54,643 bases of DNA from Candidatus Moraniibacteriota bacterium (GTDB lineage Bacteria; Patescibacteriota; Minisyncoccia; Moranbacterales; UBA2206): positions 1 to 54,643 of the forward strand of contig JAPLXG010000004.1 of assembly GCA_026396175.1 (NCBI GenBank). The letters are read 5' to 3'. Both the position numbers and the translations under genes were made by a program. This document shows, piece by piece, positions 1-54,643 of this stretch (positions are counted from its first letter, which is position 1; each line of letters opens with the position of its first letter). Under the pieces are notes generated by a model. The model did no database searches and was not told the DNA's origin. It saw nothing but the letters and a program-made list of their open reading frames with translations.

Positions 1-2
1 TG

Positions 3-141
3 CCCTCACCTGTCACGTGCTCGTGACATCCTCTCCCGAGGGGAGAAGAGGAGTTGAAGGGACTATTCCATAGCCTCACCTGTCACGAGTACGTGACATC
101 CCTGCCTACCGGCAGGCAGGCTCTCCCTAAGGGAGAGGAGG
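3..141. repeat. Two direct family B palindromic arms; the second carries a 20-bp family D insert at 101-120
   Basis: CCTCACCTGTCACG...CGTGACATCCTCTCCC(T/G)A(A/G)GG occurs twice; the same arm recurs at 34150, 34738, 38072 and 44129. Confidence 0.85.
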
Positions 142-152
142 GAATTTTTTTA

Positions 153-1523
153 TTATTTCATAAAATCTTTCCCCCTCAACTTCTTATGATATGTAATCGC
201 AAAACGATGCGCTTCGTCGCGCACGCGCTCGATAATTTCATCCGAAATTTCTGGCACACTGCCAAAGGCATAGCGGTCTAGTTTTTTGCGGGCGGGACCT
301 TTCGCCACTGCGAGGAGTGGAATTTCCAGATGAAAATTCTTGAGCACACGTCGCACCGCCGTGAGATGACCTTGTCCGCCGTCGAGTATAATCAGATCGG
401 GCTTGGGCCAACTATTGCCAAATCTGCGCCCCAACACTTCCGCCATCGACGCCGTGTCATTCGCACCTTCAATTGTTTTGATTTTAAATTTCCGATACTG
501 ACTCTTATTTTCTGTTAGCTCTCCCTGAGAATTATCAAAAACCACCATAGACCCAACACTAGAACGGCCAGAAATATTAGAAATATCATACCCTTCGACG
601 CGAAATATTTTTGAATTTGCATTTTTGTTATATGTTTCATGTTTCATGCTATATGACACGAGCGCAATATCCGCAATATGCTGCAACGCAAAAATAGCAT
701 TCCGCACTTTCCCCGCTCTTTCAAATTCCTGCTTTTCGCTATAAGCCGACATTTCTTTTTTCATTTTCGCAAGCAATGTTTTTTTCTTGCCCTCCAAAAT
801 CATCTTGATTCCCCGAATATTTTTAGCATAATCCTCTTTCGAAATCGCCCCAGCATACGGCCCCGGACAAAGCCCAATCTGAAAATCCAGGCACCCTTTT
901 TCGGTTTTTTGCGCCTTGGAATGATAGGGGGAAATCTTGCGCAAAATCTTGAGCGCTATCTCAATATTTTTCTTTGAGATATAGGGACCAAAAACCCTAT
1001 CGGGTTCAATTTTCAATTTTAAATTTTCTCCGCCAGCTGGCGGATTCAATTCGTTTGAAAATTTAGGAATTGGAAATTGGGTTTTGTTTAGAAATTGGAA
1101 ATTAGAAATTGGAACTTTGAGCAACTCTGTCTTACGTAAAATTACAATTCGCGGAAACAACTCTTTAGTAATAACAACGTAGCAGAATGACTTATCATCT
1201 TTCCCATCCACATTAAACTTCGGCTGCCACTTTTTGATCAAGTCCTGCTCCAAAATATATGCTTCCAAAACAGTTTCGGTTTTCCGAACTTCAATATCTA
1301 CAACTTGGTCTATGAACATTTCAATCGGCCGTTCCCCCATTCGCATATTCGCGTCATTCGCATCAATTCGCGTATTTGTATTAAATTGGAAATATGAAGA
1401 AACGCGATCCTTCAGAGACGTCGCTTTGCCCACATACAAAATAACCCCGGCATTATTTCGGAAAATATAGACCCCTGGAGAGGTTGGCAACTTTTTTAAT
1501 TTTTGCGCTAATTTGCTTGACAT
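153..1523 (-). CDS. uvrC: Excinuclease ABC subunit C, short form lacking the C-terminal HhH, with in-frame repeat-derived inserts
   Basis: N-terminal GIY-YIG (PGVYIF...LYVGKA), UVR motif (EFERAGKVRN), RNase H-like domain (EGYDISN, DLIILDGGQG, VRDEAHRFA). Confidence 0.95.
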   Translation of the reverse strand: MSSKLAQKLKKLPTSPGVYIFRNNAGVILYVGKATSLKDRVSSYFQFNTNTRIDANDANMRMGERPIEMFIDQVVDIEVRKTETVLEAYILEQDLIKKWQPKFNVDGKDDKSFCYVVITKELFPRIVILRKTELLKVPISNFQFLNKTQFPIPKFSNELNPPAGGENLKLKIEPDRVFGPYISKKNIEIALKILRKISPYHSKAQKTEKGCLDFQIGLCPGPYAGAISKEDYAKNIRGIKMILEGKKKTLLAKMKKEMSAYSEKQEFERAGKVRNAIFALQHIADIALVSYSMKHETYNKNANSKIFRVEGYDISNISGRSSVGSMVVFDNSQGELTENKSQYRKFKIKTIEGANDTASMAEVLGRRFGNSWPKPDLIILDGGQGHLTAVRRVLKNFHLEIPLLAVAKGPARKKLDRYAFGSVPEISDEIIERVRDEAHRFAITYHKKLRGKDFMK

Positions 1524-1589
1524 TTGCATAGATATAAGCTACATTACAATATCTTCTTTGACAATACAATTAACCAAATTGGAGGTTAT

Positions 1590-1772
1590 ATGGCAGAAAA
1601 AAAATTATTGCACGAATATCTTATCGTCATTAGCCGTGAAGGTGAACTAGAAGTTGTTCCCTTTGGAAATGAATACGCCATAAAAGAAATAGAGGCATAT
1701 TTTAATCGCGTTTCCGAACAATGGTCGGATGCATATTTATGTAAAGTTATCAGAGGACCGATTGAAATTTAG
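1590..1772 (+). CDS. Small hypothetical protein (60 aa)
   Basis: GGAGG lies 4 nt before ATG 1590; open frame. Confidence 0.6.
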   Translation: MAEKKLLHEYLIVISREGELEVVPFGNEYAIKEIEAYFNRVSEQWSDAYLCKVIRGPIEI

Positions 1773-1870
1773 ACAGCAATTTTCTTTGACAATAACGCAC
1801 AACCAAAAAGGAGGCACAGGCGAGAGGAAGCTTTCATAGAAACGACCCGCAATGGCAAAGAGACAGGGTC

Positions 1871-1942
1871 ATGGTGCTTTATCGTATTGCACCGATTGTT
1901 TTTCTAATCATTTTCACTATCGCATTTTTCTGCGATAAATAA
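1871..1942 (+). CDS. Possible small hydrophobic peptide MVLYRIAPIVFLIIFTIAFFCDK; the frame is open back to GCG 1820, just after AGGAGG
   Basis: Manual translation; SD at 1809-1814. Confidence 0.3.
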   Translation: MVLYRIAPIVFLIIFTIAFFCDK

Positions 1943-1962
1943 CCCAGATAAGGAGGTCAGGG

Positions 1963-2256
1963 ATGATTATCAATGGTACTTTTAAAACAATACACGGAAA
2001 GAATACAACGATTGAAAGCGGAGATTGCATGAACTATGACCGTGCCGAAAAAGCGATTGGCTTTTTCCGCAAGGACAGACTCATGCAATTAAACAACTCG
2101 CGCAATGTTTCATTGCCACTCGAGCTCGAAACAGATCGCGTGGCTTTTAAGAACATGGCGCTGGTAATGGCCACACTTTCCGGCCTAAGTGTTGAGGTTG
2201 ACTGCTCAAACGAGCATGTCTTCTTGGCCAATTTTTTTAACAATCGAGGAAGTTAA
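1963..2256 (+). CDS. Hypothetical protein (97 aa)
   Basis: AAGGAGGT SD; followed by a hairpin and T-run at about 2270-2312. Confidence 0.65.
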   Translation: MIINGTFKTIHGKNTTIESGDCMNYDRAEKAIGFFRKDRLMQLNNSRNVSLPLELETDRVAFKNMALVMATLSGLSVEVDCSNEHVFLANFFNNRGS

Positions 2257-2335
2257 AGACTTCACATCTCCGACCATGCAATGTTATTTTTTCCTTGCTG
2301 GTCGGTTTTTTTATTTTCCCAAAAACCTCCTCCCT

Positions 2336-2456
2336 TGTCATTCCCGCGCAGGCGGGAATCTAGTCTAAAAACTAAATTAACTAGACTGACCCAATGCTTG
2401 GATTAACTATTTTAACAAAAAATTTACACTGGATCCCCGCCTCCGCGGTGATGACA
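2336..2456. mobile_element. Family A empty element (REPIN/MITE-like, 121 bp)
   Basis: TGTCATTCCCGCGCAGGCGGGAATCTAGT ... ACTGGATCCCCGCCTCCGCGGTGATGACA. Confidence 0.8.
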
Positions 2457-2510
2457 TAAAAGGAAGGTTTTTATCTTGAAATTTGCATTTTACATTATAC
2501 ATAATACATT

Positions 2511-5500
2511 CTACTTCCTACTTAATACTTCTTTTAGGTATTTCCCCGTCCAACTCTCCTTATGCCACTTCGCAACTTCTTCCGGCGTGCCGGAAACGAT
2601 TACTTTCCCGCCCTCTTTCCCACCTTCCGGTCCCAGATCAATAATCCAATCGGCGGTTTTGATTACGTCTAGGTTATGCTCGATTACAATCACAGTATTA
2701 CCCGCATCAACTAAGCGATTGAGAATTCCCAATAATTTTTTGATATCATCAAAATGCAAGCCTGTCGTTGGTTCGTCTAAAATATATAAAGTATCCCCTG
2801 TCGCCCGGCGAGACAGTTCAGTGGAAAGCTTGATTCGTTGCGCTTCTCCGCCGGAGAGTGTCGTGGCGGATTGGCCGAGTTGAATGTAGCCCAAGCCGAC
2901 ATCTTCCAAGACTTTGAGTTTGTCGGCAATGTCGTGAAAATTGGCGAAAAATTCGCGCGCTTCGGAAATGGTCATCGCCAAGACATCGGCAATGTTTTTA
3001 TCGCGATATTTTACTTTGAGCGTTTCGCTGTTGTAGCGTTTCCCAGAGCAAACATCGCACGGCAAATAGACATCCGGCATAAATTGCATTTCAATTTTGT
3101 TGTATCCATCGCCTTCGCAATTATCGCATCTTCCCCCACGAACATTAAAGGAAAATCTTCCCGGCGAATAGCCTTTCGCTTTGGCATCGCGCGTCTCAGC
3201 AAACAGCTCGCGAATCGCCGTGAATAGTCCCGTGTAGGTCGCCGGATTAGATCTGGGTGTGCGACCAATCGGTGACTGATCAATCATAATCACTTTGTTG
3301 AGATAGTGATCACCCACAATTTCGCTGTGCTTGCCCGGCCGTTCCAGCGAACGCATAATCTTAGCTGAAAGAGCTTTATATAATATATCTTCAACCAGAG
3401 TTGATTTGCCTGAACCAGATACACCAGTCACGCAGGTCAAAACTTTGAGTGGAAACGACACAGTAATGTTTTGCAAATTATGCTCGCGCGCTCCGCGCAC
3501 CACGAGTGTTTTTTTATTTTTGAGCGATCGCCGAAAAGCCGGAATTTCAATCTGCATTTCCCCTCGCAAATATTTCGCGGTGAGGGAATTTTTGCTTTTC
3601 ATCACTTCTTCGGGCGACCCTTGCGCCACAATTTCTCCGCCGTGTTTTCCCGCACCCGGCCCAATGTCCACGAGATAATCCGCCGCACGCATTGTTTCTT
3701 CGTCGTGCTCCACAACAATTAAAGTATTGCCGACATCTCTGAGTTGCAAAAGTGTGGCAAGCAATTTTGCGTTATCGCGCGCATGAAGTCCAATTGATGG
3801 TTCGTCAAGAATATAGAGCACGCCGACCAGTTGCGAACCAATTTGGGATGCCAAGCGGATGCGTTGGGATTCACCGCCGGCTAGAGTGTTCGCGGCGCGA
3901 CCAAGCGAAAGATACCCAAGACCGACGTCTTGCAAAAAGCCCAAACGGTTTTGAATTTCTTTGAGGATCCGACTGGCAATTAATTCTTCGCGCTTACTCA
4001 AATTTATTTTTTGAAAAAAATCCAAAGTTTCTCGCACGCTAACATTGGAAACTTCCTGGATGTTTTTATTTCCCACGGTTACGAGTAGCACCTCTTTTTT
4101 ATAGCGTGAACCTAGACAAGTCGAGCAGGGATTTTGCGACATATATTTTTCAATATCTGTGCGCACGCCTTCTGAATCTGTTTTGAGATAGCGATCTTGC
4201 AAATAGCCGACCACTCCCCGCCAACGCATATTATATTTCCAACTTGATCCAGTTTTGCTCCGCAAAGTCACCGGAATTTCGTCCGCCTCTTCTTCGGCAA
4301 TCATATCCTGGGCTTCCGGTCTGCCATAAAGCAAAGTATTAAAGTCATCGTCAGATAAATCCCGCAGCCGCACATTATCGCGGATATGATAGAAATTCGT
4401 CACAGCGCGCAAAATCGTCCCCTGCCAATTATTTTTCTTGTAACTCCACGGCATAATTCCGCCTTCAGCGATAGTTTTATTCATATCCGGCACAACCAAA
4501 TCTGGATCAATCTCTTTTTTCACGCCCAAACCTTCGCAAGATGGGCAAGCACCAAAAGGACTATTGAAAGAAAACAAGCGTGGCTCCAGTTCGGGAAAAT
4601 CCACCTCATGCACCGGACAAGAAAAATTCTGATTAAAAATCATCCCGCTGTTTTCATTTTTTTCTCCATCTGTAGCACTGCTTGTTTTTTTATCCTTTTT
4701 GTCATTGGTATTTTGGGTTTTGGATTTGATTTGAAATTGGAAATTTGAAATTGGAAATTTTACCCTCACTATGCCCTTGGAAAGTTTCAGTGCTTGCTCT
4801 ACGCCTTCAAAAATCCGCGAAATATTCTCGGAATTAATTTCCACCTTGTCGACCAAAATATCAATATTATGTTTTTTGTAGCGCTCCAACTTCACCCGCG
4901 TCCCAATCTTTTCATCCAGCGTATATTTTTTTCCATTGACTACTGCGGTGGAAAAACCGCGCCGGAACATTTCCTCAAGGAGCGTCGAGTATTCACCTTT
5001 GCGCTCTCGCACAATCGGAGAAAAAATTTCAATCGCGCACCTAGACGCATTAAAATGCGTCTCTACATTATTTTTTACGTCACAAACATTCAAAATTCGA
5101 TCCACAATTTCATCTGTGGAAAGTTTCACGATTTCGTGACCGCAGATGGGACAATGCGCCACGCCGATTTTAGCATAGAGCAAACGCAAATAATCATGAA
5201 TTTCCGTCACCGTTCCCACAGTTGAACGCGGATTATGTGAAGCGGCTTTTTGATCAATCGAGATCGCCGGGCTTAGTCCTTCAATCGAATCAACTTCCGG
5301 CTTTCCCATTTGCCCCAAAAATTGCCGCGCATAGCTCGAGAGACTTTCGAGATATCTCCGTTGCCCTTCGGCAAAAATGGTATCAAAAGCCAGCGTACTC
5401 TTCCCTGAGCCGCTGATCCCGGTAAAAACAATAAATTTATTCCGCGGCAGGTCAAGGTTTACATTTTTCAAATTATGCTCTCTTGCACCGCGAATGATTA

Positions 5501-5513
5501 ATTCATCTTGCAT
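2511..5513 (-). CDS. uvrA: Excinuclease ABC subunit A
   Basis: Two ABC cassettes (GISGSGKS, GVSGSGKS, LSGGEAQR, DEPT), zinc fingers, 1000 aa. Confidence 0.98.
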   Translation of the reverse strand: MQDELIIRGAREHNLKNVNLDLPRNKFIVFTGISGSGKSTLAFDTIFAEGQRRYLESLSSYARQFLGQMGKPEVDSIEGLSPAISIDQKAASHNPRSTVGTVTEIHDYLRLLYAKIGVAHCPICGHEIVKLSTDEIVDRILNVCDVKNNVETHFNASRCAIEIFSPIVRERKGEYSTLLEEMFRRGFSTAVVNGKKYTLDEKIGTRVKLERYKKHNIDILVDKVEINSENISRIFEGVEQALKLSKGIVRVKFPISNFQFQIKSKTQNTNDKKDKKTSSATDGEKNENSGMIFNQNFSCPVHEVDFPELEPRLFSFNSPFGACPSCEGLGVKKEIDPDLVVPDMNKTIAEGGIMPWSYKKNNWQGTILRAVTNFYHIRDNVRLRDLSDDDFNTLLYGRPEAQDMIAEEEADEIPVTLRSKTGSSWKYNMRWRGVVGYLQDRYLKTDSEGVRTDIEKYMSQNPCSTCLGSRYKKEVLLVTVGNKNIQEVSNVSVRETLDFFQKINLSKREELIASRILKEIQNRLGFLQDVGLGYLSLGRAANTLAGGESQRIRLASQIGSQLVGVLYILDEPSIGLHARDNAKLLATLLQLRDVGNTLIVVEHDEETMRAADYLVDIGPGAGKHGGEIVAQGSPEEVMKSKNSLTAKYLRGEMQIEIPAFRRSLKNKKTLVVRGAREHNLQNITVSFPLKVLTCVTGVSGSGKSTLVEDILYKALSAKIMRSLERPGKHSEIVGDHYLNKVIMIDQSPIGRTPRSNPATYTGLFTAIRELFAETRDAKAKGYSPGRFSFNVRGGRCDNCEGDGYNKIEMQFMPDVYLPCDVCSGKRYNSETLKVKYRDKNIADVLAMTISEAREFFANFHDIADKLKVLEDVGLGYIQLGQSATTLSGGEAQRIKLSTELSRRATGDTLYILDEPTTGLHFDDIKKLLGILNRLVDAGNTVIVIEHNLDVIKTADWIIDLGPEGGKEGGKVIVSGTPEEVAKWHKESWTGKYLKEVLSRK

Positions 5514-5523
5514 AATAATACAC

Positions 5524-5713
5524 TGTCATTCCCGCAAAGGCGGGAATCCAGGTTCCACTAGTTATAAACTCTCGAAAATCGAATTGAGAATTCTCTAGCT
5601 TTATGTTTCAGTTAGCTTACTGCTTAATTAATTCGTATTATTTATTATCTATAGCCCGAGGTGCCTGGATCCCCGCCGGAGTTTATACTCGTGAAACGGG
5701 TGCGGGGATGACA
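5524..5713. mobile_element. Family A empty element (190 bp) with a secondary insert in its right arm, immediately upstream of uvrA
   Basis: TGTCATTCCCGCAAAGGCGGGAATCCAGG ... CCTGGATCCCCGCC[GGAGTTTATACTCGTGAAACGGG]TGCGGGGATGACA. Confidence 0.8.
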
Positions 5714-5785
5714 CAAAAAATTTAGTATAGTTTAGTTTAAAACTTTTTGACTTTTCCTGCAAGCCAATGACTTAGATAAAATAAT

Positions 5786-5815
5786 AGCCGGCTTCAGATC
5801 GCTGAAGTCGGCTAA
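5786..5815 (-). terminator. Hairpin downstream of the small-ORF operon
   Basis: TAGCCGGCTTCAG-ATCG-CTGAAGTCGGCTA. Confidence 0.5.
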
Positions 5816-5839
5816 AGTCCTGGTACCGCTGGGACTGGA

Positions 5840-6025
5840 TTAATAAAAAATTACAACATTCCCTGATTCGAGAGAGATGTCTTTTTTTACCCCTTTGTTA
5901 AGATCAAATGAGTTGGATCCGAGTTCAACTGTTTTCGAGCTTGCAACTGAGGCTGGATCATATCTGTATACTTTCTCGATAAACTCACCGAGAGTTTTCG
6001 AGTCTACAACTGGAAATTCCGGCAT
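5840..6025 (-). CDS. Small protein, possibly ThiS/MoaD-like beta-grasp fold
   Basis: AAAAGGAG SD; TLGEFIE...ISLESGNVVIFY pattern. Confidence 0.55.
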   Translation of the reverse strand: MPEFPVVDSKTLGEFIEKVYRYDPASVASSKTVELGSNSFDLNKGVKKDISLESGNVVIFY

Positions 6026-6040
6026 ATCTTATCTCCTTTT

Positions 6041-6286
6041 TTAATCGAAAAAACCAATTCCCCCGATGGGTCGACAATCAAGCTTGAGTGCAACGATGGC
6101 ACCCTCTCCAACAGGAACGCTTCCGAGATCTTCCTGGCAGGGAACATATACCTCCTTGCCACCACTTCCAAAGTTGTTGATGACCTCAATAGTGGTGACT
6201 TTTTCCATCATATCAGGATCGGAAATACCTACGCCCTGGACAATTGCTCCCAATGTTGTGGGGACTTCAATCTTTTTTTTAAGCAT
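6041..6286 (-). CDS. Small protein, possibly ThiS/MoaD-like beta-grasp fold
   Basis: GAGGAGG SD before ATG 6286; PTTLGAIV...VGEGAIVAL. Confidence 0.55.
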   Translation of the reverse strand: MLKKKIEVPTTLGAIVQGVGISDPDMMEKVTTIEVINNFGSGGKEVYVPCQEDLGSVPVGEGAIVALKLDCRPIGGIGFFD

Positions 6287-6320
6287 ACATCCTCCTCTTG
6301 GAAAAAGTTGAAAAACAATC

Positions 6321-6565
6321 TCACGCATCGGAAAGAATCCCCGACCAGTAAACTTTACTGTCCAGGAAAATAGTCACAGACTCTCCTGTGACCAACAAAA
6401 CATTCTTGGCAATTTCCGAATAAATATGCCGCAAATGCCTTGGTCCGACAACCACCCTCCTGATGTTATCCGGTGAAATCTTATTTTTCTCCAACAATTC
6501 GAGCAAGTTTCTCGATTTGTGGATCGCTACTGCTCTGGTAAAGCATAACTATCAAATATGCTCAT
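6321..6565 (-). CDS. Small ThiS-like protein; the SD-led ATG at 6565 is out of frame by 1 nt (frameshift near 6541)
   Basis: NLLELLEKNKISPDNIRRVVVG...LVTGESVTIF; AAGAGGGGG before ATG 6565. Confidence 0.45.
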
Positions 6566-6737
6566 GATACCCCCTCTTTTTCCTGAATTGACAAAAAACA
6601 AAAACTACTCCAGCCTCTATCCATATAATAAGCCAGTATGTCGCAAAAACCCAATTTTGTCAAGCTAACTATCACGCCCTTGACACGAAGCATTAAAACT
6701 GCTATATTTAGCGTAGAATTACTACGAAAAGATCCCC

Positions 6738-7259
6738 TTAAGGTTCCGTCCTTCTGGGGCGCTTTTTATTTTTATACCCCAATTTATCTTTTAACTCATT
6801 AAGAAAAGCAAGTCTATTCCGAGCCGTTTTCTTTATGAGCGCTGAATAATTATGCATATCCGGAATTAACACTTTTTCTAATTTGTCATTTTCTAATAAA
6901 TATTTAATCAAACAATAAAAATCACCATCGCCTGTCACAATAACCGCTTTCTCATATTCCCGATAATCAATCATTGACTGTAGGACGAGTTCCGCATCGC
7001 AATTACCCTTTATTCTGCCATCCTTATTTTTTAATGTTGGCTTAAAAACTATTATGTAGCCATTTTTCTGTAAAGAATTATACAGATTTTGATTTTCCGG
7101 AACATACCCTATAAATATGTAGGCTATTTTTACTTTATACTTTTCTTTCAGATAAACTCTAAATTTGAAAAAATCCAACTTCCAGCCCAAACGTTGAATT
7201 GATAAATTCAAATTCTGGCTATCGATAAACGCATAGTTTTTTACCTCTTTATTTTGCAT
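6738..7259 (-). CDS. NYN/LabA-like PIN-fold protein
   Basis: AFIDSQNL, KGNCDAELV and VTGDGDF motifs. Confidence 0.9.
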   Translation of the reverse strand: MQNKEVKNYAFIDSQNLNLSIQRLGWKLDFFKFRVYLKEKYKVKIAYIFIGYVPENQNLYNSLQKNGYIIVFKPTLKNKDGRIKGNCDAELVLQSMIDYREYEKAVIVTGDGDFYCLIKYLLENDKLEKVLIPDMHNYSALIKKTARNRLAFLNELKDKLGYKNKKRPRRTEP

Positions 7260-7272
7260 ACTTTTTGTTTTC

Positions 7273-7932
7273 TTATAAACTCACATATTTCACCGGCAAA
7301 ACTTTGCGGAAAATTCCGGCGAAAATGAATGAGTCGGATTTGTGGATGAAGATTGGTTGATGGATCGGATTGGTTGATTTGGGAAAAAGGCCAATCACAT
7401 CTTCGCTGACTTTTTTGTAGCGCTTGATGGTTGCCATTCCATTCACTACCGCAACAACAATTTTGCCTTCCAACTCTTCCTGCTGTTCATATTTTTCAAA
7501 AATGACATAATCGCCGTCGTTGATTTTTTCTTTGTCCATTGAATCGCCGAGAGCCTTCACCGCAAAAAGTAGCGACTCGTCTTTGTCGCGAAAAAGGGCT
7601 TTAGAAATTTGCAAAAAGCCATCGACATTATCCTGCGCATAGGCCAGCGCTTCGCCGCAAGACGCCAAGCCATAGACTGGAACAGAGAAGATATTTTTGA
7701 AATTAGTATAATTCTTATTTTCCACCAGATAAATTTTCTTTTTCTTGTCGCGCTTGATCAAATCTTTTTTCTCCAACGATTCAATCACTTGCATCACCGA
7801 TTTCAAACTGTCTCTCCCGCCTTGGGACTCTAAAAATTTTTGCAAACGATAACTAGTGGGGTTTTCTTTCCCCTGACTAATTAGTTCTCGAATTGATTCG
7901 AGAATGTTTTGTTGTTTGGCCGTTAGAAGCAT
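7273..7932 (-). CDS. lexA: LexA-family repressor (wHTH plus S24 peptidase)
   Basis: LTAKQQNILE N-terminus, ASCG cleavage loop, GDSM serine, ATIKR lysine. Confidence 0.85.
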   Translation of the reverse strand: MLLTAKQQNILESIRELISQGKENPTSYRLQKFLESQGGRDSLKSVMQVIESLEKKDLIKRDKKKKIYLVENKNYTNFKNIFSVPVYGLASCGEALAYAQDNVDGFLQISKALFRDKDESLLFAVKALGDSMDKEKINDGDYVIFEKYEQQEELEGKIVVAVVNGMATIKRYKKVSEDVIGLFPKSTNPIHQPIFIHKSDSFIFAGIFRKVLPVKYVSL

Positions 7933-7940
7933 AATTTTGT

Positions 7941-8076
7941 TTTATCCCCCACCACTTTTCCGCTTATAAATTACCACGACTCTATTAGCTACATATTACA
8001 CGGCGCTATCAGCAGCAATTCAATAAGCTTTTTTAATTGCGCACAAAGTGCGAGCGGAAAAGTGGTGGGGGATGAA
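7941..8076. repeat. Family C element (136 bp) in the lexA 5' leader
   Basis: TTTATCCCCCACCACTTTTCCGCT ... AGCGGAAAAGTGGTGGGGGATGAA. Confidence 0.85.
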
Positions 8077-8087
8077 TTTAATTAATT

Positions 8088-8125
8088 ACAGTGTTATTTT
8101 ACCATTGATAGCCTAACACTGTCAA
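8088..8125 (-). promoter_or_regulatory. Putative lexA sigma70 promoter overlapped by a 9-bp inverted repeat (candidate operator)
   Basis: Minus strand TTGACA-N18-TAAAAT; ACAGTGTTA (8088-8096) and TAACACTGT (8114-8122). Confidence 0.55.
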
Positions 8126-8208
8126 GTAGCTACTCTCAAGAAAAAACAAGGCCAGTCGCGAGAGTCTCGAAACTGGCTGTTTGTGGCAAAACTATCCTGG
8201 ATCGGTTC

Positions 8209-8403
8209 CTAATAAAACACCACTCGATCCTTCTCGGAAAGGAGCAGCTCTTCAGAATCCTGTAAATTAAATATACCCTTTTTGATAATGCCAACCATAT
8301 GAGCATTATCAAAAAGACCCGGATACAGCTCTTTGACATGTGTCCAAAGCTGTCCAACAGTATTGAAACCGTCGGCACCAAATTCATTGTCTCTTTTGAT
8401 CAT
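8209..8403 (-). CDS. Small protein, possibly MoaD-like beta-grasp fold
   Basis: AAGGAGGG SD; TVGQLWTHVKELYPGL...LSEKDRVVFY. Confidence 0.6.
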   Translation of the reverse strand: MIKRDNEFGADGFNTVGQLWTHVKELYPGLFDNAHMVGIIKKGIFNLQDSEELLLSEKDRVVFY

Positions 8404-8547
8404 GACTTCCCTCCTTTTAATGTAGCGGCTTCTATTTGCCTAGCTAAACACTAATTCAACTAATTGCCTTTGTCAAATATCAACCAAAAAAACAGAACCA
8501 AGAAACTAATCTCGGTTCTGCTAAATTCTCTTTTTTTTCCGACAAAA

Positions 8548-9645
8548 TTAATTTCCGCAAGCAGCTCCGGCAGCAGCGCCAGAACCAGCAGGGGCAGTCC
8601 CCTCACCAAATCCTGATGCGGGAGCAGTTGTTGAAAGAGTTGTTGAACATTCTTTTGGAGCAGTTTTGAATCCGGAACAGATTGTTTTGAGAAGACTGGC
8701 TGAATCTCGTCCAGCGGCAGAAGCTTCCGCGCCATTGATCACGAGCGTCGGAGAACCTTTCACGCCATATTTATCATTGTCCGCTTTGTTCACCTCAAAC
8801 ATTGGGAAAGTTCCTTGATAGGTACTCTTGTCCTGGAAATCTTTCGTCACATTAAACTGTTTGTCTGCTTGGGTCATACAACTTGCCACTGTTGCGGCAT
8901 TGACGCCGGCAGATTGCATACAGCTGGTTTCTGTTCCTTTTCCGACCTTAAGAAAGCAGGTCAGATAGGTGCTCAGCTTGGCCGGTTGATTTTTTTGGAT
9001 ACAATATTGTCGCAAGTTTTCATCCAACTCTTTTCGGTCATTAGAAGCGAGGTCATTATGCATCGAGTAGGACACAAATTTCAAAGTATAATTGATCTTT
9101 GCTCCCAAGGCAGTAATGGCCGGGATGATGCCTTTTTCAATTTGCGTTCCATATGGGCAATAACTCATCACAAACAATTCCACCGTTGGTTTGTCGGTTT
9201 TGGGAATATCTGCTTGTTTCGCCGCCGCAGCTTGACTGGCGTCCGGCTTAGCTTTCTGTTCGATCTCGGCGATATCCATCACGCTGGGAAAAAATTTCGT
9301 TCCATCGACTGAAAGGTAGGAGGTGATGGTTTGTTTTTGTGTTCCCTCACCAATTTCCACCGCTACCTTAAACATTCCGTTCTCCTTGGTCACCGAAGCA
9401 ATATTCGCCTTCATTCCGCCTTGCATCAAATTATTGTTGATGAAATCCTCCACTTTCGTCTTCGCCTCAGCCTCACTTAAATTGTGCTTTTTCCAAACTA
9501 ATTTATAGTAAGCAAATCCACCAAGCACAACCACCAACAGCACCGTGGCGATTATTTTTGGCAGATGTTTTTTATACTTCTCGCAACCACACTTGTTTTT
9601 TTCACAACAGTCCGCGTCTTTGGACTCTTTTTTTTCTTCTTCCAT
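8548..9645 (-). CDS. Membrane-anchored thioredoxin-fold (DsbA/GILT-like) protein
   Basis: N-terminal TM, ELFVMSYCPYG, GVKGSPTLVING. Confidence 0.8.
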   Translation of the reverse strand: MEEEKKESKDADCCEKNKCGCEKYKKHLPKIIATVLLVVVLGGFAYYKLVWKKHNLSEAEAKTKVEDFINNNLMQGGMKANIASVTKENGMFKVAVEIGEGTQKQTITSYLSVDGTKFFPSVMDIAEIEQKAKPDASQAAAAKQADIPKTDKPTVELFVMSYCPYGTQIEKGIIPAITALGAKINYTLKFVSYSMHNDLASNDRKELDENLRQYCIQKNQPAKLSTYLTCFLKVGKGTETSCMQSAGVNAATVASCMTQADKQFNVTKDFQDKSTYQGTFPMFEVNKADNDKYGVKGSPTLVINGAEASAAGRDSASLLKTICSGFKTAPKECSTTLSTTAPASGFGEGTAPAGSGAAAGAACGN

Positions 9646-9651
9646 AGTTTA

Positions 9652-9784
9652 TTTATCCCCCACCACTTTTCCGCTTTTTTAAATTATTTTGCAACAGGTT
9701 ACCGCTCGGTCTTATACGCGATAACTCGCTAAATTATTTCTTGCCCGTACATAAGGTGCGAGCGAAAAAGTGGTGGGGGATGAA
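9652..9784. repeat. Family C element (133 bp)
   Basis: Same terminal arms as 7941-8076. Confidence 0.85.
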
Positions 9785-9912
9785 TTAAGTTTGTTATTTA
9801 TTAGTTTTATCGGCTCATTTCCGATACTTTTAGTATTATAAACAATCCGCAAATTTAGTGCAAGTATCCCGCAATGGCAGCTCTTGCCAAAAAATAATGC
9901 TCGTGATGCCAT

Positions 9913-10332
9913 TTAATGCGGCATCTGCGAAACAATCGCTCCCAAAATTTCTTGCCGAACAGCCGCCGCTTGCTCCTCTTTTCCCACATATTTAATTTCT
10001 TTACCCTCTACCGCGTTGGCGACAACGCAAGTCACGTATTTTAGCCGCTCAGCCAAACCATCTTTGCGAGTAGGACTAATCCTTTGCCCAATTTTTTCCA
10101 TTTCCCTGAGAATAGGCCACAGTCCCTGAAGATTGAATTTCTTTTCATCCGTGTAAACAATAACATTTTCCAACCTACTGAAAATATTCCTGACTTCTTC
10201 TTTCAGGGAATCTTCGATTTGTTCTTTGTTTGGAAATTCAATTATCTTCCCATTTCCCTCGCCACGAGACAGCATTTGCTCTCTCTTCGGCATACCGCCA
10301 GGAATAACGGTAAATTTATTTCCTTCGCTCAT
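9913..10332 (-). CDS. Hypothetical protein
   Basis: Open frame in a co-oriented operon. Confidence 0.6.
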   Translation of the reverse strand: MSEGNKFTVIPGGMPKREQMLSRGEGNGKIIEFPNKEQIEDSLKEEVRNIFSRLENVIVYTDEKKFNLQGLWPILREMEKIGQRISPTRKDGLAERLKYVTCVVANAVEGKEIKYVGKEEQAAAVRQEILGAIVSQMPH

Positions 10333-10362
10333 AGATTTATTACTTTTCAAAAAATTATCCAG

Positions 10363-10866
10363 TCAACAGAACAACTCAAAATATCTCTTCATATTCGGCC
10401 CGAATTTCTCTGGCTGTTCCTTGAGTTGCTTTTCTAATTCTTCTGGCGAGATCCAATCCACCCCTTCAACTTCCTCCGCTTGTAATTCAAATTCGCTGAG
10501 CTTTTTATCCGTTGTCATCGTGTACCACTGAAGAAAAAAAGAATCATTATGCTGTCCCATTTTTATCTTGGGCCCCGGTTCTGGCTTGATATTTTCAAGT
10601 CCCAATTCTTCTTTGGCTTCCTTGATGATATTATCCAAATATGACTCGCCCACCTCAACAGTTCCCGCGACAGCCGGGCCCCATGTTCCCGGATGATGAA
10701 ACTTATTGCGATGACGCTTGGCAATTAAAATTTCCCCGCGAGAATTGGTCACCCACAAAGCAGAAACGCGACAGATATCTTGCTTTACCGTAGCACCTCT
10801 CTCTTTGAAGCCAACAACTTCGTCATTTTGATCAACTATGATTATTTTTTGTTTGGCTGGTTCCAT
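10363..10866 (-). CDS. NUDIX hydrolase (IPP isomerase-like)
   Basis: AGTVEVGESYLDNIIKEAKEELG Nudix box. Confidence 0.9.
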   Translation of the reverse strand: MEPAKQKIIIVDQNDEVVGFKERGATVKQDICRVSALWVTNSRGEILIAKRHRNKFHHPGTWGPAVAGTVEVGESYLDNIIKEAKEELGLENIKPEPGPKIKMGQHNDSFFLQWYTMTTDKKLSEFELQAEEVEGVDWISPEELEKQLKEQPEKFGPNMKRYFELFC

Positions 10867-10872
10867 AATTTT

Positions 10873-11286
10873 TTATAAATCTTCTTCCGTCAAAACTTCG
10901 ATGCCATTTTCTTTGAGCAGTTTCGTCGTGATTCCATCACCTTCAATAATATTTCCTGAAAAAGTCCCGTCATAAATTTTCCCGCATCCGCAAGAAGGAC
11001 TCTTTTGTTTCATAATAACACTCTTTATTCCTTTAGCCTTGGCAATCTTCAAAACTTGCTCGGCGCCCTTTTTGAAGCTGGCTGTAACGTCAACCCCGCT
11101 TTTCGTGAAAACTCTATCACCTTTTGGCTCAGTTTGTTCTCGCGGAGTTGAAAAACCGCCCAACTGTTCCGGGCAAACTGGAATCAAAATTTCTTTTTTA
11201 GCCAATTCCAAAACTTTCTCATTAGCTTTGTCGCCGCCATCATAGCGGCATTTTATGCCCAGAAGACATGCACTGCAAAGTTTCAT
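10873..11286 (-). CDS. DUF523 / 2-thiouracil desulfurase family protein
   Basis: SACLLG..CRYDG, VCPEQLGG, KSPSCG. Confidence 0.9.
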   Translation of the reverse strand: MKLCSACLLGIKCRYDGGDKANEKVLELAKKEILIPVCPEQLGGFSTPREQTEPKGDRVFTKSGVDVTASFKKGAEQVLKIAKAKGIKSVIMKQKSPSCGCGKIYDGTFSGNIIEGDGITTKLLKENGIEVLTEEDL

Positions 11287-11786
11287 AGTTTTTTTCTTAT
11301 TGATAGAGCCAACTTGCTTAATTTTTTAAAATCCGCCATTGGACCATCAGCTGAACTCAGGTAGCCTGCATATTTTTTGAAGTAATCAGTTTTTTCACTA
11401 TTGTATCGTTTCCAAATCCCCTTTTTCATGTGTCCCGTTCCGTGCATCGGAATGAGCTTAATGTGCGCATGATCAATTCCAGTGCCTTCCATAATGAGCC
11501 CGACTCGACCAACATCTTTGAAATAGTTTTCTAAGATTTTTGCCACTCTTTTGGCAGCCAAAATAAATTTCAAAAGAGCCTTATCCTCCATTTTCAAAAC
11601 GTCACTGGCGTAATGCTTTTTGGGAATGATCATCGCAAACCCCTCAGTATTAGGAAAAGGAGAAAGCCAAGCCATAAAATCCCTATCCTCCCAAATTAAA
11701 CCATCGCCCAAAGGTTTAATTTTGCCCTTGGCGATTTCACAAAAGATACATCCGCCTGCGTCTGTTTTGGTTTTATAGTTTGCCAT
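11283..11786 (-). CDS. HIT family hydrolase
   Basis: CIFCEI, IPKKH, HAHIKL. Confidence 0.85.
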   Translation of the reverse strand: MANYKTKTDAGGCIFCEIAKGKIKPLGDGLIWEDRDFMAWLSPFPNTEGFAMIIPKKHYASDVLKMEDKALLKFILAAKRVAKILENYFKDVGRVGLIMEGTGIDHAHIKLIPMHGTGHMKKGIWKRYNSEKTDYFKKYAGYLSSADGPMADFKKLSKLALSIRKKL

Positions 11787-11817
11787 AATATTTTCGTGTT
11801 ATCTTACTCATCCCAAA

Positions 11818-12303
11818 TTATTGTATATTGCCATTTATAATATTCAGCCCATACTCAGTAAAAGCCTCACCCCGATGGCTTGCGGTCAAGTCATTTTTAA
11901 CACTAATCTTATAACCCAAATCAAAACCATCATAGGCAGACGCAAGAACACATGCGTCTGTGTCGAAACCGCACAAAGTTAGTTCTGCTATTTTATTTTT
12001 TTTAATATATCTAAGAAAAGATTTTGATTTGAAAATGGAATATGTACTTTTAATAAAAACTGTATCTTTTTTCGTATAGGGTAAAAGATTTTTGCAAATG
12101 TCGGTGTCTGGCGATGAGCACATTTTTTTCCAGCTTAAATTATTCCAAAAACTTGAGCCTTTATTGTTTACAAATTTGGCAAACAAAATATAGTCAAAAT
12201 TAGTTTGCTTTATGTATTTTTCGATTTTCAGAGGCAGCTTTTCCGTGTAGCTATTAATATAGTAGTTTTGGACATCAATAATGAGCAAGGCTTTTTTTGA
12301 CAT
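11818..12303 (-). CDS. Isochorismatase-like cysteine hydrolase
   Basis: ALLIIDVQ, K.TYS, CGFDTDACV. Confidence 0.85.
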   Translation of the reverse strand: MSKKALLIIDVQNYYINSYTEKLPLKIEKYIKQTNFDYILFAKFVNNKGSSFWNNLSWKKMCSSPDTDICKNLLPYTKKDTVFIKSTYSIFKSKSFLRYIKKNKIAELTLCGFDTDACVLASAYDGFDLGYKISVKNDLTASHRGEAFTEYGLNIINGNIQ

Positions 12304-12334
12304 GAGTTTTATTTAGAGTCCATTATTTACTGTC

Positions 12335-12357
12335 GGTTCAAGTCTCTGACTTGAACC
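12335..12357. repeat. Isolated REP-like palindrome
   Basis: GGTTCAAGTC-TCT-GACTTGAACC. Confidence 0.5.
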
Positions 12358-12526
12358 TTTCATTTCTTACCCAACTTTATCATAAACAATAGCTATTTTC
12401 AACGTGTAGCCGGGTTGGCATAAGAATAAAAAAGCCGCGCGGGTTCTGTTGTAAACTCAAAGTTTGCAATCAAAACCACACGCGGCCAAAGGAGTCTGCT
12501 TTTTCAGATTATTTTCTATACATAAG

Positions 12527-13165
12527 CTAATCAGAAAAAATAACCCAGGGATGCTCATCAATCCATACCCAATGTCTTTCCCAATCCCTCAAAGTCATCC
12601 ACGACGATCCCAGGGATGCCAGATGAAGCATCTCCTCTTCTAACGCCCTTATTTTAGCCCAGCGCTCACCACAGTCCGTCGCCGCATCTGTCAGTATTTT
12701 TCTTGCCTTACTTGGAATCTTTCCTTTTTTGGGCGGTTCAATATGAGTGGCGCCGTACCAAGAACAGTGCTCATTAAATGCCAGCCACGTCTGATTTGCC
12801 TCGAAAAGAGCGTGCAGCGATTTATCTCTATCGGTTCTGTCCCCCCAACTAGCATCTCTTTTCAGATACCGATTTACATCACGATACAACATCCAGAGAT
12901 AGCGATCATAGCTTCTGTCAAGAAGCTTAAACACTTCATCTCTGGCACAGGCACGCCTCCTTTTGTCGAACATTATACTGTTAATGTACGCCATCCCTTG
13001 CTCGACGCAGGGATGAGCGTAGCCACCACGATCCTCTGCGATTATTTCCCAAAGATGGGAAAGATCTGCATAGAATTCTGCTTTTTTGGTCATTTCGCGC
13101 AATTTTATCCACGCTACTACGACCACGATACACACGATAATCGCCCAAATTACATGACTGTTCAT
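12527..13165 (-). CDS. Hypothetical protein with an N-terminal TM segment
   Basis: 212-aa frame, AAGGAG upstream, hydrophobic N-terminus. Confidence 0.65.
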   Translation of the reverse strand: MNSHVIWAIIVCIVVVVAWIKLREMTKKAEFYADLSHLWEIIAEDRGGYAHPCVEQGMAYINSIMFDKRRRACARDEVFKLLDRSYDRYLWMLYRDVNRYLKRDASWGDRTDRDKSLHALFEANQTWLAFNEHCSWYGATHIEPPKKGKIPSKARKILTDAATDCGERWAKIRALEEEMLHLASLGSSWMTLRDWERHWVWIDEHPWVIFSD

Positions 13166-13314
13166 GAGGACCTACTCCTTTATTTTGTTTGGGCATAATT
13201 GCCCTAATTTAAGGTGCTATTTATTTCTCAGGCGTTAGGCCCAAGAATACACCGAACGTAGCATAGAAATTCAACCTAATCAAGTTGATAGCTATTTTGA
13301 ATCTTATTTCTTAC

Positions 13315-15414
13315 CTAACTCCTCTGCATCTTCCGCAACTGTGAAATCTCGTCGCGAATAATCGCCGCACGCTCAAATTCCAAGTTTCTGGCGGCGTCTT
13401 TCATTTCTCGTTCGCGCAATTTCACATAGCCCGCAATATCTTCCAGTGTTTCCAGTTGGGAAAAATCTTGCACGATTTTGGGATTGATTTCGTGATCGAC
13501 AATCGAGCTGATTTTTTTCTTGATTGTTTTAGGTGTAATGTGGTGCTTTCTGTTGTATTCCCTCTGCAACTTTCTGCGTCTTTCTGTTTCTGCAATAGCC
13601 CGTGTCATTGAACCGGTCATTTGATCGGCATAGAGAATGACTTGTCCGTGGACGTTTCTGGCCGCGCGACCAATCGTTTGAATGAGCGAAGTTTCACTGC
13701 GCAAAAAGCCTTCTTTGTCAGCGTCAAGAATAGCGACCAATGCTACTTCAGGAAGATCTAAGCCTTCACGCAAAAGATTAACACCAACCAAAACATCAAA
13801 TTCCCCACGCCTAAGTTTTTCCAAAATTCTAACTCTGTCCAAAGTGTCCACACCACTGTGCAAATATTCCGCTTTCACTCCACTCTCTTTCAAAAAATCC
13901 GACAGGTCTTCAGCCATTTTCTTGGTGAGCGTCGTCACCAGCACACGATTTTTTTTGGCAACCGTTTTTTCAATTTCCAGGACGACATCCTTCACCTGAC
14001 CTTTGGCCGAGCGGATAATGATTTCCGGATCAATGAGGCCGGTTGGGCGGATGACTTGTTCAATGATGCCGGTGTATTCTTTGGGCAACGGGGTTTTAGA
14101 CGCAATGAATTGCGTCTCTACCGCATTTTTTATGATAGATTTTTCAATTTCATATTTCCCCGGTGTCGCCGACACAAAAATTGTTTGCGCCATTTTATTT
14201 TCAAATTCTTGGAATTTTAACGGTCGATTATCAAAGGCGCTGGGCAAACGAAAACCATTGTCGATTAAATTTTCTTTTCGTGAATGATCGCCGTTATACA
14301 TTCCGTTCAGTTGAGAAACAGTCACGTGAGATTCATCGATCACGGTCAAGAAGTCTCTGCTGTCTCCAGTATTATGTGAAGCGTTACGGGCGGACCCGCC
14401 CGCAACGCTTCGCGTAGCGATGCGGGCGGGGAAGTAGTCCATCAAGGTGTAGGGTGCTTCGCCGGATTTACGACCGGTTAAATATAGCGAATAATTTTCA
14501 ATGCCATTGCAATAACCAACTTCGCGCATCATTTCCAAGTCTTGCCGCGTCCGACGCCAAATTCGCTCCGCTTCCAAAATCTTTCCTGCATCTCGAAAAT
14601 ACTTTTTTTGATCTTCGAGTTCTTTTTCAATTTTTCCCAGCGCGCTTTCCATGATCGCTTCCGGCACGACAAAGTGCTTGGCCGGATAGATGAACGTCTG
14701 TTCGAGCGTCGCTAGTTTTTCGCCAGTCAAAAAATCATATTCCACAATTTTTTGAATTACATCCCGCTCCAAATCAATCCGCGTCACAATTTCCCGACCC
14801 GGTGTGATGACTTCGAGCGTCGTTCCGGTCAAGCGAAATTTTCCCCGCGCCAAAATATCCGAGCGCGCATATTGCATATCGACGAGAATTCGTGCAATTT
14901 TTTCCCGTTCCATTTTCGCGCCGATTTTCATTTCCAACATCGAATTGCGATAATAATCCGGACTGCCCAAACCATAGATACAAGACACAGACGCGCAAAT
15001 AATCACATCATCGCGACTCATCAACGCCGCCGTGGCGGCGTGGCGCAAACGATCAATCTCTTCATTGATCTGAGATTCTTTTTCGATGTAGGTGTCCGTC
15101 GAAGCAATGTAGGCTTCGGGTTGATAGTAGTCATAGTAGGAAACAAAATATTCCACCGCATTTTTGGGAAAAAAAGTGCGAAATTCTTGTGCCAGTTGCG
15201 CGGCCAAAGTTTTGTTTGGCGCAATGACCAGTGTCGGCTTTTGCACTTTTTCAATTACGTTGGCAATCGTAAAAGTTTTCCCTGACCCAGTCACACCCAA
15301 AAGCGTCTGGCTTTTCTTGCCAGCATTTAGCCCGGCCGTCAGTTGCGCAATCGCATTAGGCTGATCGCCTTCGGGACGAAATTTAGATGAAATTTTGAAT
15401 TTGTTTTCAGACAT
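13315..15414 (-). CDS. uvrB: Excinuclease ABC subunit B
   Basis: GVTGSGKT, YYDYYQPEAY, DESH, NLLREGLD, C-terminal UVR. Confidence 0.98.
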   Translation of the reverse strand: MSENKFKISSKFRPEGDQPNAIAQLTAGLNAGKKSQTLLGVTGSGKTFTIANVIEKVQKPTLVIAPNKTLAAQLAQEFRTFFPKNAVEYFVSYYDYYQPEAYIASTDTYIEKESQINEEIDRLRHAATAALMSRDDVIICASVSCIYGLGSPDYYRNSMLEMKIGAKMEREKIARILVDMQYARSDILARGKFRLTGTTLEVITPGREIVTRIDLERDVIQKIVEYDFLTGEKLATLEQTFIYPAKHFVVPEAIMESALGKIEKELEDQKKYFRDAGKILEAERIWRRTRQDLEMMREVGYCNGIENYSLYLTGRKSGEAPYTLMDYFPARIATRSVAGGSARNASHNTGDSRDFLTVIDESHVTVSQLNGMYNGDHSRKENLIDNGFRLPSAFDNRPLKFQEFENKMAQTIFVSATPGKYEIEKSIIKNAVETQFIASKTPLPKEYTGIIEQVIRPTGLIDPEIIIRSAKGQVKDVVLEIEKTVAKKNRVLVTTLTKKMAEDLSDFLKESGVKAEYLHSGVDTLDRVRILEKLRRGEFDVLVGVNLLREGLDLPEVALVAILDADKEGFLRSETSLIQTIGRAARNVHGQVILYADQMTGSMTRAIAETERRRKLQREYNRKHHITPKTIKKKISSIVDHEINPKIVQDFSQLETLEDIAGYVKLREREMKDAARNLEFERAAIIRDEISQLRKMQRS

Positions 15415-15514
15415 TTGACAATTTAGTTAAATTGTGCTAGTATATGTGGTTCTCTTGGTATTAGTAATATATTAGCACCTTACCATCAATCAATATAGAA
15501 AAGGAGTAAACAAG

Positions 15515-15955
15515 GTGAACAAAAAAACATTTCTTACTTTCCAAGCAAAATATTATGACGCCCTGTGCATAGTTCTAAACTTGCCCATAAATGAGAGTTT
15601 TTCTATTGAGGAACTGGGTTGTAGAAGAGCAGTTATACAAAGCATGTACCGAGACATATCCAAATATAATCTCGGCAAGGGCTTGGCTTTTTTTGGAACA
15701 ATCGCATCTTGGTTTATCCAAATAACCTTAGCAGAAAGTTGGGATTCCAATGCCTCTGATTGTACATGGGAAAATCTTAAGAAAGTCCTAGCTAAGGACG
15801 AAAAATGGACAAGGCTTTATCTGCGCTTTTTTACAATAAATCCCATCCTTGCATTATCCGGATTTAATTTTAAAGATACCGCAGAAGAAAAACTAATTGT
15901 ATCCGAATTAGCATTGATGTGGTATGAGATGCACAAATCTTGCGCCAAAAAATAA
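15515..15955 (+). CDS. Hypothetical protein
   Basis: AAAGGAG before the GTG; 146-aa frame. Confidence 0.6.
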   Translation: MNKKTFLTFQAKYYDALCIVLNLPINESFSIEELGCRRAVIQSMYRDISKYNLGKGLAFFGTIASWFIQITLAESWDSNASDCTWENLKKVLAKDEKWTRLYLRFFTINPILALSGFNFKDTAEEKLIVSELALMWYEMHKSCAKK

Positions 15956-16074
15956 CATGACCAACGACACCTCTTACCACCATCAAGCCAACTCCTTTCA
16001 TCAAGTCAGCATTTTTCCACCCATTGCGGATTCGGAGAGGTGCTGGCTTTTTACTTTGGCTTGGAAAAAAATAA

Positions 16075-16249
16075 TGTCATTCCCGCGGAGGCGGGAATCT
16101 AGTCTCGGAATTATCTTAGAATACCAATTACCAGAACTAAGCCTATTCTACTGAATTCATTCCCTTTACTTTCATTGCTTACCAAAACATATAGCTATTC
16201 CTTTTTTCTTAAGCTTCTACACTGGATCCCCGCCTCCGCGGGGATGACA
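16075..16249. mobile_element. Family A empty element (175 bp)
   Basis: TGTCATTCCCGCGGAGGCGGGAATCTAGT ... ACTGGATCCCCGCCTCCGCGGGGATGACA. Confidence 0.8.
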
Positions 16250-16258
16250 CAAAAAAAA

Positions 16259-17299
16259 CTAAAGATATTTCTCCAACCCCCGCACCTTTATCTCTTTAAC
16301 TAAACTAGAAATCCTAACCACATCATCCTTGTGCACAACCACGATGGCGTCTTTGGTATTGACGACCACCATACCTTTGAGGCCGACTGTCGTCACTATT
16401 TTTCCTGGTTCAAAATTATAGACCAAACTATCCTTTGTTTCAAAGTCCACCACATGGCCTTTGGTCACATTCGAATCACTACTTTTTTCCAGTGCTTCTT
16501 TCAGCGCATAGAGTGTGCCAGGATCACTCCAACCCATATTGGTTTTGAGGATGACAGCGCTCGAAAGATCAACTTTTTCGATGATGGCGTTGTCAAAAGA
16601 CAGTTTTTCGCACGTTTCATATTTTCCCTTGGTCACACATTTGAAAATTTCCGGTGCTAGTTTTTTGTAGCAATCATGCAAAAATTCCACAGAAGTGATG
16701 AAGTAGCCAGGGTTCCAATAATATTCGCCTGATTTAAACATCTGATCGCAAAGCGCTTTTTCCGGTTTATACTTCCAGCCTTCAAAACCAAAATAATCGC
16801 GCTTCCCAATCTCCCCCTTTTGATCTCCCACTTTCATCCAGCCCAAATTATTATTAGCAAAGCGCGGACGCTCAGCAATGAACACAAAACGATCGGATTT
16901 TTGCTCAATCAATTTTTCACCCGCTTTCAGGGCTTTCGTAAATTCGCCAACCCGATCCATTAAATGATCTGCCCAAACAATTGCCATCGGGCCACTGTGA
17001 CCCATTTTGACCAATTGATTAACGGCAAAGCAAACGGCCGGACCATTATCCCTTCGGGCCGGTTCAAGAAAAATATTGCCTTTTGGCAAACCGGGAAGTT
17101 GTTTGCGAATCATTTTCTGATAGGCCGGCATGGTTTGGATAAAAATATTTTTCGCGCCAAAAGCGGGGGCCACTCGATCATAGGCTAATTGCAAAGTGGA
17201 TTTCCCATTAAAAATCTTATCAAACTGCTTGGGAGAATTTTCCCGAGACAGTGGCCACATTCTTGTTCCGACTCCTCCGGCGGAGATAACTATTTTCAT
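16259..17299 (-). CDS. manC: Mannose-1-phosphate guanylyltransferase
   Basis: AGGVGTRMWPLSRENSPKQF, EPARRDNGPA, GWSDPG. Confidence 0.88.
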   Translation of the reverse strand: MKIVISAGGVGTRMWPLSRENSPKQFDKIFNGKSTLQLAYDRVAPAFGAKNIFIQTMPAYQKMIRKQLPGLPKGNIFLEPARRDNGPAVCFAVNQLVKMGHSGPMAIVWADHLMDRVGEFTKALKAGEKLIEQKSDRFVFIAERPRFANNNLGWMKVGDQKGEIGKRDYFGFEGWKYKPEKALCDQMFKSGEYYWNPGYFITSVEFLHDCYKKLAPEIFKCVTKGKYETCEKLSFDNAIIEKVDLSSAVILKTNMGWSDPGTLYALKEALEKSSDSNVTKGHVVDFETKDSLVYNFEPGKIVTTVGLKGMVVVNTKDAIVVVHKDDVVRISSLVKEIKVRGLEKYL

Positions 17300-17305
17300 A
17301 GTGTT

Positions 17306-17440
17306 TTTATCCCCCACCACTTTCTTGCTTATTATAATGCTCTATTCCATAAACTACTCCCGTGTGCTTATGAAATATGGCACCAACTCAACATTTCTAA
17401 TCACGCATAAAATGCGAGCAAAAAAGTGGTGGGGTATGAA
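17306..17440. repeat. Family C element (135 bp)
   Basis: Same terminal arms. Confidence 0.85.
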
Positions 17441-17640
17441 TTATCTATTTATGCTACCCTCTAATTAAACCACACCACCCAAAAAAACGAAAGGCAGTCG
17501 TTTTTATCCCGCGCTATTTTGGCTATCCCAAGCCAAAAAATGGCTAGAAATAGCCAAATTGCCCTTGACGAAAGAATAGCGCTGTGCTAATCTCAAATGA
17601 GTTATTGGACAGAATTTTTAATCTTTTTGAATTTAAAAAA

Positions 17641-17871
17641 ATGCTAAAAATAATCAACATTGTGGAAATCGTGATCGCCATCGCGCTTATTGTTTCCATT
17701 CTTTTGCAAAACAGAGGCGCGGGACTTTCCGGAACATTCGGCGGCGGATTTGGAGGATACTACACACGACGCGGCTTTGAAAGCTTCCTGGTTTATTTTT
17801 CCATTTTTCTCTCCACCGCTTTTGTCATCTTAGCTATTATTAATTTGATTTTGTCTAACAAGTTAAATTAA
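17641..17871 (+). CDS. secG: Preprotein translocase subunit SecG
   Basis: ILLQNRGAGLSGTFGG...TRRGFE, two TM segments. Confidence 0.9.
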   Translation: MLKIINIVEIVIAIALIVSILLQNRGAGLSGTFGGGFGGYYTRRGFESFLVYFSIFLSTAFVILAIINLILSNKLN

Positions 17872-17876
17872 AATAT

Positions 17877-19583
17877 ATTAGTAACATAACCGAAAATTAC
17901 AAACGGTTCTCACCACAAGGCATCCTCGCGCTCTACCGAGTCAGCAATTTTAAAGAAAAAATTCTCCTTTCTTTTTTAGTTTTACTTTTTATTTCTTCTT
18001 TGGGTTATTGGGGAATTTCTTCCTATTATTCTCACACTACCGCGCTTCCGAGTTATGGCAGTGAATACATTGAAGGTAGCGTCGGACAACCGCAACACAT
18101 CAATCCCCTCCTTGCCGCTTCTAATGACGTCGACGCCGATATTTCCAAGATTATCTACAATGGACTTTTGAAATATGACGGGAAAGGCGGACTCATTCCC
18201 GACCTCGCTGAAAGTTATGAGATTAGCGATGATAAAACCACCTATACGTTTCATTTGAAAAAAAATGTCACCTGGCACGACGGCACACCATTTTCCGCCA
18301 GAGACGTCATTTTTACTTTCAATTTAATTACCGACCCGGCCTACAAAAGCCCTTTGCGCGCCAACTGGCAGGGCGTTTCTGCTAATCTCGTTGACGACTC
18401 CACGGTCACTTTTGTCACCAGCCCCTATGCCGGATTTTTGAATAATGTTACTTTTGGCATCTTGCCCCAGCACATTTGGGACAGCGTAAAGCCAGACAAT
18501 TTTCCTCTGGCGCAACTAAACCTGGAACCAATCGGTACGGGTCCGTTTAAATATAATGCCTTTCAAAAAGATTCTAAGGGCAACATTCTTTCCTACAAAT
18601 TAGTTGCCAATCCTAACTATTTCGACGGCAAGCCTTATCTTTCTAAAATCACTTTTAATTTCTATGTCGACGAGACCTCCGCACTTGATGCCTACAACCG
18701 CAAAGAAATTATGGGAATGAGCAACATCTCTTCGCAAAAAATTACTGAAATTAAAAATCAAAAAAGTTCCCTGGAACATTCTTTTTCCATTCCAAGATAT
18801 TCCGCTGTCTTTTTCAATCAAACAAAAAGCTTGCCACTGACTGATGACAAAGTAAGAGAAGCACTGAACCTCGCGACTGATCGAGACGATCTGATTAAGG
18901 CTGTGCTCAATGGAAAAGGTACTCCCGTCTATTCGCCAATCCTGCCCGGTATGCTGGGATATTCGGCTGACTTAGGAAGAGTCAGTTATGATCCGGAAAG
19001 AGCCAAGCAGATTCTGGATGATGCTGGTTGGAAAATGTCGGATGACAACTTCCGCAAGAAGAATGATAAGACGCTAGAGGTAAGCATCGTCACGACCGAT
19101 TGGGACGAATTTTCCAAAAGCGCCGAGGTTCTCAAAGCTCAATGGAAAAAAGTGGGCGTGAAAGTCAACATTAATAGTCTTTCTGTATCTGACATCCAAC
19201 AGAACTACATCCGCCCAAGAGAATATGAAGCTTTGCTTTTCGGACAAGTGATGGGCGCTGACCCCGATCTCTATTCTTTTTGGCACTCCGCCCAAAAGAA
19301 AGATCCGGGACTAAACCTGGCACTGTTTGGTGACAGCGCAACCGACAAGCTGATTGAAGACGCCCGCGTCGAATTCGATCAAAACAAGCGCGCTGACCTC
19401 TATGCGCAATTCCAACAAAAATTAGTAGCCGAAATTCCCGCCATCTTTCTTTGCTCCCCGGAATATATCTATCCGGTAAACAAAAGCGTCCAAGGCATCA
19501 CGGCAGTGAACATTTCTTCTCCGGCTGAACGTTTTTCGAATGTTGCGAAGTGGTATATTAATACTAAGAGGGTGTGGAAATAA
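17877..19583 (+). CDS. Family 5 (peptide/nickel) ABC substrate-binding protein; start uncertain, probably non-canonical and upstream of TTG 18000
   Basis: PDLAESY, WHDG.PF, PIGTGPF; the TM segment lies in frame upstream of 18000. Confidence 0.85.
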   Translation: MSNITENYKRFSPQGILALYRVSNFKEKILLSFLVLLFISSLGYWGISSYYSHTTALPSYGSEYIEGSVGQPQHINPLLAASNDVDADISKIIYNGLLKYDGKGGLIPDLAESYEISDDKTTYTFHLKKNVTWHDGTPFSARDVIFTFNLITDPAYKSPLRANWQGVSANLVDDSTVTFVTSPYAGFLNNVTFGILPQHIWDSVKPDNFPLAQLNLEPIGTGPFKYNAFQKDSKGNILSYKLVANPNYFDGKPYLSKITFNFYVDETSALDAYNRKEIMGMSNISSQKITEIKNQKSSLEHSFSIPRYSAVFFNQTKSLPLTDDKVREALNLATDRDDLIKAVLNGKGTPVYSPILPGMLGYSADLGRVSYDPERAKQILDDAGWKMSDDNFRKKNDKTLEVSIVTTDWDEFSKSAEVLKAQWKKVGVKVNINSLSVSDIQQNYIRPREYEALLFGQVMGADPDLYSFWHSAQKKDPGLNLALFGDSATDKLIEDARVEFDQNKRADLYAQFQQKLVAEIPAIFLCSPEYIYPVNKSVQGITAVNISSPAERFSNVAKWYINTKRVWK

Positions 19584-19718
19584 TTTATCCCCCACCACTT
19601 TTTAGCTTTTGATTTCTTATTCACTTTATTTAGAATTACGCTAATCTTGTTTATAAATAATTTAATCAACATCCCTCATTTGCGCTACGGCGCGAGCTAA
19701 AAAGTAGTGGGGAATGAA
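19584..19718. repeat. Family C element (135 bp)
   Basis: Same terminal arms; begins right after the stop codon. Confidence 0.85.
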
Positions 19719-19729
19719 AAACAAATACT

Positions 19730-20338
19730 ATGCAAAACAACTTTGAATTTGTGCCCAAGCACTATGCGGCACGCGAACATGAAAAAATGGTCGACGTCCT
19801 GATGGATCCCAACGGCGTGGGTCCGGCCATTCACTACTATATGATCCGCGGCGGAATTGAGCAAAAAAATATTACCGTCTGGGAACCGGGCACGATTTCC
19901 GGGGAATATATCAAAACCTATGGCCACTACCACGTCGGACAATTAGACGAAACTTACAATATCCTCTTTGGCGAGGGCATCGCACTTTTGCAAAAATTAT
20001 CCGTTGACGAAAATGGTGAAATGATCGCCGATTCAGTTTCCGAGTTCAAAGCGATTGTCACAAAAATCGGAGAAGAAATTTATATGCCACCAAGCTATGG
20101 CCATCTCTTGGTCAACACCGGACACACCTATTTTGTCACTGCAGACACCAGCCCGGTTAATTTTGACGAAAAAAATCCAGTAAGCTTTCCCGGCCACGCT
20201 GATTACGAACCAGTCAAAAAAATGCGCGGCTTCGCCTACTATGTCGTCGAACACGATGGCAAACCAGCACTCAAAAAAAATCCGCTTTACAAAGAAATTT
20301 TGAATGAAGATTTGGGAGGATTGCCGATAATCAACTAA
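19730..20338 (+). CDS. Cupin-type (archaeal-type) glucose-6-phosphate isomerase family protein
   Basis: GEYIKTYGHYH, PPSYGHLLVNTG, GFAYYVV. Confidence 0.8.
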   Translation: MQNNFEFVPKHYAAREHEKMVDVLMDPNGVGPAIHYYMIRGGIEQKNITVWEPGTISGEYIKTYGHYHVGQLDETYNILFGEGIALLQKLSVDENGEMIADSVSEFKAIVTKIGEEIYMPPSYGHLLVNTGHTYFVTADTSPVNFDEKNPVSFPGHADYEPVKKMRGFAYYVVEHDGKPALKKNPLYKEILNEDLGGLPIIN

Positions 20339-20352
20339 TAATTCCAAAAAAT

Positions 20353-20757
20353 ATGCCTGACACCAACAGCGAAAAAATCAACGAACGTCCCTGGGGAAGA
20401 TATGACATAATGTCGATCCCCAAAAATCATCAGGTCAAGATACTCACCGTTTATCCTGGTGGCATATTGAGCCTGCAATCACACAAGCACCGCTCGGAAC
20501 ATTGGATCGTCCTACGCGGAACAGCGAAAGTTACTAATGGGGAAAGCGTGAAAATTTTCAATGAAAATGAAAGTGTTTTCATCCCCGTTGGCAATATCCA
20601 CCGCCTGGAAAATCCGGGAAAAGCACTCCTAGAAGTCATTGAGGTGCAAATTGGTGATTACTTAGGAGAAGATGACATTATTCGCTATGAAGATCACTAC
20701 AATCGCGAAACAGAAAAGTCCACACCTACCAACATACCAGAAAAAACTTTAATCTAA
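20353..20757 (+). CDS. Type II phosphomannose isomerase C-terminal cupin
   Basis: ERPWG, LSLQSHKHRSEHW, HRLENPG, EVQIGDYLGEDDIIRYED. Confidence 0.9.
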   Translation: MPDTNSEKINERPWGRYDIMSIPKNHQVKILTVYPGGILSLQSHKHRSEHWIVLRGTAKVTNGESVKIFNENESVFIPVGNIHRLENPGKALLEVIEVQIGDYLGEDDIIRYEDHYNRETEKSTPTNIPEKTLI

Positions 20758-20846
20758 CTGAACAAAAAATCCCTGCGTCTTGTTGCAGAGATAAATTGCC
20801 TAAGTCTTAAAATAATCGCTTCTAATTTATCATTAGGGCGATTTTT

Positions 20847-21671
20847 TTATTTATTGCTCAGATACTTTTGATAGGCTTTTTCGTCGTGCAGATGCACCCA
20901 ATCTTGGTCTAATTGATATCCATACAGCTCGCCTTGCTGGGACAGAGTTGGAAAGATGTCACGCTCCATTGAGATATTGGCTTTTTTGGCCAGAGCAAAA
21001 ACGCCCGGTTCGAGAAAATAGACACCGCCGCTCACCAGGGGCAACACTCTATCCTTGGTAGATGGCTTTTCACTAAAGCCCGTAATTTTTGGCCCTTTCA
21101 TCGTGACCGCTCCCAGCCCAACTGGATTATTGACTACCGCCACGCTAAGCGTCGCCAAACCGCCTTGCTTTTTGTGATAATTATACATATCCTCAATATC
21201 AATTTTGTCTAAAAGAATATCGCCATTCATCATCAGAAATGTTTCCTTGAACTGCTTTTTAACATGCACAAACATTCCGGCCGTGCCACTCTTTCCTTCT
21301 TCATAGAAACTAATTGCTACTCCCAGCTTTTCACCATTCCCGACAACTTTTTTAATTTCGCTCACCCATTCGCGCGCGGAGATGATCACTTCGCTAACGC
21401 CGAAGCGTTTCAGGGTTTCGAGATTTTTTTCGAGCAGGGTTGTCTTTCCTAGTGGCACCAAAACCTTGGCAATAGTTTTGCTACCCAACTTCACTCCCTG
21501 TCCGCCGGCCAAGATAACCGCTTTGTTGAGAATATGATGCTTGAGAACGATTGTCTCAATCGCATTAGACCGATTGCGCACCTTCTCGCCGTCGATAATA
21601 GTATCGATTTTATTCATCACATCCGAGCGGATGGTAATGGTAATTCTTTCTCGTCGCATATTTTTGAGCAT
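20847..21671 (-). CDS. Ribbon-helix-helix domain fused to an NDP-sugar pyrophosphorylase-like domain
   Basis: RERITITIRSDVMNKID...RNRSNAIE, then KAVILAGG, NGDIL, FSEKP. Confidence 0.8.
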   Translation of the reverse strand: MLKNMRRERITITIRSDVMNKIDTIIDGEKVRNRSNAIETIVLKHHILNKAVILAGGQGVKLGSKTIAKVLVPLGKTTLLEKNLETLKRFGVSEVIISAREWVSEIKKVVGNGEKLGVAISFYEEGKSGTAGMFVHVKKQFKETFLMMNGDILLDKIDIEDMYNYHKKQGGLATLSVAVVNNPVGLGAVTMKGPKITGFSEKPSTKDRVLPLVSGGVYFLEPGVFALAKKANISMERDIFPTLSQQGELYGYQLDQDWVHLHDEKAYQKYLSNK

Positions 21672-21721
21672 TAGTTAATTATTTTAGAACTTACTCGTTC
21701 ACCAAAAAAACAACTAAACTG

Positions 21722-21860
21722 TGTCATCCTGAGCGAAGCGGAGCGAAGTCGAAGGATCTACTTTCTATTATCATAAGCCCTGCTATTAATTAGAAAGCTC
21801 TGGGTTACGGTTAGCAGATCCTTCGGCTGCGTCTGAGTACAGACTTCGCTCAGGATGACA
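21722..21860. repeat. Family I REPIN-like doublet (139 bp)
   Basis: TGTCATCCTGAGCGAAG...GAAGGATCT ... AGATCCTTC...CTTCGCTCAGGATGACA. Confidence 0.8.
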
Positions 21861-21937
21861 GGTTTAATTTAAGCATGTAGGTCTTATACCCAAACAATCA
21901 CATTATATCATACAAAAACAGCCCCAATCAACAGGCT

Positions 21938-21974
21938 TGACAAAATATCAATGGTATGATAGTATCATACCATT
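21938..21974 (+). promoter_or_regulatory. Putative promoter with a perfect 12-bp inverted repeat over the -10 region
   Basis: TTGACA at 21938; AATGGTATGATA-G-TATCATACCATT at 21950-21974. Confidence 0.55.
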
Positions 21975-22045
21975 AGTTTTTTGACAAGCAGACGGCTTCA
22001 AAACCGTCGAAAATATTAACCGCAACTAATCAGAGGAGGAGCAAC

Positions 22046-22432
22046 ATGAATAGTCTGACATTTTTTATTTTTGTATTTTTGATAAGCGTGATTATGACAC
22101 TAGTTGGCAACTCGACCGGTGCAACAGCACTCTTGTTTAAACTTCCTTGGTGGGTCGCTCTCAGCTATTACATGGCCAATATACTCTTTGGAATGGCAAT
22201 TTATCTAGCAAGTTGCCGTTTCGTAAAATGGTGGAAGTGGGCGCTATTGGTGGTCATAGCTGTCGTTGAAGTTCAGGTCAGAAATGCAACTGGGGCCACG
22301 CTAGCTCTAAGCGGGCTATCTAGATGGCATGTATGGATATTTTCCTTGCCCATATATGCTATGGGAATTTTCCTAGCCATTTGGATAAGAAAACTACATG
22401 AAGAAAGGAGGTGGAGGAAAAGGAAAAAATAA
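22046..22432 (+). CDS. Small multi-TM membrane protein with an internal repeat
   Basis: GAGGAGG SD; GNSTGATALL and RNATGATLAL; hairpin at 22441-22468. Confidence 0.65.
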   Translation: MNSLTFFIFVFLISVIMTLVGNSTGATALLFKLPWWVALSYYMANILFGMAIYLASCRFVKWWKWALLVVIAVVEVQVRNATGATLALSGLSRWHVWIFSLPIYAMGIFLAIWIRKLHEERRWRKRKK

Positions 22433-22580
22433 GCCCGAAGCGCCGGAGTGAGCATATCACTTCCGGCGCTGTTTTATTTATTCTGGCCCATTTCCGCCCA
22501 ATTAGCGCCAGTTTATTCAAAAACAATCGATTTTGTGCTATTATGGCGTTATAGATAATTAACCATTAACTACAAAAAAT

Positions 22581-24020
22581 ATGAAAGTAAACCCAAATAT
22601 TTTTCGGGGCTATGACCTGCGGGGCATTGTCGACAAAGATCTTAGTCCGGAAATCGCCGAGCATCTTGGCAAGGCGCACGGAACGTATATGAAAAGGCAC
22701 GGCGTGACGAAAGCGGTGGTTGGACGTGATTGTCGATTTACCAGCGCCGAGTATGGTGAAGCTCTCATTCGCGGATTTAGTTGGGCTGGGGTGGACACAA
22801 TTGATATTGGAATGTGTTTAGTGGGGACTTTTTATTGGGCGCAGTATTATCTCAAATCACCCGGTGGCGCATTTGTCACTGCTTCGCATAATCCCTCGGA
22901 ATATAACGGCTTCAAATTCGCGATTGATTTTTCCGAAACGCTGGTCAGCGAAAGCATCCAGGAAATTCGCCGAATGGTTGAGGAGGAAGATTACGTTCAA
23001 GGCGAAGTGTCAGGAAAGATTGAAAAGCAAGATATTGGTGAGGCTTACTTTCAAGATTTAAACAAGCGATTGCCGATCACGAAAAAATTCAAAGTTGTTG
23101 TTGATCCAAGCAATTCCACTGCCGGCGCAATTGTGCCAGAATTTTTGCGAAAAATTGGTTGTGAAGTTGTAGAAAAGAATTGTAATATTGACCCATCGTT
23201 TCCATCGGGAACGCCCGATCCAACCGAAAGCCTAGTTGCGAATAGAATAAGCCAAGAAGTTCTCGAAGCAAAAGCGGATATCGGATTTTCCTATGACGCC
23301 GATGGCGATCGCATTGGCATTGTTGACGACAAGGGTGGAATCATTTGGAACGACGTGTTGGTCGCTATTTTTGCCACTGATGTTTTGCACACGCATCCGG
23401 GAGAAAAAATAATGTATAACACCCTATGTTCAAAAGTGGTGGAAGACACAATCCTGGCCAATGGTGGCGTTCCTTTTATGTGGCGAACCGGCCATTCATT
23501 TCTCAAGAAAAAAAATCAAGAAGTGAAAGCGGCATTCATTGGAGAACTTTCCGGCCACTTCTTTTTCTCGGCTGATTTCTATAACCACGACGATGGAATC
23601 TATTCCACTTTGCGCCTGCTCGCCTATCTCTCGCGAACAAATCAATCCCTTTCAGAAGTGGTTGAGAAATTGCCAAAATACATCTCTAGCCCGGAAATTA
23701 AACTGGGTTGCCCCGATGACCAGAAAGTTGCCCTAATTGAAAAAATGAGCGTAGTGCTGGAAAAAGATTATCCTGAAGCTGAAGTGATTTCTGACGAGCG
23801 CGCGGGCGATGGCGTCAGACTCAACCTGACTGATTCAATGTTTGTAGTGCGCTATTCCCAGAATGGACCATATCTCACCATCAAGTTCGAAGCACAGACC
23901 CAAGAGCGCTATGACGAACTGAAAAAATATCTCAATGAATTTCTGCATGGTTATCCAGAAGTAGACTGGACCGGAAAAACCATCACTACAGTCAATGCGG
24001 AGGCGATTGAGCTAGACTAA
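22581..24020 (+). CDS. Phosphomannomutase/phosphoglucomutase
   Basis: FRGYDLRG, TASHNP, DADGDR, GELSGH. Confidence 0.93.
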   Translation: MKVNPNIFRGYDLRGIVDKDLSPEIAEHLGKAHGTYMKRHGVTKAVVGRDCRFTSAEYGEALIRGFSWAGVDTIDIGMCLVGTFYWAQYYLKSPGGAFVTASHNPSEYNGFKFAIDFSETLVSESIQEIRRMVEEEDYVQGEVSGKIEKQDIGEAYFQDLNKRLPITKKFKVVVDPSNSTAGAIVPEFLRKIGCEVVEKNCNIDPSFPSGTPDPTESLVANRISQEVLEAKADIGFSYDADGDRIGIVDDKGGIIWNDVLVAIFATDVLHTHPGEKIMYNTLCSKVVEDTILANGGVPFMWRTGHSFLKKKNQEVKAAFIGELSGHFFFSADFYNHDDGIYSTLRLLAYLSRTNQSLSEVVEKLPKYISSPEIKLGCPDDQKVALIEKMSVVLEKDYPEAEVISDERAGDGVRLNLTDSMFVVRYSQNGPYLTIKFEAQTQERYDELKKYLNEFLHGYPEVDWTGKTITTVNAEAIELD

Positions 24021-24044
24021 CCAATAATAAATCCTTCATCACTA

Positions 24045-24069
24045 AAAAAGAGCCGCGAGGCTCTTTTTT
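24045..24069. terminator. Bidirectional intrinsic terminator
   Basis: AAAAAAGAGCC-GCGA-GGCTCTTTTTT. Confidence 0.75.
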
Positions 24070-24113
24070 GTTATACTATGACGAAAAACTTAAGTAAACG
24101 CTGGAAAAACAAT

Positions 24114-24416
24114 TGTCATTCCCGCGCAGGCGGGAATCCAGTCACGCAATTAGCTTAAAATAGAGGTCGTCCCAGTTAGGATTATTTTGTTCGATAAGAT
24201 TTATTTTCCACGCTCTGTTCCATTTTTTGAGTGCTTTTTCCCTGGCAATAGCTACTAAATCCATCAGTAATCTTGGTTTTATGTTGCTGGATTCTTTTAA
24301 TTAAATCTGAGGTTACGCCGATGTATAGTGTCCCGTTTCTGTTACTAGCTAAAATATAGAGATAGTAGCTTTTCATTAAGTCTTTACACTAGATTCCCGC
24401 CTGCGCGGGAATGACA
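24114..24416 (-). pseudogene. Family A element with a GIY-YIG gene carrying a 56-bp internal deletion (frameshift)
   Basis: MKSYYLYILASNRNGTLYIGVT; identical to the 38862 copy over shared sequence but lacking its 39001-39056. Confidence 0.85.
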
Positions 24417-24433
24417 ATAATTTTTTGGATTTT

Positions 24434-25585
24434 TTACAAAACAAACCCCACTTTCTTTTTCACCTCATCCAATTTCTTTTTCGCGAGCGGCCTGACTTTT
24501 TTTGCTCCATCTTCTAAAATCTTCAAAACTTTTTCGTCAGACAACTCCCCCATTTTCTTTTGGAATGGCTCGAGAAATTTAATAATTATTTCTGCGAGTT
24601 CAGTCTTAAAGTCAGAATATTTCTTGCCAACAAGAAGTTTTTCGACTTCTTTCGGTGTCTTATTATCTAGGAGGCTATAGATATTAATCAAGTTTTTTAG
24701 CGCTGGCTTATCATCACTATAAACTATTTCGCTACCGGAATCCGTCACCGCTTTTTTGATTTTCCTGCGCACCGTTTCGGCGTCATCATTGAGAGCAATG
24801 TAGTTATATTCCGATTTGGCCGATTTGGACATTTTCTTGGTTGGATCATCGAGGCCCATAATGTTTTCGCTTTCTGGTTTTGTGTAGGCCTCAGGGATAA
24901 TGAAAGTTTCGCCGAATTTATGATTAAATCTTTGCGCTAATGTTCTAGCTAATTCAATATGTTGTTTTTGGTCTTTGCCGACCGGCACCACTTGCGTGTC
25001 ATATAAAATAATATCCGCAGCCATCAATACTGGATAATCGAAGAGGCCAACAGCTGATTTATTGAATGGCGCAAGAATTTCCTGCTTAAATTGATCCACT
25101 ATAGATTTGTATAACAAACTAACCTGCCTCGCTCTATCCATTTTGTTATACGCAACACTATCAACTTCAGGGAAATTTTTTCTTACATAATCCTCACTCA
25201 TTACATCACCCGATTCTATGAAGGTATTAAAATCTGATTGAATGCCTGTCTTGTCTTTGAACTGTGTCATTTTTGACAAATCACTATTCCTTGCAATCGT
25301 ATTTAAAATCCAACATAATTCAGCATGTTCAGAAACGTGCGACTGAATAAAAATAGCGCATTTCTTTGGGTCAATGCCCGCTGCTAAATAAATCTTCGCG
25401 ATTTCGATTGTACGTTTGCGCAAAACTTCCGGGTCTTGCGGAACGGTGATGGCGTGCATATCCACGACACAAAAAATTGAATCATACTCCTCTTGCAACT
25501 TGACCCAATTCTGGATTGCGCCGAGATAGTTTCCGATGTGAAGGTTGCCTGATGGCTGAATGCCGGAAAAAATTCGTTTTTTCAT
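24434..25585 (-). CDS. trpS: Tryptophan--tRNA ligase with a large internal insertion
   Basis: SGIQPSGNLHIGNY, YPVLMAADI, KMSKS. Confidence 0.96.
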   Translation of the reverse strand: MKKRIFSGIQPSGNLHIGNYLGAIQNWVKLQEEYDSIFCVVDMHAITVPQDPEVLRKRTIEIAKIYLAAGIDPKKCAIFIQSHVSEHAELCWILNTIARNSDLSKMTQFKDKTGIQSDFNTFIESGDVMSEDYVRKNFPEVDSVAYNKMDRARQVSLLYKSIVDQFKQEILAPFNKSAVGLFDYPVLMAADIILYDTQVVPVGKDQKQHIELARTLAQRFNHKFGETFIIPEAYTKPESENIMGLDDPTKKMSKSAKSEYNYIALNDDAETVRRKIKKAVTDSGSEIVYSDDKPALKNLINIYSLLDNKTPKEVEKLLVGKKYSDFKTELAEIIIKFLEPFQKKMGELSDEKVLKILEDGAKKVRPLAKKKLDEVKKKVGFVL

Positions 25586-25589
25586 AATA

Positions 25590-26582
25590 TTATTTGGTAA
25601 GCTTAAAAGTTTTAATGATGCCTTGGACTTCTTTCATCCTTGCTTCAATATCACTATCTTTGGCGTATTGAGCTTGCGCCCAGACGAAAACATAGGTTCC
25701 ATTTTCGCCGAGTAATTCCGGCACTGGACCGCCTTCGCTTTTGATCGCCTCCCACTGTTTTTTGGTGTGGAAACTGATATTGAAAAGCCCATCCGGTTGA
25801 GCGGGAAGACCAAAATCAATCGAATCGCTCTGCCCATCACTGCCCCAATCCAAAGTTCTGTTTGTCGCGTTATAGTCTTGCCAAGTAGCCGGGAAAGTCA
25901 GTTCAAATCCATATTTAGCATTTTTATAGACCTGAGTGGCAGTGGCCGCGCTATCGATTGGTTTTGTCAGCAATGATTGATAGACAGAAACTCCATCAAG
26001 CTTGATGCTATTTAACATTTCTCCGTCAACTTGGCAATCAAAAATACAAGCCGGCTGGAGACTGAAAGTCACTAAGGTTTTTAGCCCCTTAGAATAGGCA
26101 GCGTAGACTCGGAAACTTTCCAAATTGGCCACACTGACTTCAGGATTTTCCTTATCCACTGTCCAGGATATTTTATTGGGCAATGCTAAATTTTTGTATT
26201 TATCTTTTACATATTTTTCGGCGCTGATTTGATCGGAGCTAGCTACATAATAAATCGAAAGAATAGGATCGATGTAACTGCCATTAACACTCTCCCCTTC
26301 TTGCATCTGCCCGATAGACACAGTCTCTCCGTTTTTTGTCACAAATAAATCATGACAGGCGGCGGAGTCCTGGCAAATCTTGGCCGGGTACTCAAAACTA
26401 AAAGCCGTCCCATTGAAGGAAAAAGTTTTCCATTCGGCTTTTTTATCTACCTGAGCTTCCGGCGCCGGCTGTTCCACTACAGGCGCTGGTGTCGGTTGTG
26501 TCTGAACCACTTGCGACTGTCCACATCCCGCCAAGAAAATTATTCCCAAAAGTACCACACTTGTTTTAAGTATTTTTTGCAT
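25590..26582 (-). CDS. Putative lipoprotein (PsbP-like segments)
   Basis: Lipobox FLAGC; WKTF..FSFEYP and YKNAKYGFELTFP. Confidence 0.7.
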   Translation of the reverse strand: MQKILKTSVVLLGIIFLAGCGQSQVVQTQPTPAPVVEQPAPEAQVDKKAEWKTFSFNGTAFSFEYPAKICQDSAACHDLFVTKNGETVSIGQMQEGESVNGSYIDPILSIYYVASSDQISAEKYVKDKYKNLALPNKISWTVDKENPEVSVANLESFRVYAAYSKGLKTLVTFSLQPACIFDCQVDGEMLNSIKLDGVSVYQSLLTKPIDSAATATQVYKNAKYGFELTFPATWQDYNATNRTLDWGSDGQSDSIDFGLPAQPDGLFNISFHTKKQWEAIKSEGGPVPELLGENGTYVFVWAQAQYAKDSDIEARMKEVQGIIKTFKLTK

Positions 26583-26624
26583 AGTTTTTTTAAATAAATT
26601 ATTTAGCAATTTTATTTTTCTTCG

Positions 26625-26903
26625 CTACTTCCAATACTCGCGGAGCCACCGCATCGGACGATTTACCGCTCTTTCTCCCTCTTTTTGAACTACCGAGGAT
26701 TCCTCGGATGTTCGTTTTTCTTCCAATTCTCTTTCTGTGTAGATATTTTTTAGATGCAAAGCAACATTATCCACACTACAATCAAAAAGTTCCGCCATTT
26801 GCTTTTGTGAAAGCCACACTGTTTCACCATCAAAACGCACATCAATCTTAGTCTCGCCCGTTTCTGTTTTGTAGATAATTATTTGTGATTGCGGTTGTTT
26901 CAT
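26625..26903 (-). pseudogene. Truncated RhuM-family (virulence/DNA-binding) N-terminal fragment
   Basis: IIIYKTETGETKIDVRFDGETVWLSQKQMAELF...HLKNIY; stops after 92 aa. Confidence 0.7.
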
Positions 26904-26956
26904 AACTCCATTTTAGCCCATTTTCCCGTTTCAAGCAATTCTCGACACAGTCAAAG

Positions 26957-26985
26957 CAAAAGTCCCGCTCAGGCGGGGCTTTTGT
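26957..26985 (-). terminator. Terminator after rnj
   Basis: CAAAAGTCCCGC-TCAG-GCGGGGCTTTTG. Confidence 0.6.
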
Positions 26986-27042
26986 TTGAATATTATTTGT
27001 ACATTCGTATATTCGTACTAAATTCGTAATTCGTAGAGAAAT

Positions 27043-28860
27043 CTACACCTCAATAATCACCGGCAGAACCATCGGACGCCTTTGCGTTTGTTGGAAGAGG
27101 TAGAGTCCAACGACTTCGCGGATGTTGTCTTCGATGAATTTCTTTTCCGGTGAAGTTTTTTTCGATGTTGTGTCTTTGATTGCTTTTTGCACTCGCCTTT
27201 TGGTTTCATTGATCAGATCAAAATTATCTTTGACGTAGATGAAACCACGGGACGTGATTTGAATGTTTCCAACCACTTCTTTTTTCTTGCTGTCCAAAAT
27301 AACAGTGATGACAAACATACCGTCGGCACTGAGCACTTGGCGGTCACGAATGACCACCTGCCCCACGTCGCCCACGCCCAGTCCGTCCACCATAACGTAG
27401 CTTGTATCCACTTTTTTCGGTAACAGTTTTGCCTGGCCACGTTGCACTTCGAGTACATTGCCATTGTCCATAATGAAAATGTTTTCTTTGCGAAAACCAA
27501 TTCGCACAGCTAACTTTTCCGCTTCTTTTAGCATATAGTGATTGGCATAGACCGGCAGGAAAAAGTCCGGTCGCACTTGCCTGAGCATTTCTTGAATATC
27601 CACCGCACTGCAATGACCGCTGGTGTGCACATCCATCACGTCAGAGTGGATAACATTGTCGCACTTGCGATAGAGATTATCTTTCAAGCGTTGAATTGTT
27701 CTTTCATTGCCCGGAATGACCGAAGAGGAAAAAACAATTGTATCATTTTTTTTGACTTTGATGTGTCGGTGATTGTCGGTAATGATTCGAGAGAGCACAG
27801 CGTTACCTTCGCCTTGCGCGCCAGTGCAAACAATCACCACTTTGTTTTCCGGATATTTGTGCAAATCGTTGACGGAAATTAAAGTTTCTTTGTGCATTTT
27901 GATGTAGCCCAGTTCTTTGGCAATGTCGATATTCATTTTCATACTATAGCCATCCAGTGCCACTTTTTTGCCGATCTTTTCGGCGTATTCCAAGATATGA
28001 CCAACTCTTCTGATTTGCGAAGAGAATGTGCCGATGATGATTTTACCGGTCGCTTCACTGATCAGTTTTTCCAAGTTGTGATACATTTCATCTTCTGTCG
28101 TGCGTGAAGGATTGGTCACAATCGCGCCAAGACTTTCCAGCATCAAGATGCGTGGGCTTGGCAATTTGGCCAGATGATTGTAATTCACCAGACTTCCGCC
28201 ATGGGGAGTTTTTTCCATCGTCCAGTCGCCAGGATGAATGACGGTTCCATCCGGAGTTTTGAGAATCACGCCGACGGCGTCCATAATGGAATGCTCCACT
28301 TCAAAAAATTCAATTTCGAATTTTCCCAAACGCAATTTATCTTCCACACTTTTTATGCGGATTGTTTTTAAATTTTGCGCGGAACCTTTTTCAAAGTCTT
28401 CCAATTTTTTCTTGACCATCGCCAAGGTCATATCGCGCCCAATAATTGGCGGATAGCCGAGTTGACGCAAAAGGATTGGCGCGGCGCCGATGTGGTCCAA
28501 GTGACCATGACTCAAAATCACGCCCCGGATATTTTTTTCCTTGCCTTTGAGATAGCTGATGTTGGGAATGATGTAATCAATTCCCGGCATATCCTCTTCT
28601 GGAAATTGCAGACCCATGTCCAAAATGACAATATCCCCGCCATATTCAAACAGCGTCATATTGCGACCAACTTCTTCTTGGCCTCCCAGGGGGATGATTC
28701 TCAAGGCTCCCTTGGTGCTTCCCGAATTCATCTGCATCGGCATCGGGTTCCGATTAGTCTTGGGTTTTATCCTCGCGAGACCATCGAGGTTTCTGGGTAT
28801 CGTAAAGCTGTTTGGACGTGCCAAACCAGCCGGCGATACATTGGTTGTTTTTTTAAACAT
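27043..28860 (-). CDS. rnj: Ribonuclease J
   Basis: PLGGQEEVGRNM, SHGHLDHIG, GAQGE, HTSGH, RRPMVLPVIIEV. Confidence 0.95.
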   Translation of the reverse strand: MFKKTTNVSPAGLARPNSFTIPRNLDGLARIKPKTNRNPMPMQMNSGSTKGALRIIPLGGQEEVGRNMTLFEYGGDIVILDMGLQFPEEDMPGIDYIIPNISYLKGKEKNIRGVILSHGHLDHIGAAPILLRQLGYPPIIGRDMTLAMVKKKLEDFEKGSAQNLKTIRIKSVEDKLRLGKFEIEFFEVEHSIMDAVGVILKTPDGTVIHPGDWTMEKTPHGGSLVNYNHLAKLPSPRILMLESLGAIVTNPSRTTEDEMYHNLEKLISEATGKIIIGTFSSQIRRVGHILEYAEKIGKKVALDGYSMKMNIDIAKELGYIKMHKETLISVNDLHKYPENKVVIVCTGAQGEGNAVLSRIITDNHRHIKVKKNDTIVFSSSVIPGNERTIQRLKDNLYRKCDNVIHSDVMDVHTSGHCSAVDIQEMLRQVRPDFFLPVYANHYMLKEAEKLAVRIGFRKENIFIMDNGNVLEVQRGQAKLLPKKVDTSYVMVDGLGVGDVGQVVIRDRQVLSADGMFVITVILDSKKKEVVGNIQITSRGFIYVKDNFDLINETKRRVQKAIKDTTSKKTSPEKKFIEDNIREVVGLYLFQQTQRRPMVLPVIIEV

Positions 28861-29145
28861 ACTTTTCGAAAAAATAAAGATACCAAAAAAAAGTTGGTTA
28901 TCTCGAATAAAAGCGACTTCGCGCTTTTTCTAATTAAAGAAATTAAGATAATAAAAGAAATAGAATAAAATGACTAAAACAAAAGGTTTTCTTCCACTAC
29001 TGAAATTATATCATACTATTATACACGCATCAATGGATTTGTCAATAGCGGCTCATATTTTACTAATCCCCCCAACTGTTATATGCTTAAAACAGTTTAA
29101 TTTGTATATTTGTAAATTTGTACTAATTCGTAATTTGTAGACCTT

Positions 29146-30192
29146 ATGAAGATCGGAATTGTCGGCCTCCCGAACGTCGGAAAATCAACCCTGTTTAAGG
29201 CGCTGACCAAGACGCAAGTGGATATTAGCAATTATCCTTTTTGCACGATCGAACCTAATGTGGGAATCGTGAAGGTTCCCGATGAGCGCCTCGAAAAGCT
29301 CTCCGAGATGTCAACGTCGGAAAAAATCATTCCGGCCATCATCGAGTTTGTCGATATCGCCGGCATTGTGAAAGGCGCTTCGACTGGCGAAGGCTTGGGT
29401 AATAAATTTCTCTCAAATATCCGTGAAGTTGATGCCATCTGCCAAGTGGTGCGAGTTTTTGATAATTCGAATATTATTCATGTTAATAATAAAATTGATC
29501 CGGAAAGTGACATTGAGACAATCAACACTGAATTAATCTTGGCTGATTTGGAAACTATCCAAAAAGTGAAAATTCGCCTCGAGAAAGAAACGCATGGTAA
29601 TAAAAAAGGCGCCGCCGAACAACTGGCCGTGCTTAATCATATTAGGGAAAATCTTGAAGCTGGCCAAGTTGCCAACTCCACTAGCCTAGATTTTGAAGAC
29701 GAAAACACCAAAATTATCGTGCGCGAACTGTCACTGCTCACTATGAAACCGTTTTTATATATTTACAATGTTTCCGATGTGGCAGAAAAACTGCCAGAAA
29801 ATTTAGAAAAATTACCCCACGTCAAATTAGACGTTAAGATAGAAGAAGAGTTAATCGAAATGACAAAAGTTGAAGCAGAGGAGCTTGGCGTCAAATCAAA
29901 TCTAGACGAGCTCATTGTCCGTGCCTATGAACTTTTAGGACTAATCACGTTCCTAACTACCGGCAAAGATGAAACGCGCGCTTGGACAATCAAAAAGGGC
30001 TGGACGGCGCCACTGGCTGGCACTGCCATTCACAATGATTTCAAAGATAAATTCATCCGCGCCGAAGTAATCAACTGGCAAAAATTATTGGACGCCGGGT
30101 CGTGGTCGAAAGCGAAAGAGCTTGGGACACTCAGACTTGAAGGTAAGGAATATGTGGTGCAGGATGGGGATGTTGTAGAATTTAAGATATAA
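29146..30192 (+). CDS. ychF: Ribosome-binding ATPase YchF
   Basis: [33 protein letters not shown]. Confidence 0.97.
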
Positions 30193-30210
30193 CAAAAATG
30201 GGGATGCCTG

Positions 30211-30248
30211 CCCCGTGCAATCCGCCAGCTGGCGGAGATTTTACGGGG
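30211..30248. repeat. CCCCGT...ACGGGG hairpin with the nested family F palindrome TCCGCCAGCTGGCGGA (30221-30236)
   Basis: The same 16-mer lies in-frame in uvrC at 1029-1044. Confidence 0.7.
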
Positions 30249-30353
30249 TGATTGAATTTAAGATTTGATAGAGTGGACCATGATTTGATTTAGCATAATC
30301 CTCGAAAACATTCACAATGACACGAGGCTACTAAAAATAAAAACCAGCAAGAT

Positions 30354-30712
30354 TGTCATTCCCGCGAAGGCGGGAATCCAGTGTAAAAACTCAATGAAAA
30401 GCTACTATCTCTATATTTTAGCAAGCGAAAAAAACGGCACCCTATATATTGGAGTAACTTCAAACTTAATCAAAAGAATCCAAGAGCACAAAACCAAGAT
30501 TATAGATGGCTTTACTAAAGAATATGGCATAAGCAAGCTCGTGCACTACGAACAGACAGAAAATATTCATTCGGCTATTGCCAGAGAAAAAGCGCTGAAG
30601 AAATGGAATAGGGCGTGGAAAATAAAGCTCATCGAACAAAATAATCCTAACTGGGATGACCTCTATTTTAAGATAATTGCGTGACTAGATTCCCGCCTGC
30701 GCGGGAATGACA
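30354..30712 (+). mobile_element. Family A complete element (359 bp): palindromic arms flanking a GIY-YIG gene
   Basis: TGTCATTCCCGCGAAGGCGGGAATCCAGT ... ACTAGATTCCCGCCTGCGCGGGAATGACA. Confidence 0.85.
30394..30684 (+). CDS. Stand-alone GIY-YIG nuclease (96 aa)
   Basis: YYLYILAS..NGTLYIGVT..L..R...H, AIAREK.LKKW.R.WK, NPNWDDL. Confidence 0.92.
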   Translation: MKSYYLYILASEKNGTLYIGVTSNLIKRIQEHKTKIIDGFTKEYGISKLVHYEQTENIHSAIAREKALKKWNRAWKIKLIEQNNPNWDDLYFKIIA

Positions 30713-30779
30713 ATTATTATTTAATATTTAAACCTAAGTTTTCCGTCATAATAAAAAATAATTATATAACTATATTTCT

Positions 30780-31583
30780 ATGACAACAATCCACGCAATA
30801 ATTTTCGGCATCATCCAAGGTTTGGGAGAATTTTTGCCTATCTCCTCCTCGGCGCATTTAATTATCTTCCCCTGGCTTTTCAAGCTTCCTGACCCGGGCT
30901 TGTCTTTTGATGTTGCTCTGCATTTTGGTACGCTCATCGCAGTGGTGCTCTTTTTTTGGAAAGATTGGCTGAACATTATCGCACGCGCTTTTGGTTTTGG
31001 GGAAAAATTAAAATTATCTGCTGTTATAAATTATCCGAAAAATACGCTTTGGCTTTTGGTGATTGCCACAGTTCCCGGAGCAATCTTTGGATTTCTGTTT
31101 GAAAAACAAGCGGAAACAATTTTCCGCGCGCCTCTGCTCATTGCCGGCACGCTGACACTCGCCGGATTGGTTTTATATTGGCTAGACATTACCAGCAAAA
31201 AAGATCGGGATTTCACCAAAATTTCTCCTAAAAATGCCCTTCTCATCGGCCTTTCTCAAGCCGTTGCCATTATTCCGGGAATCTCTCGCTCCGGCGCCAC
31301 CATTTCCACCGGCCTCGCTTTAGGCTTCAACCGAACCAGCGCCGCCCGTTTTTCCTTTTTGATGTCCGCGCCAATAATTTTTGGCGCCACTATTTTGAAA
31401 TTCAAAGAACTTTTGCACAACTTCACCTCGGTCGAATTTGTAGCAATTCTTTCCGCCGCCATCACCGGCTACATTGCCATCGCCTGGATGCTAAAATTCA
31501 TCGAACGCATAAGCTACAAAATCTTTTTTTGGTACCGCCTGGCTTTTGCTTTGATTATTGTTTTGGTGTTTTTCTGGCGGTAA
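30780..31583 (+). CDS. uppP: Undecaprenyl-diphosphate phosphatase
   Basis: QGLGEFLPISSSAH, PGISRSGATI. Confidence 0.95.
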   Translation: MTTIHAIIFGIIQGLGEFLPISSSAHLIIFPWLFKLPDPGLSFDVALHFGTLIAVVLFFWKDWLNIIARAFGFGEKLKLSAVINYPKNTLWLLVIATVPGAIFGFLFEKQAETIFRAPLLIAGTLTLAGLVLYWLDITSKKDRDFTKISPKNALLIGLSQAVAIIPGISRSGATISTGLALGFNRTSAARFSFLMSAPIIFGATILKFKELLHNFTSVEFVAILSAAITGYIAIAWMLKFIERISYKIFFWYRLAFALIIVLVFFWR

Positions 31584-31605
31584 AATTATTATGTCGACAG
31601 CGGAG

Positions 31606-31655
31606 CAAAAATCGGAGCTCAACTCCGGAGCTCCGGAGTTGAGCTCCGATTTTTG
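31606..31655. repeat. Perfect 50-bp palindrome with no loop
   Basis: CAAAAATCGGAGCTCAACTCCGGAG|CTCCGGAGTTGAGCTCCGATTTTTG. Confidence 0.9.
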
Positions 31656-31816
31656 ATTTTTTTCAAACAAAAAAGACTGCCCAATGAAGGCAGCTTTTTT
31701 TATATACAAAAAGTTGAAATAATATTTATGGTATCTTGGGGTGCGTCGCTGCGCTCCCCAAGATTGCTACCAAGTCGATTGTCGATTGTCATTTAACTTT
31801 CAGGTTCGGAATATAC

Positions 31817-32524
31817 TTACACAAATAAAAGGGTTCCGGTTGAGGTTTCCGCATTCAGATTTTCTTCCATAGAGTGATTTAAGCCGCTGGCATTTGAGGC
31901 GAAAATCATAGCCCCCATTCCAAAGCCGGTATCCGTGGCAGCGCGTGAGGAGCCCAGGTCGGAAGAGCCGTTAATAAACGCAACACGTAGAGGAGCCCCC
32001 ATTGCCGGTTCGACCGTGACAACGCACAGGGCCTGGCCAATAGCGTTAAAGACATTTTCAGGAACCACCGCCTTGATATACGAGGTTGTCGTCTCAGGAG
32101 TGTTTGCCGCTTTACTTGAAAGAATCCATGCGCCGCTGGTATTGCCGTCGATGGTTGCCAGCGCTGCTGCTGATTTCGTATCCGTGTATTGATCTGCAAT
32201 AATGTACGTGGCGCCGATTACGGTCGGGGCTATGTCTTTTTTCATCGAGAAAATGGCTGTCGGGGCACTGGCTGTGTTGGCACCGTACAGTACGACTTCG
32301 GAAAAGGGTGCGGACGCATAAACCATGACGGCGCCCGGGAGGTATTGATTGAAACTGATTGTCGTAATATCACCACGAACGTCCGCCGAGTGAATCGCGA
32401 CTGCCTGCGTCTGATCATTGTTGAAATTCGTCGCCTGTGCTTGACCATTTGTCCCGAGTGTCATCAGCGCGAAGGCCACAAGTGCAATCAATAAAAACAT
32501 TTTTTGCTTCATGAACCGTTTCAT
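31817..32524 (-). CDS. Hypothetical secreted Ala/Thr-rich protein
   Basis: GAAAGGA before ATG 32524; signal-peptide-like N-terminus. Confidence 0.6.
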   Translation of the reverse strand: MKRFMKQKMFLLIALVAFALMTLGTNGQAQATNFNNDQTQAVAIHSADVRGDITTISFNQYLPGAVMVYASAPFSEVVLYGANTASAPTAIFSMKKDIAPTVIGATYIIADQYTDTKSAAALATIDGNTSGAWILSSKAANTPETTTSYIKAVVPENVFNAIGQALCVVTVEPAMGAPLRVAFINGSSDLGSSRAATDTGFGMGAMIFASNASGLNHSMEENLNAETSTGTLLFV

Positions 32525-32631
32525 AGACAAATTCCTTTCACATGATAGGTTGAAAAAACAATCGACTTGTGTAGGTACTACATCTAAATTAGCTTGCTGA
32601 GCGAAACTTGTCAAATCCAAGTCTAGGTAAA

Positions 32632-32677
32632 AAACAGAAGCTAAGCTTCGGGAGCTCCCGAAGCTTAGCTTCTGTTT
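32632..32677. repeat. Perfect 46-bp palindrome with no loop
   Basis: AAACAGAAGCTAAGCTTCGGGAG|CTCCCGAAGCTTAGCTTCTGTTT. Confidence 0.9.
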
Positions 32678-33048
32678 CAATCAGGTGTAATCAGGAAAAT
32701 CATGTGCTAACTTGTCTGCCGGCGAGGCAGATCAGTGGTCAAATTTGACTAATCCCCGATTATGCGTTAAGCTATAGAAACAATCTAGAAAGCCCCAAAG
32801 TTCTCTCGCCTGGCCACTCGCCAGGATAAGAGCACAAACATTCCGCACAGGGGCGATTCTGGGGCGGATTTTCGTTATTCGCTTCGCGAACCCCCACTAC
32901 CTGCCTACCGGCAGGCAGACGAAAGGGGAATATGCGAATGAATTTATATATAATTATTTTTAACAACGAATGATGCAGGTTTTCTGCAAATATATAACTA
33001 AGCTAATTTGTATATTTGTAAATTTGTATTTAATTCGTAATTTGTAGT

Positions 33049-33555
33049 ATGCGTTACGAACTATTCTATCTCGTCGGCGTTTCCAAGGAACTCGATCTGG
33101 AGAAAATTAAAGCTGAGGTGGACGAAATTGTCACCGGTCACTCGGGCGTTTTCGAAGAGAAAATGACTCAGGAGAAAAGAAAGATGGCCTACAAAATTAA
33201 AAAGGACACCCATGGCATCTATATTGCCAAGCGGTTTTCCACAGAGGAACCAGCTAATGTGCCGGAAATCATCAATAAGCTTAATTTGAATCCGGGAGTT
33301 TTGCGGTTCATCATTAGCGATGCGTCAGAATTGCCAGAGCTGAAAACCAAAGAAGAGCGCATTGAACAAGAAGAAAAAAGAGGCGAAGTAGAAAAAATGC
33401 GTGAAGCCAAAAAAGAAGCCGCGGAACTCGAGAAAAATCCACCGAAAAAAGAAGAAGTCGCTCCAGCCGCTCCAAAAACTGAAGCTGAAAAAATTCAACA
33501 AGCCCAAGATTCAGAGGCGATTGATAAAAAATTAGAAGAAATACTTAATATCTAG
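33049..33555 (+). CDS. rpsF: 30S ribosomal protein S6 with a charged C-terminal extension
   Basis: MRYELFY, KRKMAYKIKK, VLRFII; rpsF-ssb-rpsR synteny. Confidence 0.9.
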   Translation: MRYELFYLVGVSKELDLEKIKAEVDEIVTGHSGVFEEKMTQEKRKMAYKIKKDTHGIYIAKRFSTEEPANVPEIINKLNLNPGVLRFIISDASELPELKTKEERIEQEEKRGEVEKMREAKKEAAELEKNPPKKEEVAPAAPKTEAEKIQQAQDSEAIDKKLEEILNI

Positions 33556-33606
33556 TTTTTAATTATTTAAAACCCCTTAGTCGTACCGTCTTGCTTAGCC
33601 AGCGGG

Positions 33607-33642
33607 CCTGCCCGCAACGCTTCGCGTAGCGATGCGGGCGGG
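33607..33642. repeat. Family E palindrome in the ssb leader
   Basis: CCTGCCCGCAACGCTTCGCGTAGCGATGCGGGCGGG; 35/36 identical to 14395-14430 inside uvrB. Confidence 0.85.
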
Positions 33643-33654
33643 GAAAATAAACTT

Positions 33655-34137
33655 ATGAACATCAACAAAGTGATTCTCGTGGGAAGATTGACCCGAGATC
33701 CTGAAGTAAGAACGACAGCAACTGGACAAACCGTCACTTCAATCTCAATGGCGACTAACCGCTTTTGGAAAGATAAAAACGGACAAAAACAAGATCAAAC
33801 AGAATTTCACAATGTCGTACTTTGGGGAAAATTAGGAGAAATCGCCGGACAATATTTGACTAAAGGACAAGAGGCATATATTGAAGGAAGAATGTCTACG
33901 AGAAAATATACTGGAAAAGACGGACTCGAAAGACGCACAACAGAGGTGGTGGCAGAAAATATGCAACTCGGATCCCGCGCCGGACAAGGTGGCGTACAAG
34001 CAACGGGAACATACAACAGACCAGCCGCCGCTCCTGCTCAAGCCCAAGCTCCACAAGCACCGATGGTAGAAGAAATTCCCACCATCAATCTTGATGAAGA
34101 AGAAGATGAGGTGAGGATTGAGGATGTTCCCTTTTAG
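33655..34137 (+). CDS. ssb: Single-stranded DNA-binding protein
   Basis: NKVILVGRLTRDPE; C-terminal EDVPF. Confidence 0.97.
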   Translation: MNINKVILVGRLTRDPEVRTTATGQTVTSISMATNRFWKDKNGQKQDQTEFHNVVLWGKLGEIAGQYLTKGQEAYIEGRMSTRKYTGKDGLERRTTEVVAENMQLGSRAGQGGVQATGTYNRPAAAPAQAQAPQAPMVEEIPTINLDEEEDEVRIEDVPF

Positions 34138-34149
34138 GTTATTATAATT

Positions 34150-34346
34150 CCTCCTCTCCCTTAGGGAGAGCCTGCCTGCCGCCTGCCTGCCGGTAGGCAG
34201 GGTAGGCAGGGATGTCACGTACTCGTGACAGGTGAGGGAAAAGGGTTGAAAATTATAAGCAAACTAAATAAAATTAGTTTTTCTATATTATCAAGTCCCC
34301 TCCCTCATCCGCCCTTCGGGCACCTTCTCCCTAAGGGAGAAGGGGT
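34150..34346. repeat. Family B doublet carrying a doubly nested family D insert (34171-34210)
   Basis: Inverted arms CCTCTCCCTTAGGGAGAG...GGTGAGGG and CCCTCATCCG...CCTTCTCCCTAAGGGAGAAGGGG. Confidence 0.85.
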
Positions 34347-34380
34347 AATTCGTTTAATTTGTAATTAAGTAATTTAAAGT

Positions 34381-34623
34381 ATGTATAACAATCGCAACAG
34401 CAATGAAATCAGTGTAGTGGAGAAAAAACTCTGTCACTTTTGCCAAAATCGAATTGAGAAAATCGATTTCAAGGATGCCTATTTCATCCGTCGTTTTATG
34501 AATTCTCAAGGCAAAATCTATCCACCAAAACGCCACGGCACTTGCACCAAGCACCAAAGAATTCTTACCAACGCCATCAAAAAAGCCCGCGTTATGGCGC
34601 TTGTGCCTTTTGTGGCGAGATAA
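34381..34623 (+). CDS. rpsR: 30S ribosomal protein S18 (zinc-binding type)
   Basis: CHFC, IDFKD, GTCTKHQR...IKKARVMALVPF. Confidence 0.95.
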   Translation: MYNNRNSNEISVVEKKLCHFCQNRIEKIDFKDAYFIRRFMNSQGKIYPPKRHGTCTKHQRILTNAIKKARVMALVPFVAR

Positions 34624-34630
34624 TAAATAT

Positions 34631-34781
34631 CCCCTTCTCCCTTAGGGAGAAGGTGGCTGAAAGCCGGATGAGGGAGGGAACTTTCAATAATCCACATTCC
34701 ACTGATTAGAAAGATTTTCCTTCCTACTTAGCCCTTTCCCTCACCTGTCCTCCGGACATCCTCTCCCTAAGGGAGAAGAGG
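34631..34781. repeat. Family B doublet (151 bp)
   Basis: CCCCTTCTCCCTTAGGGAGAAGGTGGC...GGATGAGGG ... CCCTCACCTGTC...CCTCTCCCTAAGGGAGAAGAGG. Confidence 0.85.
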
Positions 34782-34825
34782 CTTGTTCATTTGATTTCTA
34801 ACCTACTAAAAAATAAAACTATCTT

Positions 34826-35383
34826 ATGATTGGAATTTCCGATATTAAAACTGGGAAAAATATAATTTTGAATGGTATGCCGTTTGCTGTTCTGTATCAC
34901 GAACATTCTAAAACCGGCCGCGCCGGATCAGTTTTGCGCACACGACTGAAAAATCTGACCAACGGCGCAGTGCTGGAAAAAACTTTTCAAGGTTCTGAAC
35001 ACGTTGAAGAAGCACAGATCACCAAATCAAAAGCGCAGTTTCTCTATAAGGAAAATACGGATTATTGTTTTATGGATAATGAATCCTATGAACAATTTTC
35101 TCTTTTGACAGAAACACTAGGTGATAATGTTGACTATCTGACTGAAGGCACGGAAGTTTTATTTCTAAATTTCGACGGCGTTGCCATCAACATTGAACTG
35201 CCGGTCAAAATGAAATTGAAAGTCACTGAAGCGCCACCAGGCATCAAGGGCAACACCGTTTCCACCGGCGGAAAAATGGTCACGCTGGAAACCGGCAAAA
35301 AAATCTCCACTCCCCTTTTCGTGGAAGCCGGAGATGAGATTATCGTCAACACGGAAAAAGGGGAATATGTTAGTCGAGCATAG
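34826..35383 (+). CDS. efp: Elongation factor P
   Basis: HSKTGRAGS loop, PPGIKGNT, NTEKGEYVSRA. Confidence 0.95.
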   Translation: MIGISDIKTGKNIILNGMPFAVLYHEHSKTGRAGSVLRTRLKNLTNGAVLEKTFQGSEHVEEAQITKSKAQFLYKENTDYCFMDNESYEQFSLLTETLGDNVDYLTEGTEVLFLNFDGVAINIELPVKMKLKVTEAPPGIKGNTVSTGGKMVTLETGKKISTPLFVEAGDEIIVNTEKGEYVSRA

Positions 35384-35402
35384 AATTTAGAATGATTTGT
35401 GC

Positions 35403-35473
35403 GTAGAGACGCAATTCATTGCGTCTAGAAACCTCGCAATCATAACCCAAGACGCGATAAATCGCATCTCTAC
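35403..35473. repeat. Family G GTAG-type REP doublet
   Basis: GTAGAGACGCAATTCATTGCGTCT ... AGACGCGATAAATCGCATCTCTAC. Confidence 0.8.
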
Positions 35474-35526
35474 AACAACATGTTATTTTACAAAATACTT
35501 TTAGGGGAGTTAAAAAAGGAGGCCAT

Positions 35527-35751
35527 ATGCCCATCGCAACGGAAGCTACTAAATTCGTTTGTCCTGAGTGCCATACGCAGGCAGTAAGGGATGAAAAGAC
35601 TGGTCAGCTGTCTTGTTCTAAGTGCAAAATTCAACCCACTACTTTCATTGGATCGGGATACAATCTTTTCACAGCTGGATTTGACGAGGAAATGAAATTT
35701 CCTGAAGATTTTCCGTTTAATCCAAAATATTATCGCCATCAAGATTTTTGA
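35527..35751 (+). CDS. Small zinc-ribbon protein
   Basis: AAGGAGG SD; CPEC...CSKC. Confidence 0.7.
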   Translation: MPIATEATKFVCPECHTQAVRDEKTGQLSCSKCKIQPTTFIGSGYNLFTAGFDEEMKFPEDFPFNPKYYRHQDF

Positions 35752-35830
35752 TTTCGAAACCACTCCCCAAGGGGAACTGTGAATTACAGCTCCCCTCCCC
35801 TAAAAGTATTTGGCGAAATTTTCCATTTAG

Positions 35831-35962
35831 GCAGGAGCGGGTTTGAAACCCGCTCCTTTTAGTTTACTAACTGCAAATTTTATCAAACGCACTCTAAATA
35901 AAAATCCATCCAAAAAAAATAAATAGTAAACTATGCGAAACGGGTTATAAACCCGTTCCTGC
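35831..35962. repeat. Family J GCAG-type REP doublet
   Basis: GCAGGAGCGGGTTTGAAACCCGCTCC ... AACGGGTTATAAACCCGTTCCTGC. Confidence 0.75.
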
Positions 35963-36013
35963 GTTAATGACAAATTTTTTTGCCAACGCCCAAAAAAATG
36001 CTAGACTAGGTTT

Positions 36014-36457
36014 ATGGGCACACTAGCAATCAACAAAAAGGCGGGTTTGGACTATTTCCTCGAAGATCTTTACGAGGCTGGTTTGGTTTTGAATGGGCAA
36101 GAGGTGAAATCGGTCAGATCGGGGCAAGTTAGCCTCAAGGAAAGCTTTGTGACACTCAAGGGCACGGAGCTATACCTTACCAACGCCTATATCGCCCCCT
36201 ACAAACAAGCGGGTTTGAAGCAAATCAACGACCCAACCCGACCCCGGAAGCTCCTTTTGAAAAAGTCAGAAATCCGCCAATTGATTGGAAAAGTACGCAC
36301 GGAAGGCTTGACATTAGTGCCACTTCGGTTGTATACTAAGAAACGACTATTAAAGCTGGCTTTTGCCGTGGGAAAAGGCAAAAAGAAGTTCGATAAGCGC
36401 GAAGATATCGCCAAAAGAGAGGCGAAACGGAGTATCGACCGAGCTTTAAAAAGTTAA
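36014..36457 (+). CDS. smpB: SsrA-binding protein
   Basis: EAGLVLNGQEVKSVR, PTRPRKLLL, GKGKKKFDKRE. Confidence 0.96.
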   Translation: MGTLAINKKAGLDYFLEDLYEAGLVLNGQEVKSVRSGQVSLKESFVTLKGTELYLTNAYIAPYKQAGLKQINDPTRPRKLLLKKSEIRQLIGKVRTEGLTLVPLRLYTKKRLLKLAFAVGKGKKKFDKREDIAKREAKRSIDRALKS

Positions 36458-36669
36458 GAATTTTTAATTTTATAATTTTTGAATTTTTAAATAATGTCCC
36501 AATTTTTGAATGTTTAAAAATTGAGTCATTTAAAATTATTTCAAAAATTACCTGCCTGCCGGTAGGCAGGAAAATTAAAAAATTAAAAATTTCCTTCCAA
36601 TCTTCACTACAGTCAGATTTCTCCACTTATATTACTTTACTGCCCAGTCTATCAGTAAGCAATATAGTT

Positions 36670-37227
36670 GGGGATGCCTGGTTTCGACAGGTTGTACGTT
36701 TAAAATATGCAAGCCGAGCTCTTATGGCTGCTCGTTTATCCCCCACCACTTTTTTACTCGCACTTTGTGCGCGAGAGATAGTTTACTAATTTATCATCAG
36801 TAAGTTAATAAAAAACGACTTACATGCAAGATAATTTCAAAAAGTAGAAAAGTGGTGGGGGATGAAAAACCGCTATTAAAGTTATAAGTGCAAACTTACT
36901 AACAAAAGCAAAAACTGCGATTGCTGAGGCTTTCACAGTCAACTTTGCTACCGCTCTTGCCTAATACTAGCCTTTACTAGTTAGGGCATAAGCCATCGAA
37001 TTTATTTTCGCCCAAGGGGTAAATTTCGGTGTCATATTATTGGGCTAGCTTTTGGCACTTTTCTTGGCTGCCACTTGCGAAATCAATGCCGAGAATAGAT
37101 TGAGAAGGTTTTGTTCGCCTTTCACTTTTCGATCGACCCCGCCTCGTGTGGGAACCAAGGCGAAATAAGCTTGTAGTATATTTTAGATGAATAATTTTGG
37201 ACGCGAGTTCAACTCTCGCCATCTCCA
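36670..37227 (+). ncRNA. ssrA: tmRNA (558 nt including a 132-nt insert); tag frame 36890-36964 reads ANLLTKAKTAIAEAFTVNFATALA
   Basis: 5' GGGGATG pairs with 3' CATCTCC-A including the G3-U wobble; GGTTTCGAC; T-arm GCGAGTTCAACTCTCGC; adjacent to smpB; CCA not encoded. Confidence 0.92.
36735..36866. repeat. Family C element inside the tmRNA
   Basis: TTTATCCCCCACCACTTTT ... AAAAGTGGTGGGGGATGAA. Confidence 0.9.
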
Positions 37228-37236
37228 CGTGCAGCT

Positions 37237-37353
37237 CTCTACGAACTACGAATTAAGTACGAATATACGAATAATTTATATCCAGCTATTTCTAGCTTTC
37301 GCCGGCTTTCTGTTTTAGATTAGTATATTCGTAAAAATTCGTAGTTCGTAGAG
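37237..37353. repeat. Family K (TACGAA-type) inverted doublet; single arms also near 27003, 29100 and 33007
   Basis: CTCTACGAACTACGAATT..TACGAATATACGAA ... TTAGTATATTCGTA..AATTCGTAGTTCGTAGAG. Confidence 0.7.
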
Positions 37354-37386
37354 ACTACGTAAAACATAACCACTAACACTAAATTT

Positions 37387-37938
37387 ATCAGACGAACACC
37401 CTACAAAAGACCAGTTGTCAGAAAAGGTCCGATTACCAGAATTAACGATCAAATCCGCGTGCCGGAAGTACGTGTTATTCGTGATTCCGATAATGCCCAA
37501 CTTGGAGTCATCCCAACTACCCAGGCGCTAGAGCTTGCTCGCGAAGAAGGCCTGGACATCGTGGAAATCGCGCCACACGCAAAACCACCCGTTTGCAAAA
37601 TAATGGACTTTGGAAAATTTCAATATCAAAAATCCCGCCTGGAACGCGTGAATAAATCCAAACAGAAAAAATCAGAAGTAAAAGGCATTCGTTTGGGAGT
37701 GCGCACTGACACGCATGACTTGGAATTCAAAAAAGCCCAAGCGGAAAAGTTTTTGAAGAAGGGCGCGAAAGTTAAGATAGAACTGACGATGCGCGGCAGA
37801 GAAAAAGCTCATCAAGATCTGGCTCGCGAAAATCTGAAACAGTTTCTTCACGAAATCGCGATTCCCTACAAAATTGAACAAGAAATCAAACGTTACCCGG
37901 GAGGATTTAATGCGATTATAGCTCCCGATGAAGAGTAA
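37387..37938 (+). CDS. infC: Translation initiation factor IF-3; probable non-AUG start (ATC 37387)
   Basis: The conserved RINDQIR lies upstream of GTG 37459; PPVCKIMDFGKF, RGRE. Confidence 0.92.
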   Translation: MRRTPYKRPVVRKGPITRINDQIRVPEVRVIRDSDNAQLGVIPTTQALELAREEGLDIVEIAPHAKPPVCKIMDFGKFQYQKSRLERVNKSKQKKSEVKGIRLGVRTDTHDLEFKKAQAEKFLKKGAKVKIELTMRGREKAHQDLARENLKQFLHEIAIPYKIEQEIKRYPGGFNAIIAPDEE

Positions 37939-37950
37939 TTTTGTTTATAT

Positions 37951-38115
37951 CCCCTTCTCCCTTAGGGAGAAGCCTGCCTGCCGGTAGGCAGGGTGGTCGA
38001 AGACCGGATGAGGGAAAGGGTATTATGCTAAGAAAAAATAAACTTAGATTATTCTTAACGTAAAGCCCTTGCCCTCACCTGTCCTCCGGACATCCTCTCC
38101 CGAGGGGCGAGGAGG
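37951..38115. repeat. Family B doublet with a family D insert at 37973-37992
   Basis: GGGAGAAG[CCTGCCTGCCGGTAGGCAGG]GTGG. Confidence 0.85.
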
Positions 38116-38163
38116 ATAATTTCATTAAGCTAAATAATTATTGAGTTAGACTGGAAAAAATTT

Positions 38164-38358
38164 ATGCCAAAGCTAAAAACTAAAAAAGCGCTAGCGAAGA
38201 AAATTAAGATTACCAAGAACAAAAAAGTAATCCGCCGCTCAACCGGACAAAATCACTATAACTCCAAGGAAAACGGCAAAGTCGGGCGAGAGAAAAAGGG
38301 CGACAAGAGACTTTTCAAGGCTGACGAGAAAAATGTTCTAAAAAGAATGCAAGTATAA
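38164..38358 (+). CDS. rpmI: 50S ribosomal protein L35
   Basis: MPKLKTKKALAKKIKIT; infC-rpmI-rplT synteny. Confidence 0.92.
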   Translation: MPKLKTKKALAKKIKITKNKKVIRRSTGQNHYNSKENGKVGREKKGDKRLFKADEKNVLKRMQV

Positions 38359-38454
38359 TAAGTAAATTTTTAAATTATAAATTTCGAATCAATTTGAGAT
38401 TATCAATGCATTTCATTGAAAATTGAAAATTGAAAATTGAAAATTACCCCAAAT

Positions 38455-38799
38455 ATGACCAGAGTAAAACGCGGGATGGCCTCCTCAAAAAGAAGAAAGA
38501 ATTTATTGGAAGACGCCAAGGGTTTCAAATGGAGAAGAAGTACTAATTATCGCGCCGCGAAAGAAGCGGTGATTAAGGCTGGCTCCTATGCCTTTCGTGA
38601 TCGTCGTGCCAAGAAACGCGTGATGCGAAAATTGTGGATTACGAGACTCAATATCGCGCTTCGCGAATTGGGACTAAAATATAGCCAATTCATCAAGATT
38701 ATGATTGATAAGCACATTGAATTGGATCGCAAGGTACTTTCTCAACTGGCAGTGAGCGATCCGAAAGTTTTCGCTAAATTGATTGAGTCGGTAAAATAG
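38455..38799 (+). CDS. rplT: 50S ribosomal protein L20
   Basis: MTRVKRG, AFRDRRAKKR, LWITRLN, LDRKVLS. Confidence 0.96.
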   Translation: MTRVKRGMASSKRRKNLLEDAKGFKWRRSTNYRAAKEAVIKAGSYAFRDRRAKKRVMRKLWITRLNIALRELGLKYSQFIKIMIDKHIELDRKVLSQLAVSDPKVFAKLIESVK

Positions 38800-38812
38800 A
38801 TTTATTGTTTTA

Positions 38813-38853
38813 AATACAAAAAAATTCCCATATTGTGGGAATTTTTTTGTATT
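38813..38853 (+). terminator. Intrinsic terminator after rplT
   Basis: AAAAAAATTCCCA-TATTG-TGGGAATTTTTTT. Confidence 0.7.
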
Positions 38854-38861
38854 TATTTTTT

Positions 38862-39139
38862 TGTCATTCCCGCGCAGGCGGGAATCCAGTCACGCAATTA
38901 GCTTAAAATAGAGGTCGTCCCAGTTAGGATTATTTTGTTCGATAAGATTTATTTTCCACGCTCTGTTCCATTTTTTGAGTGCTTTTTCCCTGGCAATAGC
39001 TGAATGAATATTTTCAGTTTGTTCATAATGAACTAATTTTCTAACATCATACTTTTTACTAAATCCATCAGTAATCTTGGTTTTATGTTGCTGGATTCTT
39101 TTAATTAAATCTGAGGTTACGCCGATCGCGGGAATGACA
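38862..39139 (-). pseudogene. Family A element with a GIY-YIG gene lacking 81 bp (start codon, N-terminal motif and half of one arm)
   Basis: Identical to the 24114 copy over shared sequence; lacks its 24323-24403. Confidence 0.85.
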
Positions 39140-39208
39140 ATCTTATTTATTTTATTTTTAGTAGCGCTGTGCCATTGTGAATGTTTTTGAGGATGATACA
39201 CGAAGATG

Positions 39209-39409
39209 CTACCTCTTCTTCCCCAAAATCACCTCCCGAATCAGTCGACGGAGTCCATAAAAGGGTAGCCAGATCCAGAGCGTTTTCAAGACCCATTTAT
39301 TCCAAAAACCATTCGGGTTGGTGGAGAAATAATCAAAAACCAAGTAGAGCAAAAAAAGGATTAAGATAAAAGGCCCGAAGGTGAGAACATACGCGTCAAA
39401 TTTATTCAT
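39209..39409 (-). CDS. Small membrane protein
   Basis: Hydrophobic 66-aa frame co-oriented with the HAD gene. Confidence 0.55.
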   Translation of the reverse strand: MNKFDAYVLTFGPFILILFLLYLVFDYFSTNPNGFWNKWVLKTLWIWLPFYGLRRLIREVILGKKR

Positions 39410-39412
39410 AGT

Positions 39413-39547
39413 TTTATCCCCTACCACTTTTTCACTCGCGTTCGCGATATGCAGGCAGAGTTTTGTTAATTAAATTATTTACAGCTTATCTAAGCAAACT
39501 CAAATGTAAATTAAGGTAAAAAAAGTGAAAAAGTGGTGGGGGATTAA
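39413..39547. repeat. Family C element (135 bp)
   Basis: TTTATCCCCTACCACTTTTTCACT ... AGTGAAAAAGTGGTGGGGGATTAA. Confidence 0.85.
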
Positions 39548-40263
39548 TTCTTATTATTAATTTCATAGATCACATCTTTTTTCTCTACCACAATTCTCCA
39601 CTGATTTTTCTCCGCAATTTTTCGCAAATTCAAATCTGGATTAAACGCAATCGGCCGATCAACCAACTCCAAAAATGACGCGTCGGATTGGGTATCCCCC
39701 ATCCCGAAAGAATCAACCAGCGAAATATCATTTTCAGCGACGAATTGTTTCACCACCGATCCCTTGTCATGCGTTGGTTCAAAAATCGTACGCCCGGTAT
39801 AAATTTTGTTTTTATCAATTTCATAGACACTGCCGAAATAGGCATCAAAACCAAAAATCTCCGCATATTCTTTCACAATCTCGATTGGCGAGCCGGAGAT
39901 CACAAGCATTACGTGATCGCTGCGCATTTCTTCAATCAGTTTTTTGGCAAAAATATAGGTTCGCTTGATATTGAACTCAGCCACGATTTTGGCGGCTTTC
40001 ATGATGTCTTCCTGGCTTTTGCCGGCAATGTTTTTTTCATACAGCTCCACCAGCTTTTTGCGATAGGCTTCATAGGTGCCTTCGTTGTCCAGCCAATGAC
40101 CATAGAGACCGATCAGTTCATTCCTGACAATTTTGGGAAAAATCTTCATCCAGGAGAGTTCGTTTAAAAGTTCAAAAGCTAAATTTTTGCGAAAAATTGT
40201 ACCATCAATATCAAAAACGGCTAACTTTTTTTTGTGCGTTTTCTTGCAAATTTCTTTTATCAT
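39544..40263 (-). CDS. HAD-IB family phosphatase (SerB-like)
   Basis: AVFDIDGT, ISGS, GDTQSD, AFNPD. Confidence 0.88.
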   Translation of the reverse strand: MIKEICKKTHKKKLAVFDIDGTIFRKNLAFELLNELSWMKIFPKIVRNELIGLYGHWLDNEGTYEAYRKKLVELYEKNIAGKSQEDIMKAAKIVAEFNIKRTYIFAKKLIEEMRSDHVMLVISGSPIEIVKEYAEIFGFDAYFGSVYEIDKNKIYTGRTIFEPTHDKGSVVKQFVAENDISLVDSFGMGDTQSDASFLELVDRPIAFNPDLNLRKIAEKNQWRIVVEKKDVIYEINNKN

Positions 40264-40372
40264 AAAAAAATAAAAATACAAACCCTGGGGCAAGCGCTGG
40301 ATCATCTCCTTGATAAGCCACAGAGAATTTACTTAAAATTAGCTCGTCCGCCGAAGCTTCAGCGTAGGAGGA

Positions 40373-41041
40373 TCAAAATCTCAAATATTTATCCCAGTGC
40401 GCATAGAGTTCGGCAGTCGTTACCAAGTCCCTCGCGCAATAGCGGGCGATTTCTAAATATTTTCCGGCCTGATAGAGTTCGCCAACCATCGACCCAGTAG
40501 TCCCCTCGTCCTTGGAACTTTTGATCCCAAAATATTTTGCATAAAAATCCAGAGTATATCTGCGCGTCGCGCCATAGAAAGTTAATTGCTCCAGCAAATC
40601 ACAATGCGTCTTGTGGTCATAGCGATAACCGAATAAATTCTTGGCTGGATGAATCTCGTGCTTGGCACTACGCAATGAAAGAAATGGCCCGTCAAAACTG
40701 CGCCCGTTGAAAGTGATCACTTGATCATAGTTTTTCACCAGCTCCCAAAATTTTTCCAAAATGGCTTTTTCTGATCCACTTTCATATTGGATACCGTTCT
40801 CTTCAAACTCGCTTTTTTCCTCCTCTTTATTTTGAAATAACACGATGCCTTTTCGCGTTTCCGGATTGAGCATTCCGATTGTCACAATTTCGCCCGTCAG
40901 CGGACTGAGCGCCAATTTCTTTTTTACCTCCTCACGCTCCTCATCAGTTTCGCTATACTTGAACAAATACTCTTGCGTTTTCTTTTCAAACGCCTCAAAA
41001 TCAACTCCGATCGTCTCGATATCGACAACTATTTTCGGCAT
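40373..41041 (-). CDS. PolB-like 3'-5' exonuclease / RNase H-like domain protein
   Basis: VDIET, TFNGRSFD, YCARD. Confidence 0.85.
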   Translation of the reverse strand: MPKIVVDIETIGVDFEAFEKKTQEYLFKYSETDEEREEVKKKLALSPLTGEIVTIGMLNPETRKGIVLFQNKEEEKSEFEENGIQYESGSEKAILEKFWELVKNYDQVITFNGRSFDGPFLSLRSAKHEIHPAKNLFGYRYDHKTHCDLLEQLTFYGATRRYTLDFYAKYFGIKSSKDEGTTGSMVGELYQAGKYLEIARYCARDLVTTAELYAHWDKYLRF

Positions 41042-41057
41042 ATTATTAGAAAAAATA

Positions 41058-41228
41058 TTACATCCGTAGCTTAACATATATCCCATAAACCGCTAAAATC
41101 AAAGCGATGAGCATCCATTGAGTTCCCGCGAGTCCAAAAATATCTGCTTTAAATAGAAAATTAAAACCGGAAACCAGCGCCGCCAGAACGGAAAGTCCCA
41201 TCAAAATATCGCTGTGTTTTTTCATCAT
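41058..41228 (-). CDS. Small two-TM protein (56 aa), absent from the ORF track
   Basis: AAGGAGGT SD; MMKKHSDILMGLSVLAALVSGFNFLFKADIFGLAGTQWMLIALILAVYGIYVKLRM. Confidence 0.65.
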   Translation of the reverse strand: MMKKHSDILMGLSVLAALVSGFNFLFKADIFGLAGTQWMLIALILAVYGIYVKLRM

Positions 41229-41318
41229 AACCCACCTCCTTTCTTTTTTTATACTAGCATATTGAGCTAAATTTTAAAAACAGGGAAAAATTCGAGCTTC
41301 TGCTGACCATTTTTGCCT

Positions 41319-42068
41319 TCATTCAACCACGATCATCGCTTTTCGTCCTGTTTCAATCTTTTTCGCGTCGCCCGGAAAATCGTAAATAGCGCCATAGAGC
41401 GTTTTGATGTTATAGCGATAGCCCTGGCCTTTGCGCGTCCCTGGATCATTAGTGATAATCGTGTCGCCATCATAACCAATGAGCACGAGATTATGATAGA
41501 GCGGACCGGGCGCCGTGAAATTAGGATTGCCCAGTCGCCTTCCCGCGGCCGGCACAATAATCGGTTTTCCTTGTGAGAGATATTTTTTCAAATCCTCCGC
41601 GGTGAAATCATAGACCACGCGCAAATTTTTTAGACCATAATAATTTTCACCTAGCGTTGCTGTTTGGGCCACCGTGCTGTCTTCATAGCCTTTGGCAAAT
41701 TTAATTTCATAAGCGATAAGCGCTTGAATTTCTTTTTCCGCCACGACTGGCGTCAGCTTTTTGTTCTGCAAGAAATAGTCCAACATCACAAGTGATGCCT
41801 CTTCACAAGCTTCCTCGTGATAGGCGTCCCACTTTCCAAATGGTGCTTGAGAAGTGAACGGCACATCGATTAAAATTTTTGTTGCTTCGCCCGCCGTAGC
41901 TTTTTTATCCGCCAAAGCTTTAGCGTCGGAGGAAGCGGAGGAGGGTTCAGTAATGACATTATTATTTTTTATTTCTTCGGATACTATTTCTGAATTATTA
42001 GCTGTTTTTGAAGAAATGTTTTCTGCGGGAGAAAGACGTGACAGTGCCACGTCTCTACGAATATGCAC
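41319..42068 (-). CDS. C39-like peptidase domain protein; its N-terminal TM anchor (about 42070-42150) is 1 nt out of frame
   Basis: VPFTSQAPFG.W, ACEEAS, HNLVLIGYD, TNDPGT. Confidence 0.8.
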   Translation of the reverse strand: MHIRRDVALSRLSPAENISSKTANNSEIVSEEIKNNNVITEPSSASSDAKALADKKATAGEATKILIDVPFTSQAPFGKWDAYHEEACEEASLVMLDYFLQNKKLTPVVAEKEIQALIAYEIKFAKGYEDSTVAQTATLGENYYGLKNLRVVYDFTAEDLKKYLSQGKPIIVPAAGRRLGNPNFTAPGPLYHNLVLIGYDGDTIITNDPGTRKGQGYRYNIKTLYGAIYDFPGDAKKIETGRKAMIVVE

Positions 42069-42232
42069 AATTAAAAATTAATGACGCTAAAATAATTAGC
42101 GCCACTAGATACCAAGAAGCTTTTTTAATTGTTTTGTTTTTAGTAGCCACAGAAATTAACACTCTGCAGGTTCAGGCATCTCGTCTAAACCCATGGAATA
42201 TTATAATAAAAGCCTGTAAAAATACTTTTAAT

Positions 42233-42802
42233 TTAATCCCGTGTGACTTGTTCTGAGCTATACGCTTCAATTGCCAAATTTGTCACACTTATTATTGTCG
42301 CCATGCCATCATTCGTACTCGGATTATAAATATCACATGCCATCTCAAGGATTTTTTCTACAACATTCCATTTTAAAACCCCTGCATACTCTCCTGTTCC
42401 CATATCATTAAGCTCAACACGTCTTTTTGATTCTTTCAAGATTAGCTCTACAGCCTTAAGCGCTAAATCCGTTGCCTCTTCCACCGACATCGGCTTATTT
42501 CCGTCTTTATACTTATCAAATAAAAGTTTCGCTGCATAGAACACTTCGTCAGTCACTTTCTCGACAAAAGCTTCATTGGAAATTCCAGTTCCTTTATTAT
42601 TTAAGCCTCTAAACCTTTCCCTTTCCTCTAGAAATATATTCATCACTTCAAGCTTAAAATCACTAACTTCTAAATCAACCGTATCATCCCTTTGAGCTAT
42701 TTCTTCCATCTCAATGACTTCACTTTTTGGATCATCGATTTTAACGGCATCAGGCATTTTCGGTTGGTTTAAATTTCCAGTCCATTCTTGTTTTTCGACC
42801 AT
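42233..42802 (-). CDS. Hypothetical protein
   Basis: 189-aa frame. Confidence 0.6.
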   Translation of the reverse strand: MVEKQEWTGNLNQPKMPDAVKIDDPKSEVIEMEEIAQRDDTVDLEVSDFKLEVMNIFLEERERFRGLNNKGTGISNEAFVEKVTDEVFYAAKLLFDKYKDGNKPMSVEEATDLALKAVELILKESKRRVELNDMGTGEYAGVLKWNVVEKILEMACDIYNPSTNDGMATIISVTNLAIEAYSSEQVTRD

Positions 42803-42839
42803 ATCATTTTCCTTTAAATAATTAAGTTATACTTCTATT

Positions 42840-43988
42840 CTAATATACAATTAATGGCGTGCCAATCTCCGCCCAGTCGTAGACAATTTTAGCCGGACCG
42901 ACTCCGAGGCGAATACAACCGTGCGAAACTGGCGTGCCCAAATGATTGGCACCTTCCTTGTAGCCTCCTGGCCATTCCGGCAGTTCGTGAATGCCCATTT
43001 TGCCATCCGCCAAAAACGCCATCCAGTTAGGCATATAGAGGCCGTAGGCCTTGGAATAGGCGCGGGGAGACTTGTTGTAGATCTGATGCGTGCCAATGGG
43101 TGTTCCCATTCCCCTTTTGCCAGATGAAACCAGATAGGCATCCAACAGCGTTCCGTTTTCAAAGGTCGTCATTATTTGGGTTGTTAAATTAACGTCGATA
43201 TATTTTCCAGTCGTTATTTTCGCTTTAGTATATTTCCTGGCTTGATCGAGGCGTATTGCAAAATCTTTTTCCCAAGCGACCGGAGTGGTTTTCAGCGTTT
43301 CAAATGATCCGGCATAGAGCGCTTGATAGTGCTCATCGCTATCGCCCGCCGCTTTTATGGAAATTTTTAGCGAATATTGAACACCGTCTTCCACTTTGCT
43401 TCTGGGTAAAATTTTGAACTCGGTCTTTTCGGGATTATTTTGATATTCCACTCCGCCGTCCGGATTTAATTGAAAATCGACATAATAATCTTTGGTCGAT
43501 TTATCAAAATCGATGATAATCGGGTCTTCCGCGCCAATAATCACACCCTTGGTTCCATCAGTCGGAAAAACTTTTGTTACTTGCGGAAAATTGGCCACGG
43601 AAAAAGTCAATTTTTTCCCGGCAATTTTGGTCAGCATCGCTGTGCGCCCTTCCGGCAACACAATCGCATAATCTGTTCCGGATTGCCAAAATTTTTCCGG
43701 GGTGATGATTAGTTTTCTTTTTGCCCCATCAAAATCCAGTTTGATTTTTTCTTCCGGCACAGTTTTTATTTTTGTCGCGTAGTCTTTATTCCAAACCGGC
43801 ACGGAAAAATTAACTTCAAGCGCCTCTTTCACTTCAATATTTTTTGCCTTTTTCAAGGTCACATTTTCCGCGTAGGATTTTTGATAGAACTGCCAACCAT
43901 AAAAAATAATCAACGCCAAAGAAGCCAACGCCAAGGAGAGTAGGAAGGTTTTGGTGAAGATTAGGAAAAAGTTTGATTTTTGTTGCAT
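42840..43988 (-). CDS. L,D-transpeptidase with Ig-like domains
   Basis: VSSGK, GIHELP, SHGCIRL; N-terminal TM. Confidence 0.9.
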   Translation of the reverse strand: MQQKSNFFLIFTKTFLLSLALASLALIIFYGWQFYQKSYAENVTLKKAKNIEVKEALEVNFSVPVWNKDYATKIKTVPEEKIKLDFDGAKRKLIITPEKFWQSGTDYAIVLPEGRTAMLTKIAGKKLTFSVANFPQVTKVFPTDGTKGVIIGAEDPIIIDFDKSTKDYYVDFQLNPDGGVEYQNNPEKTEFKILPRSKVEDGVQYSLKISIKAAGDSDEHYQALYAGSFETLKTTPVAWEKDFAIRLDQARKYTKAKITTGKYIDVNLTTQIMTTFENGTLLDAYLVSSGKRGMGTPIGTHQIYNKSPRAYSKAYGLYMPNWMAFLADGKMGIHELPEWPGGYKEGANHLGTPVSHGCIRLGVGPAKIVYDWAEIGTPLIVY

Positions 43989-44018
43989 AAACCTTAAATT
44001 GTGGGATAAAATTTAATT

Positions 44019-44177
44019 CCCCTTCTCCCTTAGGGAGAAGGTGGCCGGAGGCCGGATGAGGGAGGAGCCTTTTGATAATTGACCAGCACTATTTCAAATA
44101 TCGTTTTCTTTTTTATCAACGCCCCCTTCCCTCACCTGTCACGAGTACGTGACATCCTCTCCCTAAGGGCGAGGAGG
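44019..44177. repeat. Family B doublet (159 bp)
   Basis: Same arms as 34631-34781. Confidence 0.85.
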
Positions 44178-44182
44178 AAAAT

Positions 44183-45202
44183 TTATTGACTTTGAAACAT
44201 AACTTTCGCCGCGTCCCAAACTTCCGGATGATTATTCCCGAATTTGAGCCAATACCACCATTCTGCGCCCCACAGATAAATTTCCGGAAAACCGACTTGT
44301 CTGGCAAAAGAAACATTGGCTTGCAACTTCTGCGCGTTCATCGATTCAAATTGTTTGTCTAGCGGTTGATTGGTCGTCCAACCGGCAATCCAGGGTTCCG
44401 CCTGCAGTTCGATCACAATCGCGTTATCGTTTTTAGTAAATATTTGATTCATCCAATATTTAAACTGGAAAAAGCGCGGACCGATTGGATAGGTATAAAA
44501 TCCACCATACTTAGCGCTATAAATCGTGCGGTACATCGTTGTGCCAAAGATATCGGCGCGCGAAATTGCTTGCCGCCACAAGCTCAATTCTCCCGAATCG
44601 GTGATGATAATTTTGCGGCTCGGATCAGTCTGCCGCGCCACAGCAATTTCACTGTCCAAAAGATTAGTGTCGAGATCCGGACAAACACCAAACTTCAAAA
44701 ATGGTTCGTTTTCAATCTGCCAATATTTCACCGCCGAAGAATTTTTATAACGCGAAACGACGACACGCACAAAATCCACCAGTTCTGTTTTTCTTTTAGC
44801 ATCATCATTTTTGAGATATTCCGGGATAAAGCACTCCGGCCAGCGTGGCACTTTTTGTCCAACTACCAAAATTAATTCCGCATTTCTTTCTTGGGCTTCT
44901 TGCACTTGCCAATCTAAATCTTTGAAATCATATTGCCCGAGTTGCGGTTCCACCCAATCCCAATAAACCGGAATGCGGATTTTCCGCGCGCCCAAATCAT
45001 CCATAGTAGCGAGATAGACCGCGCGCCAATCCAGCCCGATATCCTCGGCATAGCGCTTGGAAAAAGTGATGCCCAATTTCGCGTCAGTATTTTCATTGAG
45101 CACGGGAATGTTGAAATAAATCAAAAGAATGCAAGCCAAGGCGAAAATCACAAGAAAGGTTTTGAAAATAAATTTGAGCACAGCTTTGATTTTTTGTTTC
45201 AT
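44183..45202 (-). CDS. Clan GH-A glycoside hydrolase-like protein with an N-terminal TM
   Basis: RIPVYWDWVEP, WQIENEP, ELQAEPW. Confidence 0.75.
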   Translation of the reverse strand: MKQKIKAVLKFIFKTFLVIFALACILLIYFNIPVLNENTDAKLGITFSKRYAEDIGLDWRAVYLATMDDLGARKIRIPVYWDWVEPQLGQYDFKDLDWQVQEAQERNAELILVVGQKVPRWPECFIPEYLKNDDAKRKTELVDFVRVVVSRYKNSSAVKYWQIENEPFLKFGVCPDLDTNLLDSEIAVARQTDPSRKIIITDSGELSLWRQAISRADIFGTTMYRTIYSAKYGGFYTYPIGPRFFQFKYWMNQIFTKNDNAIVIELQAEPWIAGWTTNQPLDKQFESMNAQKLQANVSFARQVGFPEIYLWGAEWWYWLKFGNNHPEVWDAAKVMFQSQ

Positions 45203-45261
45203 ATTTATTTATAAACCCTGTGTCCAAAAGAAGCCTGATCCACAGCGTTGAGAATAATAAT

Positions 45262-45372
45262 TCTAAATTTTAAGTTTAAAATTTTAAATAAAGTCTAAAT
45301 TAAAAGAATTTTAAATTAAGAATTTAATCATTTGGATTTGATTTTAAATTTTAAATTTAGCCTTTCAAATTT
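45262..45372. repeat. Family H AT-rich heptamer-like array; others at about 36455-36592 and 38363-38446, and in-frame in uvrA and uvrC
   Basis: Tandem TTTAAAT / AAATTGG / GAAAATT-type units. Confidence 0.55.
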
Positions 45373-45375
45373 CAT

Positions 45376-46314
45376 TTACTTCTTCATATGCGAAACTAAA
45401 AATATTCCAATAGCGATAATCACAATCGCGAAAATTTTCTGCAAAACGGTTTTGAGATCCTTTTTTTCTTGCATCACTTCCGGCACCCAGGCGGAAAAAA
45501 TAATGCCAAGGATGAAAATAAAGACATATTCCACGGAAACCAGGGCGCTGACAATCGTCACGCTGGCAGCCGCCAGCGAAGTGGCATATTCCTTGAGAAA
45601 TGATCCACTACCACCTAAAATTTTGGCTAAAACGAACGATCCGCCGGATTGCTTGCTTTCTTTTCCCGGTTTTTTGAATTTCAAAAGTGAACCCAAAATG
45701 GCTTTTCGCCAAGTGGGAATCAGAAAAAAACTGAGTGTCCCTAAGAATGCCCCCATCCGCGTCCAGCCAAAAACATTCAAAAAATTATCGTGGATATAGA
45801 GCGATTTGATCATCGTCGCCGCTATGGCTAGAAAAAACCCCGCCAAAAGCGAAGCTCGAAAACCCCGGAAAAATACGCGCTCCTCTAGCTTATCCAATTC
45901 AAAAGAGATGAGCAGTCCGCCGAAAATGAGGACTCCAATTCCCAAAATTCCGCGCGCGCCTAAACGCTCGTGCAAAAATATGACCGCCAGGAAAAAAGTG
46001 ACAATTGGAATCACCGCCCCCACCACCGGAAGCACGCGACTGGCCTCGCCTTTACGCACGGCAAAAAACAACGCCAACATTCCATAGATAAAAATCATTC
46101 CGGCAATGAAGCTGAAAAATATCTTTGCCAGACTAATGATATGAAAACCGCCAAAAACAAGACCAATAACAATGGCGAAGAGCCCCATCGTCCCGGAATA
46201 AAAGGCATAGATGGCCGGATGGGAAACGCGTTTGGAAGAAAGCAAAAACTTGTCCAGAATAATTTCCAACGCCAAAAGAAAATACGCGACTATGGTAATG
46301 ATTAGCCAGTTCAT
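45376..46314 (-). CDS. EamA/DMT family transporter
   Basis: About 10 TM segments; GEASRVLP, FLHERL. Confidence 0.85.
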   Translation of the reverse strand: MNWLIITIVAYFLLALEIILDKFLLSSKRVSHPAIYAFYSGTMGLFAIVIGLVFGGFHIISLAKIFFSFIAGMIFIYGMLALFFAVRKGEASRVLPVVGAVIPIVTFFLAVIFLHERLGARGILGIGVLIFGGLLISFELDKLEERVFFRGFRASLLAGFFLAIAATMIKSLYIHDNFLNVFGWTRMGAFLGTLSFFLIPTWRKAILGSLLKFKKPGKESKQSGGSFVLAKILGGSGSFLKEYATSLAAASVTIVSALVSVEYVFIFILGIIFSAWVPEVMQEKKDLKTVLQKIFAIVIIAIGIFLVSHMKK

Positions 46315-46370
46315 AAGTTTATTATACACCATAATTTGACACAAAACCAGCTTTGGACTAAAATTATGTC

Positions 46371-46727
46371 ATGGTAAAAAACACTAAGACAAAAAACGAG
46401 TATATTACCTCCAAGGACTTAGCAGAACAAACTAAGACCATTCTTGAAGCGGTTGATTTTTCTTTGCAAAAATATCACAAAGAAACGGAGGCGCGATTCG
46501 ATGGTTTAACTAAGGAATTATATGCAGTCAGAAGTGAATTAAAAACCGAGATTAGAGAGGTAAGAGATGAGCTGAAAGCTGACATTAATAATGTTCAAAT
46601 TTTGATTGACGGTTATGTTAAGGCGCAGGAAGATTTTAAGCAGGAATTCGTGATTATGAAAGAAGAGGTGCGGATGATGAAACAGATTTTCAAAGAAAAA
46701 CTGGGCGTAGAAATTCGGGCATTTTAA
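46371..46727 (+). CDS. Coiled-coil hypothetical protein
   Basis: VRSELKTEIREVRDELKADI; terminator at 46749-46773. Confidence 0.7.
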   Translation: MVKNTKTKNEYITSKDLAEQTKTILEAVDFSLQKYHKETEARFDGLTKELYAVRSELKTEIREVRDELKADINNVQILIDGYVKAQEDFKQEFVIMKEEVRMMKQIFKEKLGVEIRAF

Positions 46728-46840
46728 TTTGAATTTGTTTTGATTTTAAAAACCGACGATTAGTCGGTTTTTTTGTGTTTTTCAATCAGTGCAATCAGAA
46801 AAATCAGTGCGAACCTGCCTACCGGCAGGCAGGTCAGTGG

Positions 46841-47566
46841 TCACGAATTCGCCTTTCCATAATATAGCGCCACGTCTGAAATCCATTTGCGCACGCCGGC
46901 CGGATCGTGCCCGGCGCAACTGGAACCGCATTTCCAAACTACCATTTTTTCCGCCGTATCAATTTTTTTATCCAATAGCTCCCGGATTCTTTCTCCTACC
47001 ATCGCGATTGCTTGTTCGGGCGAATCAAAACAGCTGTAGCCGGAATCAGTTTGATTATATGTCCCGCGATAGCCCCAATAGTTGAAGCAATCACGACCAT
47101 CTTTTTGGGGAGCATATTTTCCAAAATCACTTTCTTTTTTGGCAATCGCGATTAAAAAGGAAGCGGTTTCATTGTCGCACTTAGCGATAAACGGCAACAT
47201 TTCTTCCAATGGACTACCGGATACTAAATCTTGATATTTTTGCTCTTGGTCATTTTTCGGTTCAGTGTCCTTTCTCTCCTGCGCGCTTTTTTCTTGTTGC
47301 TCTTTCTGTTTTTCCAGCTCAATTTTCTCCACACTATTTTTGACCTTTTCCATCGGATCAAATTTAAGTAGGGACGGTTCATAAATCGCGTCTATGCTGT
47401 TGATGCTAGCATCCGGCATAACCTCCAGATCCGCTTTGACGGAAGTCGCTAGCGTGCTGTTTTCCTGAAAATAGACTGAAAAAAACAGCCCCATAGCGAG
47501 TATGAGCGTCATTTTGCCTCTAATATTTGGTTTTCCGATCCCCTTACTCGGCAGTTCGTCGTCCAT
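46841..47566 (-). CDS. Putative lysozyme-like (glucosaminidase-type) cell-wall hydrolase
   Basis: LIAIAKKESDFGK, NYWGY, FDSPEQAI. Confidence 0.6.
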   Translation of the reverse strand: MDDELPSKGIGKPNIRGKMTLILAMGLFFSVYFQENSTLATSVKADLEVMPDASINSIDAIYEPSLLKFDPMEKVKNSVEKIELEKQKEQQEKSAQERKDTEPKNDQEQKYQDLVSGSPLEEMLPFIAKCDNETASFLIAIAKKESDFGKYAPQKDGRDCFNYWGYRGTYNQTDSGYSCFDSPEQAIAMVGERIRELLDKKIDTAEKMVVWKCGSSCAGHDPAGVRKWISDVALYYGKANS

Positions 47567-47675
47567 AAAAGCCTTGCCCCTGTCCTCCTTCGCTCTTCAA
47601 TTATGGTTAAAAAATCACCCAATTATTCTAGCAGGAATCGGATTTAAGGTCAAGCGCCTATTTCTCTTTTTGAGA

Positions 47676-48791
47676 TCAATCCAAGCATTTTTTAAATTCC
47701 GGATATCTCTCAAAAAAATCTGTGTCTTGGTTTTGGGTTATTTTCTTTTCCGAAAAACAATAGTTGAGGATTTTTTGCAAGTACTCGGTAGATACCGGTC
47801 CGTAATCAGGAATAAATTTTTCCAGATTGCCAAAATTCATCAGGGATGACTCGGTCGGTCGGATAAAATTGTCCGATCCGGCGCAAGTTTTGAAATAACC
47901 GACACGGTTGGGATATTTTTTGGCCAAATCCCCCCACCATTCTTTAGCCGTTTCCTCATCCGGAGCGCAGTTGGGACCATCAGGTGTGTGGGGCGCGCCA
48001 TCCGCTTTGGCAATAACAAATTTTTCTTCGTCTTTTAGGCCGAAAGAATGACCAAGTAAATGAGCAAACAGATAGCTGATGGCAAGACTGTTGCTCTCAT
48101 CGAGTTTGTCTTTCAAGCTGAAAAATATCCCAGAATTTTCCAGGCGCGTCACGTTGGCCCAAGATTGAAAATCTTGTCGAGAAAGCACGATCAATCTGAA
48201 ATTTTCCAATTGCAACTTTCCTAGATAATCATTGATTTTTGCGTCGCAACGCAAGACGGGCTTTCTCTCGTTTTCCGTCTTGACCTGACACAATTGCGTT
48301 TCCATTCCCGGATTTATTTTATAGATATTATAATTAGCATATGTCTTCCATGGCTCAATCTGCCCTATACCAATCATCAGATCAGTAATGTCATTATCAA
48401 ACTCGTCCCAGGAATTATAGTCATCGGCGAAAAAAACCAAATTCAGTCCGCGCGGATGAACTGCTTGGGGATTATGATAGAAATCCGTTTTTTTGACTTC
48501 TTGCGAACTCGCAGGATTTGCCGGAACTAAAAAATCATTTTTAGCATTATGCCGGAAACTAAAAAAGTAAACTATTCCCAGTGCTAAAATGATCGCGGAA
48601 AGAAAAATCAGCAATTTAAATCGGCCCTTTTCTGTTGTAGGATTTGGTTTTTTTGTGTCTGCAAACGTCTTGTCATCGGTTATTTTTAAAACAGATCCTT
48701 TTCTTCCAAAAAAATACCAAAAAAGAGCAGCCAGCAAACTGCTGTTTAGGATGACCACGCAAATAATGACGAGAATTAACTTAATATCCAT
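47676..48791 (-). CDS. Membrane-anchored M64-like zincin-fold protein with a degenerate zinc motif
   Basis: NLVFFAD, EPWKTY, HLLGHSFGLKDE, PTESSLM. Confidence 0.55.
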   Translation of the reverse strand: MDIKLILVIICVVILNSSLLAALFWYFFGRKGSVLKITDDKTFADTKKPNPTTEKGRFKLLIFLSAIILALGIVYFFSFRHNAKNDFLVPANPASSQEVKKTDFYHNPQAVHPRGLNLVFFADDYNSWDEFDNDITDLMIGIGQIEPWKTYANYNIYKINPGMETQLCQVKTENERKPVLRCDAKINDYLGKLQLENFRLIVLSRQDFQSWANVTRLENSGIFFSLKDKLDESNSLAISYLFAHLLGHSFGLKDEEKFVIAKADGAPHTPDGPNCAPDEETAKEWWGDLAKKYPNRVGYFKTCAGSDNFIRPTESSLMNFGNLEKFIPDYGPVSTEYLQKILNYCFSEKKITQNQDTDFFERYPEFKKCLD

Positions 48792-48797
48792 AGCGGT

Positions 48798-49352
48798 CTA
48801 TTTTTTTATCAGATCCAGTTCGCCTAAGTCTTTTTCCGAATTGGCCTCGAGAAAAAAAGCTGGGGCATCGCCTTTCAGGCGGTAAGTATTGTCCTCGGGA
48901 AGCACCTCGGCGTAGTAACGGCCGGAATTCAAAGAAATCTCTATTTTTCCACTTTTATCCGTCTTGGTTTCAAAAATCTTTTCGCCTACCGCGATGAATT
49001 TTATGCGCACGGAAAAATCCGGAGCTTTTTCGGTGTCCGCCAAAAGAATTTTCGCCCTGATTACTCCGGGGGCAATCGCCGGATCAAAAGCCGGCGCGCT
49101 TGGCTCTGCTTGGGCGGCGGCAACTTGTTCATTTCTGGCTTTCGTCTCAGCATCAATTTTTGTGAGTTCCGCCAAGTCTTTTTGTTCTTGGCTCTGATAA
49201 TCCACAATTTTTGTTTCTTGCGCTTGGTAGGCGGGATTATTGGAAAACAATTCCTCTCCATAGGAAGTTAGTTTGACAATAGTGTAGGGAGAAAAAACGA
49301 TCGCCAGGATAATCAAGGGGAAAATTATGAACGTGATTTTTTTGTTTGGCAT
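48798..49352 (-). CDS. Membrane-anchored protein with a C-terminal prealbumin-like beta-sandwich
   Basis: TM, TKTDKSGKIEISLNSGRY. Confidence 0.6.
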   Translation of the reverse strand: MPNKKITFIIFPLIILAIVFSPYTIVKLTSYGEELFSNNPAYQAQETKIVDYQSQEQKDLAELTKIDAETKARNEQVAAAQAEPSAPAFDPAIAPGVIRAKILLADTEKAPDFSVRIKFIAVGEKIFETKTDKSGKIEISLNSGRYYAEVLPEDNTYRLKGDAPAFFLEANSEKDLGELDLIKK

Positions 49353-49414
49353 AGATTTTTTTTGTTAGGAATAATTAGTTTTCTAGTTTGACACCTGAAA
49401 AATTTGACTTACAC

Positions 49415-52400
49415 TCAATTGCAACACATAACATGGTTACCGGTAGCACAAGAGCTAGCTGATTGTACGGCAGAATTTGGATAAATCATCGTTCCATAAT
49501 AACTACCTGAATTAGTTGTCCAGTTCCAACAGTCGCTATTAGTTGTGTTATTGCCTCCATTATTAGAATGGTTATCCACCCAACCGCCACTGGCAATAAC
49601 TGTATACCCCAATGTGAAATTATATATTCGTCCAATATACTCCGTTTGCGTACACATATGATAACCGGTAGCACAGGCTGTGGATGCACTTGCACCATCA
49701 GGTGTCCCCGTTGTTAAATAATAATAGCTTCTCATATTGCTCTGAACATACTTTATCGCCGCAAACAAAGTCGAACTCATCGAAGCCGCATCCGCATTCG
49801 TGCCGATCCTTGAAAGAATCGTCGTTTGATTAGCCGCTGTTGCGTCGCCAAAAGCGGATGAATCAAAACCATCTAATTTATCAGCATTCAAGGCATAGCC
49901 AACTTTCACCGGTGAGCCATGATTGGAAGTTATGTACCAATACGTACCATCCCAAGCATTAGAGATATAATAGGATCCCGGATGAGAGGTGGACCAAAGA
50001 TAGGTGGAATAAGTTGATGTTGTGGCAGTAGTAGCTGTTGTGGCAGTAGTAGCGCTTGTCGCATTGCCTGATAAAGCACCGGAAAAGGTAGGCGCGGTCA
50101 CGGTGCCGGTGCCATAGATTGGACCCTGAAAATACCCGGCGTAAGCTGACCCAGTTGCCAATAAACCATATCCTCCCGTACCGTTAGCATGGATTGTCCA
50201 GTCCGCAGCGGATTGAGTGACCTGAAGTTTATAGGAAGCAGCGGACGTATCACCTATTTTTACATTCCCATATGCCATAATAGTTCCTCCTGAGTTACCG
50301 ATTCTTGTCGGACCCGAGCCGTCTTGGTTGTAATAACAGGAGCCTCCATTGTTGCAATAAAACTGGTTTGAATCTTGTATTGTGCTTGAGTCATTAGTGA
50401 CACGGAAAGATGTACCGTATACAGTACTAGAAAATGAAGAGTAACTTGCATAGTTACCACTATCAAGCATCTTTCTCCACGCTCTCAATGTCCCTGCCGT
50501 AGCCTGACGCACATAAACATTGTCATCACTATATTGACCAACAATCTGAATACCATAACCACCAGAATAGTGCATTGATTGAAAACCCTGCACATGAGAC
50601 AAGCCCGACGGATAACCTGTTCCACCCCACACATCAATGAACCCAGCCCGCCCGTTAGTGAAAACTTCATCCGGCCCTTGAGCGTTGCGCCCCATCGCAC
50701 CCGTGTCATAGGTAGGATTCGCACCATCCGCTCCATAAGGATCACCATGATTGTAATGCTGAAGCCTAAGGCCATTAATCGTAGTTGTTACATTGGTGGC
50801 GGTTGCCGCATTACCACTTATGTTAACCTGCGGATTCGCTGCAGAGTATACACGATTGCCTACATCATATAACCCGGAAGCATTTAAAGAAGTATTAGAA
50901 TAAAGCCCCCAAGTGGTACTCCCAGCTAAATAATATGAGGCGTTTGTTCCCGATCCTTGACCAGATTGATAACCGGGATAAATATACTGCGCAGTGCCTT
51001 GGGTCACGGTACCGTTTAAATATACGCCCGCTGAATTACCAACGTTCGTTACTCCGGTACCTGACCAGTTGAGATAACAGGCAGATGCACTGTTGCAATA
51101 AAACTGATTACTGTTCATGCGGGAAAGAGCCCCGGCAGTGCTGATAATCTCACCGCTTAAATTCACATTTGCAAATGTCGGACTTGATGTCGTTAATACT
51201 GCCTGATTTAAATAAGCAGAAAGATAGGTACTTCTTACACCAAGATAAATATCATTATTTGCCCAAAAGTTATAGGCTGCCCAACCCTTCGTTCCATAGG
51301 CACCAGCATCATTATAAAGATACACCCAATCACCAGATTGCAGAAACTTCATATCCGTTCCAAGCCAAAGAGTAGCGCCCGCAATATCTAATGTCCCAGT
51401 TAAGGCAGCGGCAGAACTAATTGTCTGACCATTAATGAGGCCAGAAGTGATTGTGTTTGCTCCAAGATTAAGAGCGCCACTTGAAGTAATTGCACCAGAA
51501 TTAAATGTCCCTGCTATTTGCATATTACCAGTTGTAACTTCTATTGCGGCTTTTGGTGCAACGCCTGTAGCACCCCAGACAAATCCTCTTCCTGCCGTAG
51601 CATCCATTTGGGTTTTAATACTATAAGTTGTAACTGGACCATAATAATAATCAGCAGCAGCTCCCATGGAAATTTTGTAATTTGTACAATCAGTCCAGAA
51701 ACAAAGGCCATTGCCACTAGCGGCTGAAACCTTATAATATGGTGCTGTTACATCAGTAGAGACCGCCACGGTGCCCGTAAAATTCGCCGCGGAGGAAATT
51801 GTTTGACCATTAATGAGACCGGAAGTGATGGTGTTGGCTCCCATTGCCAGCGCTCCCGAAAGAGTAAGCGAGGTCAATGTTCCCACAGAAGTTATGTTGG
51901 GCTGAGCCGCTGTTGTTACTGTCGCCGCAGTTCCGGTTGTATTTTGATTTAGCGTTGGAAAATCCCCCGCCACAGCAATGCTTGGCACGCCTGTTCCGGT
52001 AGTATTTTTGAGAATTCCAGTACCCAAACCGGACATCAATGTGCCATTAATTTTAACCACCGTGAGGGCGGTTGCTCCCGTGGCATCTCCAGTATGCGTA
52101 GCATTAGTGACTAGGCCAGAGTAGAGTGTGTTGACGGCATTGTCTCCGGTGTTGCTTCCACTAAAAGAGAGATTTGGAACGTTGCCTAGGCCAACCATCG
52201 TGGCAGTAACACCCGAAACTGTGCCAGTAAAAGTGGGACTGGTAAACATTGTTGCTTTGCTTTCATTGGTGACATTTCCTAAACCAATTTCACTGGCAGT
52301 ATAAGTCGGTTTAGTAGCCGCCTTTGCCCAGGCATAAATAGTGGGATCGGTTTCGCTGAAGCTATTTGAGCTCCAGCTTGGCACCCCACTAGAAACGGTA

Positions 52401-53050
52401 AGAATTTTACCTTCCGCCCCAATCGCTAATTTAGAAAGCGTCGTACCGGAAGCGTAGTAGAGAATGTCGCCACTGGTATAGCTGGAAATTCCCGTGCCAC
52501 CATTGGGAACAGTTAGGGCAAGCGTTAAGTTTAGATTGTTGAAAGTGGGCGTATCGGTCGTTTGAACATTTTGATTCATAGCATACAGTTCGTATTGGCC
52601 TTGACCGGTACTGAGTGTGGCGAAAGTCGGACCACTGGTGGTGGTGATATTTTGAATCGTGTCGAGGGTGGTACCACCGGTCAGTTTGAAATTGGTGACA
52701 CTGTAGTTTAAACTGGCTGTGTTCGTGGTAAGGTTGAGTGGCGCCGTCCAACTATCGGCTCTGTTTGTGTAAGCCGTGTTCCAGTTAGTGGAAGTGCCAC
52801 CAGTTGTAGTAATCACTCCAGAACCCATATCCAGTGCCGTGCCGGGAGCAGTCGTGCCGATACCGAGGCGGTGATTAGTTGAGTCGAGGTAAAGTGTGCC
52901 ACTATCAAAGTTCAGCGAGTAGTGATTGATGGTGGGGTCAATGGTCAGATTAGCGTCTAAGGTCATGGCATTTTTCATCTCGCTAAAGTCAATCGAGTTA
53001 GCTTGGATGATGCCGGTTTCACCGGAGACCGCTCCCCAGTAAGCAGAGTG
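49415..53050 (-). CDS. Giant fibre/adhesin-like protein, C-terminal part after the frameshift, ending in a Cys-rich lectin-like domain
   Basis: Thr/Gly-rich repeats, RLGIGTTAP, NADKLDGFDSS; shares modules with the upstream frame. Confidence 0.75.
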   Translation of the reverse strand, partial: HSAYWGAVSGETGIIQANSIDFSEMKNAMTLDANLTIDPTINHYSLNFDSGTLYLDSTNHRLGIGTTAPGTALDMGSGVITTTGGTSTNWNTAYTNRADSWTAPLNLTTNTASLNYSVTNFKLTGGTTLDTIQNITTTSGPTFATLSTGQGQYELYAMNQNVQTTDTPTFNNLNLTLALTVPNGGTGISSYTSGDILYYASGTTLSKLAIGAEGKILTVSSGVPSWSSNSFSETDPTIYAWAKAATKPTYTASEIGLGNVTNESKATMFTSPTFTGTVSGVTATMVGLGNVPNLSFSGSNTGDNAVNTLYSGLVTNATHTGDATGATALTVVKINGTLMSGLGTGILKNTTGTGVPSIAVAGDFPTLNQNTTGTAATVTTAAQPNITSVGTLTSLTLSGALAMGANTITSGLINGQTISSAANFTGTVAVSTDVTAPYYKVSAASGNGLCFWTDCTNYKISMGAAADYYYGPVTTYSIKTQMDATAGRGFVWGATGVAPKAAIEVTTGNMQIAGTFNSGAITSSGALNLGANTITSGLINGQTISSAAALTGTLDIAGATLWLGTDMKFLQSGDWVYLYNDAGAYGTKGWAAYNFWANNDIYLGVRSTYLSAYLNQAVLTTSSPTFANVNLSGEIISTAGALSRMNSNQFYCNSASACYLNWSGTGVTNVGNSAGVYLNGTVTQGTAQYIYPGYQSGQGSGTNASYYLAGSTTWGLYSNTSLNASGLYDVGNRVYSAANPQVNISGNAATATNVTTTINGLRLQHYNHGDPYGADGANPTYDTGAMGRNAQGPDEVFTNGRAGFIDVWGGTGYPSGLSHVQGFQSMHYSGGYGIQIVGQYSDDNVYVRQATAGTLRAWRKMLDSGNYASYSSFSSTVYGTSFRVTNDSSTIQDSNQFYCNNGGSCYYNQDGSGPTRIGNSGGTIMAYGNVKIGDTSAASYKLQVTQSAADWTIHANGTGGYGLLATGSAYAGYFQGPIYGTGTVTAPTFSGALSGNATSATTATTATTATTSTYSTYLWSTSHPGSYYISNAWDGTYWYITSNHGSPVKVGYALNADKLDGFDSSAFGDATAANQTTILSRIGTNADAASMSSTLFAAIKYVQSNMRSYYYLTTGTPDGASASTACATGYHMCTQTEYIGRIYNFTLGYTVIASGGWVDNHSNNGGNNTTNSDCWNWTTNSGSYYGTMIYPNSAVQSASSCATGNHVMCCN

Positions 53051-54643
53051 GTTCCTTGGCCGGTGATGAGGTCTCCTCTTTGCACTGTTCCTGGATTGGT
53101 GTCGGAGTGAGAAATGGACAGCAAGGGATGGGCGACAGCGGTCACAGCGGAAGCCCAAGATGGTGCGCCACTGGAAAGAACCAGAATTTGACCATCGGAG
53201 CCTTTGGCTAGTTTGGAAAGCGTGGTGCCGGAAGCATAGTAGAGAATGTCGCCGGTAGTGTAGGAGTTTAGTCCCGTGCCTCCGTTGGCCGTGGTTAGTT
53301 GATTGGTAAGCGTGAGGCTACTAAAGGTTGGGCTATCGGTGGTGCGGACATTTTGATCCATGGCATACAGTTCATATTGACCTTGGCCGGTGCTGATGGA
53401 AGCGAAAGTGGGAGTGCTCGTTACCGCGATGGATTGAGGTAAACTTAAAGTAATAATTCCTGTAGCGGCCGTGGCGTTGATTTGATTGGTAGTACCGGAA
53501 AGATTAGTTACGCCGGCATTGGTGATCGTCACTACTCCCGCGCCATTGCTCACCGTGATGCCGGTGCCTTGGGTGAGGGTGGAGAGCGTTAAGTTATTGA
53601 AAGTTGGGCCATCGGTTGTTCTCACATTTTGATCCATGGCATACAGTTCATATTGTCCTTGACCGGTGCTGATTGTCGCAAAGGTGGGTGTGCTGGTTAC
53701 CGCAATGGATTGAGGCAGACTAAGTGTGATACTGCCGGTGGCGGCAGTGGCATTAATTTGGTCAGTCGTGCCAGTGAGATTAGTCACGCCGGCATTAGCA
53801 ATGGTGATTGTTCCCGCGCCATTACTGACTGTGATGCCAGTGCCTTGAGTAAGTGTGGAGAGAGCATATCCAGTGCCATTGCCAATGAGGAGTTGTCCAA
53901 TACTGGGAGTGGTAGTGAGACCGGTGCCACCGTTTCCAATCGCCACGGTAGTACCATTCCAAATTCCCGTCGTAATCGTACCGAGGGTAGTGATGTTGGT
54001 TGTGCCTGCCCAAGTGGAAAGGGCAGTATTTTCCACACTGCCAAGATTGATGTCGGTTTTAGTTAAAGTATACCAAGCGCTGTCTGTGCCGTCCGAGCGC
54101 AAAAATTGTCCACTGGTTCCAAGTGCCAAGCGACTCCAGGTAGTTGTTGCTCCTTGTCCAGTGATCAAATCCCCTCTTTGCACTGTGGCCGGAGTGGTGT
54201 CAGGATGCTGCCCCGATAAGAGGCTATGCGAAGTCGCCGGAGCAGTGCCACTCCAAGCCGGCACACCGTCTTTGACGATGAGCATATAGCCTTCTGTGCC
54301 GATGGGCAAATTAGTCATCGCACTGCCGGAATCGTAGTAAAGCATATCCCCGGCGGTATAGCTGGTTAGTCCTAGGCCGCCATAAGTCGTTGCCAGTGTA
54401 CCCTGAATGTCACTGGCTAGATTAATTTTTTTGATACTCAGGCTTTGGCCGGAAATGGAAATGAAACTGGCACCGCTGACAGTTAGTGTTTTCAGGCGTT
54501 TATCATTGCCCAGCACTAATTGATTAGTGCCGGTGCCGGTGGGGAGACTACTGATGTCAATTTGACCGCTGGCGTCAAGGGCGACGATGTCACCGGTATT
54601 TGTGCCCACCTTTTTGCCATTAAGGAGCAGTGCATTAGCGGAA
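52975..54643 (-). CDS. Giant fibre/adhesin-like protein, N-terminal part (runs off the window)
   Basis: GGTG/GDILY/PSW phage-fibre-like modules; 92-aa tandem duplication at 53308-53859. Confidence 0.75.
   Translation of the reverse strand, partial: SANALLLNGKKVGTNTGDIVALDASGQIDISSLPTGTGTNQLVLGNDKRLKTLTVSGASFISISGQSLSIKKINLASDIQGTLATTYGGLGLTSYTAGDMLYYDSGSAMTNLPIGTEGYMLIVKDGVPAWSGTAPATSHSLLSGQHPDTTPATVQRGDLITGQGATTTWSRLALGTSGQFLRSDGTDSAWYTLTKTDINLGSVENTALSTWAGTTNITTLGTITTGIWNGTTVAIGNGGTGLTTTPSIGQLLIGNGTGYALSTLTQGTGITVSNGAGTITIANAGVTNLTGTTDQINATAATGSITLSLPQSIAVTSTPTFATISTGQGQYELYAMDQNVRTTDGPTFNNLTLSTLTQGTGITVSNGAGVVTITNAGVTNLSGTTNQINATAATGIITLSLPQSIAVTSTPTFASISTGQGQYELYAMDQNVRTTDSPTFSSLTLTNQLTTANGGTGLNSYTTGDILYYASGTTLSKLAKGSDGQILVLSSGAPSWASAVTAVAHPLLSISHSDTNPGTVQRGDLITGQGTTLLTGERSPVKPASSKLTRLTLAR

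What the first reader, a model, noticed from the sequence alone, without database searches (positions are those of the whole stretch)
30354..30712. Candidate new mobile system: a 359-bp GIY-YIG cassette bounded by palindromic arms, with empty derivatives
Seen: a 96-aa GIY-YIG gene fills the space between two inverted ~29-bp arms, each itself a hairpin (ATTCCC-N8-GGGAAT). Its stop codon overlaps the right arm. Two more copies (24114, 38862) reconstruct to exactly 359 bp and a paralogue differing at 12 of 96 residues. Three copies keep the arms around unrelated AT-rich filler (2336-2456, 5524-5713, 16075-16249). No transposase or obvious target duplication is visible. Known: this autonomous/non-autonomous layout mirrors RAYT-REPIN systems, which use an HUH transposase. 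The arm matches the Neisseria dRS3 consensus ATTCCCN8GGGAAT. Inference: the GIY-YIG nuclease may be the enzyme that propagates this repeat family.
Basis: partly seen in the sequence, partly recalled or inferred. Interest (0 to 1): 0.85.

Follow-up and report, generated by a model that had tools for sequence, protein, structure and literature searches.

The report
Ssn nuclease gene with hairpin arms
This small nuclease gene flanked by two mirror-image DNA hairpins belongs to the Ssn/NTS family described in 2025, and in this tiny-genome bacterium the gene-plus-hairpins unit seems to have copied itself recently into new sites.

Summary
A 96-aa single-domain GIY-YIG gene (30394-30684) lies between inverted 31-nt arms. 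Each arm is a DNA hairpin that matches ATTCCC-N8-GGGAAT.

The system is not new. Chenal et al. 2025 (PMC11893778) described the Ssn family: small GIY-YIG nucleases that bind this hairpin (NTS, which contains dRS3) in single-stranded DNA and cut just upstream of it. Their genes are typically flanked by the hairpin on both sides. That paper already draws the IS and RAYT/REP analogy. The window's arm matches the 28-nt NTS consensus at 27 positions. This scan has also met Ssn hairpins before on other DNA.

- The two "truncated" copies are probably assembly artefacts. Public runs hold the intact 359-nt form as one contig, at 1.3-3x the depth of its neighbours.
- That second cassette type sits at three sites. 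One site is empty, with alignable flanks, in four congeners.
- The ychF-uppP site of the intact gene is empty in five congeners.
- The "filler" elements are old and diverged. One type is a deletion derivative of a sister species' cassette.
- RAYT genes in this genome carry their own repeats.

Mobility is supported by comparison. The mechanism is unproven, and no consistent target duplication was seen.

The parts
30352..30382 (+). 5'-side arm: NTS-type hairpin (TGTCAT tag, ATTCCCGC-GAAG-GCGGGAAT stem-loop, ATCCAG tail), read in the NTS sense on the + strand
   Evidence: It matches 27 of 28 positions of the NTS consensus CGTCATTCCCGCGMAVGCGGGAATCYRG quoted in PMC11893778.
30394..30684 (+). ssnA-like gene, type I: a 96-aa single-domain GIY-YIG nuclease
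   Evidence: Y7, Y18, R28, H32, E65 and N84 are conserved in 34-36 of 36 homologues from arm-flanked cassettes.
30684..30714 (-). 3'-side arm: the same hairpin, read in the NTS sense on the - strand (tags outward, 'head-to-head' dimer)
30295..30342 (+). 48-nt stretch just outside the 5' arm, shared at 88% with 39150-39197 beside another cassette; only these two copies exist in the genome
   Evidence: (pair I8)
24112..24418 (-). Type II ssnA cassette, site B; the internal 55-nt gap in the assembly is probably an artefact
   Evidence: the relative G007 has a gene-less element in this intergenic region
38861..39141 (-). Type II ssnA cassette, site A (between the rplT terminator and a 72-aa gene); the missing 5' part in the assembly is probably an artefact
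2335..2458 (.). Gene-less arm pair, type C (about 120 bp)
   Evidence: 61-79% identity to the other type C copies
5524..5713 (.). Gene-less arm pair, type B; the right arm carries an enlarged loop
16075..16249 (.). Gene-less arm pair that keeps a remnant of the cassette's 3' end next to its left arm
   Evidence: (pair I6: 59 nt, 86% complementary to 30664-30722)

Best explanation
This is an ssnA-type cassette. It encodes a 96-aa, single-domain GIY-YIG endonuclease of the Ssn family, bracketed by two inverted copies of its cognate DNA hairpin (NTS/dRS3 type, also called CGTC-tagged REP; here tagged TGTC).

By homology with the characterised Neisseria, Wolbachia and other enzymes, the protein should bind the hairpin only when the DNA is single-stranded, and nick that strand a few nucleotides 5' of the tag. 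Because the two arms face outward, that places one nick just outside the left end on the top strand and one just outside the right end on the bottom strand.

In this genome (Moranbacteria, CPR, according to earlier notes of this scan) the arm-bounded unit of about 360 bp behaves as a selfish, copy-number-increasing cassette. One type is present in about three identical copies at unrelated sites. One of those sites is empty in four congeners. Gene-less arm pairs are old deletion derivatives.

My best guess for the mechanism: nicks made by Ssn in transiently single-stranded DNA (at replication forks or in incoming DNA) start repair or copy synthesis that duplicates the unit into new AT-rich intergenic spots, or into resident arm pairs, without a fixed target duplication.

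Status of each step:
- Shown here: anatomy, copy number, insertion polymorphism, and arms that change together with the protein.
- Shown in print for relatives: binding and cutting of ssDNA.
- Inferred: that this protein does the same, and that its cuts drive the copying.

My odds: member of the Ssn family about 0.9; cassette is or recently was mobile about 0.65; moved by its own nuclease about 0.4.
For: Identity
- GIY-YIG domain, 96 aa, no second domain.
- The arms match NTS at 27 of 28 positions.
- In 40 relatives, the 16 homologues of 41-83% identity that were fetched (L002-L017) almost all have TGTCAT-hairpin-ATC upstream and its inverse downstream. The stem sequence changes from clade to clade.
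- Exact arm pairs spaced 290-320 nt occur in at least 120 stretches of many phyla. Of the 80 fetched, 52 hold a full-length homologue (52-82% identity), 5 hold fragments and 23 hold none.
- Catalytic-type residues are conserved.
- 28 synonymous against 12 non-synonymous codon differences between the two paralogues indicate purifying selection.

Enzyme activity of relatives
- PMC11893778, sections 8 and 10.

Mobility
- The 359-nt type II unit is a single contig at 1.3-3x neighbour depth in 4 of 4 runs.
- It sits at three sites whose similarity ends at ATTGTCA...TGACAAT.
- Site C (C10:54756-55042) is empty, with alignable flanks, in G011, G007, G003 and G004.
- The ychF-uppP site is empty in G007, G009, G003, G005 and G013, and carries a different ssn cassette in G001 and G011.
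- Site A is empty in 7 of 13 congeners.
- Co-occurrence: 15 of 16 relatives with an Ssn-clade homologue (E<=1e-22) have at least one arm, against 7 of 25 without one.

Other enzymes
- The three RAYT-like genes of this genome are each flanked by their own palindromes, not by these arms.
- G008 (30 arms) and G004 (18 arms) gave no Y1_Tnp match.
- No IS110 DEDD domain was found in the 5 genomes searched.
Against: - No activity of this protein was tested.
- GIY-YIG nucleases hydrolyse DNA and are not known to rejoin it, so the enzyme alone cannot complete a transposition.
- No consistent target-site duplication was found: TTAT is possible at site C only.
- G007 has 41 arms but no Ssn-clade gene in a 97%-complete assembly; its GIY-YIG genes are of the tRNA-associated kind, without these arms.
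- The gene-less elements are old: 58-82% identity in G000 and 64-83% in G007. There is no sign that the nuclease mobilises them in trans now.
- No contig in the 4 runs skipped a whole cassette among the joints listed. Contigs drop rare variants, and 63 joints were not shown.
- All relatives compared are different species, about 80% nt identity in genes. Loss cannot be formally told from gain at sites A and B or at the ychF-uppP site.
- A 48-nt stretch outside the arm travelled with the cassette at least once, which fits recombination better than precise end-to-end transposition.
- Kin are not independent, so the co-occurrence counts overstate the association.
Confidence: 0.6

Rival explanations
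1. Domesticated host function. The nuclease restricts or tunes incoming single-stranded DNA during natural transformation or DNA uptake, as shown for Neisseria. The hairpins are its genomic target and regulatory sites. Extra copies arise by ordinary duplication and homologous recombination between hairpins, not by self-mobilisation.
For: - Chenal et al. showed that SsnA lowers integration of NTS-gene-NTS donor DNA, and they proposed domestication.
- The protein is under purifying selection.
- Arms persist in a genome without the gene (G007).
- At sites A and B a relative has another arm-bounded element in the same intergenic region, so recombination between arms could swap interiors.
- A 48-nt flank was co-copied.
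Against: - Site C has no arms in the four congeners with alignable flanks. The unit entered a naive site, and its similarity to the other copies ends exactly at the arms.
- About three identical copies in a 0.98-Mb streamlined genome are hard to explain as host need.
- Multi-copy cassettes also occur in at least one other genome: three hits in one alphaproteobacterial chromosome. None of those three holds an ssn homologue by tblastn.
Confidence: 0.28
2. The arms and cassettes are moved by another enzyme encoded elsewhere (a RAYT-type HUH transposase, an IS110/Piv recombinase as for the Neisseria phage that targets dRS3, or a phage or plasmid function). The GIY-YIG gene is a passenger.
For: - G000 does encode three RAYT-like proteins.
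- G007, with the most arms, has two Y1_Tnp matches and no Ssn-clade gene.
- Di Nocera et al. 2013 left open that CGTC REPs might use RAYTs or other transposases (PMC3733652, passages read).
Against: - Each RAYT-like gene of G000 is flanked by a different palindrome of its own.
- G008 (30 arms; 83% complete) and G004 (18 arms) gave no Y1_Tnp match.
- 0 of 5 genomes gave an IS110 DEDD match.
- Arms change together with the Ssn clade across relatives.
- Published enzymes of the family cut next to exactly this hairpin.
Confidence: 0.07
3. Classical free-standing GIY-YIG homing endonuclease. The enzyme makes a double-strand break in the empty allele, and the gene is copied in by repair from a filled allele.
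For: - GIY-YIG fold; weak sub-threshold match to the group I intron endonuclease model (TIGR01453, 21 bits against a cut-off of 56).
- No target duplication, as expected for homing.
Against: - The protein has no DNA-binding domain beyond the 96-aa catalytic domain.
- Characterised family members do not cut dsDNA at all.
- The three insertion sites share no common sequence.
- The recognised sequence lies in the element itself, not in the empty site.
Confidence: 0.05

Closest known systems
Ssn nucleases with NTS / Ssn-related motifs (SsnA of Neisseria meningitidis; Chenal et al., Nat Commun 2025, PMC11893778)
   Same: - Single-domain GIY-YIG protein of about 95 aa.
- The gene is flanked on both sides by inverted hairpins with an outward tag.
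- The hairpin is ATTCCCGCG-loop-CGCGGGAAT with the tail ATCYRG, 27 of 28 positions of the NTS consensus.
- Gene-less hairpin pairs are scattered in intergenic DNA.
- Homologues in other genomes carry co-varying hairpins.
   Different: - The tag is TGTC instead of CGTC.
- The host is an ultra-small CPR bacterium with only about 20 arms, not hundreds.
- Two diverged paralogues with the same arm type are present, and one of them is in about three identical copies.
- Insertion polymorphism against congeners is seen here; the paper (main text as read) does not report it. Its supplements could not be opened and may list multi-copy or CPR cases.
- No biochemistry exists for this protein.
CGTC-tagged REPs, family CGTC-1 = Neisseria dRS3, Rickettsia RPE-6 (Di Nocera et al., BMC Genomics 2013, PMC3733652)
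   Same: 8-9 bp stem, 4-5 nt loop, 3-nt tail, mostly head-to-head dimers with 20-100 bp spacers, and intergenic location downstream of genes.
   Different: [quoted passage not shown] Here, and in Chenal 2025, the spacer of some dimers is the ssn gene.
RAYT / REP (REPIN) systems of the IS200/IS605 superfamily
   Same: Works alike in outline. One gene is flanked by inverted hairpin repeats that also occur as gene-less doublets, the enzyme acts on hairpins in ssDNA, and there is no target duplication. True RAYT-REP pairs coexist in this same genome.
   Different: The enzyme is a GIY-YIG hydrolase, not an HUH tyrosine transposase, so it forms no covalent intermediate with which to rejoin DNA. The repeats carry a TGTC/CGTC tag, not GTAG. 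The gene-bearing unit is multi-copy here, whereas RAYTs are usually single-copy.
Free-standing GIY-YIG homing endonucleases (phage T4 Seg proteins, I-TevI type)
   Same: GIY-YIG catalytic fold; a selfish small gene that spreads without a transposase.
   Different: No separate DNA-binding domain, no dsDNA cleavage in characterised relatives, and the recognised site flanks the gene instead of lying in the empty allele.

Membership tests
Ssn family (Chenal et al. 2025) | Single-domain GIY-YIG protein of about 90-100 aa (under 150 aa) | tested here: met
   96-aa ORF. PF01541 covers residues 4-77, E=5e-14; the only other match is the overlapping T5orf172.
Ssn family (Chenal et al. 2025) | Gene flanked on both the 5' and 3' sides (within 500 bp) by NTS / Ssn-related hairpin motifs | tested here: met
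   Arms lie 12 nt upstream of the ATG and overlap the stop codon by 1 nt. They match 27 of 28 positions of the NTS consensus quoted in the paper.
Ssn family (Chenal et al. 2025) | GIY-YIG catalytic residues (the paper inactivated Y6, Y17 and E64 of the Neisseria enzyme) | tested here: met
   Y7, Y18, R28, H32, E65 and N84 are conserved in 34-36 of 36 cassette-encoded homologues. Equating them with Y6/Y17/E64 is by position only, because no Neisseria sequence was at hand.
Ssn family (Chenal et al. 2025) | [quoted passage not shown] | not testable with these tools
   CDD is not among the libraries. No Neisseria locus was among the 80 fetched. The PDB sequence search gave 0 hits.
Ssn family (Chenal et al. 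2025) | Site-specific cleavage of ssDNA a few nucleotides upstream of the hairpin; no cleavage of dsDNA, RNA or the reverse strand | not testable with these tools
   Needs biochemistry. Only the ssDNA hairpin fold was computed.
Ssn family (Chenal et al. 2025) | Homologues in other genomes carry their own matching hairpins | tested here: met
   The 16 fetched homologues L002-L017. 52 of 80 exact arm pairs from many phyla enclose a full-length homologue.
RAYT / REPIN system | HUH (Y1) tyrosine transposase between the repeats | tested here: not met
   The enclosed protein is GIY-YIG. The genome's Y1_Tnp genes lie elsewhere, with other palindromes.
Insertion sequence / MITE (classical) | Terminal inverted repeats, a target-site duplication and a transposase | tested here: not met
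   Inverted ends are present. No consistent duplication was found at 4 cassettes and about 12 gene-less elements. No DDE, HUH or serine/tyrosine recombinase lies inside.
Mobile element in the broad sense | The same bounded unit at unrelated sites, and filled versus empty orthologous sites | tested here: met
   Three type II sites whose similarity ends at the arms. Site C is empty in 4 congeners. The ychF-uppP site is empty in 5. Gain versus loss is not formally polarised.
GIY-YIG homing endonuclease | Catalytic domain joined to a DNA-binding domain; cuts the double-stranded empty allele | tested here: not met
   No extra domain in 96 aa. TIGR01453 scores 21 bits against a cut-off of 56. The dsDNA assay is not testable here.
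Neisseria dRS3 repeat | 20-bp palindrome ATTCCC-N8-GGGAAT | tested here: met
   8 exact sites in the window and 21 in the genome.

The most novel reading that the evidence does not exclude
The arm-bounded ssnA unit is an autonomous mobile element of a kind not yet demonstrated. Its own hydrolytic, ssDNA-specific GIY-YIG nuclease nicks just outside each hairpin arm in transiently single-stranded DNA, and host replication or repair then copies the unit into new sites and into resident arm pairs. No transposase, covalent intermediate or target duplication is involved. The three identical copies here, one in a site empty in four congeners, would be the footprint of recent activity.
Probability: 0.35. 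Interest if true: 0.8.

Novelty: new member of a known kind. Interest (0 to 1): 0.4.

Why it matters
The enzyme-hairpin pairing is published, so its presence here is ordinary. The value of this locus lies in the question the 2025 paper left open: whether NTS-ssnA-NTS is or was a mobile element, and what spreads dRS3/CGTC-type repeats.

This small genome offers an unusually clean natural case:
- few arms;
- two paralogous cassettes, one in about three identical copies;
- a naive insertion site with empty orthologues;
- old gene-less derivatives;
- true RAYT-REP systems alongside, as an internal control.

It also warns that short-read genomes assembled from metagenomes (MAGs) mis-assemble such cassettes into false "decayed" copies.

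Tried and rejected
1. My first mismatch search for the arm used a mis-spaced pattern and found only a chance hit. I dropped it.

2. PDB sequence search with the protein: 0 hits at E<=0.01, so no solved relative by sequence.

3. Population-level empty sites. Contigs of 4 public runs were laid on 22000-40500. No listed joint skipped a whole cassette. The short joints at 24141-24394 are other arm pairs with different interiors. Contigs cannot show rare variants, and 63 joints were not displayed, so this says nothing either way.

4. Strain-level relatives. A metagenome scan with the 72-aa neighbour of site A gave 8 loci. The best (97% aa) is still only about 80% identical in DNA, so no near-identical empty site was obtained.

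5. Arm-mediated interior swap at sites A and B. G007 has a gene-less type B element in the same intergenic regions, but the junctions lie at different distances from the upstream terminator. I cannot tell a swap from independent insertion.

6. A 4-bp TTAT duplication at site C is not reproduced at the other two type II sites. I treat it as AT-rich coincidence.

7. Direct comparison with the Neisseria protein was not possible. None of the 80 loci fetched was from Neisseria, and I did not type a sequence from memory.

8. Folding the whole 363-nt unit exceeded the tool's size limit. Only the arms were folded.

9. Only one paper in the library holds both 'GIY-YIG' and 'dRS3'. I found no paper there that demonstrates transposition of an ssn cassette.

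Full report
WHAT IS THERE

The window is contig C6 of a 975,679-bp, 16-contig, about 41% G+C assembly. Earlier notes of this scan call it a Moranbacteria (CPR) genome. I did not verify that name independently. The closest named cassette homologue I fetched (82% aa) is from a 'Candidatus Moraniibacteriota' MAG, and the runs that hold the DNA are freshwater metagenomes.

At 30394-30684 there is a 96-aa ORF with a GIY-YIG domain (PF01541, E=5e-14) and no room for a second domain. It lies between two inverted 31-nt arms, 30352-30382 and 30684-30714. Each arm contains ATTCCC-N8-GGGAAT. That motif has 8 exact copies in the window against none in 100 shuffles. Each arm folds as single-stranded DNA into an 8-bp stem with a 4-nt loop (-8.9 kcal/mol, z about -4.2 to -4.7). 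The leader between the arm and the ATG is 12 nt. The stop codon overlaps the right arm by one base.

IT IS A KNOWN SYSTEM

One paper in the library holds both 'GIY-YIG' and 'dRS3': Chenal et al., Nat Commun 2025 (PMC11893778). I read its abstract and sections 7, 8, 10 and 12. Its main points:
- It defines the 28-nt NTS, CGTCATTCCCGCGMAVGCGGGAATCYRG, which contains dRS3.
- The 94-aa GIY-YIG protein SsnA of N. meningitidis, and homologues from three other species, bind this hairpin only in ssDNA. They cut that strand a few nucleotides upstream, and do not cut the reverse strand, dsDNA or RNA.
- 42% of homologues have such motifs on both sides of the gene.

The window's arm, TGTCATTCCCGCGAAGGCGGGAATCCAG, matches the NTS consensus at 27 of 28 positions; the first C is a T. 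Di Nocera et al. 2013 (PMC3733652, passages read) had classed dRS3 as 'CGTC-1' REPs. They described them as mostly head-to-head dimers and concluded that they 'apparently lack a dedicated transposase'.

This scan has also met Ssn hairpins before on other DNA.

- Among 40 relatives, 32 have a GIY-YIG match. The 16 fetched homologues of 41-83% identity almost all show TGTCAT-hairpin-ATC upstream and the inverse downstream. Their stem sequences differ between clades, for example ATTCCCGCG, ATCCTGAGCG and ATTGCGAGCG.
They came from many phyla: Alpha-, Beta-, Gamma- and Deltaproteobacteria, Rickettsia, Chloroflexota, Planctomycetota, Nitrospirota, and Patescibacteria including Moraniibacteriota, Paceibacterota and Saccharibacteria.
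- Of the 80 loci fetched from that scan, 52 enclose a full-length homologue (52-82% identity), 5 enclose fragments and 23 enclose nothing similar.
- Y7, Y18, R28, H32, E65 and N84 are conserved in 34-36 of 36 of these proteins. By position they correspond to the Y6, Y17 and E64 that the paper mutated.
- CDD cd10448 and a direct comparison with the Neisseria protein could not be tested.

CENSUS IN THE GENOME

The genome has 21 dRS3 sites and 13 strict 27-nt NTS matches.

Gene-bearing units with these arms:
- the intact type I unit (30352-30714, 363 bp with its ATT/AAT ends);
- three type II units at window 24112-24418, window 38861-39141 and C10:54756-55042.

Two further paralogues (C9:16466-16744 and C16:74709-74987; 51-56% identity) carry a different arm type, TTGTCATCCTGAGCG....

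Gene-less arm pairs fall into several groups:
- type B: C6:5524, C7:80709, C13:2875, C14:11030, C15:92904;
- type C: C6:2335, C8:18111, C7:16396 and two on C16;
- an 80-bp minimal pair: C7:117778;
- 16075-16249, which keeps a remnant of the gene's 3' end.

A type B element aligns to the first 69 nt (arm plus leader, up to the start codon) and to the last 64 nt (81% identity; from the end of the ORF to the end of the arm) of the ssn cassette of the sister species G009. It is a true deletion derivative of a cassette type that G000 no longer holds in gene-bearing form.

These gene-less elements are old. Pairwise identity is 58-82% for type B and 61-79% for type C in G000, and 64-83% for four copies in G007.

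THE 'DECAYED' COPIES ARE PROBABLY ASSEMBLY ARTEFACTS

Contigs of four public runs from three studies were laid on 22000-40500. In every run, one 356-359-nt contig runs from 38863-39056 straight into 24253-24417.

Depth of that contig against its single-copy neighbours:

| Run | 359-nt contig | Neighbours |
|---|---|---|
| X2 | 44.5 | about 14-16 |
| X5 | 15 | about 6-7 |
| X8 | 11.7 | about 6-12 |
| X7 | 13.7 | about 4-8 |

Flanking contigs end in the arms. The reconstruction is 359 nt and 84.7% identical to type I. It encodes 96 aa with 12 differences from type I, from 28 synonymous and 12 non-synonymous codon changes. The genome therefore most likely holds about three intact, identical type II genes plus one type I gene, both under purifying selection.

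EVIDENCE FOR MOBILITY

The window is collinear with G007:C1:125-167 kb at about 80% nt identity.

- **Site C (C10).** The cassette lies between two genes whose flanks align in G011, G007, G003 and G004. All four lack the whole arm-bounded unit and have no arms there. This is a clean filled-versus-empty comparison at a naive site.
- **ychF-uppP site (type I).** The gene pair is adjacent in 9 genomes of the genus. The spacer is 17-20 bp in G005 and G013 and 150-180 bp without arms in G003, G007 and G009. It holds a different ssn cassette (53% aa, other arms) in G001 and G011, and an unrelated 1.1-kb insert in G004.
- **Site A (38861-39141, after the rplT terminator).**
  - Arm-bearing elements of different kinds occupy it in G000 (ssnA), in G007 and two metagenome loci (type B), and in G006 and G010 (short pair). 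G001 keeps an arm remnant.
  - It is empty in G008, G011, G009, G004, G013, G012 and G002.
  - G003 holds an unrelated repeat there, and in G005 the sequence downstream of rplT differs.
- **Site B (24112-24418).** G007 has a type B element. G005 and G012 are empty.

Similarity among the three type II copies ends exactly at ATTGCA-type ends, namely ATTGTCA...TGACAAT.

There is no consistent target duplication. A 48-nt stretch just outside the 5' arm is shared (88%) by the type I unit and the type II unit at site A, and occurs nowhere else in the genome. At least one copying event therefore took flanking DNA along.

CO-OCCURRENCE AND RIVAL ENZYMES

The tagged arm (GTC-dRS3-C) occurs in 22 of 41 genomes. 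It is present in 15 of 16 genomes with an Ssn-clade homologue (E<=1e-22) and in 7 of 25 without one. These genomes are kin, so the contrast is overstated.

The main exception is G007. It has 41 arms, and its GIY-YIG genes are of the tRNA-associated kind, without these arms. Its elements are old, which fits relics left after loss of the gene. It equally shows that arms can persist without the gene.

G000 has three RAYT-like genes, each flanked by its own palindrome. G008 (30 arms; 83% complete) and G004 (18 arms) gave no Y1_Tnp match. None of the 5 genomes gave an IS110 DEDD match.

HOW IT MOST LIKELY WORKS

Published for relatives: hairpin recognition in ssDNA and a nick about 3 nt 5' of the tag.

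With the arms facing outward, this places one nick at each outer boundary of the unit, on opposite strands. That is within a base or so of where the copies stop being alike. This is an inference.

A hydrolytic GIY-YIG enzyme cannot rejoin DNA, so copying must rely on host replication or repair. That would explain three observations: the lack of a target duplication, the occasional co-copied flank, and different interiors between like arms at the same site.

I put membership of the Ssn family at about 0.9, mobility of the cassette at about 0.65, and self-mobilisation at about 0.4. The main rival is a domesticated ssDNA-restriction role, as in Neisseria, with copies made by ordinary recombination.

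VERDICT

The feature is real and is a new member of a known kind. The 'new mobile system' claim is not new. The comparative evidence for recent insertion goes beyond what I read in the paper. The paper's supplements could not be opened and may bear on this.

Noticed in passing
window 7941-8091, 9652-9799, 17306-17455, 19584-19733, 36735-36881, 39413-39562; gene-bearing copy at G000 C11:3691-3986: A second, different GIY-YIG cassette and miniature-element system. It has non-hairpin terminal inverted repeats (ATCCCC[CT]ACCAC...), with 53 arm hits in the genome forming 23 convergent pairs. Of these, 22 pairs are 70-136 bp long and gene-less. Exactly one, 296 bp long, encloses an 84-aa GIY-YIG gene.
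   Followed up: partly
G000 C13:24013-24252, C9:4010-4246, C15:82351-82593 (outside the window): Three paralogous RAYT-like (Y1_Tnp) genes of 167-183 aa, each flanked by its own distinct palindromic repeat. True RAYT-REP systems therefore coexist with the Ssn-hairpin systems in a genome under 1 Mb.
   Followed up: partly
G000 C7:70556-70759, C16:59516-59725, C10:42738-42938, C14:61838-62056 (outside the window): Small GIY-YIG genes of 81-90 aa nested among partial tRNA gene copies. Earlier notes of this scan on the same genome describe the same thing.
   Followed up: partly
window 30193-30779 and the orthologous spacers in L022-L029: The ychF-uppP spacer is a hot spot. Within one genus it ranges from 17 bp to about 1.2 kb, and holds two different ssn cassettes, other palindromic repeats, AT-rich repeats or an unrelated gene.
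   Followed up: yes
window 24252/24253, 39126/39127; G000 C10 about 54920 (NNNNN): The assembly seems to have mis-joined or collapsed a three-copy 359-nt repeat, which creates false internal deletions and a truncated ORF (38890-39201, 103 aa). Public-run contigs show the intact form.
   Followed up: yes
window 3-122, 34140-34380, 34617-34782, 37941-38116, 44005-44210: Further GC-rich composite palindromic repeat families (CCCTCACCTGTCACG..., CTCTCCCTAAGGGAGAG, GCCTGCCTGCCGGTAGGCAGG). Related repeats fill the ychF-uppP spacer of G007 and site A of G003.
   Followed up: no
window 52379-54386: Long direct repeats near the window's end: two tandem 276-nt units (53304-53855, 78% identity) and three 128-nt units. 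They probably lie in a repeat-rich coding region.
   Followed up: no
L092, L118, L122 (one alphaproteobacterial chromosome, OZ241350.1): Three separate exact arm pairs of cassette size lie in one chromosome of another phylum. None of the three holds an ssn homologue by tblastn, so cassette-sized arm pairs without the gene can also be multi-copy.
   Followed up: no
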